The translations under genes and the position numbers were made by a program. The notes beneath the pieces were generated by a model. That model searched no databases and had not been told where the DNA came from. It saw only the letters and a program-made list of their open reading frames with translations. Below, piece by piece: positions 1 through 64,000 of a stretch of DNA of 64,000 nt; positions within the stretch are counted from its first letter, which is position 1, and every line of letters begins with the position of its first letter. Origin of the DNA: Phycisphaerae bacterium (GTDB lineage: Bacteria; Planctomycetota; Phycisphaerae; UBA1845); the NCBI GenBank assembly GCA_029260035.1, contig JAJDEA010000130.1:24985-88984 (forward strand). Direction: 5' to 3'.

Positions 1-171
1 GTTGGCGGAGAGCCACTCGGCGAAGAGCGACTTCATGAGGCGCTTTTGGACAACGATGCGTTTCAATCCGTCTCAGATATTGTCGCGAAGGCCGACCAAA
101 CGTGGACGAACCACTTGGGCGGAAGTCAACCTGACGATGATGCGCTGCTCGTTGTGGTAAGCCACGGCTAA
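1..171 (+). CDS. 3' end of a PP2C/SpoIIE-type Ser/Thr phosphatase (partial, truncated by window edge)
   Basis: Frame 1 reads VGGEPLGEERLHEALL...HLGGSQPDDDALLVVVSHG* (TAA 169-171), matching the SpoIIE C-terminal G.ERL...DD.(T/A)hhhh pattern. Confidence 0.65.
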   Translation, partial: VGGEPLGEERLHEALLDNDAFQSVSDIVAKADQTWTNHLGGSQPDDDALLVVVSHG

Positions 172-276
172 CCCGGCAACGATTCGGAACAGAATTACAG
201 CCTGAAGAGTTATACTGAGCGAACGGTTTTCCAATACCGCGGAACTACCAAAGCTGCATTAGCTGGACAGATAGTC

Positions 277-1959
277 ATGATCGCCGCAGAAGCCGCTGAA
301 CATCGAATCGTTTCCAAGCTGCTCAGTGAAGAGACCGTGACGCTTGTCGCCTTATCGACGCTTCGGCGCGAAGCGGAGTTAGCTGGCCTTCCACTGACCG
401 AGATACTGCTGGAACGCGATCTTATCAGCGATGCGGACACTGCGCAGATTTTCGCAGACCTAGCTGGATTGCGATTCCTGGACCTCTCTCGAAGAAATCC
501 ATCCCATGCCTGGGCGCTTACGCTTCCGGAAAACATCGCGCGACGCAAGCATTGCCTGCTCTTCGGTGAGGTATCGGGACAACTCGTGGCTGCGATTGCG
601 GATTCCGTTGACCCGAGCGTTCAAGCTGCCGTCACTTCGCGATTCGAAAGGCCCGTTCAATTTGTCGTCAGTCCGCGATATCAAATCACGGAAGCGATTA
701 ACGACATCTATGGCTCGGCGCGACAAAAGGGCGCCAGACTCCGGTCGCTTCCGCCCGTTTCTCAATCCGTCGAAACAACGTCCGACACGGGCCTGAATAT
801 GATCGAGCAGTTCGACAGCATCATCGATGAAGCTGTTGATCGAAGGGCCAGCGACATTCACCTGGAGCAGGAAGATGATCGAATGCGCGTCCGCCTTCGT
901 ATCGACGGTCGACTCATCGAAGTACGAGCATATCCGCCCGAAACGGCAGCACCTTTACTTTCGCGAGTCAAAGTTCTCGCCACGATGGACATCACCGAAC
1001 GACGCCAACCCCAGGACGGTCGATTCAGCCATCGAAGTTTCGATCAGGAAATTGACGTACGAGTGGCGGTGATTCCAACTGACCGGGGTGAACGGGCGAC
1101 GCTTCGACTCTTGAGCCAGGATCGCTCGCGCCTCACGCTCGAACACTTGGGCATGGGTACTGAGATTCGTCAAGCCTTTGAGAGGCTGATCCATAGGCCT
1201 CATGGCATTATTCTTCTCACCGGGCCAACAGGAAGTGGCAAGTCAACGACACTATATGCGGCATTGCAATGTATTAACAGCGTCGATAAGCATATCATCA
1301 CAATCGAAGACCCTGTCGAATACCACATGGGCGGCATTAATCAGGTGGCGGTGGATGCTGAGTTCGGCGTCTCCTTTGCCGTCGCGCTGCGCAGTATTCT
1401 TCGTCATGACCCGGATGTGATTATGGTTGGCGAAATCCGCGATGAAGAAACCGCCCACCTCGCACTCGAAGCGTCGCTCACGGGGCACCTTGTATTTGCG
1501 ACGTTGCATACCAATTCAGCCGTCGGAGCGGTTACCAGGCTGCTCGACATGGGTTCGGAACCCTATCTTGTAGCCAGCGCGCTCATCGGGGTTATGGCTC
1601 AACGGCTCGTGCGAAAAATCTGCATCAACTGTAGAAGGCCTTACGAGCCAAACGAAACGGAACGGCGAATCATGGGCATCCCGCCGGATCGAACGGGTGC
1701 TGAGTTGTTTCGAGGGGCTGGCTGTTCGCGATGTCTGCGGAGCGGATACTACGATCGTGTAGGCGTTTACGAGTATGTTCCGTTTGACTCCAGCCTGTCA
1801 CAACTCGTGATGCAAAAAGCTGCGACGGAGGATATGGAAGCCCACGCCACCGAACATGGTGCAATCACACTCCGCGACGACGCCTACGGAAAAGTGCGAG
1901 AAGGGCTGACCACCCTGGAAGAGGCGCTCCGCGTCACAAGACTTGAAGGTATCGTGTAG
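277..1959 (+). CDS. gspE: Type II secretion/type IV pilus assembly ATPase (GspE/PulE/PilB family)
   Basis: ASDIHLE, RLRIDG, PQDGR, Walker A GPTGSGKST, TIEDPVE, Walker B DPDVIMVGEIRD, His box TGHLVFATLHTN, tetracysteine CINC/CSRC. Confidence 0.92.
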   Translation: MIAAEAAEHRIVSKLLSEETVTLVALSTLRREAELAGLPLTEILLERDLISDADTAQIFADLAGLRFLDLSRRNPSHAWALTLPENIARRKHCLLFGEVSGQLVAAIADSVDPSVQAAVTSRFERPVQFVVSPRYQITEAINDIYGSARQKGARLRSLPPVSQSVETTSDTGLNMIEQFDSIIDEAVDRRASDIHLEQEDDRMRVRLRIDGRLIEVRAYPPETAAPLLSRVKVLATMDITERRQPQDGRFSHRSFDQEIDVRVAVIPTDRGERATLRLLSQDRSRLTLEHLGMGTEIRQAFERLIHRPHGIILLTGPTGSGKSTTLYAALQCINSVDKHIITIEDPVEYHMGGINQVAVDAEFGVSFAVALRSILRHDPDVIMVGEIRDEETAHLALEASLTGHLVFATLHTNSAVGAVTRLLDMGSEPYLVASALIGVMAQRLVRKICINCRRPYEPNETERRIMGIPPDRTGAELFRGAGCSRCLRSGYYDRVGVYEYVPFDSSLSQLVMQKAATEDMEAHATEHGAITLRDDAYGKVREGLTTLEEALRVTRLEGIV

Positions 1960-2156
1960 GCGAAGCGAAGCCGATTCGCTTTGGCCGTGCGGTAGTCGTT
2001 CGATTTGCTGGGGCACTGCCCGCTCGATTTGCTTCAACACTGGCCTGATATGATCCTGCAAAGGAAAATCGCGATCAAATATCGCGAACTTTCGCGCATC
2101 CATCGCCTGAAGGCTGGGGTCGTTCAAAAAAAAATAAAATTGTGGGTATTGGGGGG

Positions 2157-2185
2157 TTGCACAGTACACCTTCACTGGGCATATT
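2157..2185 (+). promoter_or_regulatory. Putative sigma70-type promoter for the DUF47 gene
   Basis: TTGCAC-17 nt-CATATT preceded by an A-tract (2126-2140) resembling an UP element; about 50 nt upstream of ATG 2235. Confidence 0.35.
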
Positions 2186-2234
2186 GCTCGCGCTTGGCAC
2201 GGAACAAGAACGAGTTGCCACGGAGATTAGGCCT

Positions 2235-2906
2235 ATGTCAGACATCAAAGAGTTGTTTCGCGAGTCGCCATTCGAGCCTCTTCGCTACCATATGAAATCC
2301 GTAATGGACTGCGTCAAACTCGTCCATCCCATGTTTGAAGCGGTGAGGGATGGTGCGCACGATAAAATGCAGGAACTCGCCAAGAAAACGTTCAAGGCGG
2401 AACATCAGGCGGACCTCATTAAGGACGAGATTCGCCAGACCATTCCGAAGCGTTTCTTTCTGCCCGTGTATCGCGGGGATTTGCTGGGATACGTCAAGCT
2501 GCAGGACGACATGGCGGACTCCGTTGAAGACCTTGCGGTCCTTCTTACGATCAAGAAATTATCGTTACCTGCACCGCTGGTCGATTCGGTTTTTGCCTAT
2601 CTCGACAAGGTGCAGGAAGTTTGCGACAAGGCATTGGCCATCACAAACTACCTTCCCACGCTCGTCCAAGGTGACATGGCTGGGACGGAAGCGGAACACG
2701 CACTCGAAATGGTCGCGAACCTGGAAAAAGGCGAGTGGGAAGCTGACCGCCTTCAATACACGTTGTCTCAGTTGCTTTTTTCACATGAAGACCACATGAA
2801 ACCTACGGACCTGTTCCTTTGGTTCCGCATTTTCGGCGAACTCGGCCAACTTGCCAACCATGCAGAAAAAACCGGCGATCGACTGCGTCGAATGCTGTCA
2901 ACGTAA
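2235..2906 (+). CDS. DUF47/TIGR00153 phosphate transport regulator (PhoU-like)
   Basis: LFRESPFEPLRYHM, EHQADLIK..IR, FFLPVYRGDLL, EWEAD, GQLANHAEKTGDRL; adjacent to PiT; ATG 2235 follows GGAG. Confidence 0.88.
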   Translation: MSDIKELFRESPFEPLRYHMKSVMDCVKLVHPMFEAVRDGAHDKMQELAKKTFKAEHQADLIKDEIRQTIPKRFFLPVYRGDLLGYVKLQDDMADSVEDLAVLLTIKKLSLPAPLVDSVFAYLDKVQEVCDKALAITNYLPTLVQGDMAGTEAEHALEMVANLEKGEWEADRLQYTLSQLLFSHEDHMKPTDLFLWFRIFGELGQLANHAEKTGDRLRRMLST

Positions 2907-2920
2907 TGTCTTAAACTGGC

Positions 2921-2945
2921 GGGAGATGCGGCGCGCTCTCCCTTT
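2921..2945 (+). terminator. Possible weak intrinsic terminator after the DUF47 gene
   Basis: GGGAGA-10 nt-TCTCCC stem followed by TTT, 15 nt after the stop codon. Confidence 0.3.
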
Positions 2946-3188
2946 GCCATCGAAATAGCTCAACCAATGAGGCTGGCCAAGAACTATTTTCATGCATGCC
3001 AAACAAGGGCAGAGTTCGGATTTGACACATCCTGCTCGTTCAGAAACTTCCTATTGACCATTTTCTACTTTGGCTTAGGTGAAACAAACATCGTGTGCAG
3101 GTTCTTTCTTTCTGGATCCGCCCAAGAACGGTTCTTTTTCGATAGATCGTCTCGAAAAATCGAGGCACCATTAACGAGAATTTCATAG

Positions 3189-4760
3189 ATGGACTTCCTT
3201 CAAAACCTCAGCGACTTCCATTGGGTTTGTCTGATAATCGCAGTAACGCTATTGCTTTGGGATTCCATCGAAGTAGGTCGCAATGACGCAGCCAACCTCG
3301 TTAACGCCGTGTTTGGTGCGCGCGTCATGCCAAGACGAACAGCCATATTCATAGCTGGTCTTGCTGTCATAGCTGGCGCGGTGTTGAGTTCGAGTGTCAT
3401 TGATACGGCGCGAAAGGGAATCTTTGACCCAATGGGGTTAGGTTCCCTAAACGCCGCCCTGGCGATTTACATTTCGGTGTACATTGTCGACACCGTATTG
3501 CTGTACGGTTATTCCGCCTTCGGCATGCCTGTAAGCACGACAGCCTGCTTGGTGTTCGAGTTGCTCGGCGCCGCCCTGGCGATCCAATCGGAAACAGTCC
3601 ATTGGAACAAAATGGGAATCGTCGTAGCCGGGATTTTTTGTTCGATCGCACTTTCCGGCACTGCAGCGTTTATTATCCAACGAGCTGCACGGGGCGCAAT
3701 TCGCGATCGAACCAGCCAGCTACCCACCATGCTGCTCCACGGTGGCTGGCTCGGCGGAGGCTTGGCAGCTGCGCTTTGCTATTTCCTAATGCTCAAAGGA
3801 ATGAAACACGTTTCCTGGATCAAACAGTTCAAAGCATACCTTGCGAACCTCGGAGGCGAGGAGAATGCGGGCATCGCAACCGCCTTGCTGCTCATCTTGC
3901 TTTGGGCCGGTTTTGCCATTCTTATTCACATACTTCTTGTCATTTATCGCAAGAAAGCCGCGAAACTTTTGTTCCCGGTTCTCGCCGTACTCGGCATGAT
4001 TGCCATGGCATTCGCGTTTGGACAAAACGATTTGGCTAACTGCGCATCTCCCGGCTTATCTGCAATCGCACTGCTACGGGCGCAGGATCTTGAGATTGGA
4101 ACCAAAGTAGACATACCAAGTTGGATGCTGCTTGGCTGCGGAATTCTTCTTTTCATCGGCATGACAACGAAAAACGCTGAGCGGGTCACTAAAGCCGCGG
4201 TCGCTACCGGTAGCATGGGCGATCACGTTGCTCTTTGGGCACCGCGGTGGTGCGTGAACGTTGCGGAAAAACTGCTCCGGTTTCGTGGCAAGGAACCCGC
4301 ACTCGCCCCGCGAGCCAAAATCACGTCCGCTGGGAAAACGGTTCATTACGACGCTTTACGGGCCTGCGTCATCATGTCCGTTTCCGCGTGCGTCATTGCC
4401 ACCGCAAGCAGCTTGAGCTTGCCAGTTTCCACGACCTACGTCGCCTTTGCGGCTGTCGTTGCCACGGGTTTGGCTGATAGGATTTTCCAGCGAGGCGATG
4501 CCGAGCTGAAACTTGGTCGAGCCATCTGGGTTGTCACGAGCTGGGTTCTTTCGGCGATTATAGCTGCAGCGGCGACATTTATGGTCGCCAAGATGGTTCA
4601 CAACCTGGCGACAACTGGGATTGTCACATGCCTTGTCGCCAATTTCATTGTTCGGCGTTTTCTAAGAGGCCGAGCAGACGCGCAGGAACGTCGCGTCAGG
4701 GAAGAGGCGGACGAGCGTTTGCATCCAGAGCGATTCGCGTTGGAGTCGGAAGACGAATAA
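3189..4760 (+). CDS. Inorganic phosphate transporter, PiT/PHO4 family
   Basis: Two PiT signature variants (GRNDAAN, GQNDLAN), two PVSTT motifs, many TM helices; follows DUF47. Confidence 0.88.
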   Translation: MDFLQNLSDFHWVCLIIAVTLLLWDSIEVGRNDAANLVNAVFGARVMPRRTAIFIAGLAVIAGAVLSSSVIDTARKGIFDPMGLGSLNAALAIYISVYIVDTVLLYGYSAFGMPVSTTACLVFELLGAALAIQSETVHWNKMGIVVAGIFCSIALSGTAAFIIQRAARGAIRDRTSQLPTMLLHGGWLGGGLAAALCYFLMLKGMKHVSWIKQFKAYLANLGGEENAGIATALLLILLWAGFAILIHILLVIYRKKAAKLLFPVLAVLGMIAMAFAFGQNDLANCASPGLSAIALLRAQDLEIGTKVDIPSWMLLGCGILLFIGMTTKNAERVTKAAVATGSMGDHVALWAPRWCVNVAEKLLRFRGKEPALAPRAKITSAGKTVHYDALRACVIMSVSACVIATASSLSLPVSTTYVAFAAVVATGLADRIFQRGDAELKLGRAIWVVTSWVLSAIIAAAATFMVAKMVHNLATTGIVTCLVANFIVRRFLRGRADAQERRVREEADERLHPERFALESEDE

Positions 4761-4963
4761 TCACACGCACCGCTCGCTTCGATCATCGGTCAAAAGGCGC
4801 CAGGTTGAGACGGAGAGCTTCTACGCGTAAGATCAATCCGAAGGTGGAGATTTCCTCAATCAGAATATCGCTGTCTTCCTGTGACGGGCGAATCTCAATT
4901 TCTTGCGAAAGGTCTCTTTGAAAGAGCGAACCACAATACACTCCGTTCTAAAGAACTGAAATC

Positions 4964-6025
4964 ATGCGAAAAGAATCCTACGAGTTCCTCAAAAAGATAC
5001 AGGAAACGCCTTCGCCTTCGGGATTTGAACAACCCGTGCAGCGGATCGTCAGGCGGCGAATGAAGGCTTTCGCAGATGGTATCGAAACCGATGTGCACGG
5101 TAATGTCATTGTTTCGCTGAATCCGAAAGGCTCGCCTCGTGTTATGCTGGCTGGTCATTGCGATCAAATCGGAATGATGGTTCGATATATCAACGACGGA
5201 GGGTACATCTTTTTTTCGCAAATCGGAGGAATTGATCCCTCTGTGCTGCCGGGGTCACGCGTTGTCATTCATACGCAGCATGGCCCGGTGGATGGCATCA
5301 TCGGGCGAAGGCCTATTCATGTACTCAAGCCCGAGGAGCGCGGCGCCAAGACAGAGTTGCGAGAGCTATGGGTAGACATTGGCGCGAAGGATAAGAAGGA
5401 AGCTGAGCGCGTCGTCAGCGTCGGCGACGCCATTACCTTCCACCTTGCGATGACGCATCTGGCTGGCAATCTTGTTACATCGCCGGCGTTCGACAACAAG
5501 TGCGGAACGTTTATCGTTATGGAAGCGCTTCGTCTTTGTGCATCCAAAAAGATCAAATGCGCACTATTCGCCGTGAGCACGGTGCAGGAGGAAATCGGGC
5601 TACGCGGAGCGCGCACATCCTGCTTTGGGGTCGATCCGCAGGTCGGCATAGCTGTGGATGTAACCCACGCCACTGACTATCCCGACATCGACAAGCGAAC
5701 TCACGGCGATGTAAAACTTGGCATGGGGCCAACGATCCCTCGAGGTCCGAATATCAACCCTGTGTTGGAAGAGCTGATTATTAAAACCGCCAAGGCGAAG
5801 CGCATTCCAATACAACGCGAGGCAGCGCCCTCCGGCACACCCACGGACGCGAACGTCATCCAGTTAACGCGGTCAGGCGTCGCGACAGCACTCATTGGAA
5901 CACCGAACCGCTACATGCACACGCAGGTTGAGGTGGTGAGCTTGCAGGATTTGGAAAACTCCGCAAAACTGATTGCGGAAACGGTTACGAAGATAAGCCA
6001 ACGAACAAACTTCATTCCCAAATGA
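4964..6025 (+). CDS. M42 family metallo-aminopeptidase
   Basis: SPSGFE, MLAGHCDQIG, IGGID, FDNKCG, VQEEIGLRGA, AVDVTHA, TDA, RYMHT motifs. Confidence 0.92.
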   Translation: MRKESYEFLKKIQETPSPSGFEQPVQRIVRRRMKAFADGIETDVHGNVIVSLNPKGSPRVMLAGHCDQIGMMVRYINDGGYIFFSQIGGIDPSVLPGSRVVIHTQHGPVDGIIGRRPIHVLKPEERGAKTELRELWVDIGAKDKKEAERVVSVGDAITFHLAMTHLAGNLVTSPAFDNKCGTFIVMEALRLCASKKIKCALFAVSTVQEEIGLRGARTSCFGVDPQVGIAVDVTHATDYPDIDKRTHGDVKLGMGPTIPRGPNINPVLEELIIKTAKAKRIPIQREAAPSGTPTDANVIQLTRSGVATALIGTPNRYMHTQVEVVSLQDLENSAKLIAETVTKISQRTNFIPK

Positions 6026-7827
6026 ACCAAGCCCAACAACCGGACAACAAGCCAACTGGCACTAAGGATTCCTCCGAACCAAGCATTCCACCCCTTGCAC
6101 AAACTGTCGAAAACGAATCACTTGATCGTCTTATGGAAACTTTTTCCAGCGCTGCGATGGGAACGCTTTTCCTGTGTGATCTTGAAGGCGATATTTTGAC
6201 AAATTCCCCTTGGGATGGCGAAGTCTCGGCTCTACTCGTTTCAACATCGAAAGGGCGAAAAGAATTTCTTGCAGCCGTCCGTCGAGCGGCAACCCAAGAA
6301 CTCAACGATGCCAAGGTACAGAAACCGACCTGGCTGGAACTGCGGACGGCTCTCATTATGCACGAGTCCTCCCCCATCGGCGTAGTCATTTTCGCCCGCG
6401 AAAAGAACGATGAACTGAAAGCGTGTACGCAAAGACTCTCAGAATCACTTGGCATTGACGAAGCCGCCATGCTACATGCGATTGATCGTGATTCCAAAGA
6501 ATCCACCCAAGACACGCCCGCCGTTGAATTCCTGCTCGAAGCATGTGCCAAATCGATAGCAGTGGTCTATGCACAAGCCATTCGCGGAAGGCAGCAAATG
6601 GTGGACCTCCACGTCGTGCATACGCTTGCGGATATGCTCTCGGGAACACTTGATCTTCAGGAAGTCCTGGATACGACCGTCCGCCGAGTGGTAACGGTGA
6701 TGGACGTGAAAGCGTGCGGCATTCGGCTATTGAACGAGGAGACCGGCGAACTGGTCATTAAGGCGGTCTACAACCTTTCGTCAGAGTATCTCGACAAAGG
6801 TCCGGTCATGCTCGCTGACAATATTATTGATGCAACCGCATTCGCGGGCGAGTCCGTGTTCGTCGAAGATGCTCCGAACGACCCGCGTATCCGCTATCCG
6901 GAGAATGCCCGCCGGGAAGGAATCGTAAGCGGCTTGTGCCTCCCCATGACCTATCGAGGTCAGACCGTGGGCGTACTCCGCGTCTATACGGGCAAACGTC
7001 ATCTGTTCAATGAATCCGAAGAAACGCTCTTGAGATCGATTGGTTCTCAGGCAGCGTCGGCGGTCATCAACGCCAAGCTTCACGCCGAACAACAGACAGC
7101 AGACCGTGTACAGAGACAAGTCAAAGTTGCTGGCGAGATTCAAAAGAGGACGCTTCCTGAGGTCGTGCCGGGAATCAGTTCTCTCGATTTTGGTTGTGTC
7201 TACGTTCCGACACTCGATGTGAGCGGTGATTTTTACGATTTCATCGAGCTTGATCGAGGCCGCTGGGGCGTATGCGTTGCGGATGTCGTCGGGAAAGGTC
7301 TTCCTGCAGCACTCATGATGGCATCGGTGCGAGCAGCCGTGCGAGCCTTTGCTCAATCAGTGGCGGACATTAGCGCAGTCATGCAGTCGGTCAATCGACA
7401 TATGTGCCGCGAAACTCTCGTAAGCGAGTTTGCAACAGCGGTCTACGGCGTACTGACTCCGGACGGACGGACGTTTACTTACAGTAGCGGAGGGCACCCT
7501 CCCATCCTGGTACTCCGAGGAGACCATTTTATTGAGTTGTCAGCGGGAGGGACCGTCATAGGTCTCGACCCGTCGGAAGCCTTTGAATCTGAAACAATCA
7601 CCACAATACCGGGCGACATTTTCGTTATGTATACCGACGGGATCATCGAGGCCATGAATTTCGATGATGTGGAATATGGATTTCACCGATTACGAGCGTC
7701 AATCTGGCGGCATCGTCATCTCGATGCACAACAGCTCGCCAAGCAAATCCTGTGGGATGTTCGCCGGTTCGCGGGCTTGGCGGATCAGTCTGATGACATC
7801 ACAGCTGTCGTCTTCAAAGTCCGTTAG
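6022..7827 (+). CDS. Sensor phosphatase: N-terminal PocR-like region + GAF + PP2C/SpoIIE (RsbU-like)
   Basis: GAF (VEDAPNDPRI, GLCLPM, VGVLRVY); SpoIIE motifs VSGDFYD, ADVVGKGLPAA, GGHPP, YTDGIIEA, DDIT; ATGA overlap with the M42 gene. Confidence 0.88.
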   Translation: MNQAQQPDNKPTGTKDSSEPSIPPLAQTVENESLDRLMETFSSAAMGTLFLCDLEGDILTNSPWDGEVSALLVSTSKGRKEFLAAVRRAATQELNDAKVQKPTWLELRTALIMHESSPIGVVIFAREKNDELKACTQRLSESLGIDEAAMLHAIDRDSKESTQDTPAVEFLLEACAKSIAVVYAQAIRGRQQMVDLHVVHTLADMLSGTLDLQEVLDTTVRRVVTVMDVKACGIRLLNEETGELVIKAVYNLSSEYLDKGPVMLADNIIDATAFAGESVFVEDAPNDPRIRYPENARREGIVSGLCLPMTYRGQTVGVLRVYTGKRHLFNESEETLLRSIGSQAASAVINAKLHAEQQTADRVQRQVKVAGEIQKRTLPEVVPGISSLDFGCVYVPTLDVSGDFYDFIELDRGRWGVCVADVVGKGLPAALMMASVRAAVRAFAQSVADISAVMQSVNRHMCRETLVSEFATAVYGVLTPDGRTFTYSSGGHPPILVLRGDHFIELSAGGTVIGLDPSEAFESETITTIPGDIFVMYTDGIIEAMNFDDVEYGFHRLRASIWRHRHLDAQQLAKQILWDVRRFAGLADQSDDITAVVFKVR

Positions 7828-10800
7828 AAGTAGATGTATCCTTCCGCTCGGCTGAGCGGGGTGCAGGAATCCTCCCCGGAACAAATCGCGTGTTATACTC
7901 AAGTCGCCAATCTTCCATATCGGAATCAGCGGGCATGGTTGAAATCGTAGCATTCCAACTTGGTAATGGCTCAACGCTGTCGCCAGTAACCACATTGTGG
8001 TCTTGATCCTTATCCCAGCCTACAGAATAGAAAAAGAGGGTGCGCTTTCGACCGACAGAAACCGGCGGAAGCTCATCCGCCCTGAACCGGAGGGTGAGCG
8101 CATCGCCACCGTTGAGAATAGCCAGCTTGTTGTCTTGGGAATCAATCAACGGCAATACATCTCCAAACCGCGTACACCACCCCTGCGGCGTCGTGCGCCA
8201 AGGGGGTGTCATGGAAACTTGCTCGTACTTCGGCGTATGGGGATGCCCTGGCTTCCATTGCTCAATTCTTGAATAGCCCCGATGATACAGATCAGCATGA
8301 CCGAGCGGCAGCTCATGGAATGTCACGGCGGAGCGATCGACCTTTTCAAAAAGAGCGATCCGATCCCAGCGAATTTCAAAGGTCGTTGTAAGCCTCAGCG
8401 ATTGCGTATGCTCTGGCAGCTTGCCGGTAAGATCGCACAAGATGGTTTTCGTTTTGCCTGCAGGCATCCCAACGACAACATCCAAAGGTTGCCAGTCACC
8501 ATCTGCGGTCTTAGCTTCCAACTTGGGAGGAATGACTTCAAGTTTGGAATTTTGCGACATGCCGACATTCGTACTGGCATCGCCATATTGCAGCCAACCA
8601 GTGAGCGCAAGCACCAATGGTCGGCCTGATTCCAATGCGCCAAAGTCCAGCGTAAGCGACATAGGATGGCACATCCCTCGATAGGGCGACTTAAGCAACA
8701 ATCCCGGCGGTGCGAATTGCTGATCGATCGTCATCACGTCTGCCGTACGGTCCCTGCCATCACTCCCCATCGCACTGCTCAGAGCATTCGCCGGACGAAG
8801 CGCCCAAAGCTCGGAAGGCGGGAAAGGCGGAGCCATGATTTTGTCCGACGCGTGAATTTCCACATCCGAATCGTGTTCCGCAGCTACAACCTTAACGCGA
8901 TCAAGATAAAACACTTCGCGAAATTCGTCGGTTAGTTCGAGGATCAATTCTCCATCGACCATCGGAAATTCGTCGGCATCACCTATCCGAACAAATTCGT
9001 CCGGGTCAGCGGGAAGAAGTACATCGCGGGTCAGCGACAGTCCGATTGGAGCATTGCCCAAGATGTCCGTGATGAAACGAAAACGCTCGCCATCCCACGC
9101 ATAAAGGAACGGACAAGAGCCTGTCGGCACGTTTTTTTCAACAATCTCCAAAGGCAACGCAGTAACAGTTACGTTTATCAAATTGTCGACCACGCCATTT
9201 GTCCAGACGGTTCGGATCGAATCAAAATGCCGATGATCCCCAACGCCGATTTCCACAGGCAAACCCGTCACCGCCCGTGACAGCAAGAAGCCTGCATCTC
9301 TAAACTCAACCTGCACGCCGATGGCACTCGGATTCCCCTTCGTGGGAACCAGATGGACCTTCCATTGGCCTTGAGAATGACTGCCCTCGTTTGTCAACAG
9401 ATGAAGCGTGCCGTTACGGCTTAAGAGTAATAGATCGGTATCTCCGTCGTCATCCAAGTCTGCTGCTATCAGTTGAAGCAAAGGCGGGACTGAGCTACTC
9501 GAGAGCCCAAGCACTTGCGAAACATCCGCCCACTTGCCATCGCCCAGATTGCGCCAAACTTGAACAAACCCCTTCGATTGATCCACGGGGTCTGCCCCGG
9601 TCGCGACAAGATCGAGCCAGCCATCATTGTCAAAATCAAAAAGAGCCGCATCGGCTAACGGATCCACTTTTCCAATAACATCTCGACCCCCGTCGGGGCC
9701 GCCACGCATCACAACAATCGACTCATTACCGATGAGAATCGTATCGAGATGACCGTCGTTGTTGACGTCGTTGATGAGAATTCTCTCGGCTGCGGGCCAG
9801 GGACCAGGAGGTTCCGGCATAGGCTCGAATCGTCCCGCGCGCTTGTTTTCGATTACGCGAGATTCACTCTTCCCCATCGCTAGAACAAAATCGATACCAA
9901 CGTTGGCATCAAGATCACCCACTGCTACATCTACGACACCTTCAATATTTTTCAGTCCAACTTGCTCCAAAACCTGAGCGAAGGTTCCATCACCATTGTT
10001 TTGCCAGAGGGCCAACTGGCGAGTGTCCGCCAGAATCAAATCCAAGTCGCCATCATGTTCATAATCAATCCACCGAGCCACTTGCGCTTTTTCACCCGCA
10101 AGGCCCGACGCCTGAGTAACGTCTTCAAAACTTTTGTCAGAACGCTGTCTCATCAGCCGAAGACCATCCGATCCGATCAACAGCGCATCACTCAGCGCAT
10201 GCACCTTTGGATCATACTTAACGCCTTCAGGCACTACGTTATGGAAATCGCACACAACGATTCTCATCATTCGGCCGATACTCTGAATCGGCTCGCTCGT
10301 CCACACTCGTTGAAACGGTCCATTTTCAGATCGTTTCGCCGTCTGCAAAACGCCATCCGATGTAACAAGGGCCAGCGTATATTGCCCTGCAGGGTCTTGA
10401 TTCAAAATGACTATCGATGAGACGTCTGAATCAACCAAGTTGCCCAACAAGTTTGAGGTATCGGCAGCGAACCGAACATCCAACTCGGGCGATTCCGGTC
10501 GCACCGTTTTCCCAGCCGGTGGTGCTGATTCGGGAACGGTATGCCTGCAAAGCTCCAACGCGTCGGCGGATCGGGTCTCGTTTCCAAAAACCTTACGAAG
10601 TCTCATGAATTCAAAGTTGCGTCGCTCGAACTCCTCGCGATCTCCATCTTTTCGCGCATAAGTTGCAAGTGAATACTGGGCGCTGGCGTGAAGTGGATCG
10701 AGGCGCGTCGTCTCACGAAGTTGCACTTTCGCTTTCTCATGTTCGCCAAGAGCCTGGTATGAACGAGCGAGTTGAAAACGCACAGCGGCGGTCTGCGCGT

Positions 10801-11188
10801 CAAGCCTCACTACTGCTTCCAATGATGCGCGGGCTTTGTCGAATTGCCCTAAATGGAAATACGCCAATCCGGAAAGGTATTGCACGGTCGCGGTGTTCGA
10901 TTCGACTCGTTGCAGCGACACAAGCGCCGCTTCATACTTTCGATCGATAATCTGCGCACGCGCTAAGTTCCGTAACGCCGGTCCTGAGTCAGGCTCCATG
11001 GCGACGGCTCTGGTAAGCACCTCGATCGCTTTGCTTGCTTCGCGGTTTTCAATGTGCGCCTTGCCGACATTGAGCAACTTGTGGAACTCGTCGGGGTTGC
11101 TGCGTTTGCACCCGGACAAAAAAAGCCCCCCCGCTGCGACTATCGCGAAAACCAACAAACCTACTTTGGACAATCGAATTCGAGACAC
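7814..11188 (-). CDS. Lipoprotein: TPR repeats + FG-GAP/VCBS propeller + ASPIC/UnbV-like + uncharacterised C-terminal domain
   Basis: Lipobox FLSG-C; TPR-like helices; repeats DYEHDGDLDL, DVNNDGHLD, DFDNDGWLDL, DLDDDGDTDL; GNPSAIGVQVE...WTNG; GSCPFLYAWDG C-terminal region. Confidence 0.85.
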   Translation of the reverse strand: MSRIRLSKVGLLVFAIVAAGGLFLSGCKRSNPDEFHKLLNVGKAHIENREASKAIEVLTRAVAMEPDSGPALRNLARAQIIDRKYEAALVSLQRVESNTATVQYLSGLAYFHLGQFDKARASLEAVVRLDAQTAAVRFQLARSYQALGEHEKAKVQLRETTRLDPLHASAQYSLATYARKDGDREEFERRNFEFMRLRKVFGNETRSADALELCRHTVPESAPPAGKTVRPESPELDVRFAADTSNLLGNLVDSDVSSIVILNQDPAGQYTLALVTSDGVLQTAKRSENGPFQRVWTSEPIQSIGRMMRIVVCDFHNVVPEGVKYDPKVHALSDALLIGSDGLRLMRQRSDKSFEDVTQASGLAGEKAQVARWIDYEHDGDLDLILADTRQLALWQNNGDGTFAQVLEQVGLKNIEGVVDVAVGDLDANVGIDFVLAMGKSESRVIENKRAGRFEPMPEPPGPWPAAERILINDVNNDGHLDTILIGNESIVVMRGGPDGGRDVIGKVDPLADAALFDFDNDGWLDLVATGADPVDQSKGFVQVWRNLGDGKWADVSQVLGLSSSSVPPLLQLIAADLDDDGDTDLLLLSRNGTLHLLTNEGSHSQGQWKVHLVPTKGNPSAIGVQVEFRDAGFLLSRAVTGLPVEIGVGDHRHFDSIRTVWTNGVVDNLINVTVTALPLEIVEKNVPTGSCPFLYAWDGERFRFITDILGNAPIGLSLTRDVLLPADPDEFVRIGDADEFPMVDGELILELTDEFREVFYLDRVKVVAAEHDSDVEIHASDKIMAPPFPPSELWALRPANALSSAMGSDGRDRTADVMTIDQQFAPPGLLLKSPYRGMCHPMSLTLDFGALESGRPLVLALTGWLQYGDASTNVGMSQNSKLEVIPPKLEAKTADGDWQPLDVVVGMPAGKTKTILCDLTGKLPEHTQSLRLTTTFEIRWDRIALFEKVDRSAVTFHELPLGHADLYHRGYSRIEQWKPGHPHTPKYEQVSMTPPWRTTPQGWCTRFGDVLPLIDSQDNKLAILNGGDALTLRFRADELPPVSVGRKRTLFFYSVGWDKDQDHNVVTGDSVEPLPSWNATISTMPADSDMEDWRLEYNTRFVPGRIPAPRSAERKDTSTSNGL

Positions 11189-11368
11189 AACAATCCCTCG
11201 GCAATGGAAAGATACCCTTTACCAGGCATGTTACCGACCGCGAGTTGGGTTGTCATGTTTCCCCTGGATTCCTACCAATTGGTTTCCAATTAGATATCCG
11301 GTAGAATGCGTGGGTTGCGTCTCGGGCAAAATGCTAAGAAACAAAATCGGCCAGCGAGTCAGAGAGAC

Positions 11369-14230
11369 ATGTCTACATCCATCGAATCAGCTGCGAACAG
11401 CCAGAAGCCGAAGCGCATTCGCTATGTCCGCGCGGTGGGGCCACGATTACGCAAGCTGCTCTTCGTGGTTTTTGCACTCTCTGCATTGATTGGCGCCAAT
11501 TCCGTCTACCTTGTCGGCATCACCGCATTGGAGTGGTGGAAAGACGCAACCTACCAGGACTATTTCTACCAATGCATGTTCCTGGTACACCTCGTTCTAG
11601 GATTCACAATGGTGTTGCCGGTTATCGTTTTTGGTATCGCGCACATCGTCAACGCATACAATCGACCCAACCGGCGGGCAGTACGAGCGGGCTATGGTGC
11701 ATTCGTAGCCACCCTTCTTATCATCGTAAGTGGAATCCTACTCACTCGGCTTGATGCTTTTGGCTATACGTTTGATGTAAAGAGTCCTGTCATTCGCAAC
11801 ATTTCATACTGGGCACACGTCTTGTGTCCGTTGGTTGCCGTTTGGTTATATGTCCTACACCGTTTGGCAGGCAAACGCATCAAATGGCGCGTCGGCGCCA
11901 GCTGGGCGGCTGTCGCTGCAGGTTTTGCGGTCATCATGGCGGTTTGGCAATCTCAAGACCCACGGCAATGGAATGTCGTCGGGCCACAATCCGGCGAGCA
12001 ATACTTCTTTCCGTCGCTCACGCGCACGGCAACAGGCAATTTCATTCCGGCTCGGGCACTTGCCAATGATCAATACTGTCGCGAGTGCCATGAAGACGTG
12101 CATGAGACCTGGACGCACAGTGCCCACAAGCTGGCGTCGTTCAACAACCCAGCCTATTTGTTCTCCGTACGCGAGACGCGAAAAGTACTCTTTGCCCGCG
12201 ATGGCAACGTAAAAAGCTCGCGGTTTTGTGCCGGATGCCACGATCCGGTTCCGTTCTTGAGCGGAGAATTTGAAGACCCCCGCTTCGATGATCCGGAGTA
12301 TGACTTATCGAAAGATAAACTCGCTCAGGCGGGCGTCACCTGCACGGTGTGTCATGCAATCACGCACATCAACAGCCCGCGAGGAAACGGCGACTACACG
12401 ATTGAAGAACCGATTCAATACCCGTTCACTTTCAGCGATAGTACCTTCCTCCGTTGGATCAACAAACAACTCGTAAAATCCAAGCCGGCCTTTCACAACA
12501 AGACCTTCCTGAAGCCATTGCACAAAGAAGCCGAGTTCTGCTCCGCGTGTCATAAGGTGCATCTGCCCAAGGAACTCAACGAATATAAGTTCCTACGAGG
12601 CCAAAACCTATACGATTCATACCTGCTGAGCGGCGTTTCAGGCCATGGCGCCGCAAGCTTTTATTATCCTGATGAAGCGGAGACCAACTGCAACGACTGT
12701 CACATGCCACTCATTGAGTCTGACGAATTCGGCTCGCAGGATTTTGACGAATCCGGCAAACTCACGGTGCATGACCATCAGTTTCCATCTGCCAATACGG
12801 CGATTCCTTATTTGTTAGGCCATCCAGAATCTGCCATTCAGAGTCATGCTACATTCAACGAAGGCGTGATGCGCGTCGACATCTTTGGGATCAAGAAAGG
12901 TGGAACGATAGCTGGCGAATTGCTTGCGCCGATAAGGCCAAGCGTTCCGACTCTTGAACCCGGTGAAACCTATCTTCTAGAAACCGTCATACGAACGCTG
13001 AAAATGGGCCATCTGTTTACGGAAGGTACCGCCGATTCCAATCAACCCTGGCTTGACATTACCGTCACAGCCAACAGCAAGACAATCGGACGCAGTGGCG
13101 GAATGAATGCCGATGATGGAGAGGTTGACCCGTGGTCGCATTTCCTCAATGCCTATGTGATCGATCGCGAAGGAAACCGGATTGATCGACGTAACGCGCA
13201 GGACATATTCGTGGCACTCTATAACAACCAGATTCCGCCGGGCGCAGGCGAAGTTGTTCATTACCGGCTTACCATCCCGAAAGACATACAAGGCCCTGTC
13301 ACGATCGACGTCAAACTCCAATTCCGCAAGTTCGACACGCTCTACATGAAGCACTTTCAGGGAGAGTCTTTTGTCAAGAACGACCTCCCAATCATGACGC
13401 TCGCCACCGATCGTGTCACGTTGCCAATTGGGGCCGAACAACGTGTGACTAATTCAACCGACAAAACGCCTCCTGCCTGGCAGCGATGGAACGATTACGG
13501 AATTGGCCTATTGCGCAAAGGCAATCAAGGTTCCAATCGGGGTGAGCTGCGACAAGCGGAGCAAGCTTTCGCAAAAGTGACAGAATTGGGCAAGCCTGAC
13601 GGCTGGGTCAATCGCGCGCGTTTGTATGTTAAGGAAGGCCGACTTGATGAAGCCGTGAGCGCACTGAGAGAAGCCGCATCGCACGATCCACCCGCCCATG
13701 CCTGGTCGATCGCGTGGTTCACAGGCCTGGTCAACAAGCAGAATGGCTTTTTGGATGAAGCTATAGCCGATTTCAAATCTCTTATTGCGATGGACACAGC
13801 TGAAACTAGAAAGCGGAATTTCGATTTCTCGTTGGACTATCGCGTTCTTAACGAGCTGGGACAGACGATCCTGGAGCGGGCAAAGCAGGAACGTGGCGAA
13901 AACCGCAAGACTGCCAGACTTGAACTGTTGCGTGAAGCCAGAGATTGGTTTAACCAAACTCTTTCGATTGACCCGGAAAATGTGGCTGCGCATTACAACC
14001 TCGCACTGATATTCGCGTTGCTCGGGGAAAGTGACAGTGCGGAGGCGCATCGCGTCTTGCATGCCGAATACAAAGTCGATGACAACGCGCGCGACAGGGC
14101 TGTGTCGTTAGCACGTCGCAAATCTGAACCTGCCAATCACGCCGCCGAAGCTATTGTCATTTACGATCTTCAGCGTGAAGGGGCATACGAATTATCTTCC
14201 AAAGCAACAAGGCTGACAAAAGATGAGTGA
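11369..14230 (+). CDS. Membrane-anchored multiheme c-type cytochrome with N-terminal cytochrome b-like TM domain and C-terminal TPRs
   Basis: Five CxxCH at 12077, 12227, 12341, 12539 and 12689; five N-terminal TM helices containing four His; C-terminal TPRs; ATG 11369 chosen over the ORF-track start 11306. Confidence 0.85.
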   Translation: MSTSIESAANSQKPKRIRYVRAVGPRLRKLLFVVFALSALIGANSVYLVGITALEWWKDATYQDYFYQCMFLVHLVLGFTMVLPVIVFGIAHIVNAYNRPNRRAVRAGYGAFVATLLIIVSGILLTRLDAFGYTFDVKSPVIRNISYWAHVLCPLVAVWLYVLHRLAGKRIKWRVGASWAAVAAGFAVIMAVWQSQDPRQWNVVGPQSGEQYFFPSLTRTATGNFIPARALANDQYCRECHEDVHETWTHSAHKLASFNNPAYLFSVRETRKVLFARDGNVKSSRFCAGCHDPVPFLSGEFEDPRFDDPEYDLSKDKLAQAGVTCTVCHAITHINSPRGNGDYTIEEPIQYPFTFSDSTFLRWINKQLVKSKPAFHNKTFLKPLHKEAEFCSACHKVHLPKELNEYKFLRGQNLYDSYLLSGVSGHGAASFYYPDEAETNCNDCHMPLIESDEFGSQDFDESGKLTVHDHQFPSANTAIPYLLGHPESAIQSHATFNEGVMRVDIFGIKKGGTIAGELLAPIRPSVPTLEPGETYLLETVIRTLKMGHLFTEGTADSNQPWLDITVTANSKTIGRSGGMNADDGEVDPWSHFLNAYVIDREGNRIDRRNAQDIFVALYNNQIPPGAGEVVHYRLTIPKDIQGPVTIDVKLQFRKFDTLYMKHFQGESFVKNDLPIMTLATDRVTLPIGAEQRVTNSTDKTPPAWQRWNDYGIGLLRKGNQGSNRGELRQAEQAFAKVTELGKPDGWVNRARLYVKEGRLDEAVSALREAASHDPPAHAWSIAWFTGLVNKQNGFLDEAIADFKSLIAMDTAETRKRNFDFSLDYRVLNELGQTILERAKQERGENRKTARLELLREARDWFNQTLSIDPENVAAHYNLALIFALLGESDSAEAHRVLHAEYKVDDNARDRAVSLARRKSEPANHAAEAIVIYDLQREGAYELSSKATRLTKDE

Positions 14231-16073
14231 TGAACCATCCGGCAAGAAACCAGTCAGCGAAGAATGGGTGCCTGCGGATGACGCGATCATCGGCAAAGCG
14301 TTTCGTTGGTCTGCCATCATTGCTGTGATCGTGATTACGGTCGGTGTGACGGCTTTCCTGATGGCCCGTCGTTCAGAACCGGTAATTCCTCCCAAACCCG
14401 CCCCCAAGGTCACGCCCATAATACGAACGCAAGTCGCTGAACCGCCAGCCATACCCTTTCAAGACATCACGATTGACGCAGGAATCAACTTCGTTCATGA
14501 AAACGGAGCAGCTGGCGACAAGCTTCTGCCGGAGACGATGGGCGCTGGCGCTGCATTTCTTGATTTCGATAACGATAACGACCAGGACTTGATCCTCGTC
14601 AATTCCGCCAGTTGGCCGGAGAACATACGCAAGGACGTTGACACTCCGACATTAGCGCTTTGCAAAAACGACGGATCGGGACATTTCGTCGACATTACAG
14701 AACATTCCGGAATGGACGCCACGTTTTACGGTACAGGGATTGCGGTGGGAGATTACGATAGCGATGGCAACATAGACGTCTTCGTCTCTGCAGTCGGCAG
14801 CAATCATTTATTCCGCAACCTTGGCGAAGGTAAGTTTGAAGACGTCACCCGCATTGCCGCCGTTGCCGGGAAACAAGACGCATGGAGCACGAGCAGCGGA
14901 TTTTTCGATCTCGACAACGACGGAGACCTGGACCTGTTCGTCTGTAATTATGTTCGCTGGTCGCGGGAAATCGATTTCAACGTGAACTACCGACTCGTCG
15001 GCGTCGGCCGAGCGTATGGCCCGCCTATGAATTTCGAAGGGACGTTCTCTTATCTATATCGCAACAACGGAGATGGCACTTTCACTGACGTTTCTGAAGA
15101 GTCCGGCGTGCAAGTCCGCAACGCTGCAACGGGATTGCCAGCGGGTAAAGCCTTGGGATTGACCTTCGTAGATGTAAACGAAGATGGCTACATAGATATA
15201 TTTATTGCCAATGACACCGTACAGAATTTCCTTTTCGTCAACAAGGGAGATGGCACGTTTTCTGACGACAGCTCATTTCTCGGCGTTGCTTTCGATCGCA
15301 ACGGAAGCGCTACGGGAGCAATGGGCATCGACGCCGGCATTTTTCGCAACGACAATTCGATGGGCTTTGCGATTGGGAACTTCGCCAATGAAATGTCTAC
15401 ACTTTATGTATCACAAGAAAGTCGCAAGGTTTTTGCTGACGAAGCAATTGGCGAGGGCATCGGTGCACCAACGCGATCAATGCTAACCTTCGGTGTTCTC
15501 TTCTTGGATAGCGACCTCGACGGCCGGCTAGATCTGCTTCAAGCAAACGGTCATCTGGAAGAAGAAATCAACATTGTGCAACCGAGTCAACATTATGAAC
15601 AAGCCGCCCAACTCTTCTGGAACGCTGGCCCAACAGCCCGAGGGTGCTTCGTCCCTGTACCACAAGAAAAAACAACCGATCTTGGTACGCCTATCGTAGG
15701 CCGAGGGGCTGCGTACGCAGATATCGATTCAGACGGCGACCTGGATCTTGTTATGACACAAGCCGGTCGCCGACCTTTGCTCTTGAAGAATCAACAGCAA
15801 TCAGCCAACCATTGGCTAAGACTAAAACTCGTAGGCAGGAATGCGAATCGAGATGCGATAGGTGCCTGGGCGAGCGTTCGAGTCGGAGACGTAATTCAAC
15901 GACGCCAAGTCATGCCGACAAGAAGCTATCTTTCCCAGTCTGAACTTCCACTAACGTTCGGGTTGGGTAAATCGTCTCAGATCGAAAAACTGACGATCAC
16001 CTGGCCCAACGGAACGATCCAAGACGTACCGCCGCCAAGCGCCGACCAATTCATGACGATAACGCAGCAATAA
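14223..16073 (+). CDS. CRTAC1-family FG-GAP repeat protein with ASPIC/UnbV domain, N-terminal TM anchor
   Basis: LPETMGAGAAFLDFDNDNDQD, repeated D.D.DG..D motifs, GRGAAYADIDSDGDLD, NRDAIGA, SYLSQSE..LTFGLG, WPNG; overlaps the cytochrome stop. Confidence 0.9.
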   Translation: MSDEPSGKKPVSEEWVPADDAIIGKAFRWSAIIAVIVITVGVTAFLMARRSEPVIPPKPAPKVTPIIRTQVAEPPAIPFQDITIDAGINFVHENGAAGDKLLPETMGAGAAFLDFDNDNDQDLILVNSASWPENIRKDVDTPTLALCKNDGSGHFVDITEHSGMDATFYGTGIAVGDYDSDGNIDVFVSAVGSNHLFRNLGEGKFEDVTRIAAVAGKQDAWSTSSGFFDLDNDGDLDLFVCNYVRWSREIDFNVNYRLVGVGRAYGPPMNFEGTFSYLYRNNGDGTFTDVSEESGVQVRNAATGLPAGKALGLTFVDVNEDGYIDIFIANDTVQNFLFVNKGDGTFSDDSSFLGVAFDRNGSATGAMGIDAGIFRNDNSMGFAIGNFANEMSTLYVSQESRKVFADEAIGEGIGAPTRSMLTFGVLFLDSDLDGRLDLLQANGHLEEEINIVQPSQHYEQAAQLFWNAGPTARGCFVPVPQEKTTDLGTPIVGRGAAYADIDSDGDLDLVMTQAGRRPLLLKNQQQSANHWLRLKLVGRNANRDAIGAWASVRVGDVIQRRQVMPTRSYLSQSELPLTFGLGKSSQIEKLTITWPNGTIQDVPPPSADQFMTITQQ

Positions 16074-16149
16074 GATTGATATTGCCCACGTCAACTGCAA
16101 CGGCGAGACCACTCTTTGCCAACCTATCAAACCGAATACTACAAAGCCG

Positions 16150-17835
16150 TCACTTACTCTGTTGCAGCTTGTATATTTTTCCAGCCTCGAAAGTTCCGAA
16201 GGACTCTTCCTGGCCGTTCGGCCAGCGAATCATCACGCCATCAACTCTTTCAGCTTCACCCAAGCCGAAATGAATACGAGGATCGTTGCTTGAGCAGTAG
16301 CTATAGCCGGGTTGAACCTGGCGCCATTGACTCGCAGAACCCAGAGAGACTCGAACCATCGCGCCGATCGCATCTCGCCCGTCACGGTTCAAGACACGAA
16401 ACATAATCCAACGACCATTCGTCGAGGATATGTTCTTGAGCACATAAGGGGCGGCATCTTTGTTGACTACAACGATATCGATTTTCCCATCGTTGTTGAG
16501 GTCTCCGAAAGCCGCGCCACGACTCGTCGCGATCAGTGATTTTTTGGTGCCGCCTATTGGCATAGACTCATCATAGGATGCGTTCCCGCTCCCAACAAAA
16601 AGTTGGTTAGGCTCTGCGTATGGATGTTTTTTGTCAATTCGAGGTCGAAAAAGTGCAACCCGACCGTTCGCAATGTAAAGATCCTGGTAGGTGTCATTGT
16701 TGAAATCAGCAAAACCAAGTCCAAACCCGGTGAACGCTAAACTCGCGCCCGCGAGACCGAACTGTACTGTCATATCCTCGAAGGTGCCGTCGCGATTACG
16801 GTAAAGCGTATTGGTTTCACCTCTGAGATGAGACATGAAGAGGTCCAAATCGCCGTCAGCGTCAAAATCAACCGCTGCAACCCCCATTCCTGCTTCAGCG
16901 CGACCGCTTTGATTCAGCGCACAGCCGGAAACCAGCCCTTCATCTACAAGGCGACCGCCTCCCTGATTGATCCAAAGACGGTTGGCCATTCCATCGTTGG
17001 CAACATAGAAGTCCATCCGTCCGTCTCGATTGAAATCGCCGGAAGCAACACCCAATCCCGTCCCGAATGACTTCTCTATACCGCTGGTATTTCTAGCGTT
17101 TTCGAACCTTTCGCCCTGAACATTGCGATACAAGCTATCCAGAGCGGACGCACCATAGCTCAAAGGGTGACAATAATCCGGCAGTCCAGCAGGCGAATGA
17201 CAATCCCGCTCCGTTTCGACAGACCAATCAACGTAATTGGCAATCAGCAGGTCGAGCCAACCATCGCCGTCGAAATCTGCGAAAAGGCTACTGGTTCCCC
17301 AGGATGCGTCATCCACACCAAGCTGACCGGCCATTTCAGTAAAAGTGCCATCGCCATTGTTTCGCAGCAGATCGTTCGGCCCGATGTTGGTCGTGTAGAT
17401 GTCGACATTTCCATCGTTATCGAAATCCGCGCAACTGCATCCAACACCATACCCTGCGCCACCAACGCCTGCCTTGTCCGTCACATCCTCGAATGTCGCA
17501 TCGCCCTGGTTGCGATACAGCCTGTTGCCAATTTTCTCCTTGCTACCAACCAGTTCGTTTCCAGCTTGAACAAAATAAATGTCAAGGTCGCCGTCGTTGT
17601 CGTAATCTAATAAGCAAACACCGCCAGCCATGATTTCCGGAAATAGATATCTCTTTTGATGACCTGACACATGTTGAAAGTCAATGCCGGCTGAAGCCGA
17701 GATTTCCTCGAACCACGGTGCTTGCTCTTCGCCTCCCGCTGTTCCTGATGACATAGCCTCTCGCTTGCAGCCCGACAAGGCAAGCAAGATAGCAACAATA
17801 GCGATGCATTGATTTGCGTTCGATGCAATTACCAT
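16150..17835 (-). CDS. CRTAC1-family FG-GAP repeat lipoprotein with ASPIC/UnbV domain
   Basis: Lipobox LALSG-C; PEIMAGGVCLLDYDNDGDLD, AGMGV, SRGAAFGDLNNDGKID, DAIGA, SYCSSND.RIHFGLG, WPNG. Confidence 0.9.
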   Translation of the reverse strand: MVIASNANQCIAIVAILLALSGCKREAMSSGTAGGEEQAPWFEEISASAGIDFQHVSGHQKRYLFPEIMAGGVCLLDYDNDGDLDIYFVQAGNELVGSKEKIGNRLYRNQGDATFEDVTDKAGVGGAGYGVGCSCADFDNDGNVDIYTTNIGPNDLLRNNGDGTFTEMAGQLGVDDASWGTSSLFADFDGDGWLDLLIANYVDWSVETERDCHSPAGLPDYCHPLSYGASALDSLYRNVQGERFENARNTSGIEKSFGTGLGVASGDFNRDGRMDFYVANDGMANRLWINQGGGRLVDEGLVSGCALNQSGRAEAGMGVAAVDFDADGDLDLFMSHLRGETNTLYRNRDGTFEDMTVQFGLAGASLAFTGFGLGFADFNNDTYQDLYIANGRVALFRPRIDKKHPYAEPNQLFVGSGNASYDESMPIGGTKKSLIATSRGAAFGDLNNDGKIDIVVVNKDAAPYVLKNISSTNGRWIMFRVLNRDGRDAIGAMVRVSLGSASQWRQVQPGYSYCSSNDPRIHFGLGEAERVDGVMIRWPNGQEESFGTFEAGKIYKLQQSK

Positions 17836-17895
17836 GGCACTTATCGATCAACAATGAAGTGGAGTAGTCGCTCAGTTAGGTCGCGCTGTCGTGGA

Positions 17896-19416
17896 TTATC
17901 GCTGCACAAGCTCTTCAAGTTGTTGAGAGGCTTGAACGACTCTTGGTTGCTGTGGCGCAATGGCTCTGGCTGCCTCGACATGCCTAGCTGCCCCATCCAA
18001 GTCTCCCCTGTCAGCCGCCAATCGACCCAGCTCAACGTGCGCCTGCCAGGACGTTGAGTCTAACGCCAATACCATCCGGTATTGGGTCGCGGCATCCTCC
18101 GGTCGCTTTGCAGCCTGGAGAATCGTTCCATAATCGAAATGATAATCGGCTTTCGCGCTTTCAAGTTGCGTCGCCCGCTCGAATGCTGGCAATGCTTCGC
18201 TGAATCGACCAAGCTGGGCAAGGACGCGACCGCGTGTATGCTGGCTGCGAGCAACATCCGGCGCAATGCGGATGCTCCGATCGATCGCCTCTAGCGCGGG
18301 AGTCATTTGTCCCAGTTCGATATAACACCGAGCCAGGTTTGCATGAATAACAAACTGCCCATCATCGATTTCGGAAGCCCGCATGAAAAAACCAAGCGCT
18401 TTGTTTGGATTCTTTGCCATCATGTACGCTGTACCCAAGTTGGCGAGCACAGCTACGTTGTTCGGATGTTTTTCGTATGTAAGCTCGAGAATCTCAATGG
18501 CTCGCTGAACTTTGCCCGCCTCAAAGTACGCCTGCGCTTCGCGAACACGATCTGACAAGAGGTACGTCTGTAGATGATCTGGAAACGTCTCACTCCACGG
18601 ATCAGCTACATAAAGCGCTTCTGCATTTGCGCCCAATTGAAATTCACGTTTGGCGTCGTCTTTGTTTCCCAACCCTTGATATGCCTGGGCAAGAAGGTAG
18701 TGCAGCTTTCTGACATTCGAATATTTCTCGACGATCGGATCAAGTATCCGCGCAGCACCGGCATAATCTCCTTTACGAATCATAGCCGTCGCGACACCGG
18801 CGTGGGCGGCAAGGGCATCGGAGCGCAAGAACAGGACTCGGCGAAATACGGACTCCGCCTCTTCAGTATTTCCAGAGTTGAGCAATACTTCACCTAGTCG
18901 ATAGAGCGCCGGAGCGAAGTCAGGCCTGTCTTGTACCATCTCGCGATAAAGCGATAACGCTTCCTCCGTCTCACCAAGATTCTGCGTGGTGACCGCAAGA
19001 TGGTATCTCGCCAGAGTCATCGTCGGATCAAGCCGAAGAGCATTCGCAAAACAATCCCTCGCTTCAGTGAAAAGGCCGTTGGCTTCGTACACAACGCCTA
19101 GCTGTGCGTGCACGGATGCGTCATTCGGCGCAAGTCGAACCTTATCCATATAGCTCGCAATATAGTTTCGAAGATCAGCTTCGTACTGTTCAAAAAACAA
19201 CGGCGTTACGACCGGTACGGCAGAAACTTCATGCTCGCGCAGAACAGCGGAGAGAATCCCACCTCCGCCAGCAACGGCCAATACAAAAAACAAAGCCAAA
19301 CTCCACCGACGTCGCAATGCGGGTATGCGATCCCCCTGAGACGGAGCCGAGCTTTTGCGGCTGCCCTGCCGAGCATCCTGCCGCGAGCTTTTTGTTCTTT
19401 CGCGCTTCCTGGACAT
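17896..19416 (-). CDS. Membrane-anchored tetratricopeptide repeat protein
   Basis: Basic N-terminus, one TM helix, then about 10 TPR-like units (e.g. AQLGVVYEANG..EA..CF..AL.LDP). Confidence 0.88.
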   Translation of the reverse strand: MSRKRERTKSSRQDARQGSRKSSAPSQGDRIPALRRRWSLALFFVLAVAGGGGILSAVLREHEVSAVPVVTPLFFEQYEADLRNYIASYMDKVRLAPNDASVHAQLGVVYEANGLFTEARDCFANALRLDPTMTLARYHLAVTTQNLGETEEALSLYREMVQDRPDFAPALYRLGEVLLNSGNTEEAESVFRRVLFLRSDALAAHAGVATAMIRKGDYAGAARILDPIVEKYSNVRKLHYLLAQAYQGLGNKDDAKREFQLGANAEALYVADPWSETFPDHLQTYLLSDRVREAQAYFEAGKVQRAIEILELTYEKHPNNVAVLANLGTAYMMAKNPNKALGFFMRASEIDDGQFVIHANLARCYIELGQMTPALEAIDRSIRIAPDVARSQHTRGRVLAQLGRFSEALPAFERATQLESAKADYHFDYGTILQAAKRPEDAATQYRMVLALDSTSWQAHVELGRLAADRGDLDGAARHVEAARAIAPQQPRVVQASQQLEELVQR

Positions 19417-20106
19417 GTCGCAAATATCTAGTAAATCACTGCAATTTCCGCATGCTTTTGCCCCAACGTCTTACAGACGTAGTACAACAAACTACTTCGC
19501 GCACGCGGCAACCCAACTGCCAAATTTTCCAATTTCCGACGCCTCTGATTGGCATCCTGGATTTGCAAAACTACCCAGCCATAACAACTGTACTACTTAC
19601 GTCGAGATGATTCTCAGGGATATGCTGCACGTTAATTCCGATAGACCGAAAAAACGCAGTAGCCCGCCCAAGCCATTCACTGCCCTCATTTATCTTGCCA
19701 TGTTCACCCAACGCATTCGTCAAGCCAATGGCAAAAAGCAGCGATTTTATCATACCAAATTGGAAAAACTCAAACAAGGGACAAATACGATCGCTACAAC
19801 CCCTTTCAAGGGAGCGTGCGAGCCACATTCATTATCACTCGCACACGCAACGAATGATTAACAACCTTTAAGACCGGTAATCATTCGATAGAAACGACAA
19901 TCCCCAGCGCCTACACTATAAGGAGGCAAATCCGGATTAAGCTGTTGAAGCCGAAATGCAACGGCATTGCATTCGGAGAGTTGATTTCACCAACAACATC
20001 GACCGGCACGCCACAGCATTTTTCAATGGGGGAAGCAAGGAAGGCGGAAGACCGAGACAAGGCTAACAACCTGTCGGTTCACATCCGCACCGTGGGAGGG
20101 AAAGAC

Positions 20107-22350
20107 ATGAAGCCGGCAATCATTGCGGCAGTGGCTGCGTTGTTCATAGTGGTTTCGCCATCGCGCGCACAAACAGAGAATTCAACCGCCTCCGTCGATG
20201 CGACGTCACGACGTGCGCTCGCTCAACGATCGCCATCCAGCCCGAAGGCCTATTCGCCAACAGCCAACCGTCGCACTCAACAGCGCCGGGAGCGCGACAC
20301 CATCGATCGCATTCCGTTGCGCAGTGAACTGATCAATCGGCCCTCGTCTCCGCAGCAAGTGTCCACAGAATTGACCGTATCCGCAAGCACCTCATCTCCG
20401 CTGGCTGGCGTCACAGGTAGTGATAATTGCGCCACCGCTTCGCCCATCGCCGGCGTCGGATCGTTCATGTTCGATACCACCAACGCGACCGGGGACCTTT
20501 GCATGGACGGGGTCACCAACGGCTGCCCAGAGCACATAGCTGCGGAACCAAACGGCTGTTTTGACAGCAACTTGACAACACTTGGCACGATACCGAACGA
20601 TGTGTGGTTTTGCTGGACCGCCCCCTGCGACGGCGCAGTCCAAATCGACAACTGTGGCGGCACAGTAGACACACGGCTTGCGGTCTACCAGGGTTGTGGA
20701 TGCCCCGTGTCCGACGCAACCTTACTCCGATGCGACGACGACGCCGAAGTTTGCGGCCTGCAATCGCAAGTATCCTTTCTGGCAGTGAGCGAACAACAAT
20801 ATATGATTCGAATCGGCGCCTCACCAGCGTGCCTGTTGGGTGGCGTTTGTATTGGCACCGACTCGTTCACCATCGCTTGCCAGGGCGCACCGTGTCAACA
20901 GCCAGTGGAAAACTGTCAGTCTCTCGACATTGGATTAGGCGCCACACGAAGCGACAAGGTGACTGTTATAACTGCAGATAATTTCACGCCAGCGGCAGAT
21001 TCAAGTTTAACCGACGTATGCTGGTACGGCAGCTACGCCAGCGACGAGCCGGTGCCGGACGCTTTTGAAATAACGTACTATGCTGATGCCAACGGAATAC
21101 CGGATTCAACGACGATAATCGGCGGACCTTTCCTTCAATCCGCTGGCGCATTGAGCGTCAGCGGGCCGGTCCTTGTGGATGATCGCGCGTTTCCCGTTTT
21201 TGAATACAGCGCAACCCACGCCCCCGTGCCGGTCACGGGCAATCAGTGCTATTGGATAGGGATTGTCAATCCAGCCGACCGCGTCCAGGAATGGTTTTGG
21301 CAGCGTGGGGTTGGAGGCAACGGCACGTTCTTGCAGGACGGAAAAGTCGGGGTGCTGCCGGACGGTTTCGACACCGATGACATTCGATTTGGCGACATGG
21401 CGTTTTGCCTGAACGAAACACTGGGCGACGCTTCCGTCTGTCCACCTCCCCAGAATCCAACGTGTACAACTGCCACGAATGACTGCTGCATCGAAGACCT
21501 GGCTGGCGCGACGGGATGCAACGACGATCTCTGCTGCAGGAATGTCTGTCTGTGTGACGATTTCTGCTGCACAGTCGCATGGGATAGTGGCTGCGCGGGC
21601 ATGGGAGCCTCTACCACGAGAAGTTGTACCGGCACCGCTATTTCTTGCGATACGGATGCCGACTGCATGACCTGCAATCTGTCTGGAATAACCTGCGACA
21701 CATCAGCGGAGTGTCCTGCGGGCGAAACCTGTCAGATGATCGAAACATGCCAGGGATGTGGCGCCGCCGTCCTTTGCGAGGACACCTGCTTCAGTTGTCC
21801 GAATGTGACAATTGACTGGATTGATCCGCCCAAGGATGTTGTGGATGCTCGCGCTGCGCGAGACATCAATCAACCAACGTTGCGTTTAGGCATCGACACA
21901 ATTACCGTCGGAGCAACCGGCGCCGTGGACAACCTCGGCTGTTGGTCTCTTTGCGAAACAAGCAGTGAAGGCGTACCTAATGACATAACGGCTGTTGTGG
22001 ACAATCTCGACGGGACGTTCACGGTCTCGCTCGTTCGCCCGATCACACCCGGCGCCGTAACGAGAGTCACTTATACATCTGACAACGACTCGACACAGGA
22101 AACTTCGTTGGTTTCGCACCCAGCTAACGTAACCGCCAACTCCGCCGCGACGCCTCAAGACATCACACAGATGATTAACTTCTGTTTTAACGGCGTGGGC
22201 GTTCCGCCTTTTGGTCTCTACAGTTGCGACCTCAATCACTCCGCGCTAACTACCCCGCAGGATATCACTACGTTAATTAACCTTCTTAACGGAGCAGGAT
22301 CGTATTCTTCGTGGAACAGTACTCCCCTGCCCGCAGGTCCCTGCCCATAG
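20107..22350 (+). CDS. Secreted cysteine-rich multidomain protein with PPC-like domain and C-terminal dockerin-like duplicated motif
   Basis: GGAGG SD and ATG 20107; signal peptide MKPAIIAAVAALFIVVSPSRA; about 48 Cys by hand count; TPQDIT.hIN duplicated at the C-terminus. Confidence 0.8.
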   Translation: MKPAIIAAVAALFIVVSPSRAQTENSTASVDATSRRALAQRSPSSPKAYSPTANRRTQQRRERDTIDRIPLRSELINRPSSPQQVSTELTVSASTSSPLAGVTGSDNCATASPIAGVGSFMFDTTNATGDLCMDGVTNGCPEHIAAEPNGCFDSNLTTLGTIPNDVWFCWTAPCDGAVQIDNCGGTVDTRLAVYQGCGCPVSDATLLRCDDDAEVCGLQSQVSFLAVSEQQYMIRIGASPACLLGGVCIGTDSFTIACQGAPCQQPVENCQSLDIGLGATRSDKVTVITADNFTPAADSSLTDVCWYGSYASDEPVPDAFEITYYADANGIPDSTTIIGGPFLQSAGALSVSGPVLVDDRAFPVFEYSATHAPVPVTGNQCYWIGIVNPADRVQEWFWQRGVGGNGTFLQDGKVGVLPDGFDTDDIRFGDMAFCLNETLGDASVCPPPQNPTCTTATNDCCIEDLAGATGCNDDLCCRNVCLCDDFCCTVAWDSGCAGMGASTTRSCTGTAISCDTDADCMTCNLSGITCDTSAECPAGETCQMIETCQGCGAAVLCEDTCFSCPNVTIDWIDPPKDVVDARAARDINQPTLRLGIDTITVGATGAVDNLGCWSLCETSSEGVPNDITAVVDNLDGTFTVSLVRPITPGAVTRVTYTSDNDSTQETSLVSHPANVTANSAATPQDITQMINFCFNGVGVPPFGLYSCDLNHSALTTPQDITTLINLLNGAGSYSSWNSTPLPAGPCP

Positions 22351-22366
22351 CTGATTCATCGCGCCG

Positions 22367-23530
22367 CTAAGCTACTTTTGCACAGACTTTGTTCGCGGCG
22401 TCGGTGAGGTCTTCGGCCGGGATGAGTGCGGCGATATTTGCCTCGGCCAAGAGCTTGCGTGCGCGTTCGACGTTGGTTCCTTCGAGCCGAACGACGACGG
22501 GTATGTCAAAGCCGATCTCATTCGCAGCTGCGATAAGCGCTTCGGCAATGGTGTCACACTTGGCAATTCCGCCAAAGATATTGACCAAAATCCCTTTGAC
22601 GTTCTTGTCGGAGAGAATGATACGGAACGCTTCAATTGCGGCTTCCGAAGTAACCGACCCGCCAACGTCGAGAAAATTAGCCGGGTCTCCGCCATGCAGT
22701 TTGATAATGTCCATCGTCGCCATCGCGAGACCAGCGCCGTTAACCAGGCACCCGATGTTGCCATCGAGCGGGATGTAGGAAAGATTGTGGTCATTCGCAC
22801 GAAGTTCCATTTCATTCTCTTCGCTCGGGTCGAACATTTCCTGCAACTTCTTGTGCCTGAATACGGCGTTGTCGTCGAAGTTCATCTTGGCGTCGATAGC
22901 CAGGACCTCGCCAGCTTTGGTGCGAACAAGTGGATTAATCTCCGCTAGCGCGCAATCATATTTGTAGAATACGCTTACCAAACCCCGAATGACTCGGCCC
23001 GCCGCCTTAGCCTGCGCTTTGTCCGTAAAACCAAGCGCCGCGACGAGTTGCGTCGTTTGAAACCCCTGCAATCCGAGATGCGGATGCAGCCAACGTTTGT
23101 GAATCGCGCCGGGGTTTTCCTTGGCGACGACTTCAATCTCGACGCCACCTTCGCGTGACACCATCACGACCGGACACCGGCGCGCACGGTCCATGACCAC
23201 CGCGATGTAATATTCACTCTCAATGTCAACGGCTGCCGCGATGAGGAGTTTCTTAACCTCAATTCCTTCTGCCCCCGTTTGCACGGACACCATTCGATTG
23301 GAGAGCATAAACTTCGCCGCTTCGCGCACCTCGTCAACCGTATTGCAAAGTTTGACAAAACCCGCTTTGCCCCGCCCGCCGGCAAAGACCTGGGCTTTAA
23401 CAACAACTTGACCTTTGATTGTCTCAAAGGCATCGACGGCAGCAGCCGCGGTTTCAACCACATGCGAAGGGGGCACCGGTACGCCCGCATCAACGAGCAA
23501 CTCGCGAGCCTGGTATTCGTGAACTTTCAT
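22367..23530 (-). CDS. sucC: Succinyl-CoA ligase beta subunit
   Basis: MKVHEYQA, VKAQV.AGGRGKAG, EINPL, GNIGCLVNGAGLAMATMD, PANFLDVGG, NIFGGI, VRLEGTN. Confidence 0.97.
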   Translation of the reverse strand: MKVHEYQARELLVDAGVPVPPSHVVETAAAAVDAFETIKGQVVVKAQVFAGGRGKAGFVKLCNTVDEVREAAKFMLSNRMVSVQTGAEGIEVKKLLIAAAVDIESEYYIAVVMDRARRCPVVMVSREGGVEIEVVAKENPGAIHKRWLHPHLGLQGFQTTQLVAALGFTDKAQAKAAGRVIRGLVSVFYKYDCALAEINPLVRTKAGEVLAIDAKMNFDDNAVFRHKKLQEMFDPSEENEMELRANDHNLSYIPLDGNIGCLVNGAGLAMATMDIIKLHGGDPANFLDVGGSVTSEAAIEAFRIILSDKNVKGILVNIFGGIAKCDTIAEALIAAANEIGFDIPVVVRLEGTNVERARKLLAEANIAALIPAEDLTDAANKVCAKVA

Positions 23531-23847
23531 TTGACTTCATCCATGGAGTAATTACGAATCATCCGAAGGGACTCGCTCAGCCAAAACCTTCTTCGGCTGC
23601 GATTCCGCACCGTAGGTATTGTGAGGCATAAGAAAGAAAGGATCAATTGCCGGAAATCAGCGGAACCGAGCACTCGATGGCCATGTTGGCCTGATTGCCG
23701 ACTTACGGCTAAGATCAGACCCGATTCGTACTCAAAGCCGTTGCGAAATCGAGCAAGCTCTGTCTTGCTTTCGCGATCGAATCCTGAGTTTCTTGAAATA
23801 AATCGTCTCCACGCAGCGATACCCTGAGTGGACGAGAGCGCATTGGC

Positions 23848-24291
23848 ATGACCCAGGACACACCACCTCCAGACGTCTTGTCGCTGATTCTATGCGACCA
23901 GATCATCACCGATCGCATGACCGGCAAACAGTCGCTCATCGGCATGTTCAGTAACGTACACGCTTGGCGGTTTCCAGCATCCCACCACCAGCTTTGCGTG
24001 TTCGCCGCGCTAAATGAGGGTTATGGCGAAACGGAGTTGGTTCTTAGGATCGTCGACTCTGAAGAAGCTCGCCCGCCAATCGTCGAAGGAAAGGGGATTG
24101 TGAATTTCAAGACACCGCGTGCCATTGCCAACTTATCGCTCCAATTCCACGGACTCACTTTTCCTCAGCCTGGAGAATACCGTGTGCAATTATTCTCAAA
24201 GGGAGCGCTACTTCGAGAGACCAAATTGAATCTCACGAAAGTCGATCCGCCCAATAAGCCGCAGGCGCCTCCCTCGGCGACAAGCCAATAG
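23848..24291 (+). CDS. Conserved hypothetical protein (DUF6941-like beta-sandwich)
   Basis: LILCD...D..TGK.SLIG.F...FP and FP.PG.Y.V.L pattern. Confidence 0.7.
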   Translation: MTQDTPPPDVLSLILCDQIITDRMTGKQSLIGMFSNVHAWRFPASHHQLCVFAALNEGYGETELVLRIVDSEEARPPIVEGKGIVNFKTPRAIANLSLQFHGLTFPQPGEYRVQLFSKGALLRETKLNLTKVDPPNKPQAPPSATSQ

Positions 24292-24357
24292 TCAACGAGG
24301 TTCACCGCCTTTCCATCACTTGCGGGCAGGCCAATTCTCACGACAGGAGACTCGAAA

Positions 24358-25377
24358 ATGTGCGCACGGAAGAAGATTTCCCTTTCAATCTTTGGAAGCA
24401 TCCTTGTTTTGGTGCCTGCCATCTTACAGGCGGACGAGTCTGACGCGGTCGTCTCCAGGCGCCCCGTAAACACCTACTCGATCGTCGCTCGTGATACGAA
24501 AACCGGCGAGCTTGGTGTCGCGGTTCAGTCTCACTGGTTCTCAGTTGGAAGTGTCGTACCTTGGGCAGAGGCGGGCGTTGGCGCGGTGGCTACCCAATCA
24601 CTCGTTGACCCTGCGTATGGCCCTCTCGGGCTGGAGTTCATGCGACTCGGGCGAAGCGCACCGGATGCGCTGAAAGCCGTCCTGGCGAGCGACGCAGGTC
24701 GCGACGTTCGGCAGGTTGCCATGATCGACGCATCGGGCCAGGTTTCGACTCATACCGGAAGCAAATGCATTGCCGAGGCGGGGCACATCATTGATGCAGA
24801 TTTGCAGTTTTCAGTTCAGGCCAATCTCATGGCGAATGATCAGGTTTGGCCTGCCATGGCGAAAGCATACCGTGAATCGGACGGAGACTTGGCCTCTCGG
24901 ATGGTCGCAGCGCTCGAGGCGGCGCAAGATGCTGGCGGCGACATTCGAGGCAAGCAGTCGGCTGCTCTCATCGTTGTAGCCGGGAAACCGTCGGGAAAAC
25001 CTTGGGCAGATCGGCTGTTCGACATTCGCATCGAGGACCATCCACGCCCGATCCAAGAACTAAAACGGCTCGTTCAATTGCAGAGAGCCTACCGGCATAT
25101 GAACGCGGGAGATTTGGCCATCGAACACGGACAATTCGATGTCGCAACGCGCGAATACGCCGCAGCTGTGAAGTTGGCACCCCATATTGTTGAGATTCCG
25201 TTTTGGCAGGCGGTGACGCTCGCAAGCAGCGATCAACTGGATGATGCATTGCCGATTTTCAGAGAGGTTTTTGAACGCGAGCCGGTATGGGCGAAACTCG
25301 TCCCAAAACTTGTTGCTTCGGGGCTGTTACCAGACGACAAGAAAATGATTGCCGCCATCTTGTCTCAACAAAAATAA
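24358..25377 (+). CDS. DUF1028 Ntn-hydrolase family protein with signal peptide and C-terminal TPR
   Basis: TYSIVARD..TGELGVAVQSHWFSVG, GVGAVATQS, AGGDIRGKQSAAL, DIRIEDH. Confidence 0.9.
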   Translation: MCARKKISLSIFGSILVLVPAILQADESDAVVSRRPVNTYSIVARDTKTGELGVAVQSHWFSVGSVVPWAEAGVGAVATQSLVDPAYGPLGLEFMRLGRSAPDALKAVLASDAGRDVRQVAMIDASGQVSTHTGSKCIAEAGHIIDADLQFSVQANLMANDQVWPAMAKAYRESDGDLASRMVAALEAAQDAGGDIRGKQSAALIVVAGKPSGKPWADRLFDIRIEDHPRPIQELKRLVQLQRAYRHMNAGDLAIEHGQFDVATREYAAAVKLAPHIVEIPFWQAVTLASSDQLDDALPIFREVFEREPVWAKLVPKLVASGLLPDDKKMIAAILSQQK

Positions 25378-25424
25378 TAGCCGGACATCTCAAACGTCGC
25401 GGGGATATTCGGCGTTGAAGAGGC

Positions 25425-25916
25425 TCAGCTCTCGTCTATTCCGTAAAACTTGAGTTCATCGGTAGATGTATCCAACGTAGCGACGGTTTTTCGTGCGGCG
25501 CGATGCAACGCACCGGGATTAATAATGCGAACACCGTTGATCGTGTGGTCATTGGCGATGTGCGTATGGCCGTGGCAAATATAGTCAACCTCAAGTTCAT
25601 ACGGCGCGCGGTCAAACCCCGGCTCATGCCCATGGAAAACGGCTATACGTTTGCTGTTCAGTTCTACAATTGTCGGAATCTCATGCGGCGTGGAGAAACC
25701 GAGAGATTTGGCATATGCCTGCAATCCGGCACTCGGAAAGTCGGTGTTTCCCCAAACAAACGTACAAGCTCGCTCAGCAAGCTCAGTAAAAACATTCTCG
25801 CCGCCAACGTCGCCGCAATGAATCAAATGTGACACTTCGAGTTTATCAAAAATGCCAAGCGCCTGCCTAACGGCCAAGTGTTTGTTGTGACTATCGGAGA
25901 GAATACCTACGAGCAT
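25425..25916 (-). CDS. YfcE-like metallophosphoesterase
   Basis: SDSH, HCGD, GNTD, HGH, GHTH, NPGA calcineurin-like motifs. Confidence 0.9.
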   Translation of the reverse strand: MLVGILSDSHNKHLAVRQALGIFDKLEVSHLIHCGDVGGENVFTELAERACTFVWGNTDFPSAGLQAYAKSLGFSTPHEIPTIVELNSKRIAVFHGHEPGFDRAPYELEVDYICHGHTHIANDHTINGVRIINPGALHRAARKTVATLDTSTDELKFYGIDES

Positions 25917-26162
25917 GTTTTCCTCTTGTTCATAGGTGTATTCTCCTGTTTCTGCGAATAACCGAACTCAGGGTCTCTGGAAGAACAGTATCGAAAAACG
26001 AACCGCTCAACTTGAGCGTGCGAAGGTGGCACAACACCTCAACCTCAATCCGCATCATATGGTGAGTACACGACTGTGAAGTGTCAAGATTAACGAAGCG
26101 CTGGCGGAAAAAAGCGGAAACGAGTTAGTTGGCACATGAACCAACAAGTGCAGATATGAATG

Positions 26163-26555
26163 CTAAAGGAAAACTGGCTGATCGAACCGGACTCCCACAC
26201 CAAGGCTTGTCGAATCCGCTTCAACAATGGGTCCGGTACGGACTACGGTTGCAAACCAGCCGTCGACTTCAGGAATGCTTGAATCCTGGCTCGCTTCCTC
26301 CTGAGAAGAGACCAACTCAAAACGTTGGCCTACCGTCAGCCCCGAATCGATCGGTGCATGGAGAAAAAGTCCGCCCTCGCTGATATTCCGCACGGTGCAT
26401 CCGCCCACATCATTGCAGCCGCTTCCAACCATCTTGACGCCGAGAGCTAGACCTCCGCGCATATGGCAACGACGCTCATCGAATCCGATCGAATCGGCTG
26501 ATGCGGTGCCTGACTCGATAACCTGTTGAGAAAACGGAACGGTCGTGGTTGGCAT
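26163..26555 (-). CDS. Stand-alone PilZ domain protein (probable c-di-GMP receptor)
   Basis: RxxxR (ERRCHMR) and NxSxxG (NISEGG), VVR...GVGVRF; start assigned to ATG 26555. Confidence 0.8.
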   Translation of the reverse strand: MPTTTVPFSQQVIESGTASADSIGFDERRCHMRGGLALGVKMVGSGCNDVGGCTVRNISEGGLFLHAPIDSGLTVGQRFELVSSQEEASQDSSIPEVDGWFATVVRTGPIVEADSTSLGVGVRFDQPVFL

Positions 26556-26744
26556 GCTTGGGCCCTCAAAGGGAACCTTGGCGAAAAATCGACCCGTCGA
26601 ACTGCACGCAATCGAATTCAAACGTACTCAGCACAGAGTACTCTCGCTGGGGCTGTGAGTTCACAGTATACAGTGGGACACGCAAAGGTCAACCGAAGGC
26701 CGCGCGCTCATCGCTTTCGCACACCTTCAGTTCGACCGATCTTA

Positions 26745-28049
26745 TCAGCGTATCCTCTCGCTCAAGACACCAAACGAGTCAACGATCCTGGTTCCGCGAA
26801 TCGTCCCCAAAGACCTCGCGCCTAATTCCCAGCCCTGAAATGGCGTGTTTGAGGATTTCGAATGGAACTTTGAAGCATCTACATTCCAGGTGCAATCCGG
26901 ATCGACAACCGTCAGATTGGCTTTGGCTCCCGGCCTGATACCCGTACAAGCCCTACCAAGAACCAACGCCGGGCCGGTGGTGAACCACGAAATCAACCTA
27001 CTCCAATCCGCTTGTCCTGAATCGACCATCGCGCGGGCGGATAGTCCCAACGCAGTCTCCAGCCCAACAAGACCCGGTGGCGCCTTGAGAAAACCCACCG
27101 CCTTTTCTTCAGATGTGTGCGGAGCATGGTCGGTTGCGATACAGTCAATCGTGCCATCAATCAGCCCTGCCAGGCAAGCATCCGCATCTTCTTTCTCTCT
27201 GAGCGGCGGGTGCATCTTGGTGAGCGGATCGCGCTCAGCACAGGCTTCGTGAGTAAGCAGCAGATGATGAGGGCAAACCTCAGCCGTCACCGGCAAACCT
27301 TCGGCTTTGGCTGCTCGGACCAGCTCAACGGCTTTCGCAGTCGAAACGTGTGCAACATGATATCGACCGCTCGACGCGCGACACAGGTCAATGTCTCGCT
27401 CGATCATCGCCTCCTCCGAGCGCGGATCAAGCCCAGGCAGGCCCAGCTTTTCCGACACAGCACCCAGGTGCATCACGCCCCCCGCGGAAATCGCCTTGTA
27501 CTCGCAGTGCTGAATGAGGACGACTCCCAGTTCGCGCGCCAACTCAAATGCCTGACGCATGACACGATCGTCCTCTACGCCGGTCCCGTCATCGCTAAAC
27601 GCGACGGCTCCATTTCGCGACAACTCCCGCAGATCGGCGACGTTGCGACCGCTCCGATTCTCTGTAATCGCAGCAATCGGGCCGACTTCGCAATAGTCGA
27701 CTTTGCGCGCCTCTTGCAGCACCCATTCGACTTGCTCGACGGAATCCAACACGGGCTGCGTGTTTGGCATACATGCAACAAACGTAAATCCACCCGCCGC
27801 AGCCGCCCGCGATCCCGTTTCGATCGTTTCCTTTTGTGATTGGCCCGGCTCGCGTAAGTGAACGTGTATATCCAGGAAGCCCGGACATACAATCAGACCA
27901 GTAGCGTCAACCGTCTCAGCGTCCTTCGGATCATCGTCAACAATAATGCCGTGATCCAGCGCGACATTCGTCACTTCATCGCGCCGCGAAATGGGATCAA
28001 TGACTCGTGCATTTCGCAGGATGACCGATTCAAGATTCAAAATCTGCAT
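26745..28049 (-). CDS. pyrC: Dihydroorotase (type I)
   Basis: PGFLDIHVHLREPG, AAAGGFT..CMPNT.P, SDDG, HVAHVST, EVCPHHL, KMHPPLR, IATDHAPH, NTPF.G. Confidence 0.93.
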   Translation of the reverse strand: MQILNLESVILRNARVIDPISRRDEVTNVALDHGIIVDDDPKDAETVDATGLIVCPGFLDIHVHLREPGQSQKETIETGSRAAAAGGFTFVACMPNTQPVLDSVEQVEWVLQEARKVDYCEVGPIAAITENRSGRNVADLRELSRNGAVAFSDDGTGVEDDRVMRQAFELARELGVVLIQHCEYKAISAGGVMHLGAVSEKLGLPGLDPRSEEAMIERDIDLCRASSGRYHVAHVSTAKAVELVRAAKAEGLPVTAEVCPHHLLLTHEACAERDPLTKMHPPLREKEDADACLAGLIDGTIDCIATDHAPHTSEEKAVGFLKAPPGLVGLETALGLSARAMVDSGQADWSRLISWFTTGPALVLGRACTGIRPGAKANLTVVDPDCTWNVDASKFHSKSSNTPFQGWELGARSLGTIRGTRIVDSFGVLSERIR

Positions 28050-28309
28050 GACTCATTCTTCTTGTCAGACGGCTTAGCTAGCCCCTCAATACTGATTTCA
28101 AGACCAGCGTACCAGACATTCTTCGCATACTCGCTCTCTTCCTAAGGAAGAGTCGTTGTGAACAAGCTGGGAAAAATCCAAACTCAGTGATAGTATACGG
28201 AAACTCGAAAGCGCCACCACACGCGAAGTCAGAAAGCGAGTTGCCAAGCGATGCAATCGTACAGCACTTGCTCTCTCACCCATGCCAGGCCTCTAAAAGG
28301 AAGTTTTCC

Positions 28310-30052
28310 ATGACCCTGAAGCAACTCATTTTGATCGGTCTTCTTACGACTCTCATCACAAGTTCGAAGATGGCCAAGTCTCAACACCCTGACGGAGATG
28401 CCAAACCGCAATCCGCAAACCTGGCCATTACCAATGCCAGGATATGGACCGGCGTGCCTACTTCCAAAGCCGGACAAAAACCCGCGACGCAACCTTCCGC
28501 AATCGCCATCCGCGAAAGCCGAATAGTCGCAATCGGCGACGAGGCGACGATTCGACCGTTTCTCGGCTCGGATACAACAATCATCGACGCAAAAGGAAAA
28601 CGCGTGGTTCCGGGCCTGGTTGACAGCCATGCTCATGTCGCAAGCGGGGGATTCCAATTGCAGCGATTGTCTTTGCGTGACGTCAAAAGCAAAGAGGCAT
28701 TCATCAAAGCCGTCGCGGAGGGTGTTCAAAACAAAGTACAACGTGGCTGGCTCGAGGGTGGACGTTGGAGTGTGGAAAGTTGGACGTCCCAGGAGTCACC
28801 GACGCGCTATTGGTTAGACCCGATCAGCGGCAACACGCCTGTGTTGCTGTCCAGAATGGATGGACATCAGGCGCTAGCCAACACCGCCGCCTTGAAAATA
28901 GCTGGTATCAATGCAACAGGTCCAGCGGACCCGGTCGGCGGCGAAATCGTGCGCGATCCCAAAACGGGCGAGCCAACCGGCATACTCAAAGAAGCTGCCA
29001 TGAATTTGGTAAGAGCGCACATTCCGGAGCCCGACCAGGCCACAACGCGACACGCCATTTTGCTCGCTATGAAGCATCTTAACTCGCTGGGAATCACGTC
29101 CGTGCATGATATGTCCAATCCGGACCACTTGCCCGCCTATGCTGACGTGTACGATTCAGAATTGGGCACGGTTCGGATTACAACCTATCTACAGACAGAC
29201 AAATGGCACACTCGATTGCACGACATCTCAAATTTCAAGAACCACGCTGATGCGTTTCGCTGGATCGGCTTTAAGGGATACATGGACGGCTCGCTGGGAA
29301 GCAGAACAGCATTCATGCAAAAGGCATACACGGATGCGCCCAAGGGAGCGCTTCACCCGCATGGTCAGCTGACGGCATTTGCGCAATCTAGGGAGGAATT
29401 CCAGATGCAGATCAGCGCGTGCGAAAAGGCAGGCGTCTCCGTCGCGGTTCATGCGATTGGCGACGAAGCCAATCACTTGCTGCTCAATGCATACGAATCC
29501 GCCACAGCTGGACGCAAGGAAAACACCCGTCACCGCGTTGAACACGCGCAACACTTGCTCCCTTCAGATATCCAACGCTTCGCAAAAATCGGAGTCGTCG
29601 CGTCCATGCAGCCGCTGCACAAAGCAGACGATGCGAGATATGCAGAGCAGAGGCTCGGCAAGAATCGATTGCATGGCTCCTACGCCTACCGCCAACTAGT
29701 CGACGCTGGAGCGATTGTCATTTTTGGCAGTGATTGGCCCGTCGTGTCCGCGAATCCGTTCCAGGGAATCGCCGCAGCGGTCAACGCAAAAACAGTGGAT
29801 GGCAAAACCTGGCTTCCTGCGCATTCGCTCACCGTTGAGGAAGCGCTACGAGCATACACTTATTGGCCAGCGTGGGCGGCGCATCAGGAAGATCGCCTCG
29901 GGTCGCTGGAAGTTGGCAAGTACGCCGACTTGGTCATGCTCTCAGAAGATCCATTCGCAATCGCGAAAGACCGACTTGGCGAGATTAAGCCGGAATTGAC
30001 CATCTTCTCAGGTCATGTCGTTTATAAAGAAGGCGGGAGCAAAAGGAAATAG
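28310..30052 (+). CDS. Exported amidohydrolase 3 family (YtcJ-like) metal-dependent hydrolase
   Basis: PGLVDSHAH, DGH....N, GITSVHD, DGSLGSRTA, HAIGD, RVEHAQ, GSDWPV, GKYADLV; hydrophobic N-terminus from ATG 28310. Confidence 0.9.
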   Translation: MTLKQLILIGLLTTLITSSKMAKSQHPDGDAKPQSANLAITNARIWTGVPTSKAGQKPATQPSAIAIRESRIVAIGDEATIRPFLGSDTTIIDAKGKRVVPGLVDSHAHVASGGFQLQRLSLRDVKSKEAFIKAVAEGVQNKVQRGWLEGGRWSVESWTSQESPTRYWLDPISGNTPVLLSRMDGHQALANTAALKIAGINATGPADPVGGEIVRDPKTGEPTGILKEAAMNLVRAHIPEPDQATTRHAILLAMKHLNSLGITSVHDMSNPDHLPAYADVYDSELGTVRITTYLQTDKWHTRLHDISNFKNHADAFRWIGFKGYMDGSLGSRTAFMQKAYTDAPKGALHPHGQLTAFAQSREEFQMQISACEKAGVSVAVHAIGDEANHLLLNAYESATAGRKENTRHRVEHAQHLLPSDIQRFAKIGVVASMQPLHKADDARYAEQRLGKNRLHGSYAYRQLVDAGAIVIFGSDWPVVSANPFQGIAAAVNAKTVDGKTWLPAHSLTVEEALRAYTYWPAWAAHQEDRLGSLEVGKYADLVMLSEDPFAIAKDRLGEIKPELTIFSGHVVYKEGGSKRK

Positions 30053-30070
30053 CTTCGCGGACTGAGCGAT

Positions 30071-30802
30071 TCAGCCGAACATTATGAGTGCGGCGTTGTA
30101 AGCTGCGTGACAGCCCGCGGCGAGACCATATCCTCGATACCAAAACACAACCGCAAGGTACAAGCCCGCCATGCTGCGGAACAGGAAATGTTGCATGTTG
30201 AACAGTTCCGCACCAAAAGGCTGGTGGTGATGGGCAGCAAAGGCGACAGCAGAAAAAAGAATCGCCACGACCGCAGTCTTGGTCCGAGACAGCCCCAATA
30301 AATCTACGCCAATCATCATCAATACGGAAATCAGAACAAGTCGAAAAACCAGCTCTTCGTATACGCCAGCTCCTATGCCAAGCGCCATGTCACTCAATTC
30401 CACCGAACTCGGCACAACCGAAGCCGTCAGCGGGAAAACCGAATTGAGTGCGAGTAGTGGAATGGCCAGGAAAGCCGCTTCTGGATACATGAGCCAAACA
30501 CGCGACCAACGAATCGACCACTTTTCGCGTGATGCCATGTGTGTCGAAAGCAGGATGATAACGATTGCCACAGCCGGCGCCCAAAAACCCGCATGCCCAA
30601 AAAGCTGAAGAAACCATCGAATCAAGTGAATTGCAACGACTCGATCCGGCCTGTCGCTGGTCCCGGAGAAACTGATCGTTACCATGATTTCGAAAAACAC
30701 AATGAGCGGAACAAGAAAGATGAGCGAGTCGAGCGGGCGCGCAAGCATTCCCCGCCTTGCGTTGGCTGATTCATTCCCTTTCTTTGCTGTCGCTTCTGCC
30801 AT
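30071..30802 (-). CDS. CPBP (CAAX/Abi) intramembrane metalloprotease
   Basis: Intact motifs GVYEELVFR, FAAHHH, GCHAAYN; multiple TM helices. Confidence 0.85.
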   Translation of the reverse strand: MAEATAKKGNESANARRGMLARPLDSLIFLVPLIVFFEIMVTISFSGTSDRPDRVVAIHLIRWFLQLFGHAGFWAPAVAIVIILLSTHMASREKWSIRWSRVWLMYPEAAFLAIPLLALNSVFPLTASVVPSSVELSDMALGIGAGVYEELVFRLVLISVLMMIGVDLLGLSRTKTAVVAILFSAVAFAAHHHQPFGAELFNMQHFLFRSMAGLYLAVVFWYRGYGLAAGCHAAYNAALIMFG

Positions 30803-30935
30803 AGGACAGTATCCTGTGCGAAGCGTACAATGGTTTCAAGGGCTTCGACCGCCGAATCGAACAGGGTTTTCTCAAATTCACAGCTACGGTGAACGCTCCG
30901 GTTGGCAGGTGCGACATCTTCGTGAGCACATTTCA

Positions 30936-31610
30936 ATGCCCCACAGAGAAAACGCTACGCTACGAAACATTTATGACCTTCTTTGGGCCGAGTACGGACC
31001 TCAACATTGGTGGCCCGCCGACTCGGCAACTGAAGTCATCATCGGGGCCATCCTCACTCAAAACACCGCCTGGAAAAATGTTGAGCACGCTATCAAGAAC
31101 CTCAAGCAAGCGGATTATCTTTCCTGGCTTGAGATTCGGAACATCGAAACGGATCGGCTTGAAAAACTGCTTAAGCCTGCCGGAACGTATCGAATCAAAG
31201 CAAGAAGGCTGAAGGGATTCGTCGAGACGCTGTGGAAACAATGGGAAGGCTCACACGAATCGCTACTCTCTGGGCCTACCGAAGAGGTTCGGTGTCGCCT
31301 TCTTGCCATTTCCGGAATCGGGCCGGAAACCGCTGACGCAATCCTGCTCTATGCGGGGAACCATCCCATCTTCGTCGTGGATACATATACAAAGCGCATC
31401 CTGCGACGTCATGGCGTGATTGACGATTCGGCGACCTACGGAACCATCCAATCGCTTTTTCATCAGGAGTTGGAACCGTCTGCGGAGAATGTACAGGTGT
31501 TCAATGAATACCACGCGCTTCTCGTGGAACTCGGGAAAAGACATTGTCGGACCAAGGCAATCTGCACAGGCTGCCCGCTCGAAGATTTACCCCACAAGGA
31601 ACAATTGTAA
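30936..31610 (+). CDS. Endonuclease III-related HhH-GPD protein
   Basis: GPQHWWP, GAILTQNTAW.NV, HhH LLAISGIGPETADAILLYA, VVDTY, EYHALLV, C-terminal Cys cluster. Confidence 0.88.
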   Translation: MPHRENATLRNIYDLLWAEYGPQHWWPADSATEVIIGAILTQNTAWKNVEHAIKNLKQADYLSWLEIRNIETDRLEKLLKPAGTYRIKARRLKGFVETLWKQWEGSHESLLSGPTEEVRCRLLAISGIGPETADAILLYAGNHPIFVVDTYTKRILRRHGVIDDSATYGTIQSLFHQELEPSAENVQVFNEYHALLVELGKRHCRTKAICTGCPLEDLPHKEQL

Positions 31611-31696
31611 CAAGCGCCCTACCTGCTACCATTTCACGGACAGAGTTCGATCACCGAAAAGGAAAAACTTCCAAGTCACTTGAGCGAGTTAGAGCA

Positions 31697-32755
31697 TTGC
31701 AAGCACCGCAATCAGTCCTACGAATCATTGACGCAAACCTGAACCGGGCGCGCGAAGCATTGCGCGTTACGGAAGAGTATGTGCGCTTCGACCTCGAGGA
31801 TCGATCACTCACCGAAGAATTCAAGAAGTTGCGACACAGCCTTGCAAGCGCTTTGCCCGCTGATATTGATCACCTGTTGCTTTCAGCTCGTCATACCCAG
31901 GGCGATGTCGGAACCACTATCGCGACTGATTTTGAACACATGCGCCACGGGACATCGCATGTCGCACTCGCCGCGACAAAGAGGCTGAGCGAAGCACTTC
32001 GGGCACTCGAAGAATATGGAAAAACATTTAATGAGGGCTTTGCGGCGAAGGTCGAGGCCATGCGATATCAAGGCTACGAACTGGAGCAACGAATCGCATT
32101 GGTAGAAAAAGCTCGTACGCGATTTAGACACATTCGACTCTACGTCTTACTTACAGAATCCCTTTGCAGCACGTCATGGCTCGCAACGGCCAAAGCGGTC
32201 TTGGCTGGCGGCGCGGATTGCATTCAACTTCGTGAGAAAAACCTTGGCGATCGTGAATTGCTTGAACGCACCAGAATACTATCCGAATTATGCCATGAAA
32301 ACGACACTCTGTGCATCGTCAACGATCGACCAGACATCGCAATACTAGGTCACGCCGATGGTGTTCACATTGGGCAGGATGACATGAACGTCTGGGATAC
32401 GAGACGCGTACTTACTGCTACCGCGATCATTGGCGTGAGCACGCATTCGTCAAAGCAGGCGCAGTCGGCTTGCGAAGATTCTCCAGATTACGTTGCGGTT
32501 GGCCCGATGTTCGCGTCATCAACGAAAACCCAGTCTCAAACCGCTGGTCCGAATATATTACGAGCCGTGGCGGATAGCACATCACTGCCGATTGTTGCGA
32601 TTGGCGGGATCGACGAAACAAATATTGAAAAAGTACTCGGCGCAGCGCGATGCGGGATTTGTATTTGTAGTGCGATAATATCGCAACAAGACGCACTCGT
32701 TGCTACGCAGCGCATCCGTGCAATGATCGATGACTTTCCCGGCGACACCACATAG
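31697..32755 (+). CDS. thiE: Thiamine-phosphate synthase with N-terminal helical (ThiD2-type) extension
   Basis: RIIDANLNRAREALRV.EE N-domain; IQLREK, IVNDRPD, GVHIGQDD, GVSTH, VAIGGI; start uncertain (TTG 31697). Confidence 0.9.
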   Translation: MQAPQSVLRIIDANLNRAREALRVTEEYVRFDLEDRSLTEEFKKLRHSLASALPADIDHLLLSARHTQGDVGTTIATDFEHMRHGTSHVALAATKRLSEALRALEEYGKTFNEGFAAKVEAMRYQGYELEQRIALVEKARTRFRHIRLYVLLTESLCSTSWLATAKAVLAGGADCIQLREKNLGDRELLERTRILSELCHENDTLCIVNDRPDIAILGHADGVHIGQDDMNVWDTRRVLTATAIIGVSTHSSKQAQSACEDSPDYVAVGPMFASSTKTQSQTAGPNILRAVADSTSLPIVAIGGIDETNIEKVLGAARCGICICSAIISQQDALVATQRIRAMIDDFPGDTT

Positions 32756-33219
32756 TTGAATCGCCGGGCTATTCCACCCAACTTAAACCACGCCAAAGCC
32801 ATCAAACTCAACATGCTGACCTTCGATATCAGCCAACACAAGACATCGTGGTTTCGGAGTCTGATAAGCCTTCGTTGCTCGATAATGAAGGACCTCGGAA
32901 ATTGCGAATGGGGACAAAGACCGCTAGCCGATAGTGATGCTGGCGCGTTCGCGCGCACAGGGGCGATTGACCCGATGAATCGCTCCTAAGTCGTTCGGTG
33001 GGAAGTAGTTAATCGTCGTGATTCGTTGACTTGACCCTATGACGAATCATACGATTTAGGGGTTATCGGAGTCGTTGGAATAACTTCGAGACCAAGTCCG
33101 CCGTAAGCATTGGTAGGCCAATTTGCCTCTGCTTCTCTTGCACGGGAATAAATCGCGTCGAAGAGCGGTCGCCCGCGCATGTTGAGAAGTTAGGCAAATC
33201 TTCTGGGAGAGCTTCGCTC

Positions 33220-35283
33220 ATGACAAATGCCCAAGAAATCCTTTCGCTTGTAGAACAAAATCTCGACGCCAACGATTTTCGCCAGCAACACTGGGAGGGA
33301 TCGTTTGAGGAATATTTGAGTTTGGTAACGAAAGACCCACGAATTGCGCGCAATGCTTTCCAACGTATCTATGACATGATTATGAGCTTCGGCAGCGAAC
33401 GATACAAATGGCTGCGCGAGGAATACGTTCGGTATAACTTCTTCTCCGACCCGATCGACAATGGAGCAGACGCCATCTTTGGCTTGGATCGCGCACTGAT
33501 GAATCTTGTGGACTTTTTTAAGTCTGCAGCGCATCGGTATGGCACTGAACGACGAATCCTGCTGCTGCATGGGCCTGTCGGATCGTCCAAGAGCACCATA
33601 GCCCGGCTGCTCAAGAAAGGGCTGGAGCACTACTCCAAGCTGGACGAAGGGGCACTGTATACGTTCTCCTGGCACCTTCCGGACGAAGAAGGGAAGACCG
33701 TTTGCCACACATGCCCGATGCACGAAGACCCGCTAAAGCTGATTCCAATTGAGGCGCGGAAAGCTGTCTTTGAGAAGATCAATCGCGATCTGAGCGAAGG
33801 TCAGCAAGTGAGGATCGAGGGCGCGCTGGATCCATTCTGCAGAAGAATGTTTGACGATCTGCTAGTGAAATATGACGGCAACTGGAGAGAAGTCTTGCAG
33901 CACATTCGCGTAAGGCGAGTCATTCTCAGTGAAAAAGATCGTGTGGGCATTGGGACTTTTCAGCCCAAAGACGAGAAGAACCAGGATTCAACTGAGCTGA
34001 CGGGAGATATCAACTATCGCAAGATCGCCGAATACGGCAGCGACAGCGACCCACGGGCGTTTAATTTCGACGGGGAACTCAACGTCGCAAACCGTGGCTT
34101 GGTCGAGTTTATCGAAGTGTTGAAGTTGGATGTCGCGTTTCTGTATGACCTGCTCGGCGCATCGCAAGAGCACGTCATTAAGCCAAAGAAATTCGCCCAG
34201 ACGCACATCGACGAAGTCATCATCGGGCATACGAACGAGCCGGAGTACAAGAAGCTCCAATCAAACGAACTCATGGAGGCTTTTAGAGATCGAACGATCA
34301 AGATCGACGTACCCTACAACAGCAAACTCGACGATGAAATCGCGATCTACACGAAGGACTTCAACAAGGACCGCATTCGCGGGATTCACATTGCCCCGCA
34401 CACAATCGAAGTAGCCGCCATGTGGGCAGTCATGACGCGACTCGAAGACCCCAAGAAAGCGGGTTTGACGCTGACTCAGAAACTCAAGCTCTACAACGGC
34501 AAGAGTATTCCGAACTTCACCGAAGACTCGGTCCGCGAGATCAAGGAAGAATCGCCGCGAGAGGGCATGCAGGGGATTAGCCCACGATACATCCAGGACA
34601 AGCTATCCAACTGCCTTGTCAACGACCAGGCAATACAGGAAAAATGCATCAACCCTTTCATGCTGATGAATGAGCTTGAAGGCGGTCTCGCTCACCATAG
34701 CCTCATTACAGACGAAGAACAGAAGACCAGATACCGAGAGCTGCTCGGCATGGTGCGCGAAGAATACGAAGACATCCTCAAGTCAGAGGTGCAGCGAGCC
34801 ATCAGTGCGGATGAAGACGCCATTGCCAGACTTTGCTCCAACTACATTGACAACGTTCGAGCCTACACCCAACACGAGAAGGTCAGAAACCGCTATACCG
34901 GCAAGGACGAGGAGCCAAACGAAAGGCTCATGCGCTCGATCGAAGAAAAGATCGAGATTCCCGACACGCGCAAAGATGACTTCCGTCAGGAAATCATGAA
35001 CTACATCGGTGCGCTATCTCTCGACGGAAAGAAATTCGAGTTTCATACAAATGCCCGATTACACAAGGCGCTGGAACTCAAATTGTTTGAAGATCAGCGC
35101 GATACCATCAAGCTAAAAAATGTCGTCTCAGGCGTAGTGGATGACGAGACACAGGCGAAAATCGACGTCGTTAAACAACGGCTGATCAAATACTTTGGCT
35201 ACAACGAGACCAGCGCGACGGACGTGCTGAACTACGTCGCAAGCATTTTCGCGAGGGGCGACACGAAGCAAAAAGAAGAATAG
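33220..35283 (+). CDS. prkA: PrkA/YeaG AAA+ serine protein kinase
   Basis: [59 protein letters not shown]. Confidence 0.95.
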
Positions 35284-35472
35284 ACAGAACAGGCTCAATA
35301 CAACGGCTTCAGATACATCGTTGTTCTTGTTTTTGCTGAAACAATACATCACAGCAGCGATACGCAATTGGCAGAAACAAGGCAAGTTGCGTCGGACTCG
35401 GAGTTTTCCGTGAACGGAATCACGCAATGGACTTGAAGGAGAATTGCATCCGATCGTTTGGTGCAAGTCGAT

Positions 35473-36570
35473 ATGATACTTCAAATCAACAACGATCACC
35501 AACGGTTTCGCAAGATCGTCAAAGGGCGTATACGCGACGACCTCCGCAAGTTCCTGACACGAGGAGAGCTTCTAGGCAGAGAGGGCAAGAAGCTTATTAG
35601 CATTCCGGTTCATGGTATCGACACACCTCACTTTCGATACGGCGACAACAACGATGCAGGCGTCGGCAAGGGCGACGGGAAACCCGGAGATGACGTGCAA
35701 GGCGAAGGGGGCATGGGCCCCGGCGGCACGGAAAAAGGCAATCACATACTCGAAGTAGATGTCTCGCTCGACGAACTGGCAGACATCCTCGGCGAAGAGC
35801 TTCAGCTTCCTCGAATTCAACCCAAGGGTAAACATCGAATTACTTCTGAGCGCGATCGCTACACAGGCATTCGTCAAACGGGTCCGGAATCCTTGCGTCA
35901 TTTCAAGAGGACATTCCGCCGGGCACTTCGCAGGCAGATCATGTCCGGGCTTTACGACCCCAATTCGCCACGAGTGGTTTTTGAACGCAAAGACAAAGTC
36001 TATCGAAGTTGGAAGACGGTGCTAAGCCCTCAATCCAATGCGGTCATTATCTACATGATGGACGTTTCCGGCTCCATGGGCGACGAACAAAAAGAGCTGG
36101 TTAGGCTCGAAGCATTTTGGATCGACGCCTGGCTACGCAGGAATTATCAGGGAATCGAAAGTCGGTACATTGTCCACGACGTCCGGGCTGGCGAAGTCGA
36201 TCGCGAGACCTTCTTCCGCATCCGAGAGGACGGCGGAACGCGAATCAGTAGCGCATTTCGCGTCGCACGCGAACTCATTGAAAACAACTACGCTCCATCG
36301 GAATGGAACATTTACCTTTTCCATTTTTCTGACGGTGATAACAGCAGCGAGTCGGACAGCAGGGAATGCTGTACCGTTTTGCGAGAGGCCATGCTTCCCA
36401 ACGTGAATATGTTTGGTTATTGCCAGGTCGCAAGCGCCTATGGAAGCGGCAATTTCATTAACGTGCTTCATGAACACCTTTCCGAAGAGGAAAACATCAT
36501 TACGAGTCGAGTCAACACAAAGGACGACATATACGACAGCATCAAGACATTTTTTACACCCGGGAAATAA
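35473..36570 (+). CDS. yeaH: YeaH/YhbH (DUF444) VWA-like protein
   Basis: DH.RFRKIVKG, EELQLP.I.PK, MMDVSGSM (MIDAS-like), GGT.ISSA, WNIY.FHFSDGDN. Confidence 0.92.
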   Translation: MILQINNDHQRFRKIVKGRIRDDLRKFLTRGELLGREGKKLISIPVHGIDTPHFRYGDNNDAGVGKGDGKPGDDVQGEGGMGPGGTEKGNHILEVDVSLDELADILGEELQLPRIQPKGKHRITSERDRYTGIRQTGPESLRHFKRTFRRALRRQIMSGLYDPNSPRVVFERKDKVYRSWKTVLSPQSNAVIIYMMDVSGSMGDEQKELVRLEAFWIDAWLRRNYQGIESRYIVHDVRAGEVDRETFFRIREDGGTRISSAFRVARELIENNYAPSEWNIYLFHFSDGDNSSESDSRECCTVLREAMLPNVNMFGYCQVASAYGSGNFINVLHEHLSEEENIITSRVNTKDDIYDSIKTFFTPGK

Positions 36571-36674
36571 TCGAACCCGCAATCAGAGGCTTATGTTGTG
36601 GCCAGGCTCGTTTTGATCCTCGAAAATCGTGACAGCATTTTGACCTTCGCGGGAAAGACCTTGTAAGTTCAGCC

Positions 36675-38246
36675 ATGAACAAACCACTTCCTAAAGAAAT
36701 TGCTCAGCAGGCAGAAATCATAGCCGAGCACGCCAGACGCGAAGGCCTCGACTTCTACCCGACCGTGTTTGAAATGCTCACGTCAGACCAAATGTCGCAG
36801 GTCGCTGCGTATGGCGGGTTTCCAAGACGATACCCACACTGGCGTTTCGGTATGGAGTATGAAAAACTCCGAAAGCAACACCAATATGGCCTGGGCCGAA
36901 TTTACGAGATGGTCATCAACAACAACCCGTGTTACGCATACCTGCTTCATGACAACCTGCCGGTGGACCACAAGACCGTCATCGGCCATGTGTATGCTCA
37001 CTGCGATTTCTTCAAGAACAATCGTTGGTTCAGCAAGACCAACCGAAAAATGATTGATGAAATGGCCAATCACGCAACGCGCATTCAAAGGCATGTGGAT
37101 CGCCAAGGCATCGAAGCAGTAGAACAAACAATCGACACCTATCTGGCACTCGAAAACCTGATCGACCCACACTCCGTATTCATGCGCCGGCATGCGGAAA
37201 CCCACGCCGCACCCATGAATGCTCAAAAAGACAAAAGCTCCGAAACCAACGGGAACAACGTCACGCGATATCCAGCTAAACCTTACATGGACCGCTACAT
37301 CAACCCGCCGGCTGATCTTGCAAGCGAGCGCAGAGAGCAACTGGAAGAGGAGCAAATCGCCAATACTGCATTCCCGGAATCGCCCGTGCGCGATGTGTTG
37401 CTGTTTCTGCTGCAAAATGCTCCGCTGGCGGATTGGGAAGCAGACATCCTTTCCATCATCCGCCAGGAGGCTTACTACTTTGCACCGCAAGGGCAGACGA
37501 AAATCCTCAACGAAGGATGGGCAAGCTATTGGCACTCTACATTGATGACCAATTACATTCTCACGGACGCGGAGCTGATCGACTATTGCGAGCACCACGC
37601 GGGAACACTCGCTACCTCGCCTGGCAGACTGAACCCCTATAAGCTGGGAATCGAGCTTCTCCGCGATATTGAAAAACGATGGAACACGGGGCGCTATGGC
37701 CCGGAGTATGACGCATGTACCGACATGACCGAACGCCGAAAATGGGGCCGAGATAAGAAGATTAAAGGGCGCGTCGTGGGGAAGGACTCACCGGGCAGAC
37801 GAAAAATCTACGAAGTGCGCGAGCTATACAATGACGTCACGTTTCTTGACGAGTTTCTGACACCAGAGTTCGTCGACGAGCAAGACCTCTACCACTATCG
37901 ATACGACCCCGCGACCGGCAAGATGGTCGTCGTGAACCGTGATTTCAACCAGATTAAGCAGCAAATGCTTTTTATGCTGACGAACCACGCCCAGCCTTAT
38001 ATTTATGTCGTGGATGGCAATTATCGCAATCGGGGTGAGCTTTATCTGGCACATCGTCACAACGGGCCGGATTTGGAAATCAAGTACGCGATGGCGACGC
38101 TCAAAGAGCTACAAAAAATCTGGAAAAGACCCGTACATCTCGCAGCCCGTATCGATGACGATCAAATCCTCTTCAGCTTTGATGGCGAAAAATCCTCGCA
38201 GCAACAAATCGACGACAACGTTGAGTCCGCGGCACATCAGGTTTAG
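36675..38246 (+). CDS. spoVR: SpoVR/YcgB family protein
   Basis: GGFP.RY.HWRFG, IYEMVINNNPCYAYL, HVYAH.DFFKNN, YYFAPQGQTKILNEGWASYWH, NPYKLG. Confidence 0.95.
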   Translation: MNKPLPKEIAQQAEIIAEHARREGLDFYPTVFEMLTSDQMSQVAAYGGFPRRYPHWRFGMEYEKLRKQHQYGLGRIYEMVINNNPCYAYLLHDNLPVDHKTVIGHVYAHCDFFKNNRWFSKTNRKMIDEMANHATRIQRHVDRQGIEAVEQTIDTYLALENLIDPHSVFMRRHAETHAAPMNAQKDKSSETNGNNVTRYPAKPYMDRYINPPADLASERREQLEEEQIANTAFPESPVRDVLLFLLQNAPLADWEADILSIIRQEAYYFAPQGQTKILNEGWASYWHSTLMTNYILTDAELIDYCEHHAGTLATSPGRLNPYKLGIELLRDIEKRWNTGRYGPEYDACTDMTERRKWGRDKKIKGRVVGKDSPGRRKIYEVRELYNDVTFLDEFLTPEFVDEQDLYHYRYDPATGKMVVVNRDFNQIKQQMLFMLTNHAQPYIYVVDGNYRNRGELYLAHRHNGPDLEIKYAMATLKELQKIWKRPVHLAARIDDDQILFSFDGEKSSQQQIDDNVESAAHQV

Positions 38247-38269
38247 ACTCCGCATGACGGAGACTTTTC

Positions 38270-38857
38270 GTGAGACGTATTGCTCTTTGCATTCTGGTTC
38301 CCGCCTCCTTGGCTCTGACCGCAATGTGTTGCGTATCAGCTTGGCATAACTATTGGCATCCCAAGATCCGCCCTGACCGAGTCGATTCAGCGGGCATCCG
38401 AACCATGGAGTTTCAGCGTGACCTTTGGCTCTTTGCGGCCACAAAGGTTCGCGGTACTGATCGGATGTGGGGCGGTATCGGCTGGAACAGGCGAAACATG
38501 GTTGCCATGTGCAAAGTCGCGAGGGATATCGAAGGTGACGATCTCCCAGAAGGATATTGGCAAAGTATAAAACGTAAATCGAACGATCACCTTCGCTCAA
38601 GGCTCAGGTCCAGGCAAAATGCCACCCTGTGCTTCGAAACGAGGGATTTTGGGCGGATGACGTGGTACTGGTGCTACATTCCACTTTGGCTGGCTTGGGC
38701 AGTTGTTTCGCCATACCCAATTTTTGTCGTAGCTAAGGCCATACTCTTGCCACGACTCCGACGCAAACGAGGACAATGCGGGAGTTGCGGCTACGACCTG
38801 ACCGGCAATGTGTCGGGCGCCTGCTCCGAATGCGGGAGAAAGATAGCGTCACCATGA
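38270..38857 (+). CDS. Hypothetical membrane protein with C-terminal CxxCGYDL...CxECG zinc finger
   Basis: N- and C-proximal hydrophobic segments; RRKRGQCGSCGYDLTGNVSGACSECG. Confidence 0.7.
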   Translation: MRRIALCILVPASLALTAMCCVSAWHNYWHPKIRPDRVDSAGIRTMEFQRDLWLFAATKVRGTDRMWGGIGWNRRNMVAMCKVARDIEGDDLPEGYWQSIKRKSNDHLRSRLRSRQNATLCFETRDFGRMTWYWCYIPLWLAWAVVSPYPIFVVAKAILLPRLRRKRGQCGSCGYDLTGNVSGACSECGRKIASP

Positions 38858-38897
38858 TTCTTTCAGGATTGTTGAAACTCGACACCGCGCCTGAGTA

Positions 38898-39290
38898 TTA
38901 TTGCTTGACAACGGGCGTCGGCTTACCCTGCTCATCGATCGCAACGAAAACGACATCCGCTTCCGTCACCTTGACGACCTCTTCAAGATTATCCCTTCGA
39001 CGAGCGCACGCCCGAATGTGAATATCAATCGACGTCCGACCGATGCGCGTGGCATTCGCATAAAGGCTGAGCACATCTCCAACGAAAACGGGTTCGTGAA
39101 ATTCAACCTCTTTGAACTTTACCGTCACATACCGGTGATGGGCTTGACGAACAGCTTCCACATACGCCGCCTGGTCAATGAGCGATAAAATCACGCCACC
39201 GAAAATCGTCCCTTGCCCGTTTGTGTCTCTGGGCATCATCACCACGCGAATGGCGGGTTCGTTGGATGGAGGTTTTGGGTCACACGACAT
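38898..39290 (-). CDS. Acyl-CoA thioesterase (YciA-type hotdog fold)
   Basis: MPRDTNGQGTIFGG, D.AA, F.EPV.VGD, GRTS, VFVAID. Confidence 0.9.
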   Translation of the reverse strand: MSCDPKPPSNEPAIRVVMMPRDTNGQGTIFGGVILSLIDQAAYVEAVRQAHHRYVTVKFKEVEFHEPVFVGDVLSLYANATRIGRTSIDIHIRACARRRDNLEEVVKVTEADVVFVAIDEQGKPTPVVKQ

Positions 39291-39341
39291 AATGTCTACA
39301 CCTACCAGGTTTGCTGGCGATAGCAAGCACTTGAGCAAGCT

Positions 39342-40121
39342 CTAATTCGCATTCAACATCAGCATCCATAAAACCCCGGCGATCAGGAGCATCAATACTG
39401 ACCCAATGACAATGGGAAACCGATACAAGTACAATCGCGCCAAATGCCTTACATACCGAATCTGCTCCCGAAAATTGAGCTTACTCTCGCCGGCGTGCCG
39501 CTTGGCGAATCGGATCGGTACGTCGATTGGCTTCGAACAGCTACATTTCACATACAACTCCAACGCAATCTTGTAGCCGATTGGATTGAGCAAATTCGCA
39601 CGCTCCCAGGTTTTGCGATGAATCGCGAAGAACCCCGACATCGGATCGCTAAGCGGCGCCAAAGGCCTAGCGAGCGCCGTAGCCACCCAGCTGATCACGC
39701 GCCGATGAAACGGCCAATGCATGTCGATTTGGCCACCTGGTCCATAGCGTGTACCGATCGCAAAGTCACAGCCTGGCTGGTCGAGCGTTTCCAACAATTG
39801 CGGAATCATCTCGGGCGGGTGCTGCAAATCCGCATCGAGAACAACGAAATGGTCGAATTTCGCCAGCTGAAATCCCGCGAGCACCGCACTTGAGAGTCCT
39901 CGGCTTTCGGTGCGCACCTGCAAACGAACCGGATATTTCTTGCTCAATTCCTCGATAATCCGCTCAGTCCCGTCCCGCGAATCATCATCAACAATGATAA
40001 GCTCAGCCTCAATCCGTGCCTCTTTGGTGGCGCCAAAGACACGTTCAGCGAGCGCCGCGAGATTCGGCGCTTCGCAATAAGTCGGCACAACAATCGACGC
40101 AGCCAAACGAGAAGTAGGCAT
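39342..40121 (-). CDS. Polyprenol monophosphomannose synthase (GT2, Dpm1-like)
   Basis: IVVPTY.E, VDDDS.DGT, GLSSAV, DADLQHPPE, SDPMSGFF, GYKI.LE, R..GESKL. Confidence 0.9.
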   Translation of the reverse strand: MPTSRLAASIVVPTYCEAPNLAALAERVFGATKEARIEAELIIVDDDSRDGTERIIEELSKKYPVRLQVRTESRGLSSAVLAGFQLAKFDHFVVLDADLQHPPEMIPQLLETLDQPGCDFAIGTRYGPGGQIDMHWPFHRRVISWVATALARPLAPLSDPMSGFFAIHRKTWERANLLNPIGYKIALELYVKCSCSKPIDVPIRFAKRHAGESKLNFREQIRYVRHLARLYLYRFPIVIGSVLMLLIAGVLWMLMLNAN

Positions 40122-40249
40122 GTATAAAGATCATATCCTTGTGGGATTGTGCCGCAAGCGAAGAAAACGATTGACAGTGGTCGTGAGGAGCGGTACATAC
40201 TTCATTGCTGCGTGACACTTGAAACGGATGTCAATCACGGGCCAATCTA

Positions 40250-41059
40250 GTGTTTATCGCCATCGGTTCAAAAACTTTCGATTCACTCGCATCACTAGGG
40301 AGGGCTGCATTCTTTTCATGGCAAATGATGCGATGGTTGCTGCCCGGATTGTTTCAATGGCGAACCTGGAAGCGCACCATGCCTTTGCTTTACGAAGTAG
40401 GCAACCGAACGCTCCCCGTTATCATTATAACCGGCACATTTGTCGGCCTTGTGCTCGCCGTGCAGAGCTACGATCAGTTGCACGCCGCGGGCTTCGAGCA
40501 GCGAATGGGCGTACTCCTCACTGCGACGCTGATCCCCGAGCTTGGGCCGGTTCTTGCCGGTGTCATGCTGGCCGGGCGGGTAGGCGGTGCGCTCACTGCA
40601 GAACTCGGAACCATGCGTGTCACCGAGCAAATCAGCGCGCTCACCGTCATGGGAACGGACCCCATCCGCCAACTCGTCGTGCCACGATTCCTGGCCTGCA
40701 TGCTTTTCGCTCCGCTCTTGACTTTTTCTTGTGACATATTTGGGTCACTCGCTGGGTGGTTCGTCGCCGTCGTGATGAAAGATATTCCGTCAAGCCCCTA
40801 TTGGTATTACATCGCCTATTCGATGGAAACATGGGACATCATGGTGGGTTTCTTGAAAAGTGTGGTATTCGGCGCCGCCATCGGATTCATCGCATGTTAC
40901 AAAGGGTTTCATTGCCGGAATGGTGCAGAGGGTGTCGGTCGAGCATGCACCGAGTCTTTCGTAATCAGTTTCATCGTGCTCCTCGTGACGGACTTCTTCA
41001 TTGGCACGTTTTTCTCAGGGCTTTATCGTGCCTTGTATGGACTCAAGAGCTTGGTGTGA
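40250..41059 (+). CDS. mlaE: MlaE family lipid ABC transporter permease
   Basis: ELGPVL...LAGRVG....AELGTMRVTEQI.AL..MG.DP...LVVPR, GAEGVG. Confidence 0.92.
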   Translation: MFIAIGSKTFDSLASLGRAAFFSWQMMRWLLPGLFQWRTWKRTMPLLYEVGNRTLPVIIITGTFVGLVLAVQSYDQLHAAGFEQRMGVLLTATLIPELGPVLAGVMLAGRVGGALTAELGTMRVTEQISALTVMGTDPIRQLVVPRFLACMLFAPLLTFSCDIFGSLAGWFVAVVMKDIPSSPYWYYIAYSMETWDIMVGFLKSVVFGAAIGFIACYKGFHCRNGAEGVGRACTESFVISFIVLLVTDFFIGTFFSGLYRALYGLKSLV

Positions 41060-41865
41060 CGGCAACCACAATGACCCTCAACACCCCCACCCAACATGAC
41101 CCCCTGGTACGCCTCGTGGACATTCACAAGCGTTTCGGCCCACTTGTCGTACTCGAAGGCGTGAACTTGTCACTCAAGGCTGGCGAAACAACAGTCATTA
41201 TTGGTGAATCAGGCGCCGGAAAAAGTGTCATCCTCAAACACATTGTAAGGCTCATTAAGCCTGACCGGGGTGAAGTGCATTTCGGAGGCCAACGCATTGA
41301 CAACATGGCTGAACGCGAGCTCGCTATACTTCGTCCACGATTCGGATTCCTTTTTCAATTGAGCGCCCTGTTTGACTCGATGACCGTCGGAGAAAACGTG
41401 GCCTTCCCAATAGCCGAGCACACAAGGCGAAAGCAAAGTGAAATCGAGGACTCGGTAAGCGAAAAACTGGCTATGGTTGGGCTGGACGGCCTGCAACCGA
41501 AATGGCCTTCCGAGCTTTCCGGCGGACAAAAAAAACGCGTTGCGCTCGCGCGAGCCATTGCGTTGGACCCGGAGTTAATTCTATATGACGAGCCGACCAC
41601 CGGGCTGGACCCACCTCGCGCAGATGAAATCAACGAGTTAATCCTGAAACTCAAAACGGAGCTGGCTGTAACGAGTGTTGTGGTGACGCATGACATGGCC
41701 AGCGCGCTAAAAGTTGCGGATCGAATAGTCATGCTGCGGAAGGGCAAACTCGTCTTTGACGGAACGCCCAAAACGATCATGAAGACAGATAACCCAAGAG
41801 TCCTCGAGTTTGTCGAAGGCCGATGTTCAGACGAAGTGTTGGATAGCTTGCGATCAAAAGGATGA
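41056..41865 (+). CDS. mlaF: MlaF family ABC transporter ATP-binding protein
   Basis: GESGAGKS, FQ..ALFDSMTV.ENV, LSGGQKKRVALARA, YDEPTTGLDP, VTHD; GTGA overlap with mlaE (alternative ATG 41071). Confidence 0.92.
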   Translation: MTATTMTLNTPTQHDPLVRLVDIHKRFGPLVVLEGVNLSLKAGETTVIIGESGAGKSVILKHIVRLIKPDRGEVHFGGQRIDNMAERELAILRPRFGFLFQLSALFDSMTVGENVAFPIAEHTRRKQSEIEDSVSEKLAMVGLDGLQPKWPSELSGGQKKRVALARAIALDPELILYDEPTTGLDPPRADEINELILKLKTELAVTSVVVTHDMASALKVADRIVMLRKGKLVFDGTPKTIMKTDNPRVLEFVEGRCSDEVLDSLRSKG

Positions 41866-41869
41866 TTCC

Positions 41870-43006
41870 ATGAAGGAAGTGACTCGAAACTTTCTTGTCG
41901 GCGTATTTGTACTCGTATCACTGGGCGCGCTTGGCATCTTAATGGTGTGGTTTGGCGAGACCCCAAGCTGGCTCGGTCGTGGCGATTGGGAACTGCGCAT
42001 AACAGGAATCACCCAGCTAAGCGGCGTGAGCGAAGGAAGTCCCGTCCAATTCAACGGCGTCGAAATTGGCAGGGTTACCGCACTTGAATTCGCCGACCTA
42101 CAAAGGCCGGATCGCGGAGTCGATGTCGTGACACTAATCGGCACGCAGTACATTATTCCACAGGGGGCCAAGGCACGCGTATACGGGGCGCTTCTAGGTG
42201 TCGGAATGGGCCGAGTCGATATCGTGGTAGACCCCAACGTATCATCAGGCCCCCTTCCAAAGAAAATGGCAACAATCCCCGGCGAAATGCGTAGCATGAT
42301 CGGCGAACTTGTCACGCGAGATATGATCGAAAACTTCGAACGAACGATTCGACACATCGGTGATTTGACAAGGGAATGGGCACCGGTGGGTACCAACCTA
42401 TCCAGCATGTTGGAGCAGCGAACAGTGACCGATGTTTCTGTACCCGGAGCCGCTGAGCGAGGCTTGACGCCCAACCTCTCTACTGCCGTTGAGCGAATCG
42501 ACGATCTGATGATGAACCTCAATTCAGTACTCGGCGACGAAAACATTCAGGAAGATGCCAAGGAAGTCGTTCGCGACTTGCGCGATACCACGACTGCATT
42601 GAAACGAACCGTTGAATTGTGGGAAACAGAAAGCCGGCACATCTCCAAGAACGTCAACACGGGCATCGAACGTATCGAGAGCAATCTGGAAGGCTCATTC
42701 GCTCGATTGAATGAAGTACTTGAGAATCTGGACGACAGCGCAAAAAGCATATCGAGCGTATTGTATCATGTTTCCAAAGGGGAAGGTTCCGCAGGCTTGC
42801 TTGTTCGAGATGAAAGGCTTTATGAGGCAGCCGTCCTCGCCGTCCAGCGACTCGGTGACGCCATGGGGACGCTGAATCGCTATCTCCGAAAGGTCGAAGA
42901 TGACGGCTATATCGTCGTCGGTCAAGCTCCAACGGGTATCTTGCGTAAGAAGTTTCCAATCACAAGAAACGCGGAACAGAAAACCGGGCAAGCGAACACG
43001 CAATGA
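41870..43006 (+). CDS. mlaD: MlaD/MCE family protein with helical C-terminal extension
   Basis: TM anchor (NFLVGVFV), G...GSPV.FNGVEIGRV, G.GSAGLL..DE.LY. Confidence 0.85.
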   Translation: MKEVTRNFLVGVFVLVSLGALGILMVWFGETPSWLGRGDWELRITGITQLSGVSEGSPVQFNGVEIGRVTALEFADLQRPDRGVDVVTLIGTQYIIPQGAKARVYGALLGVGMGRVDIVVDPNVSSGPLPKKMATIPGEMRSMIGELVTRDMIENFERTIRHIGDLTREWAPVGTNLSSMLEQRTVTDVSVPGAAERGLTPNLSTAVERIDDLMMNLNSVLGDENIQEDAKEVVRDLRDTTTALKRTVELWETESRHISKNVNTGIERIESNLEGSFARLNEVLENLDDSAKSISSVLYHVSKGEGSAGLLVRDERLYEAAVLAVQRLGDAMGTLNRYLRKVEDDGYIVVGQAPTGILRKKFPITRNAEQKTGQANTQ

Positions 43007-43058
43007 ACCGATGCTGCCTTGATGATCTAAACGGCATACTAAAGGTAAAATCGTTTCT

Positions 43059-44393
43059 CTATCCGACGCCCAATTGCGCCCCTTCAACGTTTCGGCGTGA
43101 CAACATAGCGTCAATAATCGACCCAGCGCCAAACGCACCCCACACGACCATCGGCGCCCATGCGGGCATATCCCACACGCCTGTTTCGACGCGCACTTGC
43201 TGCGCTTCGTAATACACGACCATCGCGCAAGCTGCGAAGAGCCAACACATGCGTGCTCGAAAAACACAAAAGCAAATCGCCCACGTCAAATACCATGCGT
43301 GAACGATCGGCATGAGCAAAAGGAGTAACCCTACGACGTCTGACGCATATCGCGAAAAGCTATGCTCACGCCTCGCCAGGGAAAGTACACCAAAAACAAT
43401 AACGCCACCAACCAATCCTCGTTCCACGAACGTATCGAAGTCGACCAAGCCTAGCGTGCCAAGAAGACTGAAGAACTCGCCACTTTGTCCGAATCGCCGT
43501 AAGCTCTCCACAAGGTCCCAGCCGGCCAGGCAATACGGAACATAGGTCAGCGAAAAGGCGATCAATACAACAAGCGTCGCTTTGAAGCTGCGGAACATAA
43601 TCCAGGGAACAAGAACCACCAAAACAAGTTTCGTCGAAATCGACAGCCCCAAAAACACCGCGGCGACGCCAATGTATTTGGTCATGAGTAGTCGTATGCA
43701 CGTTACCGCAAGCAGCAGCATCAAGCTGTCCAAATGACTTTCCATCGCAATGGATGACAAGACAAGCGGGCACAAGCCATAGATCATCGCGCGGTGCGGA
43801 GGCAGCTTCATCGCACGAAGGCACGAACCCAAGACGGCTATCGTCAATAAATCCGCAAGCACTAAGAACACTTTAATAGCCAAGACAGACGGCCAAATCC
43901 ATGTCACAAATAGAAATGTCATTTGCGCGACCGGAGGATAGATAGCTGGATAGTCGCGATGGTTGATCTTGGCCCAGTCATCATCGCGAAGATGCTCCAG
44001 AATGGGATCATCCGGCGAAAGCTCGTATGGGTTAAAGCCCGCGAGTTGAATCCGCCCTTCCCAAACGTATCGATACACATCGTCGCTCGGCTCAGCTTGA
44101 ATCAGGATCACGCGAAGCACGACCGCCCCGACTATCCACCAAGGCCAAGAACCGAGGTGTTTGCTTTGTGCCTTGAGAACAACGCGTACGAGGATTAGAA
44201 AACCTGCAAAGCCGATCAGATACGCCAGCTGAAACAAACGTACGTTACGTTCAACGCCGCCGATAGCAGCCACCAGCACGACAAAAATCAGGAGCAGCAA
44301 CCAGCCGACCACCACTAAACGTGTAATGGACCTACATTTTCCACCTTGGTTGATTGGATCGACTGGCGGAATCGTGATCGTCGTTTTGTTCAA
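43059..44393 (-). CDS. GT-C fold membrane glycosyltransferase (GT87/DUF2029-like)
   Basis: SDDVYRYVWEG, G.NPY, IYPP.AQ, H.D, P.VH.WY; more than 9 TM helices. Confidence 0.8.
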   Translation of the reverse strand: MNKTTITIPPVDPINQGGKCRSITRLVVVGWLLLLIFVVLVAAIGGVERNVRLFQLAYLIGFAGFLILVRVVLKAQSKHLGSWPWWIVGAVVLRVILIQAEPSDDVYRYVWEGRIQLAGFNPYELSPDDPILEHLRDDDWAKINHRDYPAIYPPVAQMTFLFVTWIWPSVLAIKVFLVLADLLTIAVLGSCLRAMKLPPHRAMIYGLCPLVLSSIAMESHLDSLMLLLAVTCIRLLMTKYIGVAAVFLGLSISTKLVLVVLVPWIMFRSFKATLVVLIAFSLTYVPYCLAGWDLVESLRRFGQSGEFFSLLGTLGLVDFDTFVERGLVGGVIVFGVLSLARREHSFSRYASDVVGLLLLLMPIVHAWYLTWAICFCVFRARMCWLFAACAMVVYYEAQQVRVETGVWDMPAWAPMVVWGAFGAGSIIDAMLSRRNVEGAQLGVG

Positions 44394-44508
44394 CGCGAAA
44401 TCACATACAAAGAAGAGACTTGACCACGAGACGTTTCACGCACCGGGTGTAAGCGACACAGGACATGCAAGAGCGTCGGGCAACTCTGAGCTTGCGCCGC
44501 AATCAAAA

Positions 44509-46080
44509 CTACGGCGAAGCGGACGGATCCGTTGCCGGGATGTTTGAGCCCAGCAGCCCGACAACCGGCGCGGGCCTATCCAACGTGACATGTTCACGCC
44601 TGGGTCTGGACATCCATCCTACCACCGTGAACCCGACGGCATACATGAAAAGGAAAAAGCTGAATGCTCGGCTGTACTGCGTGAAATAGATGACAAAGGA
44701 AATCGCCGAATAAATGCCCAGCGCCAACTCGATAATCCACATTTGCCCTTGCATCGTGGCATAACTGGACCGCTGCGCTTGATTCGCATCGCTGCCGGAC
44801 TTCGGAGTGCGAACGAACTCACCGCCGTGAAGATACAACCCACGCACAACGGCAATGGTGTTGTTCACGCACAATCCGCACCCCAGGACAAACATGGATG
44901 GGATCACTCGAAACCCGGACCACCGCCCGCCCAAACTGTATCTCGCATAGGCGTACACCAACGAAGGCGCAAACGCAGCGAACAGAATGAACGACCACGC
45001 CACCCAAAATGTATCATGGGAAAACAAACGCCCTTCGTCGAAAACCAAGAGCATAGGCCTTGCAACGAGCGCCAACAGCAGCATCCAAAGAGCTACTGAA
45101 TAGTGCGTAAGATGCAGTGCCGCCTCCAGCTTTTGCGCAAATGATAATTTTGCACGCCATATCCTTGGCAGCAATTTCACGGCAACCTGAATGGAACCCG
45201 TCGCCCATCGACGTTGTTGGCTCTTCAGCGCGCTGATGGTGCCGGGTAGTTCCGCCGGACAACCCATTTCCAGGCAATAATCAATCCGCCAACCCGCAAG
45301 CTGAGCGCGGTAAGAAAGGTCCAGGTCTTCCGTAAGCGTATCACCACTCCAGCCTCCGACAGCTGGATCATCAATGGCGGACTTTCGCCAAACCCCCGCC
45401 GTGCCGTTGAAGTTCATCATCAAGCCGTTCCACGCGCGTGCTCCCTGCTCGATCGCAAAATGGCCGTCGATCCCGAGCGCTTGCGCTTTAGTGAGCCAGG
45501 ATTCGTCTTGGTTGAGGTGTTCCCACCGCCCCTGCATACATGCAATCCCTTCATCCTCTTCGAGCAGAGGGACAGCTTTGTGCAAAAACCCGGCTGGCGG
45601 AACGAAGTCGGCATCGAAAACAGCAACATACTGCCCGCGAGCCATCGCCAATCCATGCGCCAATGCGCCCGCCTTATAGCCTTCTCGCGTCGGCCGGCGA
45701 ACGACCCTCACATCGATTCCTGCCGATTGAAGTTCCCGCGCGACCCCATCGATTAGCACGCGCGTATGGTCCGTACTATCGTCGAGCACTTGGATTTCGT
45801 GTTTGGCTGCTGGATAATCCATTGCAGCCACAGCTCGAATCACCCGCACCGCAACATCCGCTTCATTGTATATGGGGATTTGGCTGGTAACGACAGGCCA
45901 GCTTTCGCGGTCGCTATTGCGCAGGAAGCTCTCGATAACCGAACTTTGGGTCTCGCACTTCTCGCCCTTCCGACGGCGAAAGAGCACTAGCAGCACATAA
46001 AGGTGTAGCCCGTAGACGGCCAAAGTAGCTGTTGCAACGCCAAAAACGACAAGAACAACCCAGAAAAATATCTCGTTCAA
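44509..46080 (-). CDS. GT2 cellulose-synthase-like glycosyltransferase
   Basis: QIPIYNE, QVLDDSTD, GYKAGAL, FDADF, FNGTAG.WR, TEDLDLS, QQRRW, F.RTPK; C-terminal TM helices. Confidence 0.9.
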   Translation of the reverse strand: MNEIFFWVVLVVFGVATATLAVYGLHLYVLLVLFRRRKGEKCETQSSVIESFLRNSDRESWPVVTSQIPIYNEADVAVRVIRAVAAMDYPAAKHEIQVLDDSTDHTRVLIDGVARELQSAGIDVRVVRRPTREGYKAGALAHGLAMARGQYVAVFDADFVPPAGFLHKAVPLLEEDEGIACMQGRWEHLNQDESWLTKAQALGIDGHFAIEQGARAWNGLMMNFNGTAGVWRKSAIDDPAVGGWSGDTLTEDLDLSYRAQLAGWRIDYCLEMGCPAELPGTISALKSQQRRWATGSIQVAVKLLPRIWRAKLSFAQKLEAALHLTHYSVALWMLLLALVARPMLLVFDEGRLFSHDTFWVAWSFILFAAFAPSLVYAYARYSLGGRWSGFRVIPSMFVLGCGLCVNNTIAVVRGLYLHGGEFVRTPKSGSDANQAQRSSYATMQGQMWIIELALGIYSAISFVIYFTQYSRAFSFFLFMYAVGFTVVGWMSRPRREHVTLDRPAPVVGLLGSNIPATDPSASP

Positions 46081-46324
46081 GGAACTTTCCTATTTGTTTT
46101 TCCTGCGACCGCCCCCGACTCCACACCTGAGGAGCACAATCGCGCATCTCGATGGCCCAGCCGCGCCGAATTCCGCTGAGCAAACACCCGCTTTATCGCG
46201 TCAGTGTATATCCACATACCCATAAACGCCAATAACCGCCTGTTGATTCCCAAGCCGGAACTGGATATTCGCTCGCTGACAATTTCCGAATACGCATGCA
46301 GGACGCCCCGAAATGGCCTGTGGT

Positions 46325-46354
46325 TTGACAGCTCGGAAACGGCATCCCTAAAAT
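46325..46354 (+). promoter_or_regulatory. Putative sigma70 promoter upstream of lpxD
   Basis: TTGACA-18 nt-TAAAAT, about 165 nt upstream of the lpxD start. Confidence 0.5.
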
Positions 46355-46518
46355 GCCCATATGGTAGATTTCTGATCCAACCCGGTTACGCCTGAGCTTG
46401 GCGTGCGATGGAATCCACATGAGCTTGCCCCGCAGACATTCGCACAAAGGCTGGGCTATGGCATCGACCGAAAGCGGTATCAAACGAACCGCGGCGCCCT
46501 TTCCAATGAGAAACAACC

Positions 46519-47571
46519 TTGGCAGAAAAACAACTCAGCGAACTTTGTAAGATTTTATCAGATCAAGGATTTGACGCTCGACTTGAAGGCAAAGATTGCG
46601 CCGTCCATGCGGTCAACACACTCGAAGGCGCCAAGTCCGGCGAGATCACCTTCCTAGCCAATCCGAAGTATGAGTCCGCTGTTGCCCAGACCCGCGCTTC
46701 TGCAGTCATTCTGAAAGATGACCTCGATGTGCCCGCCGGGCTTTCCGCAATTCGGTGCGCTGAGCCGTATGCAGCCGTTACGCTTGCCATCATCACGCTT
46801 CACGGCTATCGCAAACACCCGCAATGGGGCAAGAGCGAGAGCGCGGAGATTCACGCAAGCGCGAACATCGGCGCCAATGCGAATATCGCTGCTGGCGTGA
46901 CCATAGCCGCAGACGTGACCATCGGTGACAACTGCACAATCTATCCGGGGTGCTATGTCGCCGAGGGGACACAAATCGGGCATGACTGCATCCTCTTTCC
47001 AAACGTGGTCATCTACGATCGTTGTGAGGTCGGCCATCGCGTCACGATTCATGCAGGCTCGGTCGTCGGCGAAGACGGGCTGGGCTATGCACCATACGAA
47101 GGTAAGTGGATCAAAATTCCACAGGTCGGACGCGCCGTTCTAGGTGACGATGTCGAAATCGGTGCAAACTGCACGATCGATCGAGCCACGCTTGGCCAAA
47201 CGGAAATCGGATCAGGAACAAAATTCGGCAACATCGTAGTCGTTGGCCATGGCACAAAAATTGGCAAGGATTGCATGTTCGTTGGCCTGGTCGGGCTGGC
47301 TGGCTCGGCCAACGTCGGCAATCATGTCACGATTGCAGGCCAAGCGGGCGTCGCAGGACATGTACACGTTGGCGACGATGTAACCGTAGCAGGCCAGTCG
47401 GGCGTCACCAGCGACATCAAGCCCGGCATGACCGTCTTAGGCCTCCCCGCAGAAGATGCCCGCGACACCAAGCGAGTCATGGCTGCCACCAAGAAACTCC
47501 CAGCACTCATCAAACGCCTGCAAGCATTGGAGAACGAGGTGAAAGAACTACGGGGCAAGTTGGAGAAGTAG
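46519..47571 (+). CDS. lpxD: UDP-3-O-(3-hydroxyacyl)glucosamine N-acyltransferase
   Basis: ITFLANPKY, hexapeptide repeats, KIPQVG, DDVEIGAN.TIDRA, IAGQAGVAGH; TTG start. Confidence 0.95.
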   Translation: MAEKQLSELCKILSDQGFDARLEGKDCAVHAVNTLEGAKSGEITFLANPKYESAVAQTRASAVILKDDLDVPAGLSAIRCAEPYAAVTLAIITLHGYRKHPQWGKSESAEIHASANIGANANIAAGVTIAADVTIGDNCTIYPGCYVAEGTQIGHDCILFPNVVIYDRCEVGHRVTIHAGSVVGEDGLGYAPYEGKWIKIPQVGRAVLGDDVEIGANCTIDRATLGQTEIGSGTKFGNIVVVGHGTKIGKDCMFVGLVGLAGSANVGNHVTIAGQAGVAGHVHVGDDVTVAGQSGVTSDIKPGMTVLGLPAEDARDTKRVMAATKKLPALIKRLQALENEVKELRGKLEK

Positions 47572-47734
47572 GCATCGGAAAGACGGCTCGACGGATTTCC
47601 TTTGACGTTTCGTATTGAGACTTTGGAACGTCAATTATTCGTCATCATGGTTGCAGAAACAGGTTAATCGCGTCGCCCATACAATTGGTACCTTGAGCAT
47701 CGTTAGCCTTGTTATTCTGAAGCCTCGTGAAATT

Positions 47735-48100
47735 ATGAACATTGAATACAATGATGACAACGAGTTGGGCAATTACATTTGTAGGCACTATTGGGAATTG
47801 CTTACAGAGTCTGAGAAGGCGACCTATAAAGCGTCACATGCACGTCAAAAAATGGACAATTGTGACTCTCCGAATTCCGCGCTACGAGCGAAGATTGGCG
47901 AACGATGGGCGCACTTGGACGACCCGCTTATCAATAACGCCCTACGCGATGGACATGCCGCTTTTCGCAATAATGTGGCCAAACGAGTCTTGGCAGAGCA
48001 AGGGAGCCGTGTATTCATAAACCGGTGCCCTGAGTGCAATCGAATCGTACGAACACCAAAGGCAAAGCAGTGTTTCTGGTGCGGTTTTGATTGGCACTGA
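47735..48100 (+). CDS. Hypothetical protein with C-terminal zinc-ribbon (CPEC...CFWC)
   Basis: ORF ending INRCPECNRIVRTPKAKQCFWCGFDWH; AT-richer 5' half. Confidence 0.7.
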   Translation: MNIEYNDDNELGNYICRHYWELLTESEKATYKASHARQKMDNCDSPNSALRAKIGERWAHLDDPLINNALRDGHAAFRNNVAKRVLAEQGSRVFINRCPECNRIVRTPKAKQCFWCGFDWH

Positions 48101-48134
48101 ACAGGTTGCGCGCAGTTCCTCCCTCAGAATAAGT

Positions 48135-48157
48135 GGTGCGTCCGGGACGCACCCTAC
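48135..48157 (-). repeat. GTAG-type REP-like palindrome
   Basis: Minus strand reads GTAG-GGTGCGTCC-C-GGACGCACC: a perfect 9-bp inverted repeat directly preceded by GTAG; single copy in the window. Confidence 0.5.
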
Positions 48158-48457
48158 CGGCTAACCAAGTCGACAAACGTAGTCCGCATAAAAACCGGCA
48201 GAGAAAAATCGACAGCGCTTTGCCTATCTTCCCATCAAATCGTATGCTCAAACTTGGTCACGTTTGTCAATTGCTGAAACGGGGCTCAATCACATCCAGC
48301 AAGGTAAGAAGCAAGTTACCGGACAATCTTGATGAACACGTCCGGTATCGTTTTTCGGATGAAAGGTGTCGGAGCACCTCAAACATTGATGGCTTCAAGA
48401 GCCGTCGCCAATTGTTGACAATTGCAGCCGCCTGGTCAGAGAGAGGGGAAAAGGGAC

Positions 48458-49660
48458 ATGATTCTTCAAGGTCGATTAGCGCGCTTGAGCAATCGCCGAC
48501 GCGGTGTCGTTGCCGTTCAAGTCACTGTTATATTGGTGCTCATATTGGGGTTCGCAGCCTTTACGGTCGACATTGGCGCCTTGTATAACGCCCGCGCCGA
48601 CTTGCAAAAGGCTGCGGATGCAGCAGCACTTGCTGGCGTATCCATTCTTACTTCCGACGAGATGATGCGCGTGCGCGCAGGAACGGGGGATACAGGCAGC
48701 ATGGGCTCGTTATTAACGATAGCCAAAAGTCGTGTCGACACCGTCTCACCTCTCAACCCTTCTTATGGCTCGCCCGGAATGTACATCGAACCGGCAGACA
48801 TGGTACCGGGATGGATCGACATGACATCCAATTCGTCCGCCATTCAGACGGGCGGCTTGGAGGAAAACTATACTGCCATTTCGGTGACTGCACGCCGGAC
48901 AGCTGAAGCTTCTAATGGTGCCGTTCAGTTCCTGTTCGCCCCCGTGCTTGGCTCCACCTTCGGTGAGACAACTGCCACTGCGACAGCCGTGTTCGATGAT
49001 CGGTTTGGTGGCGTTAGGGTCACTCAAACCGGAGCTGGCCTCTTGCCGTTTACGATTCACAAAGATGCTTTCGCATCGGAACTTACTCAGGGCGGTGACC
49101 AATACAGCTATAACGAGGGCGCAAACGCCGTTGATGGCACTTCCGACGGAATTCGCGAGATCCGACTATATCCGTACCCTTTGTCAGGCTCTGGATACAG
49201 TGAAGGCGATGGCAACTTCGGCGTACTCAATATCGGGACGGGAAATCAAGGAGTAGACGCCGAGGTCGTACAAATCCAGAACGGGGTCTCGGCGGGCGAT
49301 ATGGAGTCTGAAGTTGGAACGTCAATTCTGACGTTTCACGACGACGCTGGTTATGCTTCCACTTATGACATAACCGGCAGCCCCGGCTTGGAGGCGACAT
49401 TGAAGTCCGCGCTTTCCGACAAAGTTGGCGAGGTCGTTGGATTCTTTCTACACGACAACGTCGTTCTATCCGGGGCCAACGCCACCTATCGAGTCACGGG
49501 GCTTCGATACGGCAGAGTCATGGCGATTAAACTGACGGGCCCACCAAACAAAAGGGGGTTCTTCATTCAGCCCACGTCTTATGTTGGTTCCGAAATTACC
49601 GTTCACGAGGACGCCCCAAGCAGCGGGGGCTTGCTCGGACGCATTGTGATTGCGCGTTAG
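48458..49660 (+). CDS. TadG/Tad-domain pilus-associated protein
   Basis: RRRG|VVAV pseudopilin-like N-terminus, VDIG.LY..R..LQ.AADAAALAG, GNFG.L. Confidence 0.82.
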   Translation: MILQGRLARLSNRRRGVVAVQVTVILVLILGFAAFTVDIGALYNARADLQKAADAAALAGVSILTSDEMMRVRAGTGDTGSMGSLLTIAKSRVDTVSPLNPSYGSPGMYIEPADMVPGWIDMTSNSSAIQTGGLEENYTAISVTARRTAEASNGAVQFLFAPVLGSTFGETTATATAVFDDRFGGVRVTQTGAGLLPFTIHKDAFASELTQGGDQYSYNEGANAVDGTSDGIREIRLYPYPLSGSGYSEGDGNFGVLNIGTGNQGVDAEVVQIQNGVSAGDMESEVGTSILTFHDDAGYASTYDITGSPGLEATLKSALSDKVGEVVGFFLHDNVVLSGANATYRVTGLRYGRVMAIKLTGPPNKRGFFIQPTSYVGSEITVHEDAPSSGGLLGRIVIAR

Positions 49661-49825
49661 GCAAACCTGTTCGGCTGAGCCGTACCCAAGCGGTAAAGAT
49701 CGTAGTAGGATAGAAATCAACGATTGGTAGACAAGCACGTTTTTACTCGTAAATATGGGCTAATCAGCGATCCACTTGGCCGTTAGCTACGATGGCTTTG
49801 ATGGCTCTGTACAGGGCCGAGGAGA

Positions 49826-51373
49826 ATGAGGATGGTTCGCAGGGGCAGGTACGCAGTTGGTTTTGTCGTTTGCTTGATACTCAGCGTTGCATCCATTCGT
49901 TGCAACAACGGTTCCTCGGCTCCTCCGCTGAGCGACGGGATGGCAGATACGACAGAGCCAGGAGCAACATCCGTTGGCACCGGATCTTTGCGGGTTCTCA
50001 TAACGGACAAGCCGTTTCCGATTCAATTTATAGAAAAAGCACTGGTAACCATAACGCGTGTTGAGGTCAGGCGAGATGAGTCGTCGCCCCTCGCAAGTTG
50101 TAGCCCAATTCGTTGCGTTGATGGCGCATGCATATCCGTTCCGGCTGACTGCGATGACGCCGACCCGTGTACGCTAGACGATTGTGATCCAACGAGCGGC
50201 CTCTGCGTCAATAACGATATCGTTTGCGGTGTGGACGAGGTCTGCGTAACTGGTTCGTGTGCATCTACATGCGGGCAGGATTCGGATTGCGACGATGGGA
50301 ATGCCTGTACTACAGAGACCTGCAGCAACGGCGCGTGCCGATACTCAGATGTAACGTGCGATGACGGGGACACATGTACGATCGATACTTGCGACTCGAC
50401 GACGGGCGTCTGCTCAACCACTCCACTTGCATGTCCCGCCGGTAAGGTTTGCGCCAATGGCGAATGTGTGATCACTTGTTCCGATGCTTCCGATTGCGAT
50501 GACAGCAACCTATGTACGGCTGATTCGTGCCTCAACAACGGCTGTCAAAACATTGCGGCTGATTGCGATGACAGTGATGAATGCACACTCGATTCGTGCG
50601 ATGTTTCGACCGGTGATTGCATCACTGATCCAGTTGTTTGCAGTATGGACGAAACCTGTTCTGCAGGAAGCTGTTACCCGTCTTGTGAAATTGACAGTGA
50701 CTGCGAAAGCAACAATGACGAAGATGACGATGGTTCTTTTATTGTCATTTTTGAGGGCGAGGAAGCATTCAACCTACTGGAGTTGCAGAACGGCCGCACT
50801 GACCTCCTTGCGATGGCGGACGTTCCTGCCGGCCTGTATACGCAAATGCGTTTGATTGTTACTGGCGGAGAGTTGACGTTGACAGATGGGCGCGTTTTCC
50901 CTCTGAAGGTACCAAGTGGGTCGCAAAGTGGCATCAAACTCAATTTTTCCTTTGACATTGAGAATGATGTCGAGACGACGCTCCTCTTGGACGTTGACTT
51001 GAGCAGAGCTTTTCAACCCATTCCGGGTGGTCGAATTGACGAGGTCGATGGAATACGCAACTTCAAGTTTTCGCCGTCATTAGCTATGAAGCTAATCGAC
51101 TTGGTTGATGCAGGCAGCGTGAGCGGGTTGGTGACCGATCCAACCGGTATCCCACTCGAAAACGTGGTCGTCACTGCCTTTCTTGACGGCGCGGATGTCG
51201 GCAGCACTGCAACGGAAGCGGATGGAAGTTTCACACTGGTTGGCCTTCTGGCCGGTGTGTACGACATTGAGTTCTCTCTGGTCGGCTACGACGATGCCAG
51301 TGTTGTCGGGGTGGATGTGACGGCAGGTGAAACAACCGATGATGTAGACGTTGTTCTGACTCCAACTCCGTAA
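49826..51373 (+). CDS. Exported DUF4382 protein with inserted Cys-rich repeats and C-terminal carboxypeptidase-regulatory-like domain
   Basis: [46 protein letters not shown]; CDD.D.CT.D.C repeats; G.VSG.VTD...T.ADGSF.L.GL.AG.Y. Confidence 0.8.
50114..50734 (+). repeat. In-frame tandem repeat, 207-nt/69-aa period, about 3 copies, 12 Cys per full unit
   Basis: Units start at 50114, 50321 and 50528 with identical Cys spacing; the third unit ends in an acidic tail. Confidence 0.85.
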
Positions 51374-51594
51374 CGAATTCTGTATGTCCAATGGCGCAAC
51401 TGTAACGTGCCGAGCTGAAAGAACACCAAACGTCAGGGCGGCTGCGCGTACATCAAGCCGCCACACCCTTTCGAACGTTCATGACCATCCGCAATGGTGC
51501 AGAAATTTGCGGTCGCACGATAATTCTTTATAGTGAAATCGCCCCATCGCAGGGCCGTGCATCTTCGGTAGGCTCAGCATCCATGTAGCGTATT

Positions 51595-52491
51595 ATGACG
51601 CTTGCCCAAATTGATCTCATTACAGGCGCTCAATCCGTCCTGGATCGGATACTGGATCGTCCATTCACCGCGCTAATCGAATTGCTGCTAATCGCAAGCG
51701 TCATCTACACGACGCTTCGATTCTTTCAGGGAACGCGCGGTGCGAGGCTCGTTCGGGCGGTCTTCACAATCCTGGCCGTGAGCTTTGCAATCGTTTGGCT
51801 GATTGCCGAACAGATTCAGTCGGAGCGCATCAAGCTGCTTTACCCTTATTTTTTGCTCGGCGTTTTTCTGGTCTCACTCGTGGCGTTTCAAACGGAGCTG
51901 AGACGAATGCTGCTCAAGCTCGGCACTGGGGGATGGATGCGACGCTGGGTCAAACAAGGTGAACAGGTAATCGAGCCAATCGTTTCCGCAACAGAAAGGC
52001 TCTCGAAAAATAAAATTGGGGCACTCATAGCTATAGAGCAAACCGGCGAAATCGGTGCGTTTCTTGAATCGGGTGTGCGCATTGATTCGGATTTAACGAT
52101 CGAGCTGTTGGAGACGATTTTTTGGCCGGGCACGCCGTTGCACGATTTGGGTGTCATCGTCTGTCATGGGCGCTTGCTCGCGGCAGGTTGCCAGTTTCCA
52201 TTGGTGGAATCCGGCGAAGTAGATCGCTCGCTGGGGAGCCGACACCGCGCCGGCATTGGAATGAGCCAGGAAACCGAGTCCGTTGTGGTAATCGTTAGTG
52301 AAGAGACGGGGACGATATCGGTAGCCATTCAAGGCCGATTGCGTCGCGGGTTAAACCCGGACTCCCTACGCGACACACTGACAAAAGAGCTGACCGCAAC
52401 ACCTTCGCGAAAACGACTGCAGAAAAAAAAGTCCTCGGCCAGCGTTGAGGCGGACAAGGTATCGCACGATGGAACAACTCAAGCTGCTTAG
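51595..52491 (+). CDS. cdaA: Membrane diadenylate cyclase (CdaA/DacA)
   Basis: Three TM helices, FQ.ELRR.L, GALIAIE, IF.P.TPLHD, LG.RHRA..G, VSEETG.IS. Confidence 0.9.
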   Translation: MTLAQIDLITGAQSVLDRILDRPFTALIELLLIASVIYTTLRFFQGTRGARLVRAVFTILAVSFAIVWLIAEQIQSERIKLLYPYFLLGVFLVSLVAFQTELRRMLLKLGTGGWMRRWVKQGEQVIEPIVSATERLSKNKIGALIAIEQTGEIGAFLESGVRIDSDLTIELLETIFWPGTPLHDLGVIVCHGRLLAAGCQFPLVESGEVDRSLGSRHRAGIGMSQETESVVVIVSEETGTISVAIQGRLRRGLNPDSLRDTLTKELTATPSRKRLQKKKSSASVEADKVSHDGTTQAA

Positions 52492-53497
52492 CATGACGGC
52501 TGTTATCACGCTCATCGTTTGGGCGAGCGCGGATAGGCTCGTCAACGATATCGCTACCGTCAGACTGACGATCGAGCCAATGCCATCAACAGAAGTAGAC
52601 ACGATCGTCGAACCAGACATGGAAGAAACGCCGGATCGATACGAACTTCAGATATCCGGCCCACGGAAGACTTTGAAATCGCTTAGAGACCGCGAGCCGT
52701 TAAACCTTCGCCTTCCGATCAGTGAGACATCCATCGGACCCGTATCGGTAGCCCTCAGTCAGGACGGGTTGAAACGTGCCATAATTAACCAATGGCCGGA
52801 GTTACACGGCCTGGCTGTTCTCTCTGTGAAGCCAAGAACGTTGCCCGTGATTGTCGATCGAATGGTCTCGGCGGAGTTCGACGTTTCGATGGCCAATCTG
52901 ACTTTGGCCTACGATGATGAGCCTCAATTGCAGCGAACGAGCACCACCGCACGACTTCGAGAAAGCCTGTTAGCGTCGATGGTTTCAGGCGGACAACGCC
53001 CCGAGATTGACATCAGCCGGGAAGTCGAGCGAATTGTTCAAACCAAGCCCGCCGGAGAAAGTTCTATGTTTCCTGTGACGCTTGACCTCACACGCTTTGG
53101 GCCTGGAGCGTCGTTGGACCCGGCATCCATCGACGTAACGGCGACACTCAAAACACAGCGTTCGACTGCGGAGATTTCGACAGTGCCCATTAAGCCGGTC
53201 GTCAGCTTTGCCAATTTGGGGAAATCGTTTGAGGCGGTAGGACGTGATGGCACACCTTTGACCCTTGTCACACAAACGGTGCGCATTACCGGGCCAACCG
53301 ATGAGGTGATGAAACTCGTACGAGGAGAGACGCGCGCATACGGGCTAATTCAATTCAAGGAGGCAGACCTCAGACAAGCGAATGTCATCAAAGCCTGGAC
53401 GCCCGAATTCCATTTGCCCGCAGGCATCGAACTTGCCGAATCGCCCAGGCAAATCGAATTTCGCCTGGTCGAAAGACCATCCAGCCCAGCAGAGTAA
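52469..53497 (+). CDS. CdaR/YbbR-like membrane-anchored protein
   Basis: N-terminal TM helix ending in LIVW, beta-rich segments with ISGP/ITGP motifs; overlaps the cdaA 3' end. Confidence 0.6.
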   Translation: MEQLKLLSMTAVITLIVWASADRLVNDIATVRLTIEPMPSTEVDTIVEPDMEETPDRYELQISGPRKTLKSLRDREPLNLRLPISETSIGPVSVALSQDGLKRAIINQWPELHGLAVLSVKPRTLPVIVDRMVSAEFDVSMANLTLAYDDEPQLQRTSTTARLRESLLASMVSGGQRPEIDISREVERIVQTKPAGESSMFPVTLDLTRFGPGASLDPASIDVTATLKTQRSTAEISTVPIKPVVSFANLGKSFEAVGRDGTPLTLVTQTVRITGPTDEVMKLVRGETRAYGLIQFKEADLRQANVIKAWTPEFHLPAGIELAESPRQIEFRLVERPSSPAE

Positions 53498-53579
53498 TGT
53501 CCGTACACCCAGAATGGCCACTGCACGCAATCGCTTGACCGGCAACTCCTAAAATCGCAACCTCATTCTTAAGCAAACT

Positions 53580-54170
53580 CTATATGCTCTCGATGAAGAG
53601 CGACTTCTTGCGCATAGCCCGCATTTGCGTTCGGATGGACTCCGCAACTCTGTCCGGATCGCAGATACCCTCGATTCGGACCTGCTGTTCCGTTGAATCT
53701 GTGGAGACAACTTCAATCGAGCCTAAACCGAAGGTGCGATCAAGAATGCTTTTGTGAATTCTAACGTCGTCTACGCGAATCAATTCGGTCTGATCAATCG
53801 TCTGACTGAGAATCCCCCGTTCGATGAACAACCTTTGGGTTGTCACTCGGAAACGCTGCGAGAATACTTTGTAGGCTACGCCTCCAAGAATCACGCCGCT
53901 CGACAGCCCGCCAACGACCAACACTATCCAAAACGCCGTCCAGCCGGTAAGCCAATCCATTCTCGGAGTTGCCCAAATGATCCCGGCTAAAAGAAAAACC
54001 AGAAAACCACCCAAAGCGGCAATCCGGCCTGCAAAATGTTTCCAATGCGTCCTGCCGATCCACAGGTCAGACTCTTCGCTTGTGTTTTCAATGGGCACCG
54101 GCTGGCTGGCCGGTTCGTGGCCTTGCGTCTCTGCAACTTCCTCGTCAACATTCTGTCTGTCATCACTCAT
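53580..54170 (-). CDS. Membrane-flanked bacterial PH domain (bPH_2) protein
   Basis: Two TM helices, then F.VT.QRL.IE.GIL, EL.RV.DV, R.FGLG.I.V. Confidence 0.82.
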   Translation of the reverse strand: MSDDRQNVDEEVAETQGHEPASQPVPIENTSEESDLWIGRTHWKHFAGRIAALGGFLVFLLAGIIWATPRMDWLTGWTAFWIVLVVGGLSSGVILGGVAYKVFSQRFRVTTQRLFIERGILSQTIDQTELIRVDDVRIHKSILDRTFGLGSIEVVSTDSTEQQVRIEGICDPDRVAESIRTQMRAMRKKSLFIESI

Positions 54171-54298
54171 CCGAGGTTCTCCTCGCCTGGTAGTGTGAGT
54201 CTTCAAGCCAAAGTGTAATCATAAATCCTCTATTACGATACTTGCACGTTTGTCGATTTTGCCGATAAGCTGAACGCTCGCCAACGTAAAGTCGGGAT

Positions 54299-54841
54299 AT
54301 GGAGGATGGTTCTGTTGGGTGGAACGCCACTTCGGCAAACGGCCCGGAACCACTTGACGGCGTTCCACCCAATACTAGACTTTTCTGGGTTCTGCCTGGA
54401 CAAAAAGGCCGAATGGTGGGCGTCTTGGAAGCTGGAAACTTAGACGCATTGTCATATCGCTTTGGCGCGAGAAGGGTTATGTCAGACAAATGGATCATCG
54501 TTGAAGACTCCGCTGTCTTCAAAGAAAAATCGAGTTGCGGTATTACAAAGTCCAACGCTATGTTGGATGAAACAGAAGCCGAGCCATCAAAGTTATCGCT
54601 GGACGTTTGCGATTGGCCACCAGTTTCTGGAGACGTCACGTCTCTGTCGTTGGGAACAAAATCGAAGGCTCAAAAGCGTGATGAATTTGATCTCATGTCG
54701 ATCGAAATCAAAGGCGAGTTGGATCCGGAAGATCTGGACGATGATGATGACGATGACTTCGACAGCGATGACGACTTCCCCTCTCACGATGACGACGACT
54801 TTGACGACGATGATTTTGAAGATGACGACGACGATGACTAA
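54299..54841 (+). CDS. Hypothetical protein with Asp-rich C-terminal tail
   Basis: Open frame ending in DLDDDDDDDFDSDDDFPSHDDDDFDDDDFEDDDDDD*; start uncertain (54299 or 54479). Confidence 0.55.
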   Translation: MEDGSVGWNATSANGPEPLDGVPPNTRLFWVLPGQKGRMVGVLEAGNLDALSYRFGARRVMSDKWIIVEDSAVFKEKSSCGITKSNAMLDETEAEPSKLSLDVCDWPPVSGDVTSLSLGTKSKAQKRDEFDLMSIEIKGELDPEDLDDDDDDDFDSDDDFPSHDDDDFDDDDFEDDDDDD

Positions 54842-55029
54842 CCGAAAACGCCTTTACTACGACTCATAACACGATGCGCCATCGGTGCGTCGAACACCAA
54901 AATAACCTCAGCATCATGCCCCACCGATAATATAGCTTCCAAAGCCGATTCATTTGTGTCTTTGTCGGACCAAGAAGACCTGATTGCAAACGTAATTAAG
55001 CGCGTCGAGCGTTTGTCCGATGCAGGGGT

Positions 55030-55374
55030 ATGTCAGATGAACGAACCAACGAAGACCGACGAAGCGACGGGCGCAGAGAAAGCGTAACGGATCGCCGAGC
55101 CGGCATGGATCGACGACGCGGTCCCGGCAGGCGCCGTGGGGAAGTACGCAAAGCGGCTGAAGAAGGCGAAATCAGCGGCGAGCTTCTCGAGTTCATCATG
55201 GCGGTTGACGAATACAAAAAGATCAACGAAAGACCGTTTCCATCATGGTCGGAAGTCTTCGAGATCGTTCAATACCTTGGCTACCGCAAGGTGGCTCCTC
55301 AGGCAGAGCACATCAACACAGCGAGCGGTTCGGAGGTTCTTGAATCCACCGCCGGAACCGCAGCTGGAACGTAG
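55030..55374 (+). CDS. Small protein with Arg-rich DRR repeats and helical C-domain
   Basis: AGGGG SD; DRRSDGRR..VTDRRAGMDRRRGPGRRR; EFIMAVDEYKK.N.RPFPSWSEV.E....LGYRK. Confidence 0.75.
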   Translation: MSDERTNEDRRSDGRRESVTDRRAGMDRRRGPGRRRGEVRKAAEEGEISGELLEFIMAVDEYKKINERPFPSWSEVFEIVQYLGYRKVAPQAEHINTASGSEVLESTAGTAAGT

Positions 55375-55476
55375 GGGCAAATACCAATCACCAGTAGCGC
55401 TCGAATCTAAGATTCTCCCTGCAAGCTCCCACGAAAACGAAACACCATCTTCATAATGCTGAAGGAAATTCGTGCG

Positions 55477-57663
55477 CTATCTTCGTACGCCAGCTTCGAC
55501 CGAAACACTATTCCGCATAGGCTGAAACTGTGCGTAAGCCATCGATCGCCACAGCCACTCGACCGGACCAAAGCGATAATATCGAAGCCATAACGGCGAA
55601 CAGACCAACTGAAAAATCCAGATCGAAATGGAAACCAGCAGCTGTTCCACGCGGTCCAATCGACCGATCATGCCAAAGCCATCGCCGTAAAAAATCAAAC
55701 TGCAAAAGACAGTGTGCATCAAGTAGTTCGTAAGCGACATTCTCCCGACGCTCGCCAGACCTGAAGCGAGCCAATTCTGCGTGCCCTTCCTGCAAAGAAG
55801 CATCACAACAGCAATCCAAGCTAACGCCATAATCGGCGATGCCAACTCGCCGGGAAGCCTACCCAGAAAGAAGGAAAACTCAGGCCGCCAATCTTGCTGA
55901 AAATTGATATAGAACCCAAGCGTTAAAAGTGCCGTACCCGCGACAGACGCGAACACTAATAGGCGGACATAACTGCCCCTGGCGCGCTCCCCAGTCATGT
56001 AGCCCAGCCTATACAGCCCCATACCGACAAGCATCATTCCAGCCGCCACCCACCCCATCGCCATTACAAAAACGAGTGTCTGCTCAGTCATCGCGACGCC
56101 TGCCCGACTGGGCATTTGCTGTATCCAGGAACCGCGATAAGTTTCGTAATACTCCAGAATCGCTTCGATGCTCGGATTAAACGATGCAACAATGCTCGTT
56201 TGGAGGCTTTCCGGGAAAAAAGGGAATGCGAAATGGCCTGCAACAATAAACAACATCGGAACCGCATAGAAACCAAACCCAATCCACAAGAGTTGAATCG
56301 CGCGAAGCCTGCGAAACCAGAATACCAATAAGCCGCAAATGGCGTATGTGAACAGAATATCGCCTGGCCAAAGGACATATGCGTGAATGAGGCCGATCAA
56401 CATGAGGGCAGTCATTCGTTGGAGTTGAATCGGAATCGCACTCCGTCTTGACTCATCGAAGCGATCAGTGACCATCAGTATGCCTGCCCCGAAAAGCATG
56501 CTAAAAAGCATGAGGTCCTTTCGCCCAAAAAGCGTGTTCAGTGCAACCCAAACACCAACGTTTAACGAATCCGTCCACTCGCACGCATATGGATTCAAGA
56601 CCGCAGCATCGTGGAGCGCAAACATCTGCATGTTCAGCGGGAGAATTCCGCAAATCGCCAGCCCGCGAAGCACATCGATCGCCTGGATTCGGCTGCTTTG
56701 CGGGCCGATCGCTGGACGGAATAAAGAGGACGTCGATCCAACCAGCGCGTTTGCTGGTTTTCCTACGACGGCGTCTTCGTCTCGATCTAACAAACTAGGC
56801 TTTGGATGATGTTGCTGAAGCAGTCGCCAAAGAGCCGTCGTGGAGCAGGCAAGCAGGAGGGTCATGGCCAAGCCCGCCATCGGTCCTTGCGAGCCACCGG
56901 TCCAGACAGATTGCATCATATCGGTTTTGAATAGGCTCGCTCCCGCTACGCGTCCTCCAATCGGCATGCCGAACACAAACCCAAGCGCGTAGTTCCATGC
57001 GAAATGTACGCCAACGCCAAGCCAAAGGCTGCGCGTTCGCAGAAAACACACTACGAAAAGCAGGTGAGCGAGGAACGTATTGACAGCCGCGATTGGCGTC
57101 AGCGAATTCGTTTGTAATGCCTGGATGAAGACATAACCTATTCCCGTAATTAGGATTGCTGGCAGCTGGTTCCAGCGTGCGAGTATCTGGAACACATACC
57201 CACGAAACAACGTCTCCAGATAAAGGGCAACCGCGAGCGAAAAGACTCCGCCTGCAACCAGCTTCGGCGTAGCCTGCGTGATCGATTTATTGGCCGTCCA
57301 TGAAGCAAGACCAGCCGCCACGAAGACTGCCCAGACCAGCGAGACCAGGAATACGCCGAGGAACAAACCTAGCAGCAAATGTCGAAACCAAGGGCGGTCG
57401 AATCCGATGCCCAACGCTCGAATAGGTTTATGATCCAAGTAGCGGAGAAACAAAGCTGTGGTCGCGAGCACGAGCATCGCGCTGAGGACCGGCTCCAACA
57501 GCGTAGGACTGACTCGTACCACCGATGCGAGAATAATCGCTAAGACAGGTGTTGCGAAATGACCTGCCAGCAACACCAAAGCGTACGCCACCGTTTTCCA
57601 AAACAAAGCAAGCTGAAACGTGCGGCGATCAGACGTGGGAGATTGGTCTATTTCTGAACTCAT
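55477..57663 (-). CDS. Fusion: degenerate CPBP (Abi) domain + DUF418 (YeiB-like) membrane domain
   Basis: N-half LETLFRGY and GVHFAWN; C-half [50 protein letters not shown]; ATGA overlap with the ATPase stop. Confidence 0.85.
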
Positions 57664-59663
57664 TCGCTTTGGCACGATCGTAAAAGGCGCAAAGCATTCA
57701 AGGCAACCGCAACAGTACTCCCCTCATGACCGATCACCGCCAACGGCAGCGGAATCCCGGCTGACACGGAAAAGACGCTCAAGACACCGATCACCGCAAG
57801 GGCAAACGTCAAATTTTGCCGAACAATTCCGGCTGTGCGCTTGGCGTGTTCGTGAAGCCACACGACCATTTCAATGTCGTCCTTCATCACAACGATGTCG
57901 GCGGCTTCCATCGCAACATCCACCCCCATCGCCCCCATCGCAACACCCACGTCGGCATGAGCCAGTGCAGGAGCATCATTAATCCCATCTCCCACCAGCA
58001 CAAGCGATCCATCGCGAGGCCGAAGCTGTTTCGCCCACGTCACCTTTTCGTGTGGTGCGAGCGACGCATGAAACTCGTCCAACCCGACTTGCGACGCCAT
58101 GTGCTCCGCGCTGGCCTCGTGATCGCCTGTCAACATTTCGATCCGATCAACACCTTGCTTACGCAATCGTGCGACACATCGAGCGGAACCTTCACGGACT
58201 GTGTCACGAAATGCGAATAAACCAACATCATCGTTGATACAAACAGCCGAGACAGTCATCCCCTCTCGTCGGAGCGATTCGATGTGACTCACGATGTCAG
58301 CATCAAGCTTCAGAGCAGCTTTTTCTTCAAAGCGTTCGACACGCCCTACCCACACCCTTTTTTCTTCGACGACTCCTTCAACCCCAACCCCAGGATGGGC
58401 GACGCACTGCTTTGCATGTGGCACGTCAAGTTGGCGTTTCTTGATCTCGTTCATGACTGCTATAGCGAGCGGATGCGTACTGGATTCTTCCACGGAACCA
58501 GCTAGTCGCAGTGTTTCCAACTCGCTGAATCCTTTCGCTGGCAAAACCTCGACAAGCTTGACTTGGCCAGTCGTCAAGGTGCCGGTCTTGTCAAAGGCGA
58601 AAACGGTCGAACGCGCCACGGCTTCCAGATGCGCACCTCCCTTAATGAGAACACCCCGCTTGGCTGCTGATGCAATTGCAGCCAGATAGGCTACCGGCGT
58701 CGCGATGATGAGGGCGCATGGGCTTGCAACAATCAATAGCGCGATGCCTCGATGAAGCGACTCGTCGCGGCCCAATCCAAACACGAAAAAACATGCAAGC
58801 GAAACACTCAACGCGGCGCAGATCACGATAACGGAATAAGTCGGCCCGATTCGATCCACGAGTCGCTGCGCGCTGGCGGGATGCTGTCGGGAGTCCGTCA
58901 CAAGCTGAACAATTTTGGCCAGCGTTGTATCCTTCGCGAGTTTTGAAACGCAAATCGTCAGCCGACCGTTTAGGTTCTGCGTTCCCGCGAAAACCGCATC
59001 GCCCGCGCCGCACTCTCTAGGCAACGATTCGCCCGTAATCGCTGACTCATCGACCGAGGAAGCACCTTCTTCAATGACGCCATCAATGGGAATTTTTTCT
59101 CCAGGCCGAACCAGCACATTCGCACCTATCGTCACTTGCCGAAGTGGTATGGTGTAAACCTTGTCGTTCTCCAGTATGTTCGCTTCCGTCGGCGAAAGCT
59201 GCTGCATAGCGACGATCGCCGATTGAGTTTTTCGCAGAGAGAAACCCTCAAGCGCCTCTGACAAAGAAAACAAAAAGAGCAAAAGCGCCCCTTCGAAAGG
59301 GCTACCAATGTATGCAGCCAAGCATGCGCCGAGTAACATCAGTGCATCGATGTCTATTCGCAGCGCGCTAATTTTTCCCCAAATCTTGGAAACCGCCGGC
59401 ACGCCTGCGATGGAAAACGCCAGGAGAATGAACAGATTTCGTAGTGAAGCCGACCCATCTGCCAGATCGATTCCCCATGCGGCTGCAAGGAAAATCCCCG
59501 ATGAACCAGCAACGATCAAGCCAATACGGTGAGCAATCCACTGCGCATTGCGCGTATAAAAAACACTCGTCCCGGACTCGACGTCAATCACGGACGCGTC
59601 GGAAAGGACTGGGTTGAATACCTCTCGCGTTGGTTCAAAGACAGGTTGATGGTGTGAATTCAT
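57660..59663 (-). CDS. Heavy-metal P-type ATPase, P1B-4 subclass
   Basis: [35 protein letters not shown]; no CxxC N-terminal MBD; ATG 59663 overlaps the VIT1 stop. Confidence 0.92.
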
Positions 59664-60466
59664 AACGCACCATCTGTCACGACACTTGCAGCAGGCGCGC
59701 CCGCCAACCATTGGGCTAAGAAGAAGACTATGCCACCGGCAATGATGGCGGTAAGTACGCTCGCACCCGCAATCTCGGCGAATTTTCTTTGTGTTGCATA
59801 CGAACCTACCGCCGACAGCCCAAGCAACAACCCCAAGGCGATCGCGGGCATCCAAGTTTGAACCGATGATTGAGATAACCAAACGCTGGGCAGTGCCATC
59901 GTCAGCCCCGCGGCTAATGCACCGGCGAAATTAGATAATCCGACTTGCAGCGGGTGCCTCATATGATGCATCGACAAACCCAACTCTTCCTCCATCATGA
60001 CCTTGAGAAGCCGATCTTCGTCGGCGGACAAGGTGTCCACTATTTGACTCAAGAGTGGGTCTTGAAATCCTTTCGCAGCGTACAGGACACGAACCTCTTC
60101 GCATTCGTCGTCAAAATGCTCGCGAATTTCCCGTCGCTCCCGTTCAAGCTCAGCCTCATAGTATTGAATTTGGGTGTGCGTCGCTCGACCCGTTGTGATA
60201 CCAACAAGCACAGCAACGCCGACCGACATGACAACGAGTAGATCGCTGCTCAAGGATGGATAACCGAACGCCCAAAGCGCGACCCATACTAGCCAAACGA
60301 CAATCAAAGCATCTCGGGAACTGGCAAGGACAACCCGCCAATCGTCAACAGCACCCGAATTGGCCTCACCGCCAAGAACACTCCGGGCGCGCGAACGAGC
60401 TTCCTTTATGTGATCGGCAGTGTCACTCATGCCTACGGCAGGGGATGAAACGTGCTCCGAGTTCAT
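59660..60466 (-). CDS. VIT1/CCC1 family Fe/Mn transporter-like protein
   Basis: Cytoplasmic insert [12 protein letters not shown]....D.E.EEV..LY..KGF...MMEEELGL flanked by TM helices. Confidence 0.8.
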
Positions 60467-60547
60467 GTCAGTTTGATTTGGCGCAACAAATTAGCCAGCA
60501 TCCTCTTTCGCCCTTCGGCGAGAGGTGTTAAGCGTCAGGTAAATGGG

Positions 60548-60775
60548 TCAGACCAGGATGCTAAAGAGCGCCCAAAGCCCAACACCAACGCCCAGCATGC
60601 CGAGACAAATCGTGACCCACAGAATTAGCGCCGCCATCGGCACGTCACGCATGGAATGGCAGCGAGTCGATTTGTAAACAATCGCAACGCTCAGGCAAAG
60701 CGGGAACATGAAAAAAAGTCGCTTGCCGGTAACATCGATCGAAGACAGGAAAATGCTTGCCAATAACCAATTCAT
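60548..60775 (-). CDS. Small two-TM membrane protein
   Basis: PLCLSVAIVYKSTR motif; ATGA overlap with the upstream gene. Confidence 0.7.
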   Translation of the reverse strand: MNWLLASIFLSSIDVTGKRLFFMFPLCLSVAIVYKSTRCHSMRDVPMAALILWVTICLGMLGVGVGLWALFSILV

Positions 60776-61221
60776 GGATCACTCTGCCCAAGTTTTCGTT
60801 TGCGTCCATTCCCCGATGACAAACGTTCAGCACGCGACATCGCATCCAGGATGACAAGAATATTGAGTAAGCCTGCTACGCCCGTGTAATGCACGGCAAT
60901 TTCCGCCGATAGCCAATGGGCGAGATAGGGAGGCTTATCTGAAGGGGGAAGAGAATTGATTACACTCCGATGCAAGCCATATCCTGCAAGGGTATGCCCC
61001 CCCGCCAGAATCTGCGCCATAAACCAAAGTTTCTTGTTCTCCGGGTCAACCGTTGCACCAGCGCCGCCAATAGCCACCCCAGACCAAAACGTCGCGGCAA
61101 TCGTCACAAGAATAACGATTCCCCTTTTACGGTCCCCGATCACGATATGGCCAAGACCCGGCAAGAGCCAAGCCAAAAAGCCGGCTATGCTCACGCGCAG
61201 TGCCGTTGGCTTAGACGACAT
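60772..61221 (-). CDS. DUF6677-like membrane protein
   Basis: LAWLLPGLGH...G...RG, WF.AQ, YT.VAGLLNILVILDA. Confidence 0.75.
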   Translation of the reverse strand: MSSKPTALRVSIAGFLAWLLPGLGHIVIGDRKRGIVILVTIAATFWSGVAIGGAGATVDPENKKLWFMAQILAGGHTLAGYGLHRSVINSLPPSDKPPYLAHWLSAEIAVHYTGVAGLLNILVILDAMSRAERLSSGNGRKRKLGQSDP

Positions 61222-61246
61222 AGTCAATATGAAAACTCCAAAGGGT

Positions 61247-61477
61247 CTAAGACATCGAACAAGGCCCGTCAGGGTCGCCGCATCGACCACAACCCCCAGC
61301 AGACGGAGCGTTTGTCGGCGACGAGCTTCCCTGCCTTGGCGCGAAGACGCTTACGTTTCTTTCGACATCAGTGCTATTGCAGTCTGGACACGAGACGTTT
61401 TTGGACGTCCCGACACGAAGTGAAAGTTCTTCAAACTCACTCCCGCACGAGCCGCAAGAATATTCATATACCGGCAT
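61247..61477 (-). CDS. FmdB family zinc-ribbon protein
   Basis: MPVYEYSCGSCG.EFE.L...CPDC.S..VER..S.F plus C-terminal CGRCGDPDGPC. Confidence 0.88.
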   Translation of the reverse strand: MPVYEYSCGSCGSEFEELSLRVGTSKNVSCPDCNSTDVERNVSVFAPRQGSSSPTNAPSAGGCGRCGDPDGPCSMS

Positions 61478-61597
61478 GACAGGTTGTTCCCAAGCGACTC
61501 CGTATCCAACAACTGACAAGCGGAGTATATGGGCCTACAATGCATCTCGCAACGGGGCGACACATACCCCCAATAAGACGAATCCAGAGACACGACC

Positions 61598-62005
61598 ATG
61601 TTGCTTCAGCCGCGGATATTTCGCTCATGTACCCTTCAACTAGGAATGGGTACGTTATGCGCCGTGTTACTGTGGTCGGCAGGCTGCCAGCTCTCCGGGA
61701 CATGGGTTACCGTCGAGACTTCACCGAAAGACGCTCATTTCCCAATCGAACGAGTCATATTAACCTCGGACGACTTGTACACCGCCGTTGTCTCACATCA
61801 TTCGGAAACGCAAGCGGGAGCCAGGGCCTGGACAGAAACAGAGACCGGAACTTATCAATTGTCCGGCAAGGAGCTTTTGTTGCAACCCGCCGGAAAGGAG
61901 CCTCATCGCTATCGAGCCAAGCGTACGCAGAGTGATACGCTGGTTCTGGAATACTCCAACACCGGAAGCGCCATAACGGCGACACTACTTAGAACAGACA
62001 AGTAA
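61598..62005 (+). CDS. Hypothetical lipoprotein (lipocalin-like beta-barrel)
   Basis: Lipobox WSAG-C followed by LSGTW and GTY.L.G..L.L; start uncertain. Confidence 0.65.
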   Translation: MLLQPRIFRSCTLQLGMGTLCAVLLWSAGCQLSGTWVTVETSPKDAHFPIERVILTSDDLYTAVVSHHSETQAGARAWTETETGTYQLSGKELLLQPAGKEPHRYRAKRTQSDTLVLEYSNTGSAITATLLRTDK

Positions 62006-62027
62006 CCATTGGATCACACGGCAAATC

Positions 62028-62753
62028 GTGGACGGCATAATCAATTTTGACAAACCGCAGGGCATTACGTCGGCCAAAGCGCTGTATCGTGTCCGCTCGA
62101 TAACCGGCCAGCGAAAGAGCGGCCATGCCGGAACACTGGACCCGGGAGCGACCGGCGTGTTGGTGCTCTGTATGGGAAAAGCTACCAAGCTCGTCGAACA
62201 ACTCATGGATCAGCCCAAGGCTTATCGAACGATCGCCAGGCTGGACATCACCAGCGATAGCTTTGATTCGGATTTCCAAACCAGGCCGATTGCCGTTGCA
62301 TCGCCCCCATCGCCAGAAGACGTCGCGTCTGTCTTGAACTCGTTCGAGGGCAACATTTTGCAACTCCCACCCGTCATTAGTGCACTCAAGGTGAATGGCG
62401 TACCTTCCTACAAGAGGGCTGCGCGCAACGAAGCCGTGACGCTTAGAGAAAGGCCCGTCCGCATTTACTGGACCCAATTGGTTCGCTACGAATGGCCTGA
62501 AATTGAATTCGAGGTGGCTTGCGGGCGAGGCACCTACATTCGGTCGTTGATTCGAGATATTGGCGAGCGACTCAAGACGGGAGGCTGTCTTACGTCGCTA
62601 GTGCGAACCCGCGTAGGCCCGTTTTCAGTGGAAGATGGCTGGTCGTTCGATCGGCTCGAACAGGCTGACTCACCAGCGTCTTATCTGCTTCCGCTCGAGA
62701 AGGCCAAACAAAGGCTTAGCGAGCCGATTATCGTTCCTGAGAAACCGGCATGA
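62028..62753 (+). CDS. truB: tRNA pseudouridine(55) synthase (short form)
   Basis: G.INFDKP.G.TS, GHAGTLDP.ATGVL, Q.PP..SALKVNG, C..GTYIRSL..DIG, L.RTRVG. Confidence 0.95.
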   Translation: MDGIINFDKPQGITSAKALYRVRSITGQRKSGHAGTLDPGATGVLVLCMGKATKLVEQLMDQPKAYRTIARLDITSDSFDSDFQTRPIAVASPPSPEDVASVLNSFEGNILQLPPVISALKVNGVPSYKRAARNEAVTLRERPVRIYWTQLVRYEWPEIEFEVACGRGTYIRSLIRDIGERLKTGGCLTSLVRTRVGPFSVEDGWSFDRLEQADSPASYLLPLEKAKQRLSEPIIVPEKPA

Positions 62754-62961
62754 TAACTCGCCCGATCCTGCGGCATGAGGCGCTGAGGAGCCGTTTGCTA
62801 TCGACGCTTGATCTTGCGAGCACACGGGACGGAAGTATCATGCCTGCTAAGAGCTTGATGTAAAGACTGTCTCGAAACGACGTTTGCATAGGTACCGAAA
62901 ATGCTATTGTGATAATAGCTCTTCATCCATCTATTTCGCATCCTGTAACAAGGGGAACATT

Positions 62962-63906
62962 ATGAAACGGGCAAAGATTACTGTCATCGGGGCAGGCAAC
63001 GTCGGAGCAAGTTGTGCATTTTGGGCAGCCGCCAAGGAACTGGGTGATGTTGTCTTGATAGACATTCCCGATTTCGCTGACAAAACCGCCGGCAAAGCGC
63101 TCGATCTCGCACAATGCGGCCCGATCGAACGATTCGACTGCAAAATAACGGGCACGTCCGACTATGACGCAGCTTCCGGCAGCGACGTCGTTATCGTTAC
63201 CGCTGGCATACCGCGTAAGCCTGGAATGAGCCGAGATGATCTCATTCAGACCAACGTGAAAATTGTCGGATCGGTTTCGGAGAAAATCGCCAGCGTCGCA
63301 CCCGAAGCGGTTTTGATTGTCGTTTCCAATCCGCTCGACGCAATGGTGTACACCGCCTGGAAGAAATCAGGCTTTTCGACCAAGCGTGTCGTTGGCCAGG
63401 CCGGTTGCCTCGATATCGCCAGGTATCGCACTTTCATCGCAATGGAATTAGGCTGCAGTGTCGAGGACATATCAGCGCTTCTGATGGGCGGCCATGGTGA
63501 CGACATGGTGCCACTTCCAAGGTACACCTCGGTCTCTGGGATTCCGATCACGCAACTTATTCCCGCCGATCGACTCACTGCCATCATCGATCGCGCGAAA
63601 GTTGGCGGCGGCGAGCTGGTTAAACTGATGGGCACAAGCGCGTACTACGCTCCCGCAGCAGGTTCCGTCCAGATGGCCGAGGCGATAGTAAAAGACAAGA
63701 AACGAATACTGCCATGCGCGGGATACTGCGACAAGGAATACGGCGTTGGAGGGTTCTTCGTCGGGGTTCCGTGTGTCCTGGGCGCTGACGGCGTTGAGAA
63801 AATCATCGAAGTCGAACTTGATGCGAATGAGCGAAAGATGCTTGACACCAGTGTGGAGCATGTAAAGGAACTCGTTGGCGTTGCGGACGGATTCTTGAAT
63901 TCTTAG
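62962..63906 (+). CDS. mdh: Malate dehydrogenase (LDH-like)
   Basis: IGAGNVG, GKALD, TAG.PRKPGMSRDDL, VSNPLDAM, GGHGD.MVP, SAYYAP; AAGGGG SD before ATG 62962. Confidence 0.96.
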   Translation: MKRAKITVIGAGNVGASCAFWAAAKELGDVVLIDIPDFADKTAGKALDLAQCGPIERFDCKITGTSDYDAASGSDVVIVTAGIPRKPGMSRDDLIQTNVKIVGSVSEKIASVAPEAVLIVVSNPLDAMVYTAWKKSGFSTKRVVGQAGCLDIARYRTFIAMELGCSVEDISALLMGGHGDDMVPLPRYTSVSGIPITQLIPADRLTAIIDRAKVGGGELVKLMGTSAYYAPAAGSVQMAEAIVKDKKRILPCAGYCDKEYGVGGFFVGVPCVLGADGVEKIIEVELDANERKMLDTSVEHVKELVGVADGFLNS

Positions 63907-64000
63907 TGTTTCAAGGCTGAAGAATTGGTTTAATGAACCATGGCGTCGCGGACAATGTGACGTCTTCGCTTGCGGAACATACACCCGACCTGTAGGAATT

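What the first reader, a model, noticed from the sequence alone, without database searches (positions are those of the whole stretch)
7814..19416. Candidate undescribed envelope redox system: multiheme cytochrome + three FG-GAP/ASPIC-UnbV propellers + TPR scaffolds
Seen: five consecutive genes, all exported or membrane-anchored. A TPR-propeller lipoprotein is divergently transcribed (180-bp spacer) from a pentaheme membrane cytochrome, whose stop overlaps a CRTAC1-type propeller gene; a convergent TPR + CRTAC1 lipoprotein pair follows. Known: ASPIC/UnbV-FG-GAP proteins are expanded in Planctomycetota and Acidobacteriota and are related to UnbV of enediyne clusters; I know of no established function for these planctomycete proteins. 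Inference: a periplasmic complex in which Ca-binding propellers dock through TPRs on a membrane cytochrome, for redox chemistry on an extracytoplasmic substrate or for sensing. No PKS or recognisable terminal reductase is nearby.
Basis: partly seen in the sequence, partly recalled or inferred. Interest (0 to 1): 0.78.

Follow-up and report, generated by a model that had tools for sequence, protein, structure and literature searches.

The report
Membrane cytochrome paired with CRTAC1 propeller
A membrane cytochrome with seven likely haems is almost always encoded next to its own calcium-binding propeller protein of the CRTAC1 family, a widespread pairing that appears undescribed and gives these enigmatic bacterial propellers their first firm functional context.

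Summary
The five genes are present as described. Only part of them forms a conserved unit.

**Core pair.** The core is the cytochrome gene B (11369-14230) and the CRTAC1-type propeller gene C (14223-16073). A C-like gene lies directly downstream on the same strand in 73 of 81 assessable cytochrome loci. The propellers fall into clades that mirror three cytochrome subfamilies.

**B architecture.**
- A 5-helix membrane anchor with four invariant histidines, probably binding two b-haems.
- A periplasmic pentahaem module with the fold of T. tepidum cytochrome c552 (the ExtKL/MccSep group).
- A C-terminal TPR domain.

**Gene A.** A is a lipoprotein with TPR, FG-GAP propeller and a CBM32-like C-terminal module. 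It is a looser third member. It lies near B in 11 of 53 close loci, co-occurs with C-like genes in 99 of 102 genomes, and is fused to a C orthologue in three genomes.

**Genes D and E.** They form a separate, recurrent TPR+CRTAC1 cassette that is not conserved beside B.

**TPR docking.** Docking through the TPR is not supported. TPR-less cytochromes keep the propeller, and one TPR-bearing subgroup lacks it.

**Most likely function.** A quinone-pool-linked periplasmic redox module with a dedicated propeller partner. The substrate is unknown. My literature searches found no description of it.

The parts
7814..11188 (-). Gene A: lipoprotein with TPR, FG-GAP propeller and an unnamed 434-aa C-terminal module (1124 aa)
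   Evidence: ORF. Pfam TPR plus FG-GAP_3. Family of about 1100-aa proteins named only VCBS, FG-GAP or TPR.
10619..11104 (-). A: TPR region (aa ~29-190), preceded by a lipobox LFLSGC
   Evidence: Pfam TPR families. Lipobox read from the translation.
9119..10291 (-). A: FG-GAP propeller and a divergent UnbV-like stretch (aa ~300-690)
   Evidence: FG-GAP_3, 5 stretches. C residues 499-599 align to the equivalent part of an A orthologue in L092.
7817..9118 (-). A: C-terminal all-beta module (aa 691-1124). Its middle part is a galactose-binding/CBM32-like sandwich.
   Evidence: No Pfam hit at E<=10. AF2 pLDDT 83.5. VIA best match 7d2a_A CBM32, Z 10.4, rmsd 2.8, 116 of 129 aligned.
11189..11368 (.). 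Divergent A/B intergenic spacer (180 bp if B starts at M22)
   Evidence: The consensus promoter scan was not above shuffles.
11369..14230 (+). Gene B: bc-type membrane cytochrome (953 aa from M22; an upstream ATG at 11306 gives 974 aa)
11441..11950 (+). B: five transmembrane helices with invariant H74/H92 (helix 2) and H150/H164 (helix 4); probable di-haem b anchor
   Evidence: Model helices 25-58, 65-96, 102-126, 140-166, 173-194. His invariant in 71 of 71. Among homologues, 10 of 52 weakly match PF01292 and 10 of 52 match DUF4405.
12047..12868 (+). B: pentahaem c domain (CXXCH at aa 237, 287, 325, 391, 441 of the 953-aa form)
   Evidence: Fold match to 5ze8.
12869..13423 (+). B: beta-sandwich domain carrying invariant H548
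   Evidence: DSSP strands 501-685. The 5ze8_A alignment spans model residues 227-685.
13475..14146 (+). B: C-terminal TPR domain
   Evidence: Pfam. Model helices 703-926. TPR structure matches.
14223..16073 (+). Gene C: membrane-anchored FG-GAP plus UnbV_ASPIC (CRTAC1-type) propeller, the conserved partner of B
   Evidence: Pfam. Profile hit to human CRTAC1 9etn, E 2.6e-37. Synteny. Tree.
16150..17835 (-). Gene D: CRTAC1-type lipoprotein, member of a separate TPR-linked paralogue group
   Evidence: Pfam. Tree. Own-genome paralogues.
17896..19416 (-). Gene E: membrane-anchored TPR protein, upstream partner of D
   Evidence: Pfam. E-like plus D-like pairs also on contigs C52, C184 and C216 of the same genome.

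Best explanation
B and C form a conserved, probably translationally coupled two-gene module of the cell envelope.

B is a bc-type inner-membrane cytochrome. Its five-helix anchor probably holds two b-haems, one near each face of the membrane. These would carry electrons between the quinone pool (or the cytoplasmic face) and a periplasmic pentahaem module of the c552/ExtKL type. Only four invariant non-motif histidines are available as distal ligands for five c-haems, so one haem may be differently ligated and possibly reactive.

C is a calcium-binding seven-bladed CRTAC1-type propeller tethered to the same membrane. It is B's dedicated periplasmic partner. It either binds or presents the substrate, or is itself the protein that exchanges electrons with B.

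A is an accessory component of the same system. It is a lipoprotein with TPR, a propeller and a carbohydrate-binding-like module. It works with C and can exist without B.

D and E are an independent paralogous TPR+propeller cassette that happens to lie next door.

Status of each step:
- Shown: gene order, co-diversification, domain folds, invariant residues.
- Inferred: b-haem binding, quinone coupling, direction of electron flow, physical B-C contact, and any chemistry.
For: **Synteny.** A C-like gene sits directly downstream on the same strand in 48 of 51 assessable loci of subfamily T1, 15 of 15 of T2 and 10 of 10 of T3. Under my start-codon choice, the start of C overlaps the end of B in 33 of the 58 pairs printed. 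In the window the overlap is 8 nt.

**Exceptions keep the partner.** The three T1 exceptions (G043, G300, G118) hold a 51-55% identical C orthologue elsewhere. Their paralogues are at most 35% identical.

**Co-diversification.** The propeller partners of T1, T2 and T3 cytochromes each form one clade (support 98, 98 and 99). Non-partner paralogues of the window's genome group apart. Several genomes hold two pairs (G252, G350, G297, G089), as does the window's own genome (contig C224).

**Phyletic overlap in 401 genomes.** B is in 104, C-like in 102, both in 91. Ten of the 13 genomes with B but no C-like match have only T2b forms. A-like is in 136, and 99 of the 102 genomes with C-like also have A-like.

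**A linkage.** A-like genes lie within 10 kb of B in 11 of 53 T1 loci, in several different arrangements. The window's genome has only one A copy. A C orthologue and an A orthologue share one uninterrupted ORF in L091, L092 and L093.

**B architecture.**
- AF2 model: pLDDT 92.1, pTM 0.89.
- 5ze8 pentahaem c552: Foldseek E 2.7e-8; VIA Z 15.9, rmsd 3.8, 347 of 385 residues aligned over model 227-685.
- Four membrane His, five haem motifs, H253, H376, H470, H548 and K396 are invariant in 71 of 71.
- Among homologues of the anchor, 10 of 52 match PF01292 (best E 2.6e-6) and 10 of 52 match DUF4405.

**Independent precedent.** Passages of PMC12758564 report CRTAC1-family genes flanked by haem-protein genes (hydrazine-synthase homologues).
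Against: - No cofactor or redox residue is evident in C. No residue conserved in at least 90% of partners was specific to them compared with 29 non-partner paralogues.
- The window's own anchor sequence gives no Pfam hit even at E<=10. A profile of the anchor finds nothing significant among PDB sequences. The b-haem claim therefore rests on the four invariant histidines plus weak hits in 10 of 52 relatives.
- A-like genes occur in 40 genomes where B was not found, and C-A fusions occur in genomes where B was not found at E<=1e-50. The propellers therefore do not strictly need this cytochrome.
- Five sampled T2b cytochromes stand alone.
- The genomes compared are related, so counts overstate independence.
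- The E-value thresholds for the phyletic counts were chosen by me. The C-like count includes some paralogues.
- The tree is FastTree only.
Confidence: 0.55

Rival explanations
1. B is the enzyme and the propellers are only substrate-capturing or scaffolding proteins. One c-haem of the pentahaem module is catalytic, as in the related polysulfide reductase MccSep. C and A, with calcium loops and a CBM32-like module, hold a polymeric or particulate substrate such as a glycan or mineral at the membrane.
For: - There are only four invariant non-motif His for five c-haems, plus invariant K396 and near-invariant M446, K654 and Y351.
- In MccSep, four haems are bis-His and haem 2 is the active site, approached by a loop from the Ig-like domain (passages). 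B has invariant H548 in the equivalent beta-sandwich.
- A's C-terminal module resembles CBM32 and F5/8C sandwiches.
- No partner-specific residues were found in C.
Against: - B has no conserved Cys or Sec outside the CXXCH motifs, so MccSep chemistry is excluded.
- The CBM32 similarity is middling (Z about 10).
Confidence: 0.25
2. The module serves extracellular or mineral electron transfer (Fe/Mn or an electrode-like acceptor). B would act as a CbcL-like quinol oxidase. The propeller would be a periplasmic or outer link.
For: - The pentahaem fold group includes ExtKL, which lies in a Geobacter porin-cytochrome cluster, and PtdA, which lies next to a porin (passages).
- B has the bc-type architecture of a membrane cytochrome fused to a multihaem c domain. 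CbcL is called a bc-cytochrome and menaquinone oxidase in the abstract listing.
Against: - No porin or further multihaem gene lies in the window flanks.
- Apart from CRTAC1/A-like genes, no gene cluster was shared by more than 16 of the loci in the all-against-all neighbour clustering. That clustering placed the cytochrome gene in only 58 of the 83 loci, because ORF calling failed in high-GC loci.
- Propellers have no known electron-transfer role.
Confidence: 0.1
3. The propellers and TPR proteins have a non-redox envelope role, such as adhesion, surface-layer or glycan handling, or integrin-like binding. B would be a redox-sensing or regulatory accessory, or a haem/cytochrome-handling factor. 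The TPRs would then act as CcmI-like chaperone domains.
For: - A-like and C-like genes exist without B.
- E matches PF23914 (CcmH/CycH TPR) above its cut-off, 70.4 against 42 bits.
- The integrin alpha propeller is the next PDB relative of C.
Against: - B has no cytoplasmic output domain.
- A seven-haem architecture with strictly invariant ligands across about 26% identity is costly for a sensor.
- The TPR hits are generic. E scores 154.9 bits for TPR_2.
- Tight co-diversification of B with its own propeller clade points to a specific working pair.
Confidence: 0.08
4. The adjacency reflects chance or local clustering of an expanded paralogue family, with no functional link.
For: - The window's genome has 10 UnbV_ASPIC matches.
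- Paralogues do cluster (two on contig C33).
- The D/E cassette beside B-C is not conserved.
Against: - 73 of 81 assessable loci keep the pair in the same order and on the same strand across three ancient subfamilies.
- The partner clades mirror the cytochrome subfamilies.
Confidence: 0.02

Closest known systems
CbcL-type inner-membrane bc-cytochromes of Geobacter (membrane b-type cytochrome fused to a periplasmic multihaem c domain)
   Same: Both combine an integral-membrane anchor bearing conserved histidines with a periplasmic multihaem c-type domain in one polypeptide. Relatives of B's anchor weakly match the same Pfam family group (PF01292/DUF4405; 10 of 52 each). CbcL is called a bc-cytochrome and menaquinone oxidase in the abstract listed.
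   Different: - B's own anchor gives no Pfam hit.
- B has five helices.
- B's c-domain is a five-haem c552/ExtKL-type fold followed by a beta-sandwich and TPR.
- B has an obligate propeller gene partner.
- The HydC/FdnI-like, nine-haem layout of CbcL is recalled, not checked here.
Pentahaem cytochrome group: T. tepidum c552 (PDB 5ze8), Geobacter ExtKL/MccSep, PtdA, cable-bacteria sPHC/lPHC
   Same: Five CXXCH motifs, a helical haem cap plus a C-terminal Ig-like beta-sandwich. VIA gives Z 15.9 with 347 of 385 residues aligned. There is a weak NCBIfam ExtKL hit.
   Different: - Those proteins are soluble periplasmic proteins. B is fused to a membrane anchor and to TPR.
- The MccSep active-site Cys and Sec are absent.
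- The ExtKL model score of 29 bits is far below its 250-bit cut-off.
- Sequence identity to 5ze8 is about 15%.
Human cartilage acidic protein 1 (CRTAC1, PDB 9etn) and the bacterial ASPIC/UnbV family
   Same: C and D have FG-GAP repeats followed by UnbV_ASPIC, both above Pfam cut-offs. The profile of C partners hits 9etn at E 2.6e-37.
   Different: - The bacterial partners are membrane-anchored and lack the EGF-like tail (recalled).
- They carry segments such as GHLEEE where the human protein has a gap in the alignment.
- They are encoded with a cytochrome.
- No function is established for either.
Hydrazine-synthase-homologue clusters that enclose a CRTAC1-family gene (PMC12758564)
   Same: A CRTAC1-family FG-GAP gene is embedded among genes for periplasmic haem proteins with propellers, in several bacterial clades (passages).
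   Different: The haem proteins are different: HZS alpha and beta-gamma homologues, not a membrane bc-cytochrome. I did not test whether those CRTAC1 genes belong to the C clades.
MsrPQ-type systems (membrane b-haem protein feeding a periplasmic enzyme from the quinol pool)
   Same: The logic is the same: a haem-b membrane subunit supplies a dedicated periplasmic partner encoded next to it.
   Different: This is a recalled analogy only. There is no sequence relation tested, the partner fold is different, and B adds five c-haems.

Membership tests
CRTAC1 / ASPIC-UnbV family (genes C and D) | FG-GAP repeats forming a propeller | tested here: met
   FG-GAP_3 at 5e-33 (C) and 4.7e-48 (D), above the 26.9-bit cut-off.
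CRTAC1 / ASPIC-UnbV family (genes C and D) | C-terminal UnbV_ASPIC domain (PF07593) | tested here: met
   69.7 bits (C) and 70.7 bits (D) against a 23.4-bit cut-off. The profile of 59 C sequences hits human CRTAC1 9etn at E 2.6e-37.
CRTAC1 / ASPIC-UnbV family (gene A) | UnbV_ASPIC domain after the FG-GAP repeats | tested here: inconclusive
   A gives no PF07593 hit at E<=0.01. However, one homologue (P0178) carries it, Atlas look-alike clusters carry it in 25-40% of members, and C residues 499-599 align to the equivalent part of an A orthologue.
Pentahaem c552 / ExtKL (PHC) group | Five c-type haem-binding motifs | tested here: met
   Five motifs are invariant in 71 of 71. The first is CX4CH in subfamily T3.
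Pentahaem c552 / ExtKL (PHC) group | Haem cap plus Ig-like beta-sandwich fold | tested here: met
   5ze8: Foldseek E 2.7e-8; VIA Z 15.9, rmsd 3.8, 347 of 385 aligned, model residues 227-685.
MccSep / ExtKL equivalog (NF040886) | Score above the curated cut-off, and a conserved haem-ligating Cys plus a Sec/Cys site | tested here: not met
   29 bits against a 250-bit cut-off. No Cys outside the CXXCH motifs reaches 60% conservation in 71 sequences. In the three relatives examined, the in-frame stop codons lie upstream of the start.
Prokaryotic cytochrome b561 / Ni_hydr_CYTB (PF01292) and DUF4405 di-haem membrane cytochromes | Profile match | tested here: inconclusive
   The window's anchor has no hit at E<=10. 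Among relatives, 10 of 52 match PF01292 (best 2.6e-6) and 10 of 52 match DUF4405 (best 1.3e-4). The Atlas gives a weak lead to Cytochrom_B561, score 0.85. The PDB profile search found nothing below E 0.5.
Prokaryotic cytochrome b561 / Ni_hydr_CYTB (PF01292) and DUF4405 di-haem membrane cytochromes | Four membrane histidines placed to ligate two haems | tested here: met
   H74/H92 on helix 2 and H150/H164 on helix 4 are invariant in 71 of 71.
Prokaryotic cytochrome b561 / Ni_hydr_CYTB (PF01292) and DUF4405 di-haem membrane cytochromes | Actual binding of b-type haem and a quinone site | not testable with these tools
   This needs a haemochrome assay, spectroscopy or a structure.
Tetratricopeptide repeat proteins (A N-terminus, B C-terminus, E) | TPR profile matches above cut-off | tested here: met
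   TPR structures match B model residues ~700-906 with Z about 16.
CBM32 / galactose-binding-domain-like (A residues ~798-949) | Beta-sandwich fold match and a sugar-binding site | tested here: inconclusive
   7d2a_A: Z 10.4, rmsd 2.8, 116 of 129 aligned, followed by many CBM32, CBM35 and F5/8C rows at Z 8-10. No Pfam hit. The binding site was not examined.

The most novel reading that the evidence does not exclude
Bacterial CRTAC1/ASPIC-UnbV propellers are redox partners. C, with A, would be the substrate-converting or cofactor-bearing end of a new kind of periplasmic respiratory or repair module. It would be wired to the quinone pool by its own di-haem-b/pentahaem-c cytochrome. The pairing arose once and duplicated as a unit into at least three subfamilies. 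This would give the first biochemical function to a superfamily that reaches from Planctomycetota to human cartilage protein CRTAC1.
Probability: 0.25. Interest if true: 0.85.

Novelty: new variant of a known kind. Interest (0 to 1): 0.62.

Why it matters
- CRTAC1/ASPIC-UnbV proteins are abundant in Planctomycetota, Acidobacteriota and other phyla and have no known function. A strictly conserved, co-diversifying cytochrome partner turns "unknown propeller" into a testable hypothesis: electron exchange with, or substrate presentation to, a quinone-linked cytochrome.
- The cytochrome is a widespread, unnamed architecture. It has 656 clusters (50% identity) at E<=1e-30. It is present in 104 of 401 sampled genomes of the phylum. 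Sources annotate it only as "TPR protein" or "multiheme c-type cytochrome".
- If the four invariant membrane histidines bind b-haems, this is a new family of bc-type respiratory entry or exit points in largely aerobic heterotrophic phyla.
- The natural C-A fusion and the hydrazine-synthase-homologue context reported elsewhere suggest a general link between these propellers and periplasmic haem chemistry.

Tried and rejected
- **Complex prediction.** B residues 227-690 with C residues 85-616 gave no verdict, score 0.00 in two runs, and the controls were not run. This is neither for nor against binding.
- **Sequencing runs.** No RNA holder was listed. The only holder is a DNA run that may be the source of the window. 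No reads were laid.
- **Selenocysteine reading of in-frame TGA/TAA in relatives.** Rejected. The stops lie upstream of the true start.
- **PDB sequence searches.** B alone hits only TPR designs. A hits only TPR proteins. The anchor profile hits nothing significant.
- **Pfam at E<=10.** Nothing for the A C-terminus. Only two non-significant hits for the B anchor and one for the B beta-sandwich.
- **Foldseek of the A C-terminal model.** Only low-TM jelly-roll matches.
- **Greedy ORF calling for a neighbour census.** It failed in high-GC loci, giving spurious long antisense ORFs. I relied on tblastn instead.
- **Partner-specific residues in C.** None found at 90% conservation.
- **E-like TPR next to non-partner CRTAC1 paralogues of other genomes.** Found in only 2 of 20 loci (L105, L115), so the E-D pairing is specific to one subgroup. 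tblastn may miss divergent TPRs.
- **Promoter and terminator scan.** Not above shuffles.
- **Chen et al. 2019 on c552.** Not held. It is known to me only through citing passages.
- **Supplements.** None were opened. Those of PMC12758564 and of the MccSep preprint might list related genes.

Full report
**Observation**

The region 7814-19416 holds five long ORFs exactly as described.

- **A** (7814-11188, minus strand, 1124 aa) has a lipobox (LFLSGC), TPRs and FG-GAP repeats.
- **B** (plus strand) has five CXXCH motifs, TPRs and a weak Cytochrome_C554 hit.
- **C** (14223-16073, plus) and **D** (16150-17835, minus) each pass Pfam for FG-GAP_3 and UnbV_ASPIC.
- **E** (17896-19416, minus) is a TPR protein with one N-terminal hydrophobic anchor.

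B most likely starts at M22 (11369). The database copy has 953 residues, and three relatives have stop codons just upstream of that position.

The flanking genes are unrelated housekeeping genes: an M42 peptidase, a GAF-PP2C phosphatase, sucC, amidohydrolases and a phosphate transporter.

**What is conserved**

B belongs to a large family. Sources name it only "tetratricopeptide repeat protein" or "multiheme c-type cytochrome". With the TPR removed, the query finds 656 clusters (50% identity) at E<=1e-30. In 401 genomes sampled across the phylum, 104 hold a match at E<=1e-50.

The matches fall into four groups:

| Group | Relation to B | Features |
|---|---|---|
| T1 | 45-64% identical, full length | TPR present |
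| T2 | about 30% by BLAST | TPR present |
| T2b | 28-33% | TPR matched in 4 of 5 sampled |
| T3 | about 27% | about 700 aa, no TPR |

I asked by tblastn what lies beside the cytochrome. Two loci end too soon to judge. In the other 81, a C-like gene sits directly downstream on the same strand as follows:

| Group | Loci with C-like gene downstream |
|---|---|
| T1 | 48 of 51 |
| T2 | 15 of 15 |
| T3 | 10 of 10 |
| T2b | 0 of 5 |

Under my start-codon choice, the two genes overlap in 33 of the 58 pairs printed.

The three T1 exceptions (G043, G300, G118) each keep a 51-55% identical C orthologue elsewhere in the genome. Their paralogues are at most 35% identical.

A FastTree of 68 partner propellers and 7 non-partner paralogues of the window's genome places the partners of T1, T2 and T3 cytochromes in three separate clades (support 98, 98 and 99). 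The paralogues group apart (one row was dropped by the program). The groups were defined by the cytochrome, not by the propeller. Several genomes hold two pairs. The cytochrome-propeller pair has therefore duplicated and diverged as a unit.

The window's own genome has a second, T3-type pair at the end of contig C224.

**Gene A**

A-like genes lie within 10 kb of B in 11 of 53 T1 loci and in 0 of 30 other loci. The arrangements vary: divergent, directly upstream on the same strand, downstream, and a short form with only the C-terminal module. The window's genome has only one A copy.

Across the 401 genomes:
- A-like matches occur in 136.
- 99 of the 102 genomes with a C-like match also have A-like.
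- 96 of the 104 with B also have A-like.
- A-like also occurs in 40 genomes where B was not found.

In three genomes where B was not found, a C orthologue (45-50% identical) and a full A orthologue form one uninterrupted ORF of 1691-1870 codons. This is a natural fusion and argues that C and A act together.

A's last 434 residues match no Pfam family. They fold as beta-sandwiches (pLDDT 83.5). The middle sandwich resembles CBM32 and F5/8C carbohydrate-binding modules (7d2a_A: Z 10.4, rmsd 2.8, 116 of 129 aligned). That match is middling.

**Genes D and E**

D-like or E-like genes are not conserved beside B. A second CRTAC1 gene within 10 kb was seen in only 3 of 83 loci. Within the window's genome, however, E-like plus D-like pairs recur on contigs C52, C184 and C216. 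D groups with those copies in the tree.

Among 20 non-partner CRTAC1 loci from other genomes, only 2 had an E-like gene upstream. D and E are thus a separate, subgroup-specific TPR+propeller cassette that happens to lie next to B-C here.

**Anatomy of B**

The AF2 model is confident (pLDDT 92.1, pTM 0.89).

- **Membrane anchor.** Residues 25-194 form five transmembrane helices. The positively charged N-terminus and the odd helix count place the haem domain in the periplasm (my reading).
- **Membrane histidines.** Helix 2 carries H74 and H92. Helix 4 carries H150 and H164. All four are invariant in 71 sequences that go down to 26% identity. Each helix has one His near each face of the membrane, which is the pattern of a di-haem b-type cytochrome.
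- **Anchor family.** The window's anchor has no Pfam hit. Among relatives, 10 of 52 match PF01292 (prokaryotic cytochrome b561; best E 2.6e-6) and 10 of 52 match DUF4405. A profile search of PDB sequences found nothing.
- **Periplasmic haem module.** Residues 227-685 align with the whole pentahaem cytochrome c552 of Thermochromatium tepidum, 5ze8 (Foldseek E 2.7e-8; VIA Z 15.9, 347 of 385 residues). This comprises a haem cap plus an Ig-like beta-sandwich.

Passages I read place c552 in one structural group with Geobacter ExtKL/MccSep, cable-bacteria pentahaem cytochromes and PtdA. MccSep is reported as a polysulfide reductase. Four of its haems are bis-His, and its haem 2 is ligated by Cys next to a selenocysteine from the Ig-like domain.

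B has no conserved Cys outside its haem motifs and no Sec, so it is not that enzyme. B does have only four invariant non-motif histidines (H253, H376, H470, H548) for five c-haems. One of them, H548, lies in the beta-sandwich. K396 is also invariant, and M446, K654 and Y351 are nearly so. One haem may therefore be differently ligated.

**How it most likely works**

- **Shown:** a conserved, co-diversifying gene pair, the domain folds, and the invariant ligands.
- **Inferred:** B moves electrons across the membrane through two b-haems, between the quinone pool and five periplasmic c-haems. C is tethered to the same membrane by its N-terminal anchor and is B's dedicated partner, either as electron partner or as substrate-binding subunit. 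A joins C in many lineages.

The direction of electron flow and the substrate are unknown.

The TPR is not what defines the pairing. T3 cytochromes lack it and keep the propeller, while T2b cytochromes have it and lack the propeller. C shows no partner-specific or obviously redox-active residues. The residues conserved in at least 90% of partners (E104, Y243, M367, R494, Y569) are shared with non-partner paralogues. This favours a binding or scaffolding role about as much as a catalytic one.

**Comparison with what is known**

B works like the bc-type inner-membrane cytochromes of Geobacter such as CbcL (abstract listing; its domain layout is recalled). It is not a recognised member of that family, and its domain combination is different. 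Its haem module is a fold-level member of the c552/ExtKL group, but it fails the ExtKL/MccSep model (29 against 250 bits).

C and D are true members of the CRTAC1/ASPIC-UnbV family.

The only published link I found between CRTAC1-family genes and haem proteins concerns hydrazine-synthase homologues (PMC12758564, passages). Six full-text searches found no description of the cytochrome-propeller pair. Subscription journals are mostly not held in that library.

**Verdict**

It is wrong in its extent, because D and E are not part of the unit, and in the proposed docking through TPRs.

The unit is a new variant of a known kind of system, a membrane bc-type multihaem cytochrome, with a new and apparently obligate partner class.

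Caveats:
- The genomes compared are related.
- I set the thresholds for the phyletic counts.
- The tree is a quick one.
- No expression or binding evidence could be obtained.

Noticed in passing
L091:8763-14372, L092:9442-14514 (reverse-strand numbering), L093:9383-14455: In three genomes of one family (f67), a C-type CRTAC1 orthologue and a full A-type orthologue (TPR, propeller, C-terminal module) share one uninterrupted ORF of 1691-1870 codons. Further CRTAC1 paralogues follow. No B homologue was found in these genomes at E<=1e-50.
   Followed up: partly
G000 contig C224:1-3411 and C108:1-336 (own genome, outside the window): A second cytochrome-propeller pair of the T3 type (30% identical cytochrome) lies here. 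Its propeller gene runs off the contig end. The C-terminal CRTAC1 fragment at the start of C108 may be its continuation.
   Followed up: partly
G000 contigs C52:8434-11573, C184:60013-63100, C216:15773-18853: Three more E-like TPR plus D-like CRTAC1 gene pairs occur in the same genome. C184 and C216 are very close copies of each other in the tree.
   Followed up: partly
L076-L080 (family f32 genomes): A subgroup of the cytochrome family (T2b) has five haem motifs, and four of the five sampled match the TPR region. It stands alone, with no CRTAC1 gene downstream. One genome checked (G167) has only a 32% identical propeller paralogue.
   Followed up: partly
L081-L090 (T3 cytochromes): In all 10 T3 cytochromes sampled, the first haem motif is CX4CH (for example CGTSGCH) instead of CXXCH. 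These proteins lack the TPR domain.
   Followed up: partly
window 19945-22350 (+): An 801-aa ORF, divergent from E, has a probable signal peptide (MKPAIIAAVAALFIVVSPSRAQ, starting about 160 nt into the ORF) and no Pfam or NCBIfam hit. Its last ~170 residues recur at 31-38% identity on at least 10 other contigs of the genome. It is not found in any fetched locus.
   Followed up: partly
G000 contig C130:20972-21718: A further, distant relative of B's haem domain (24-26% identity, 580-aa open frame) has no CRTAC1 hit on that contig.
   Followed up: no
window 7814-7827: The 3' end of the GAF-PP2C phosphatase gene (6022-7827, +) overlaps the 3' end of gene A (7814-11188, -) by 14 nt. The two genes are convergent.
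   Followed up: no
G390:C82:1907-8725 (coordinates): In this genome the cytochrome gene is flanked on both sides by CRTAC1-type genes: the usual partner downstream (56% identical to C) and a second one (43%) directly upstream.
   Followed up: no
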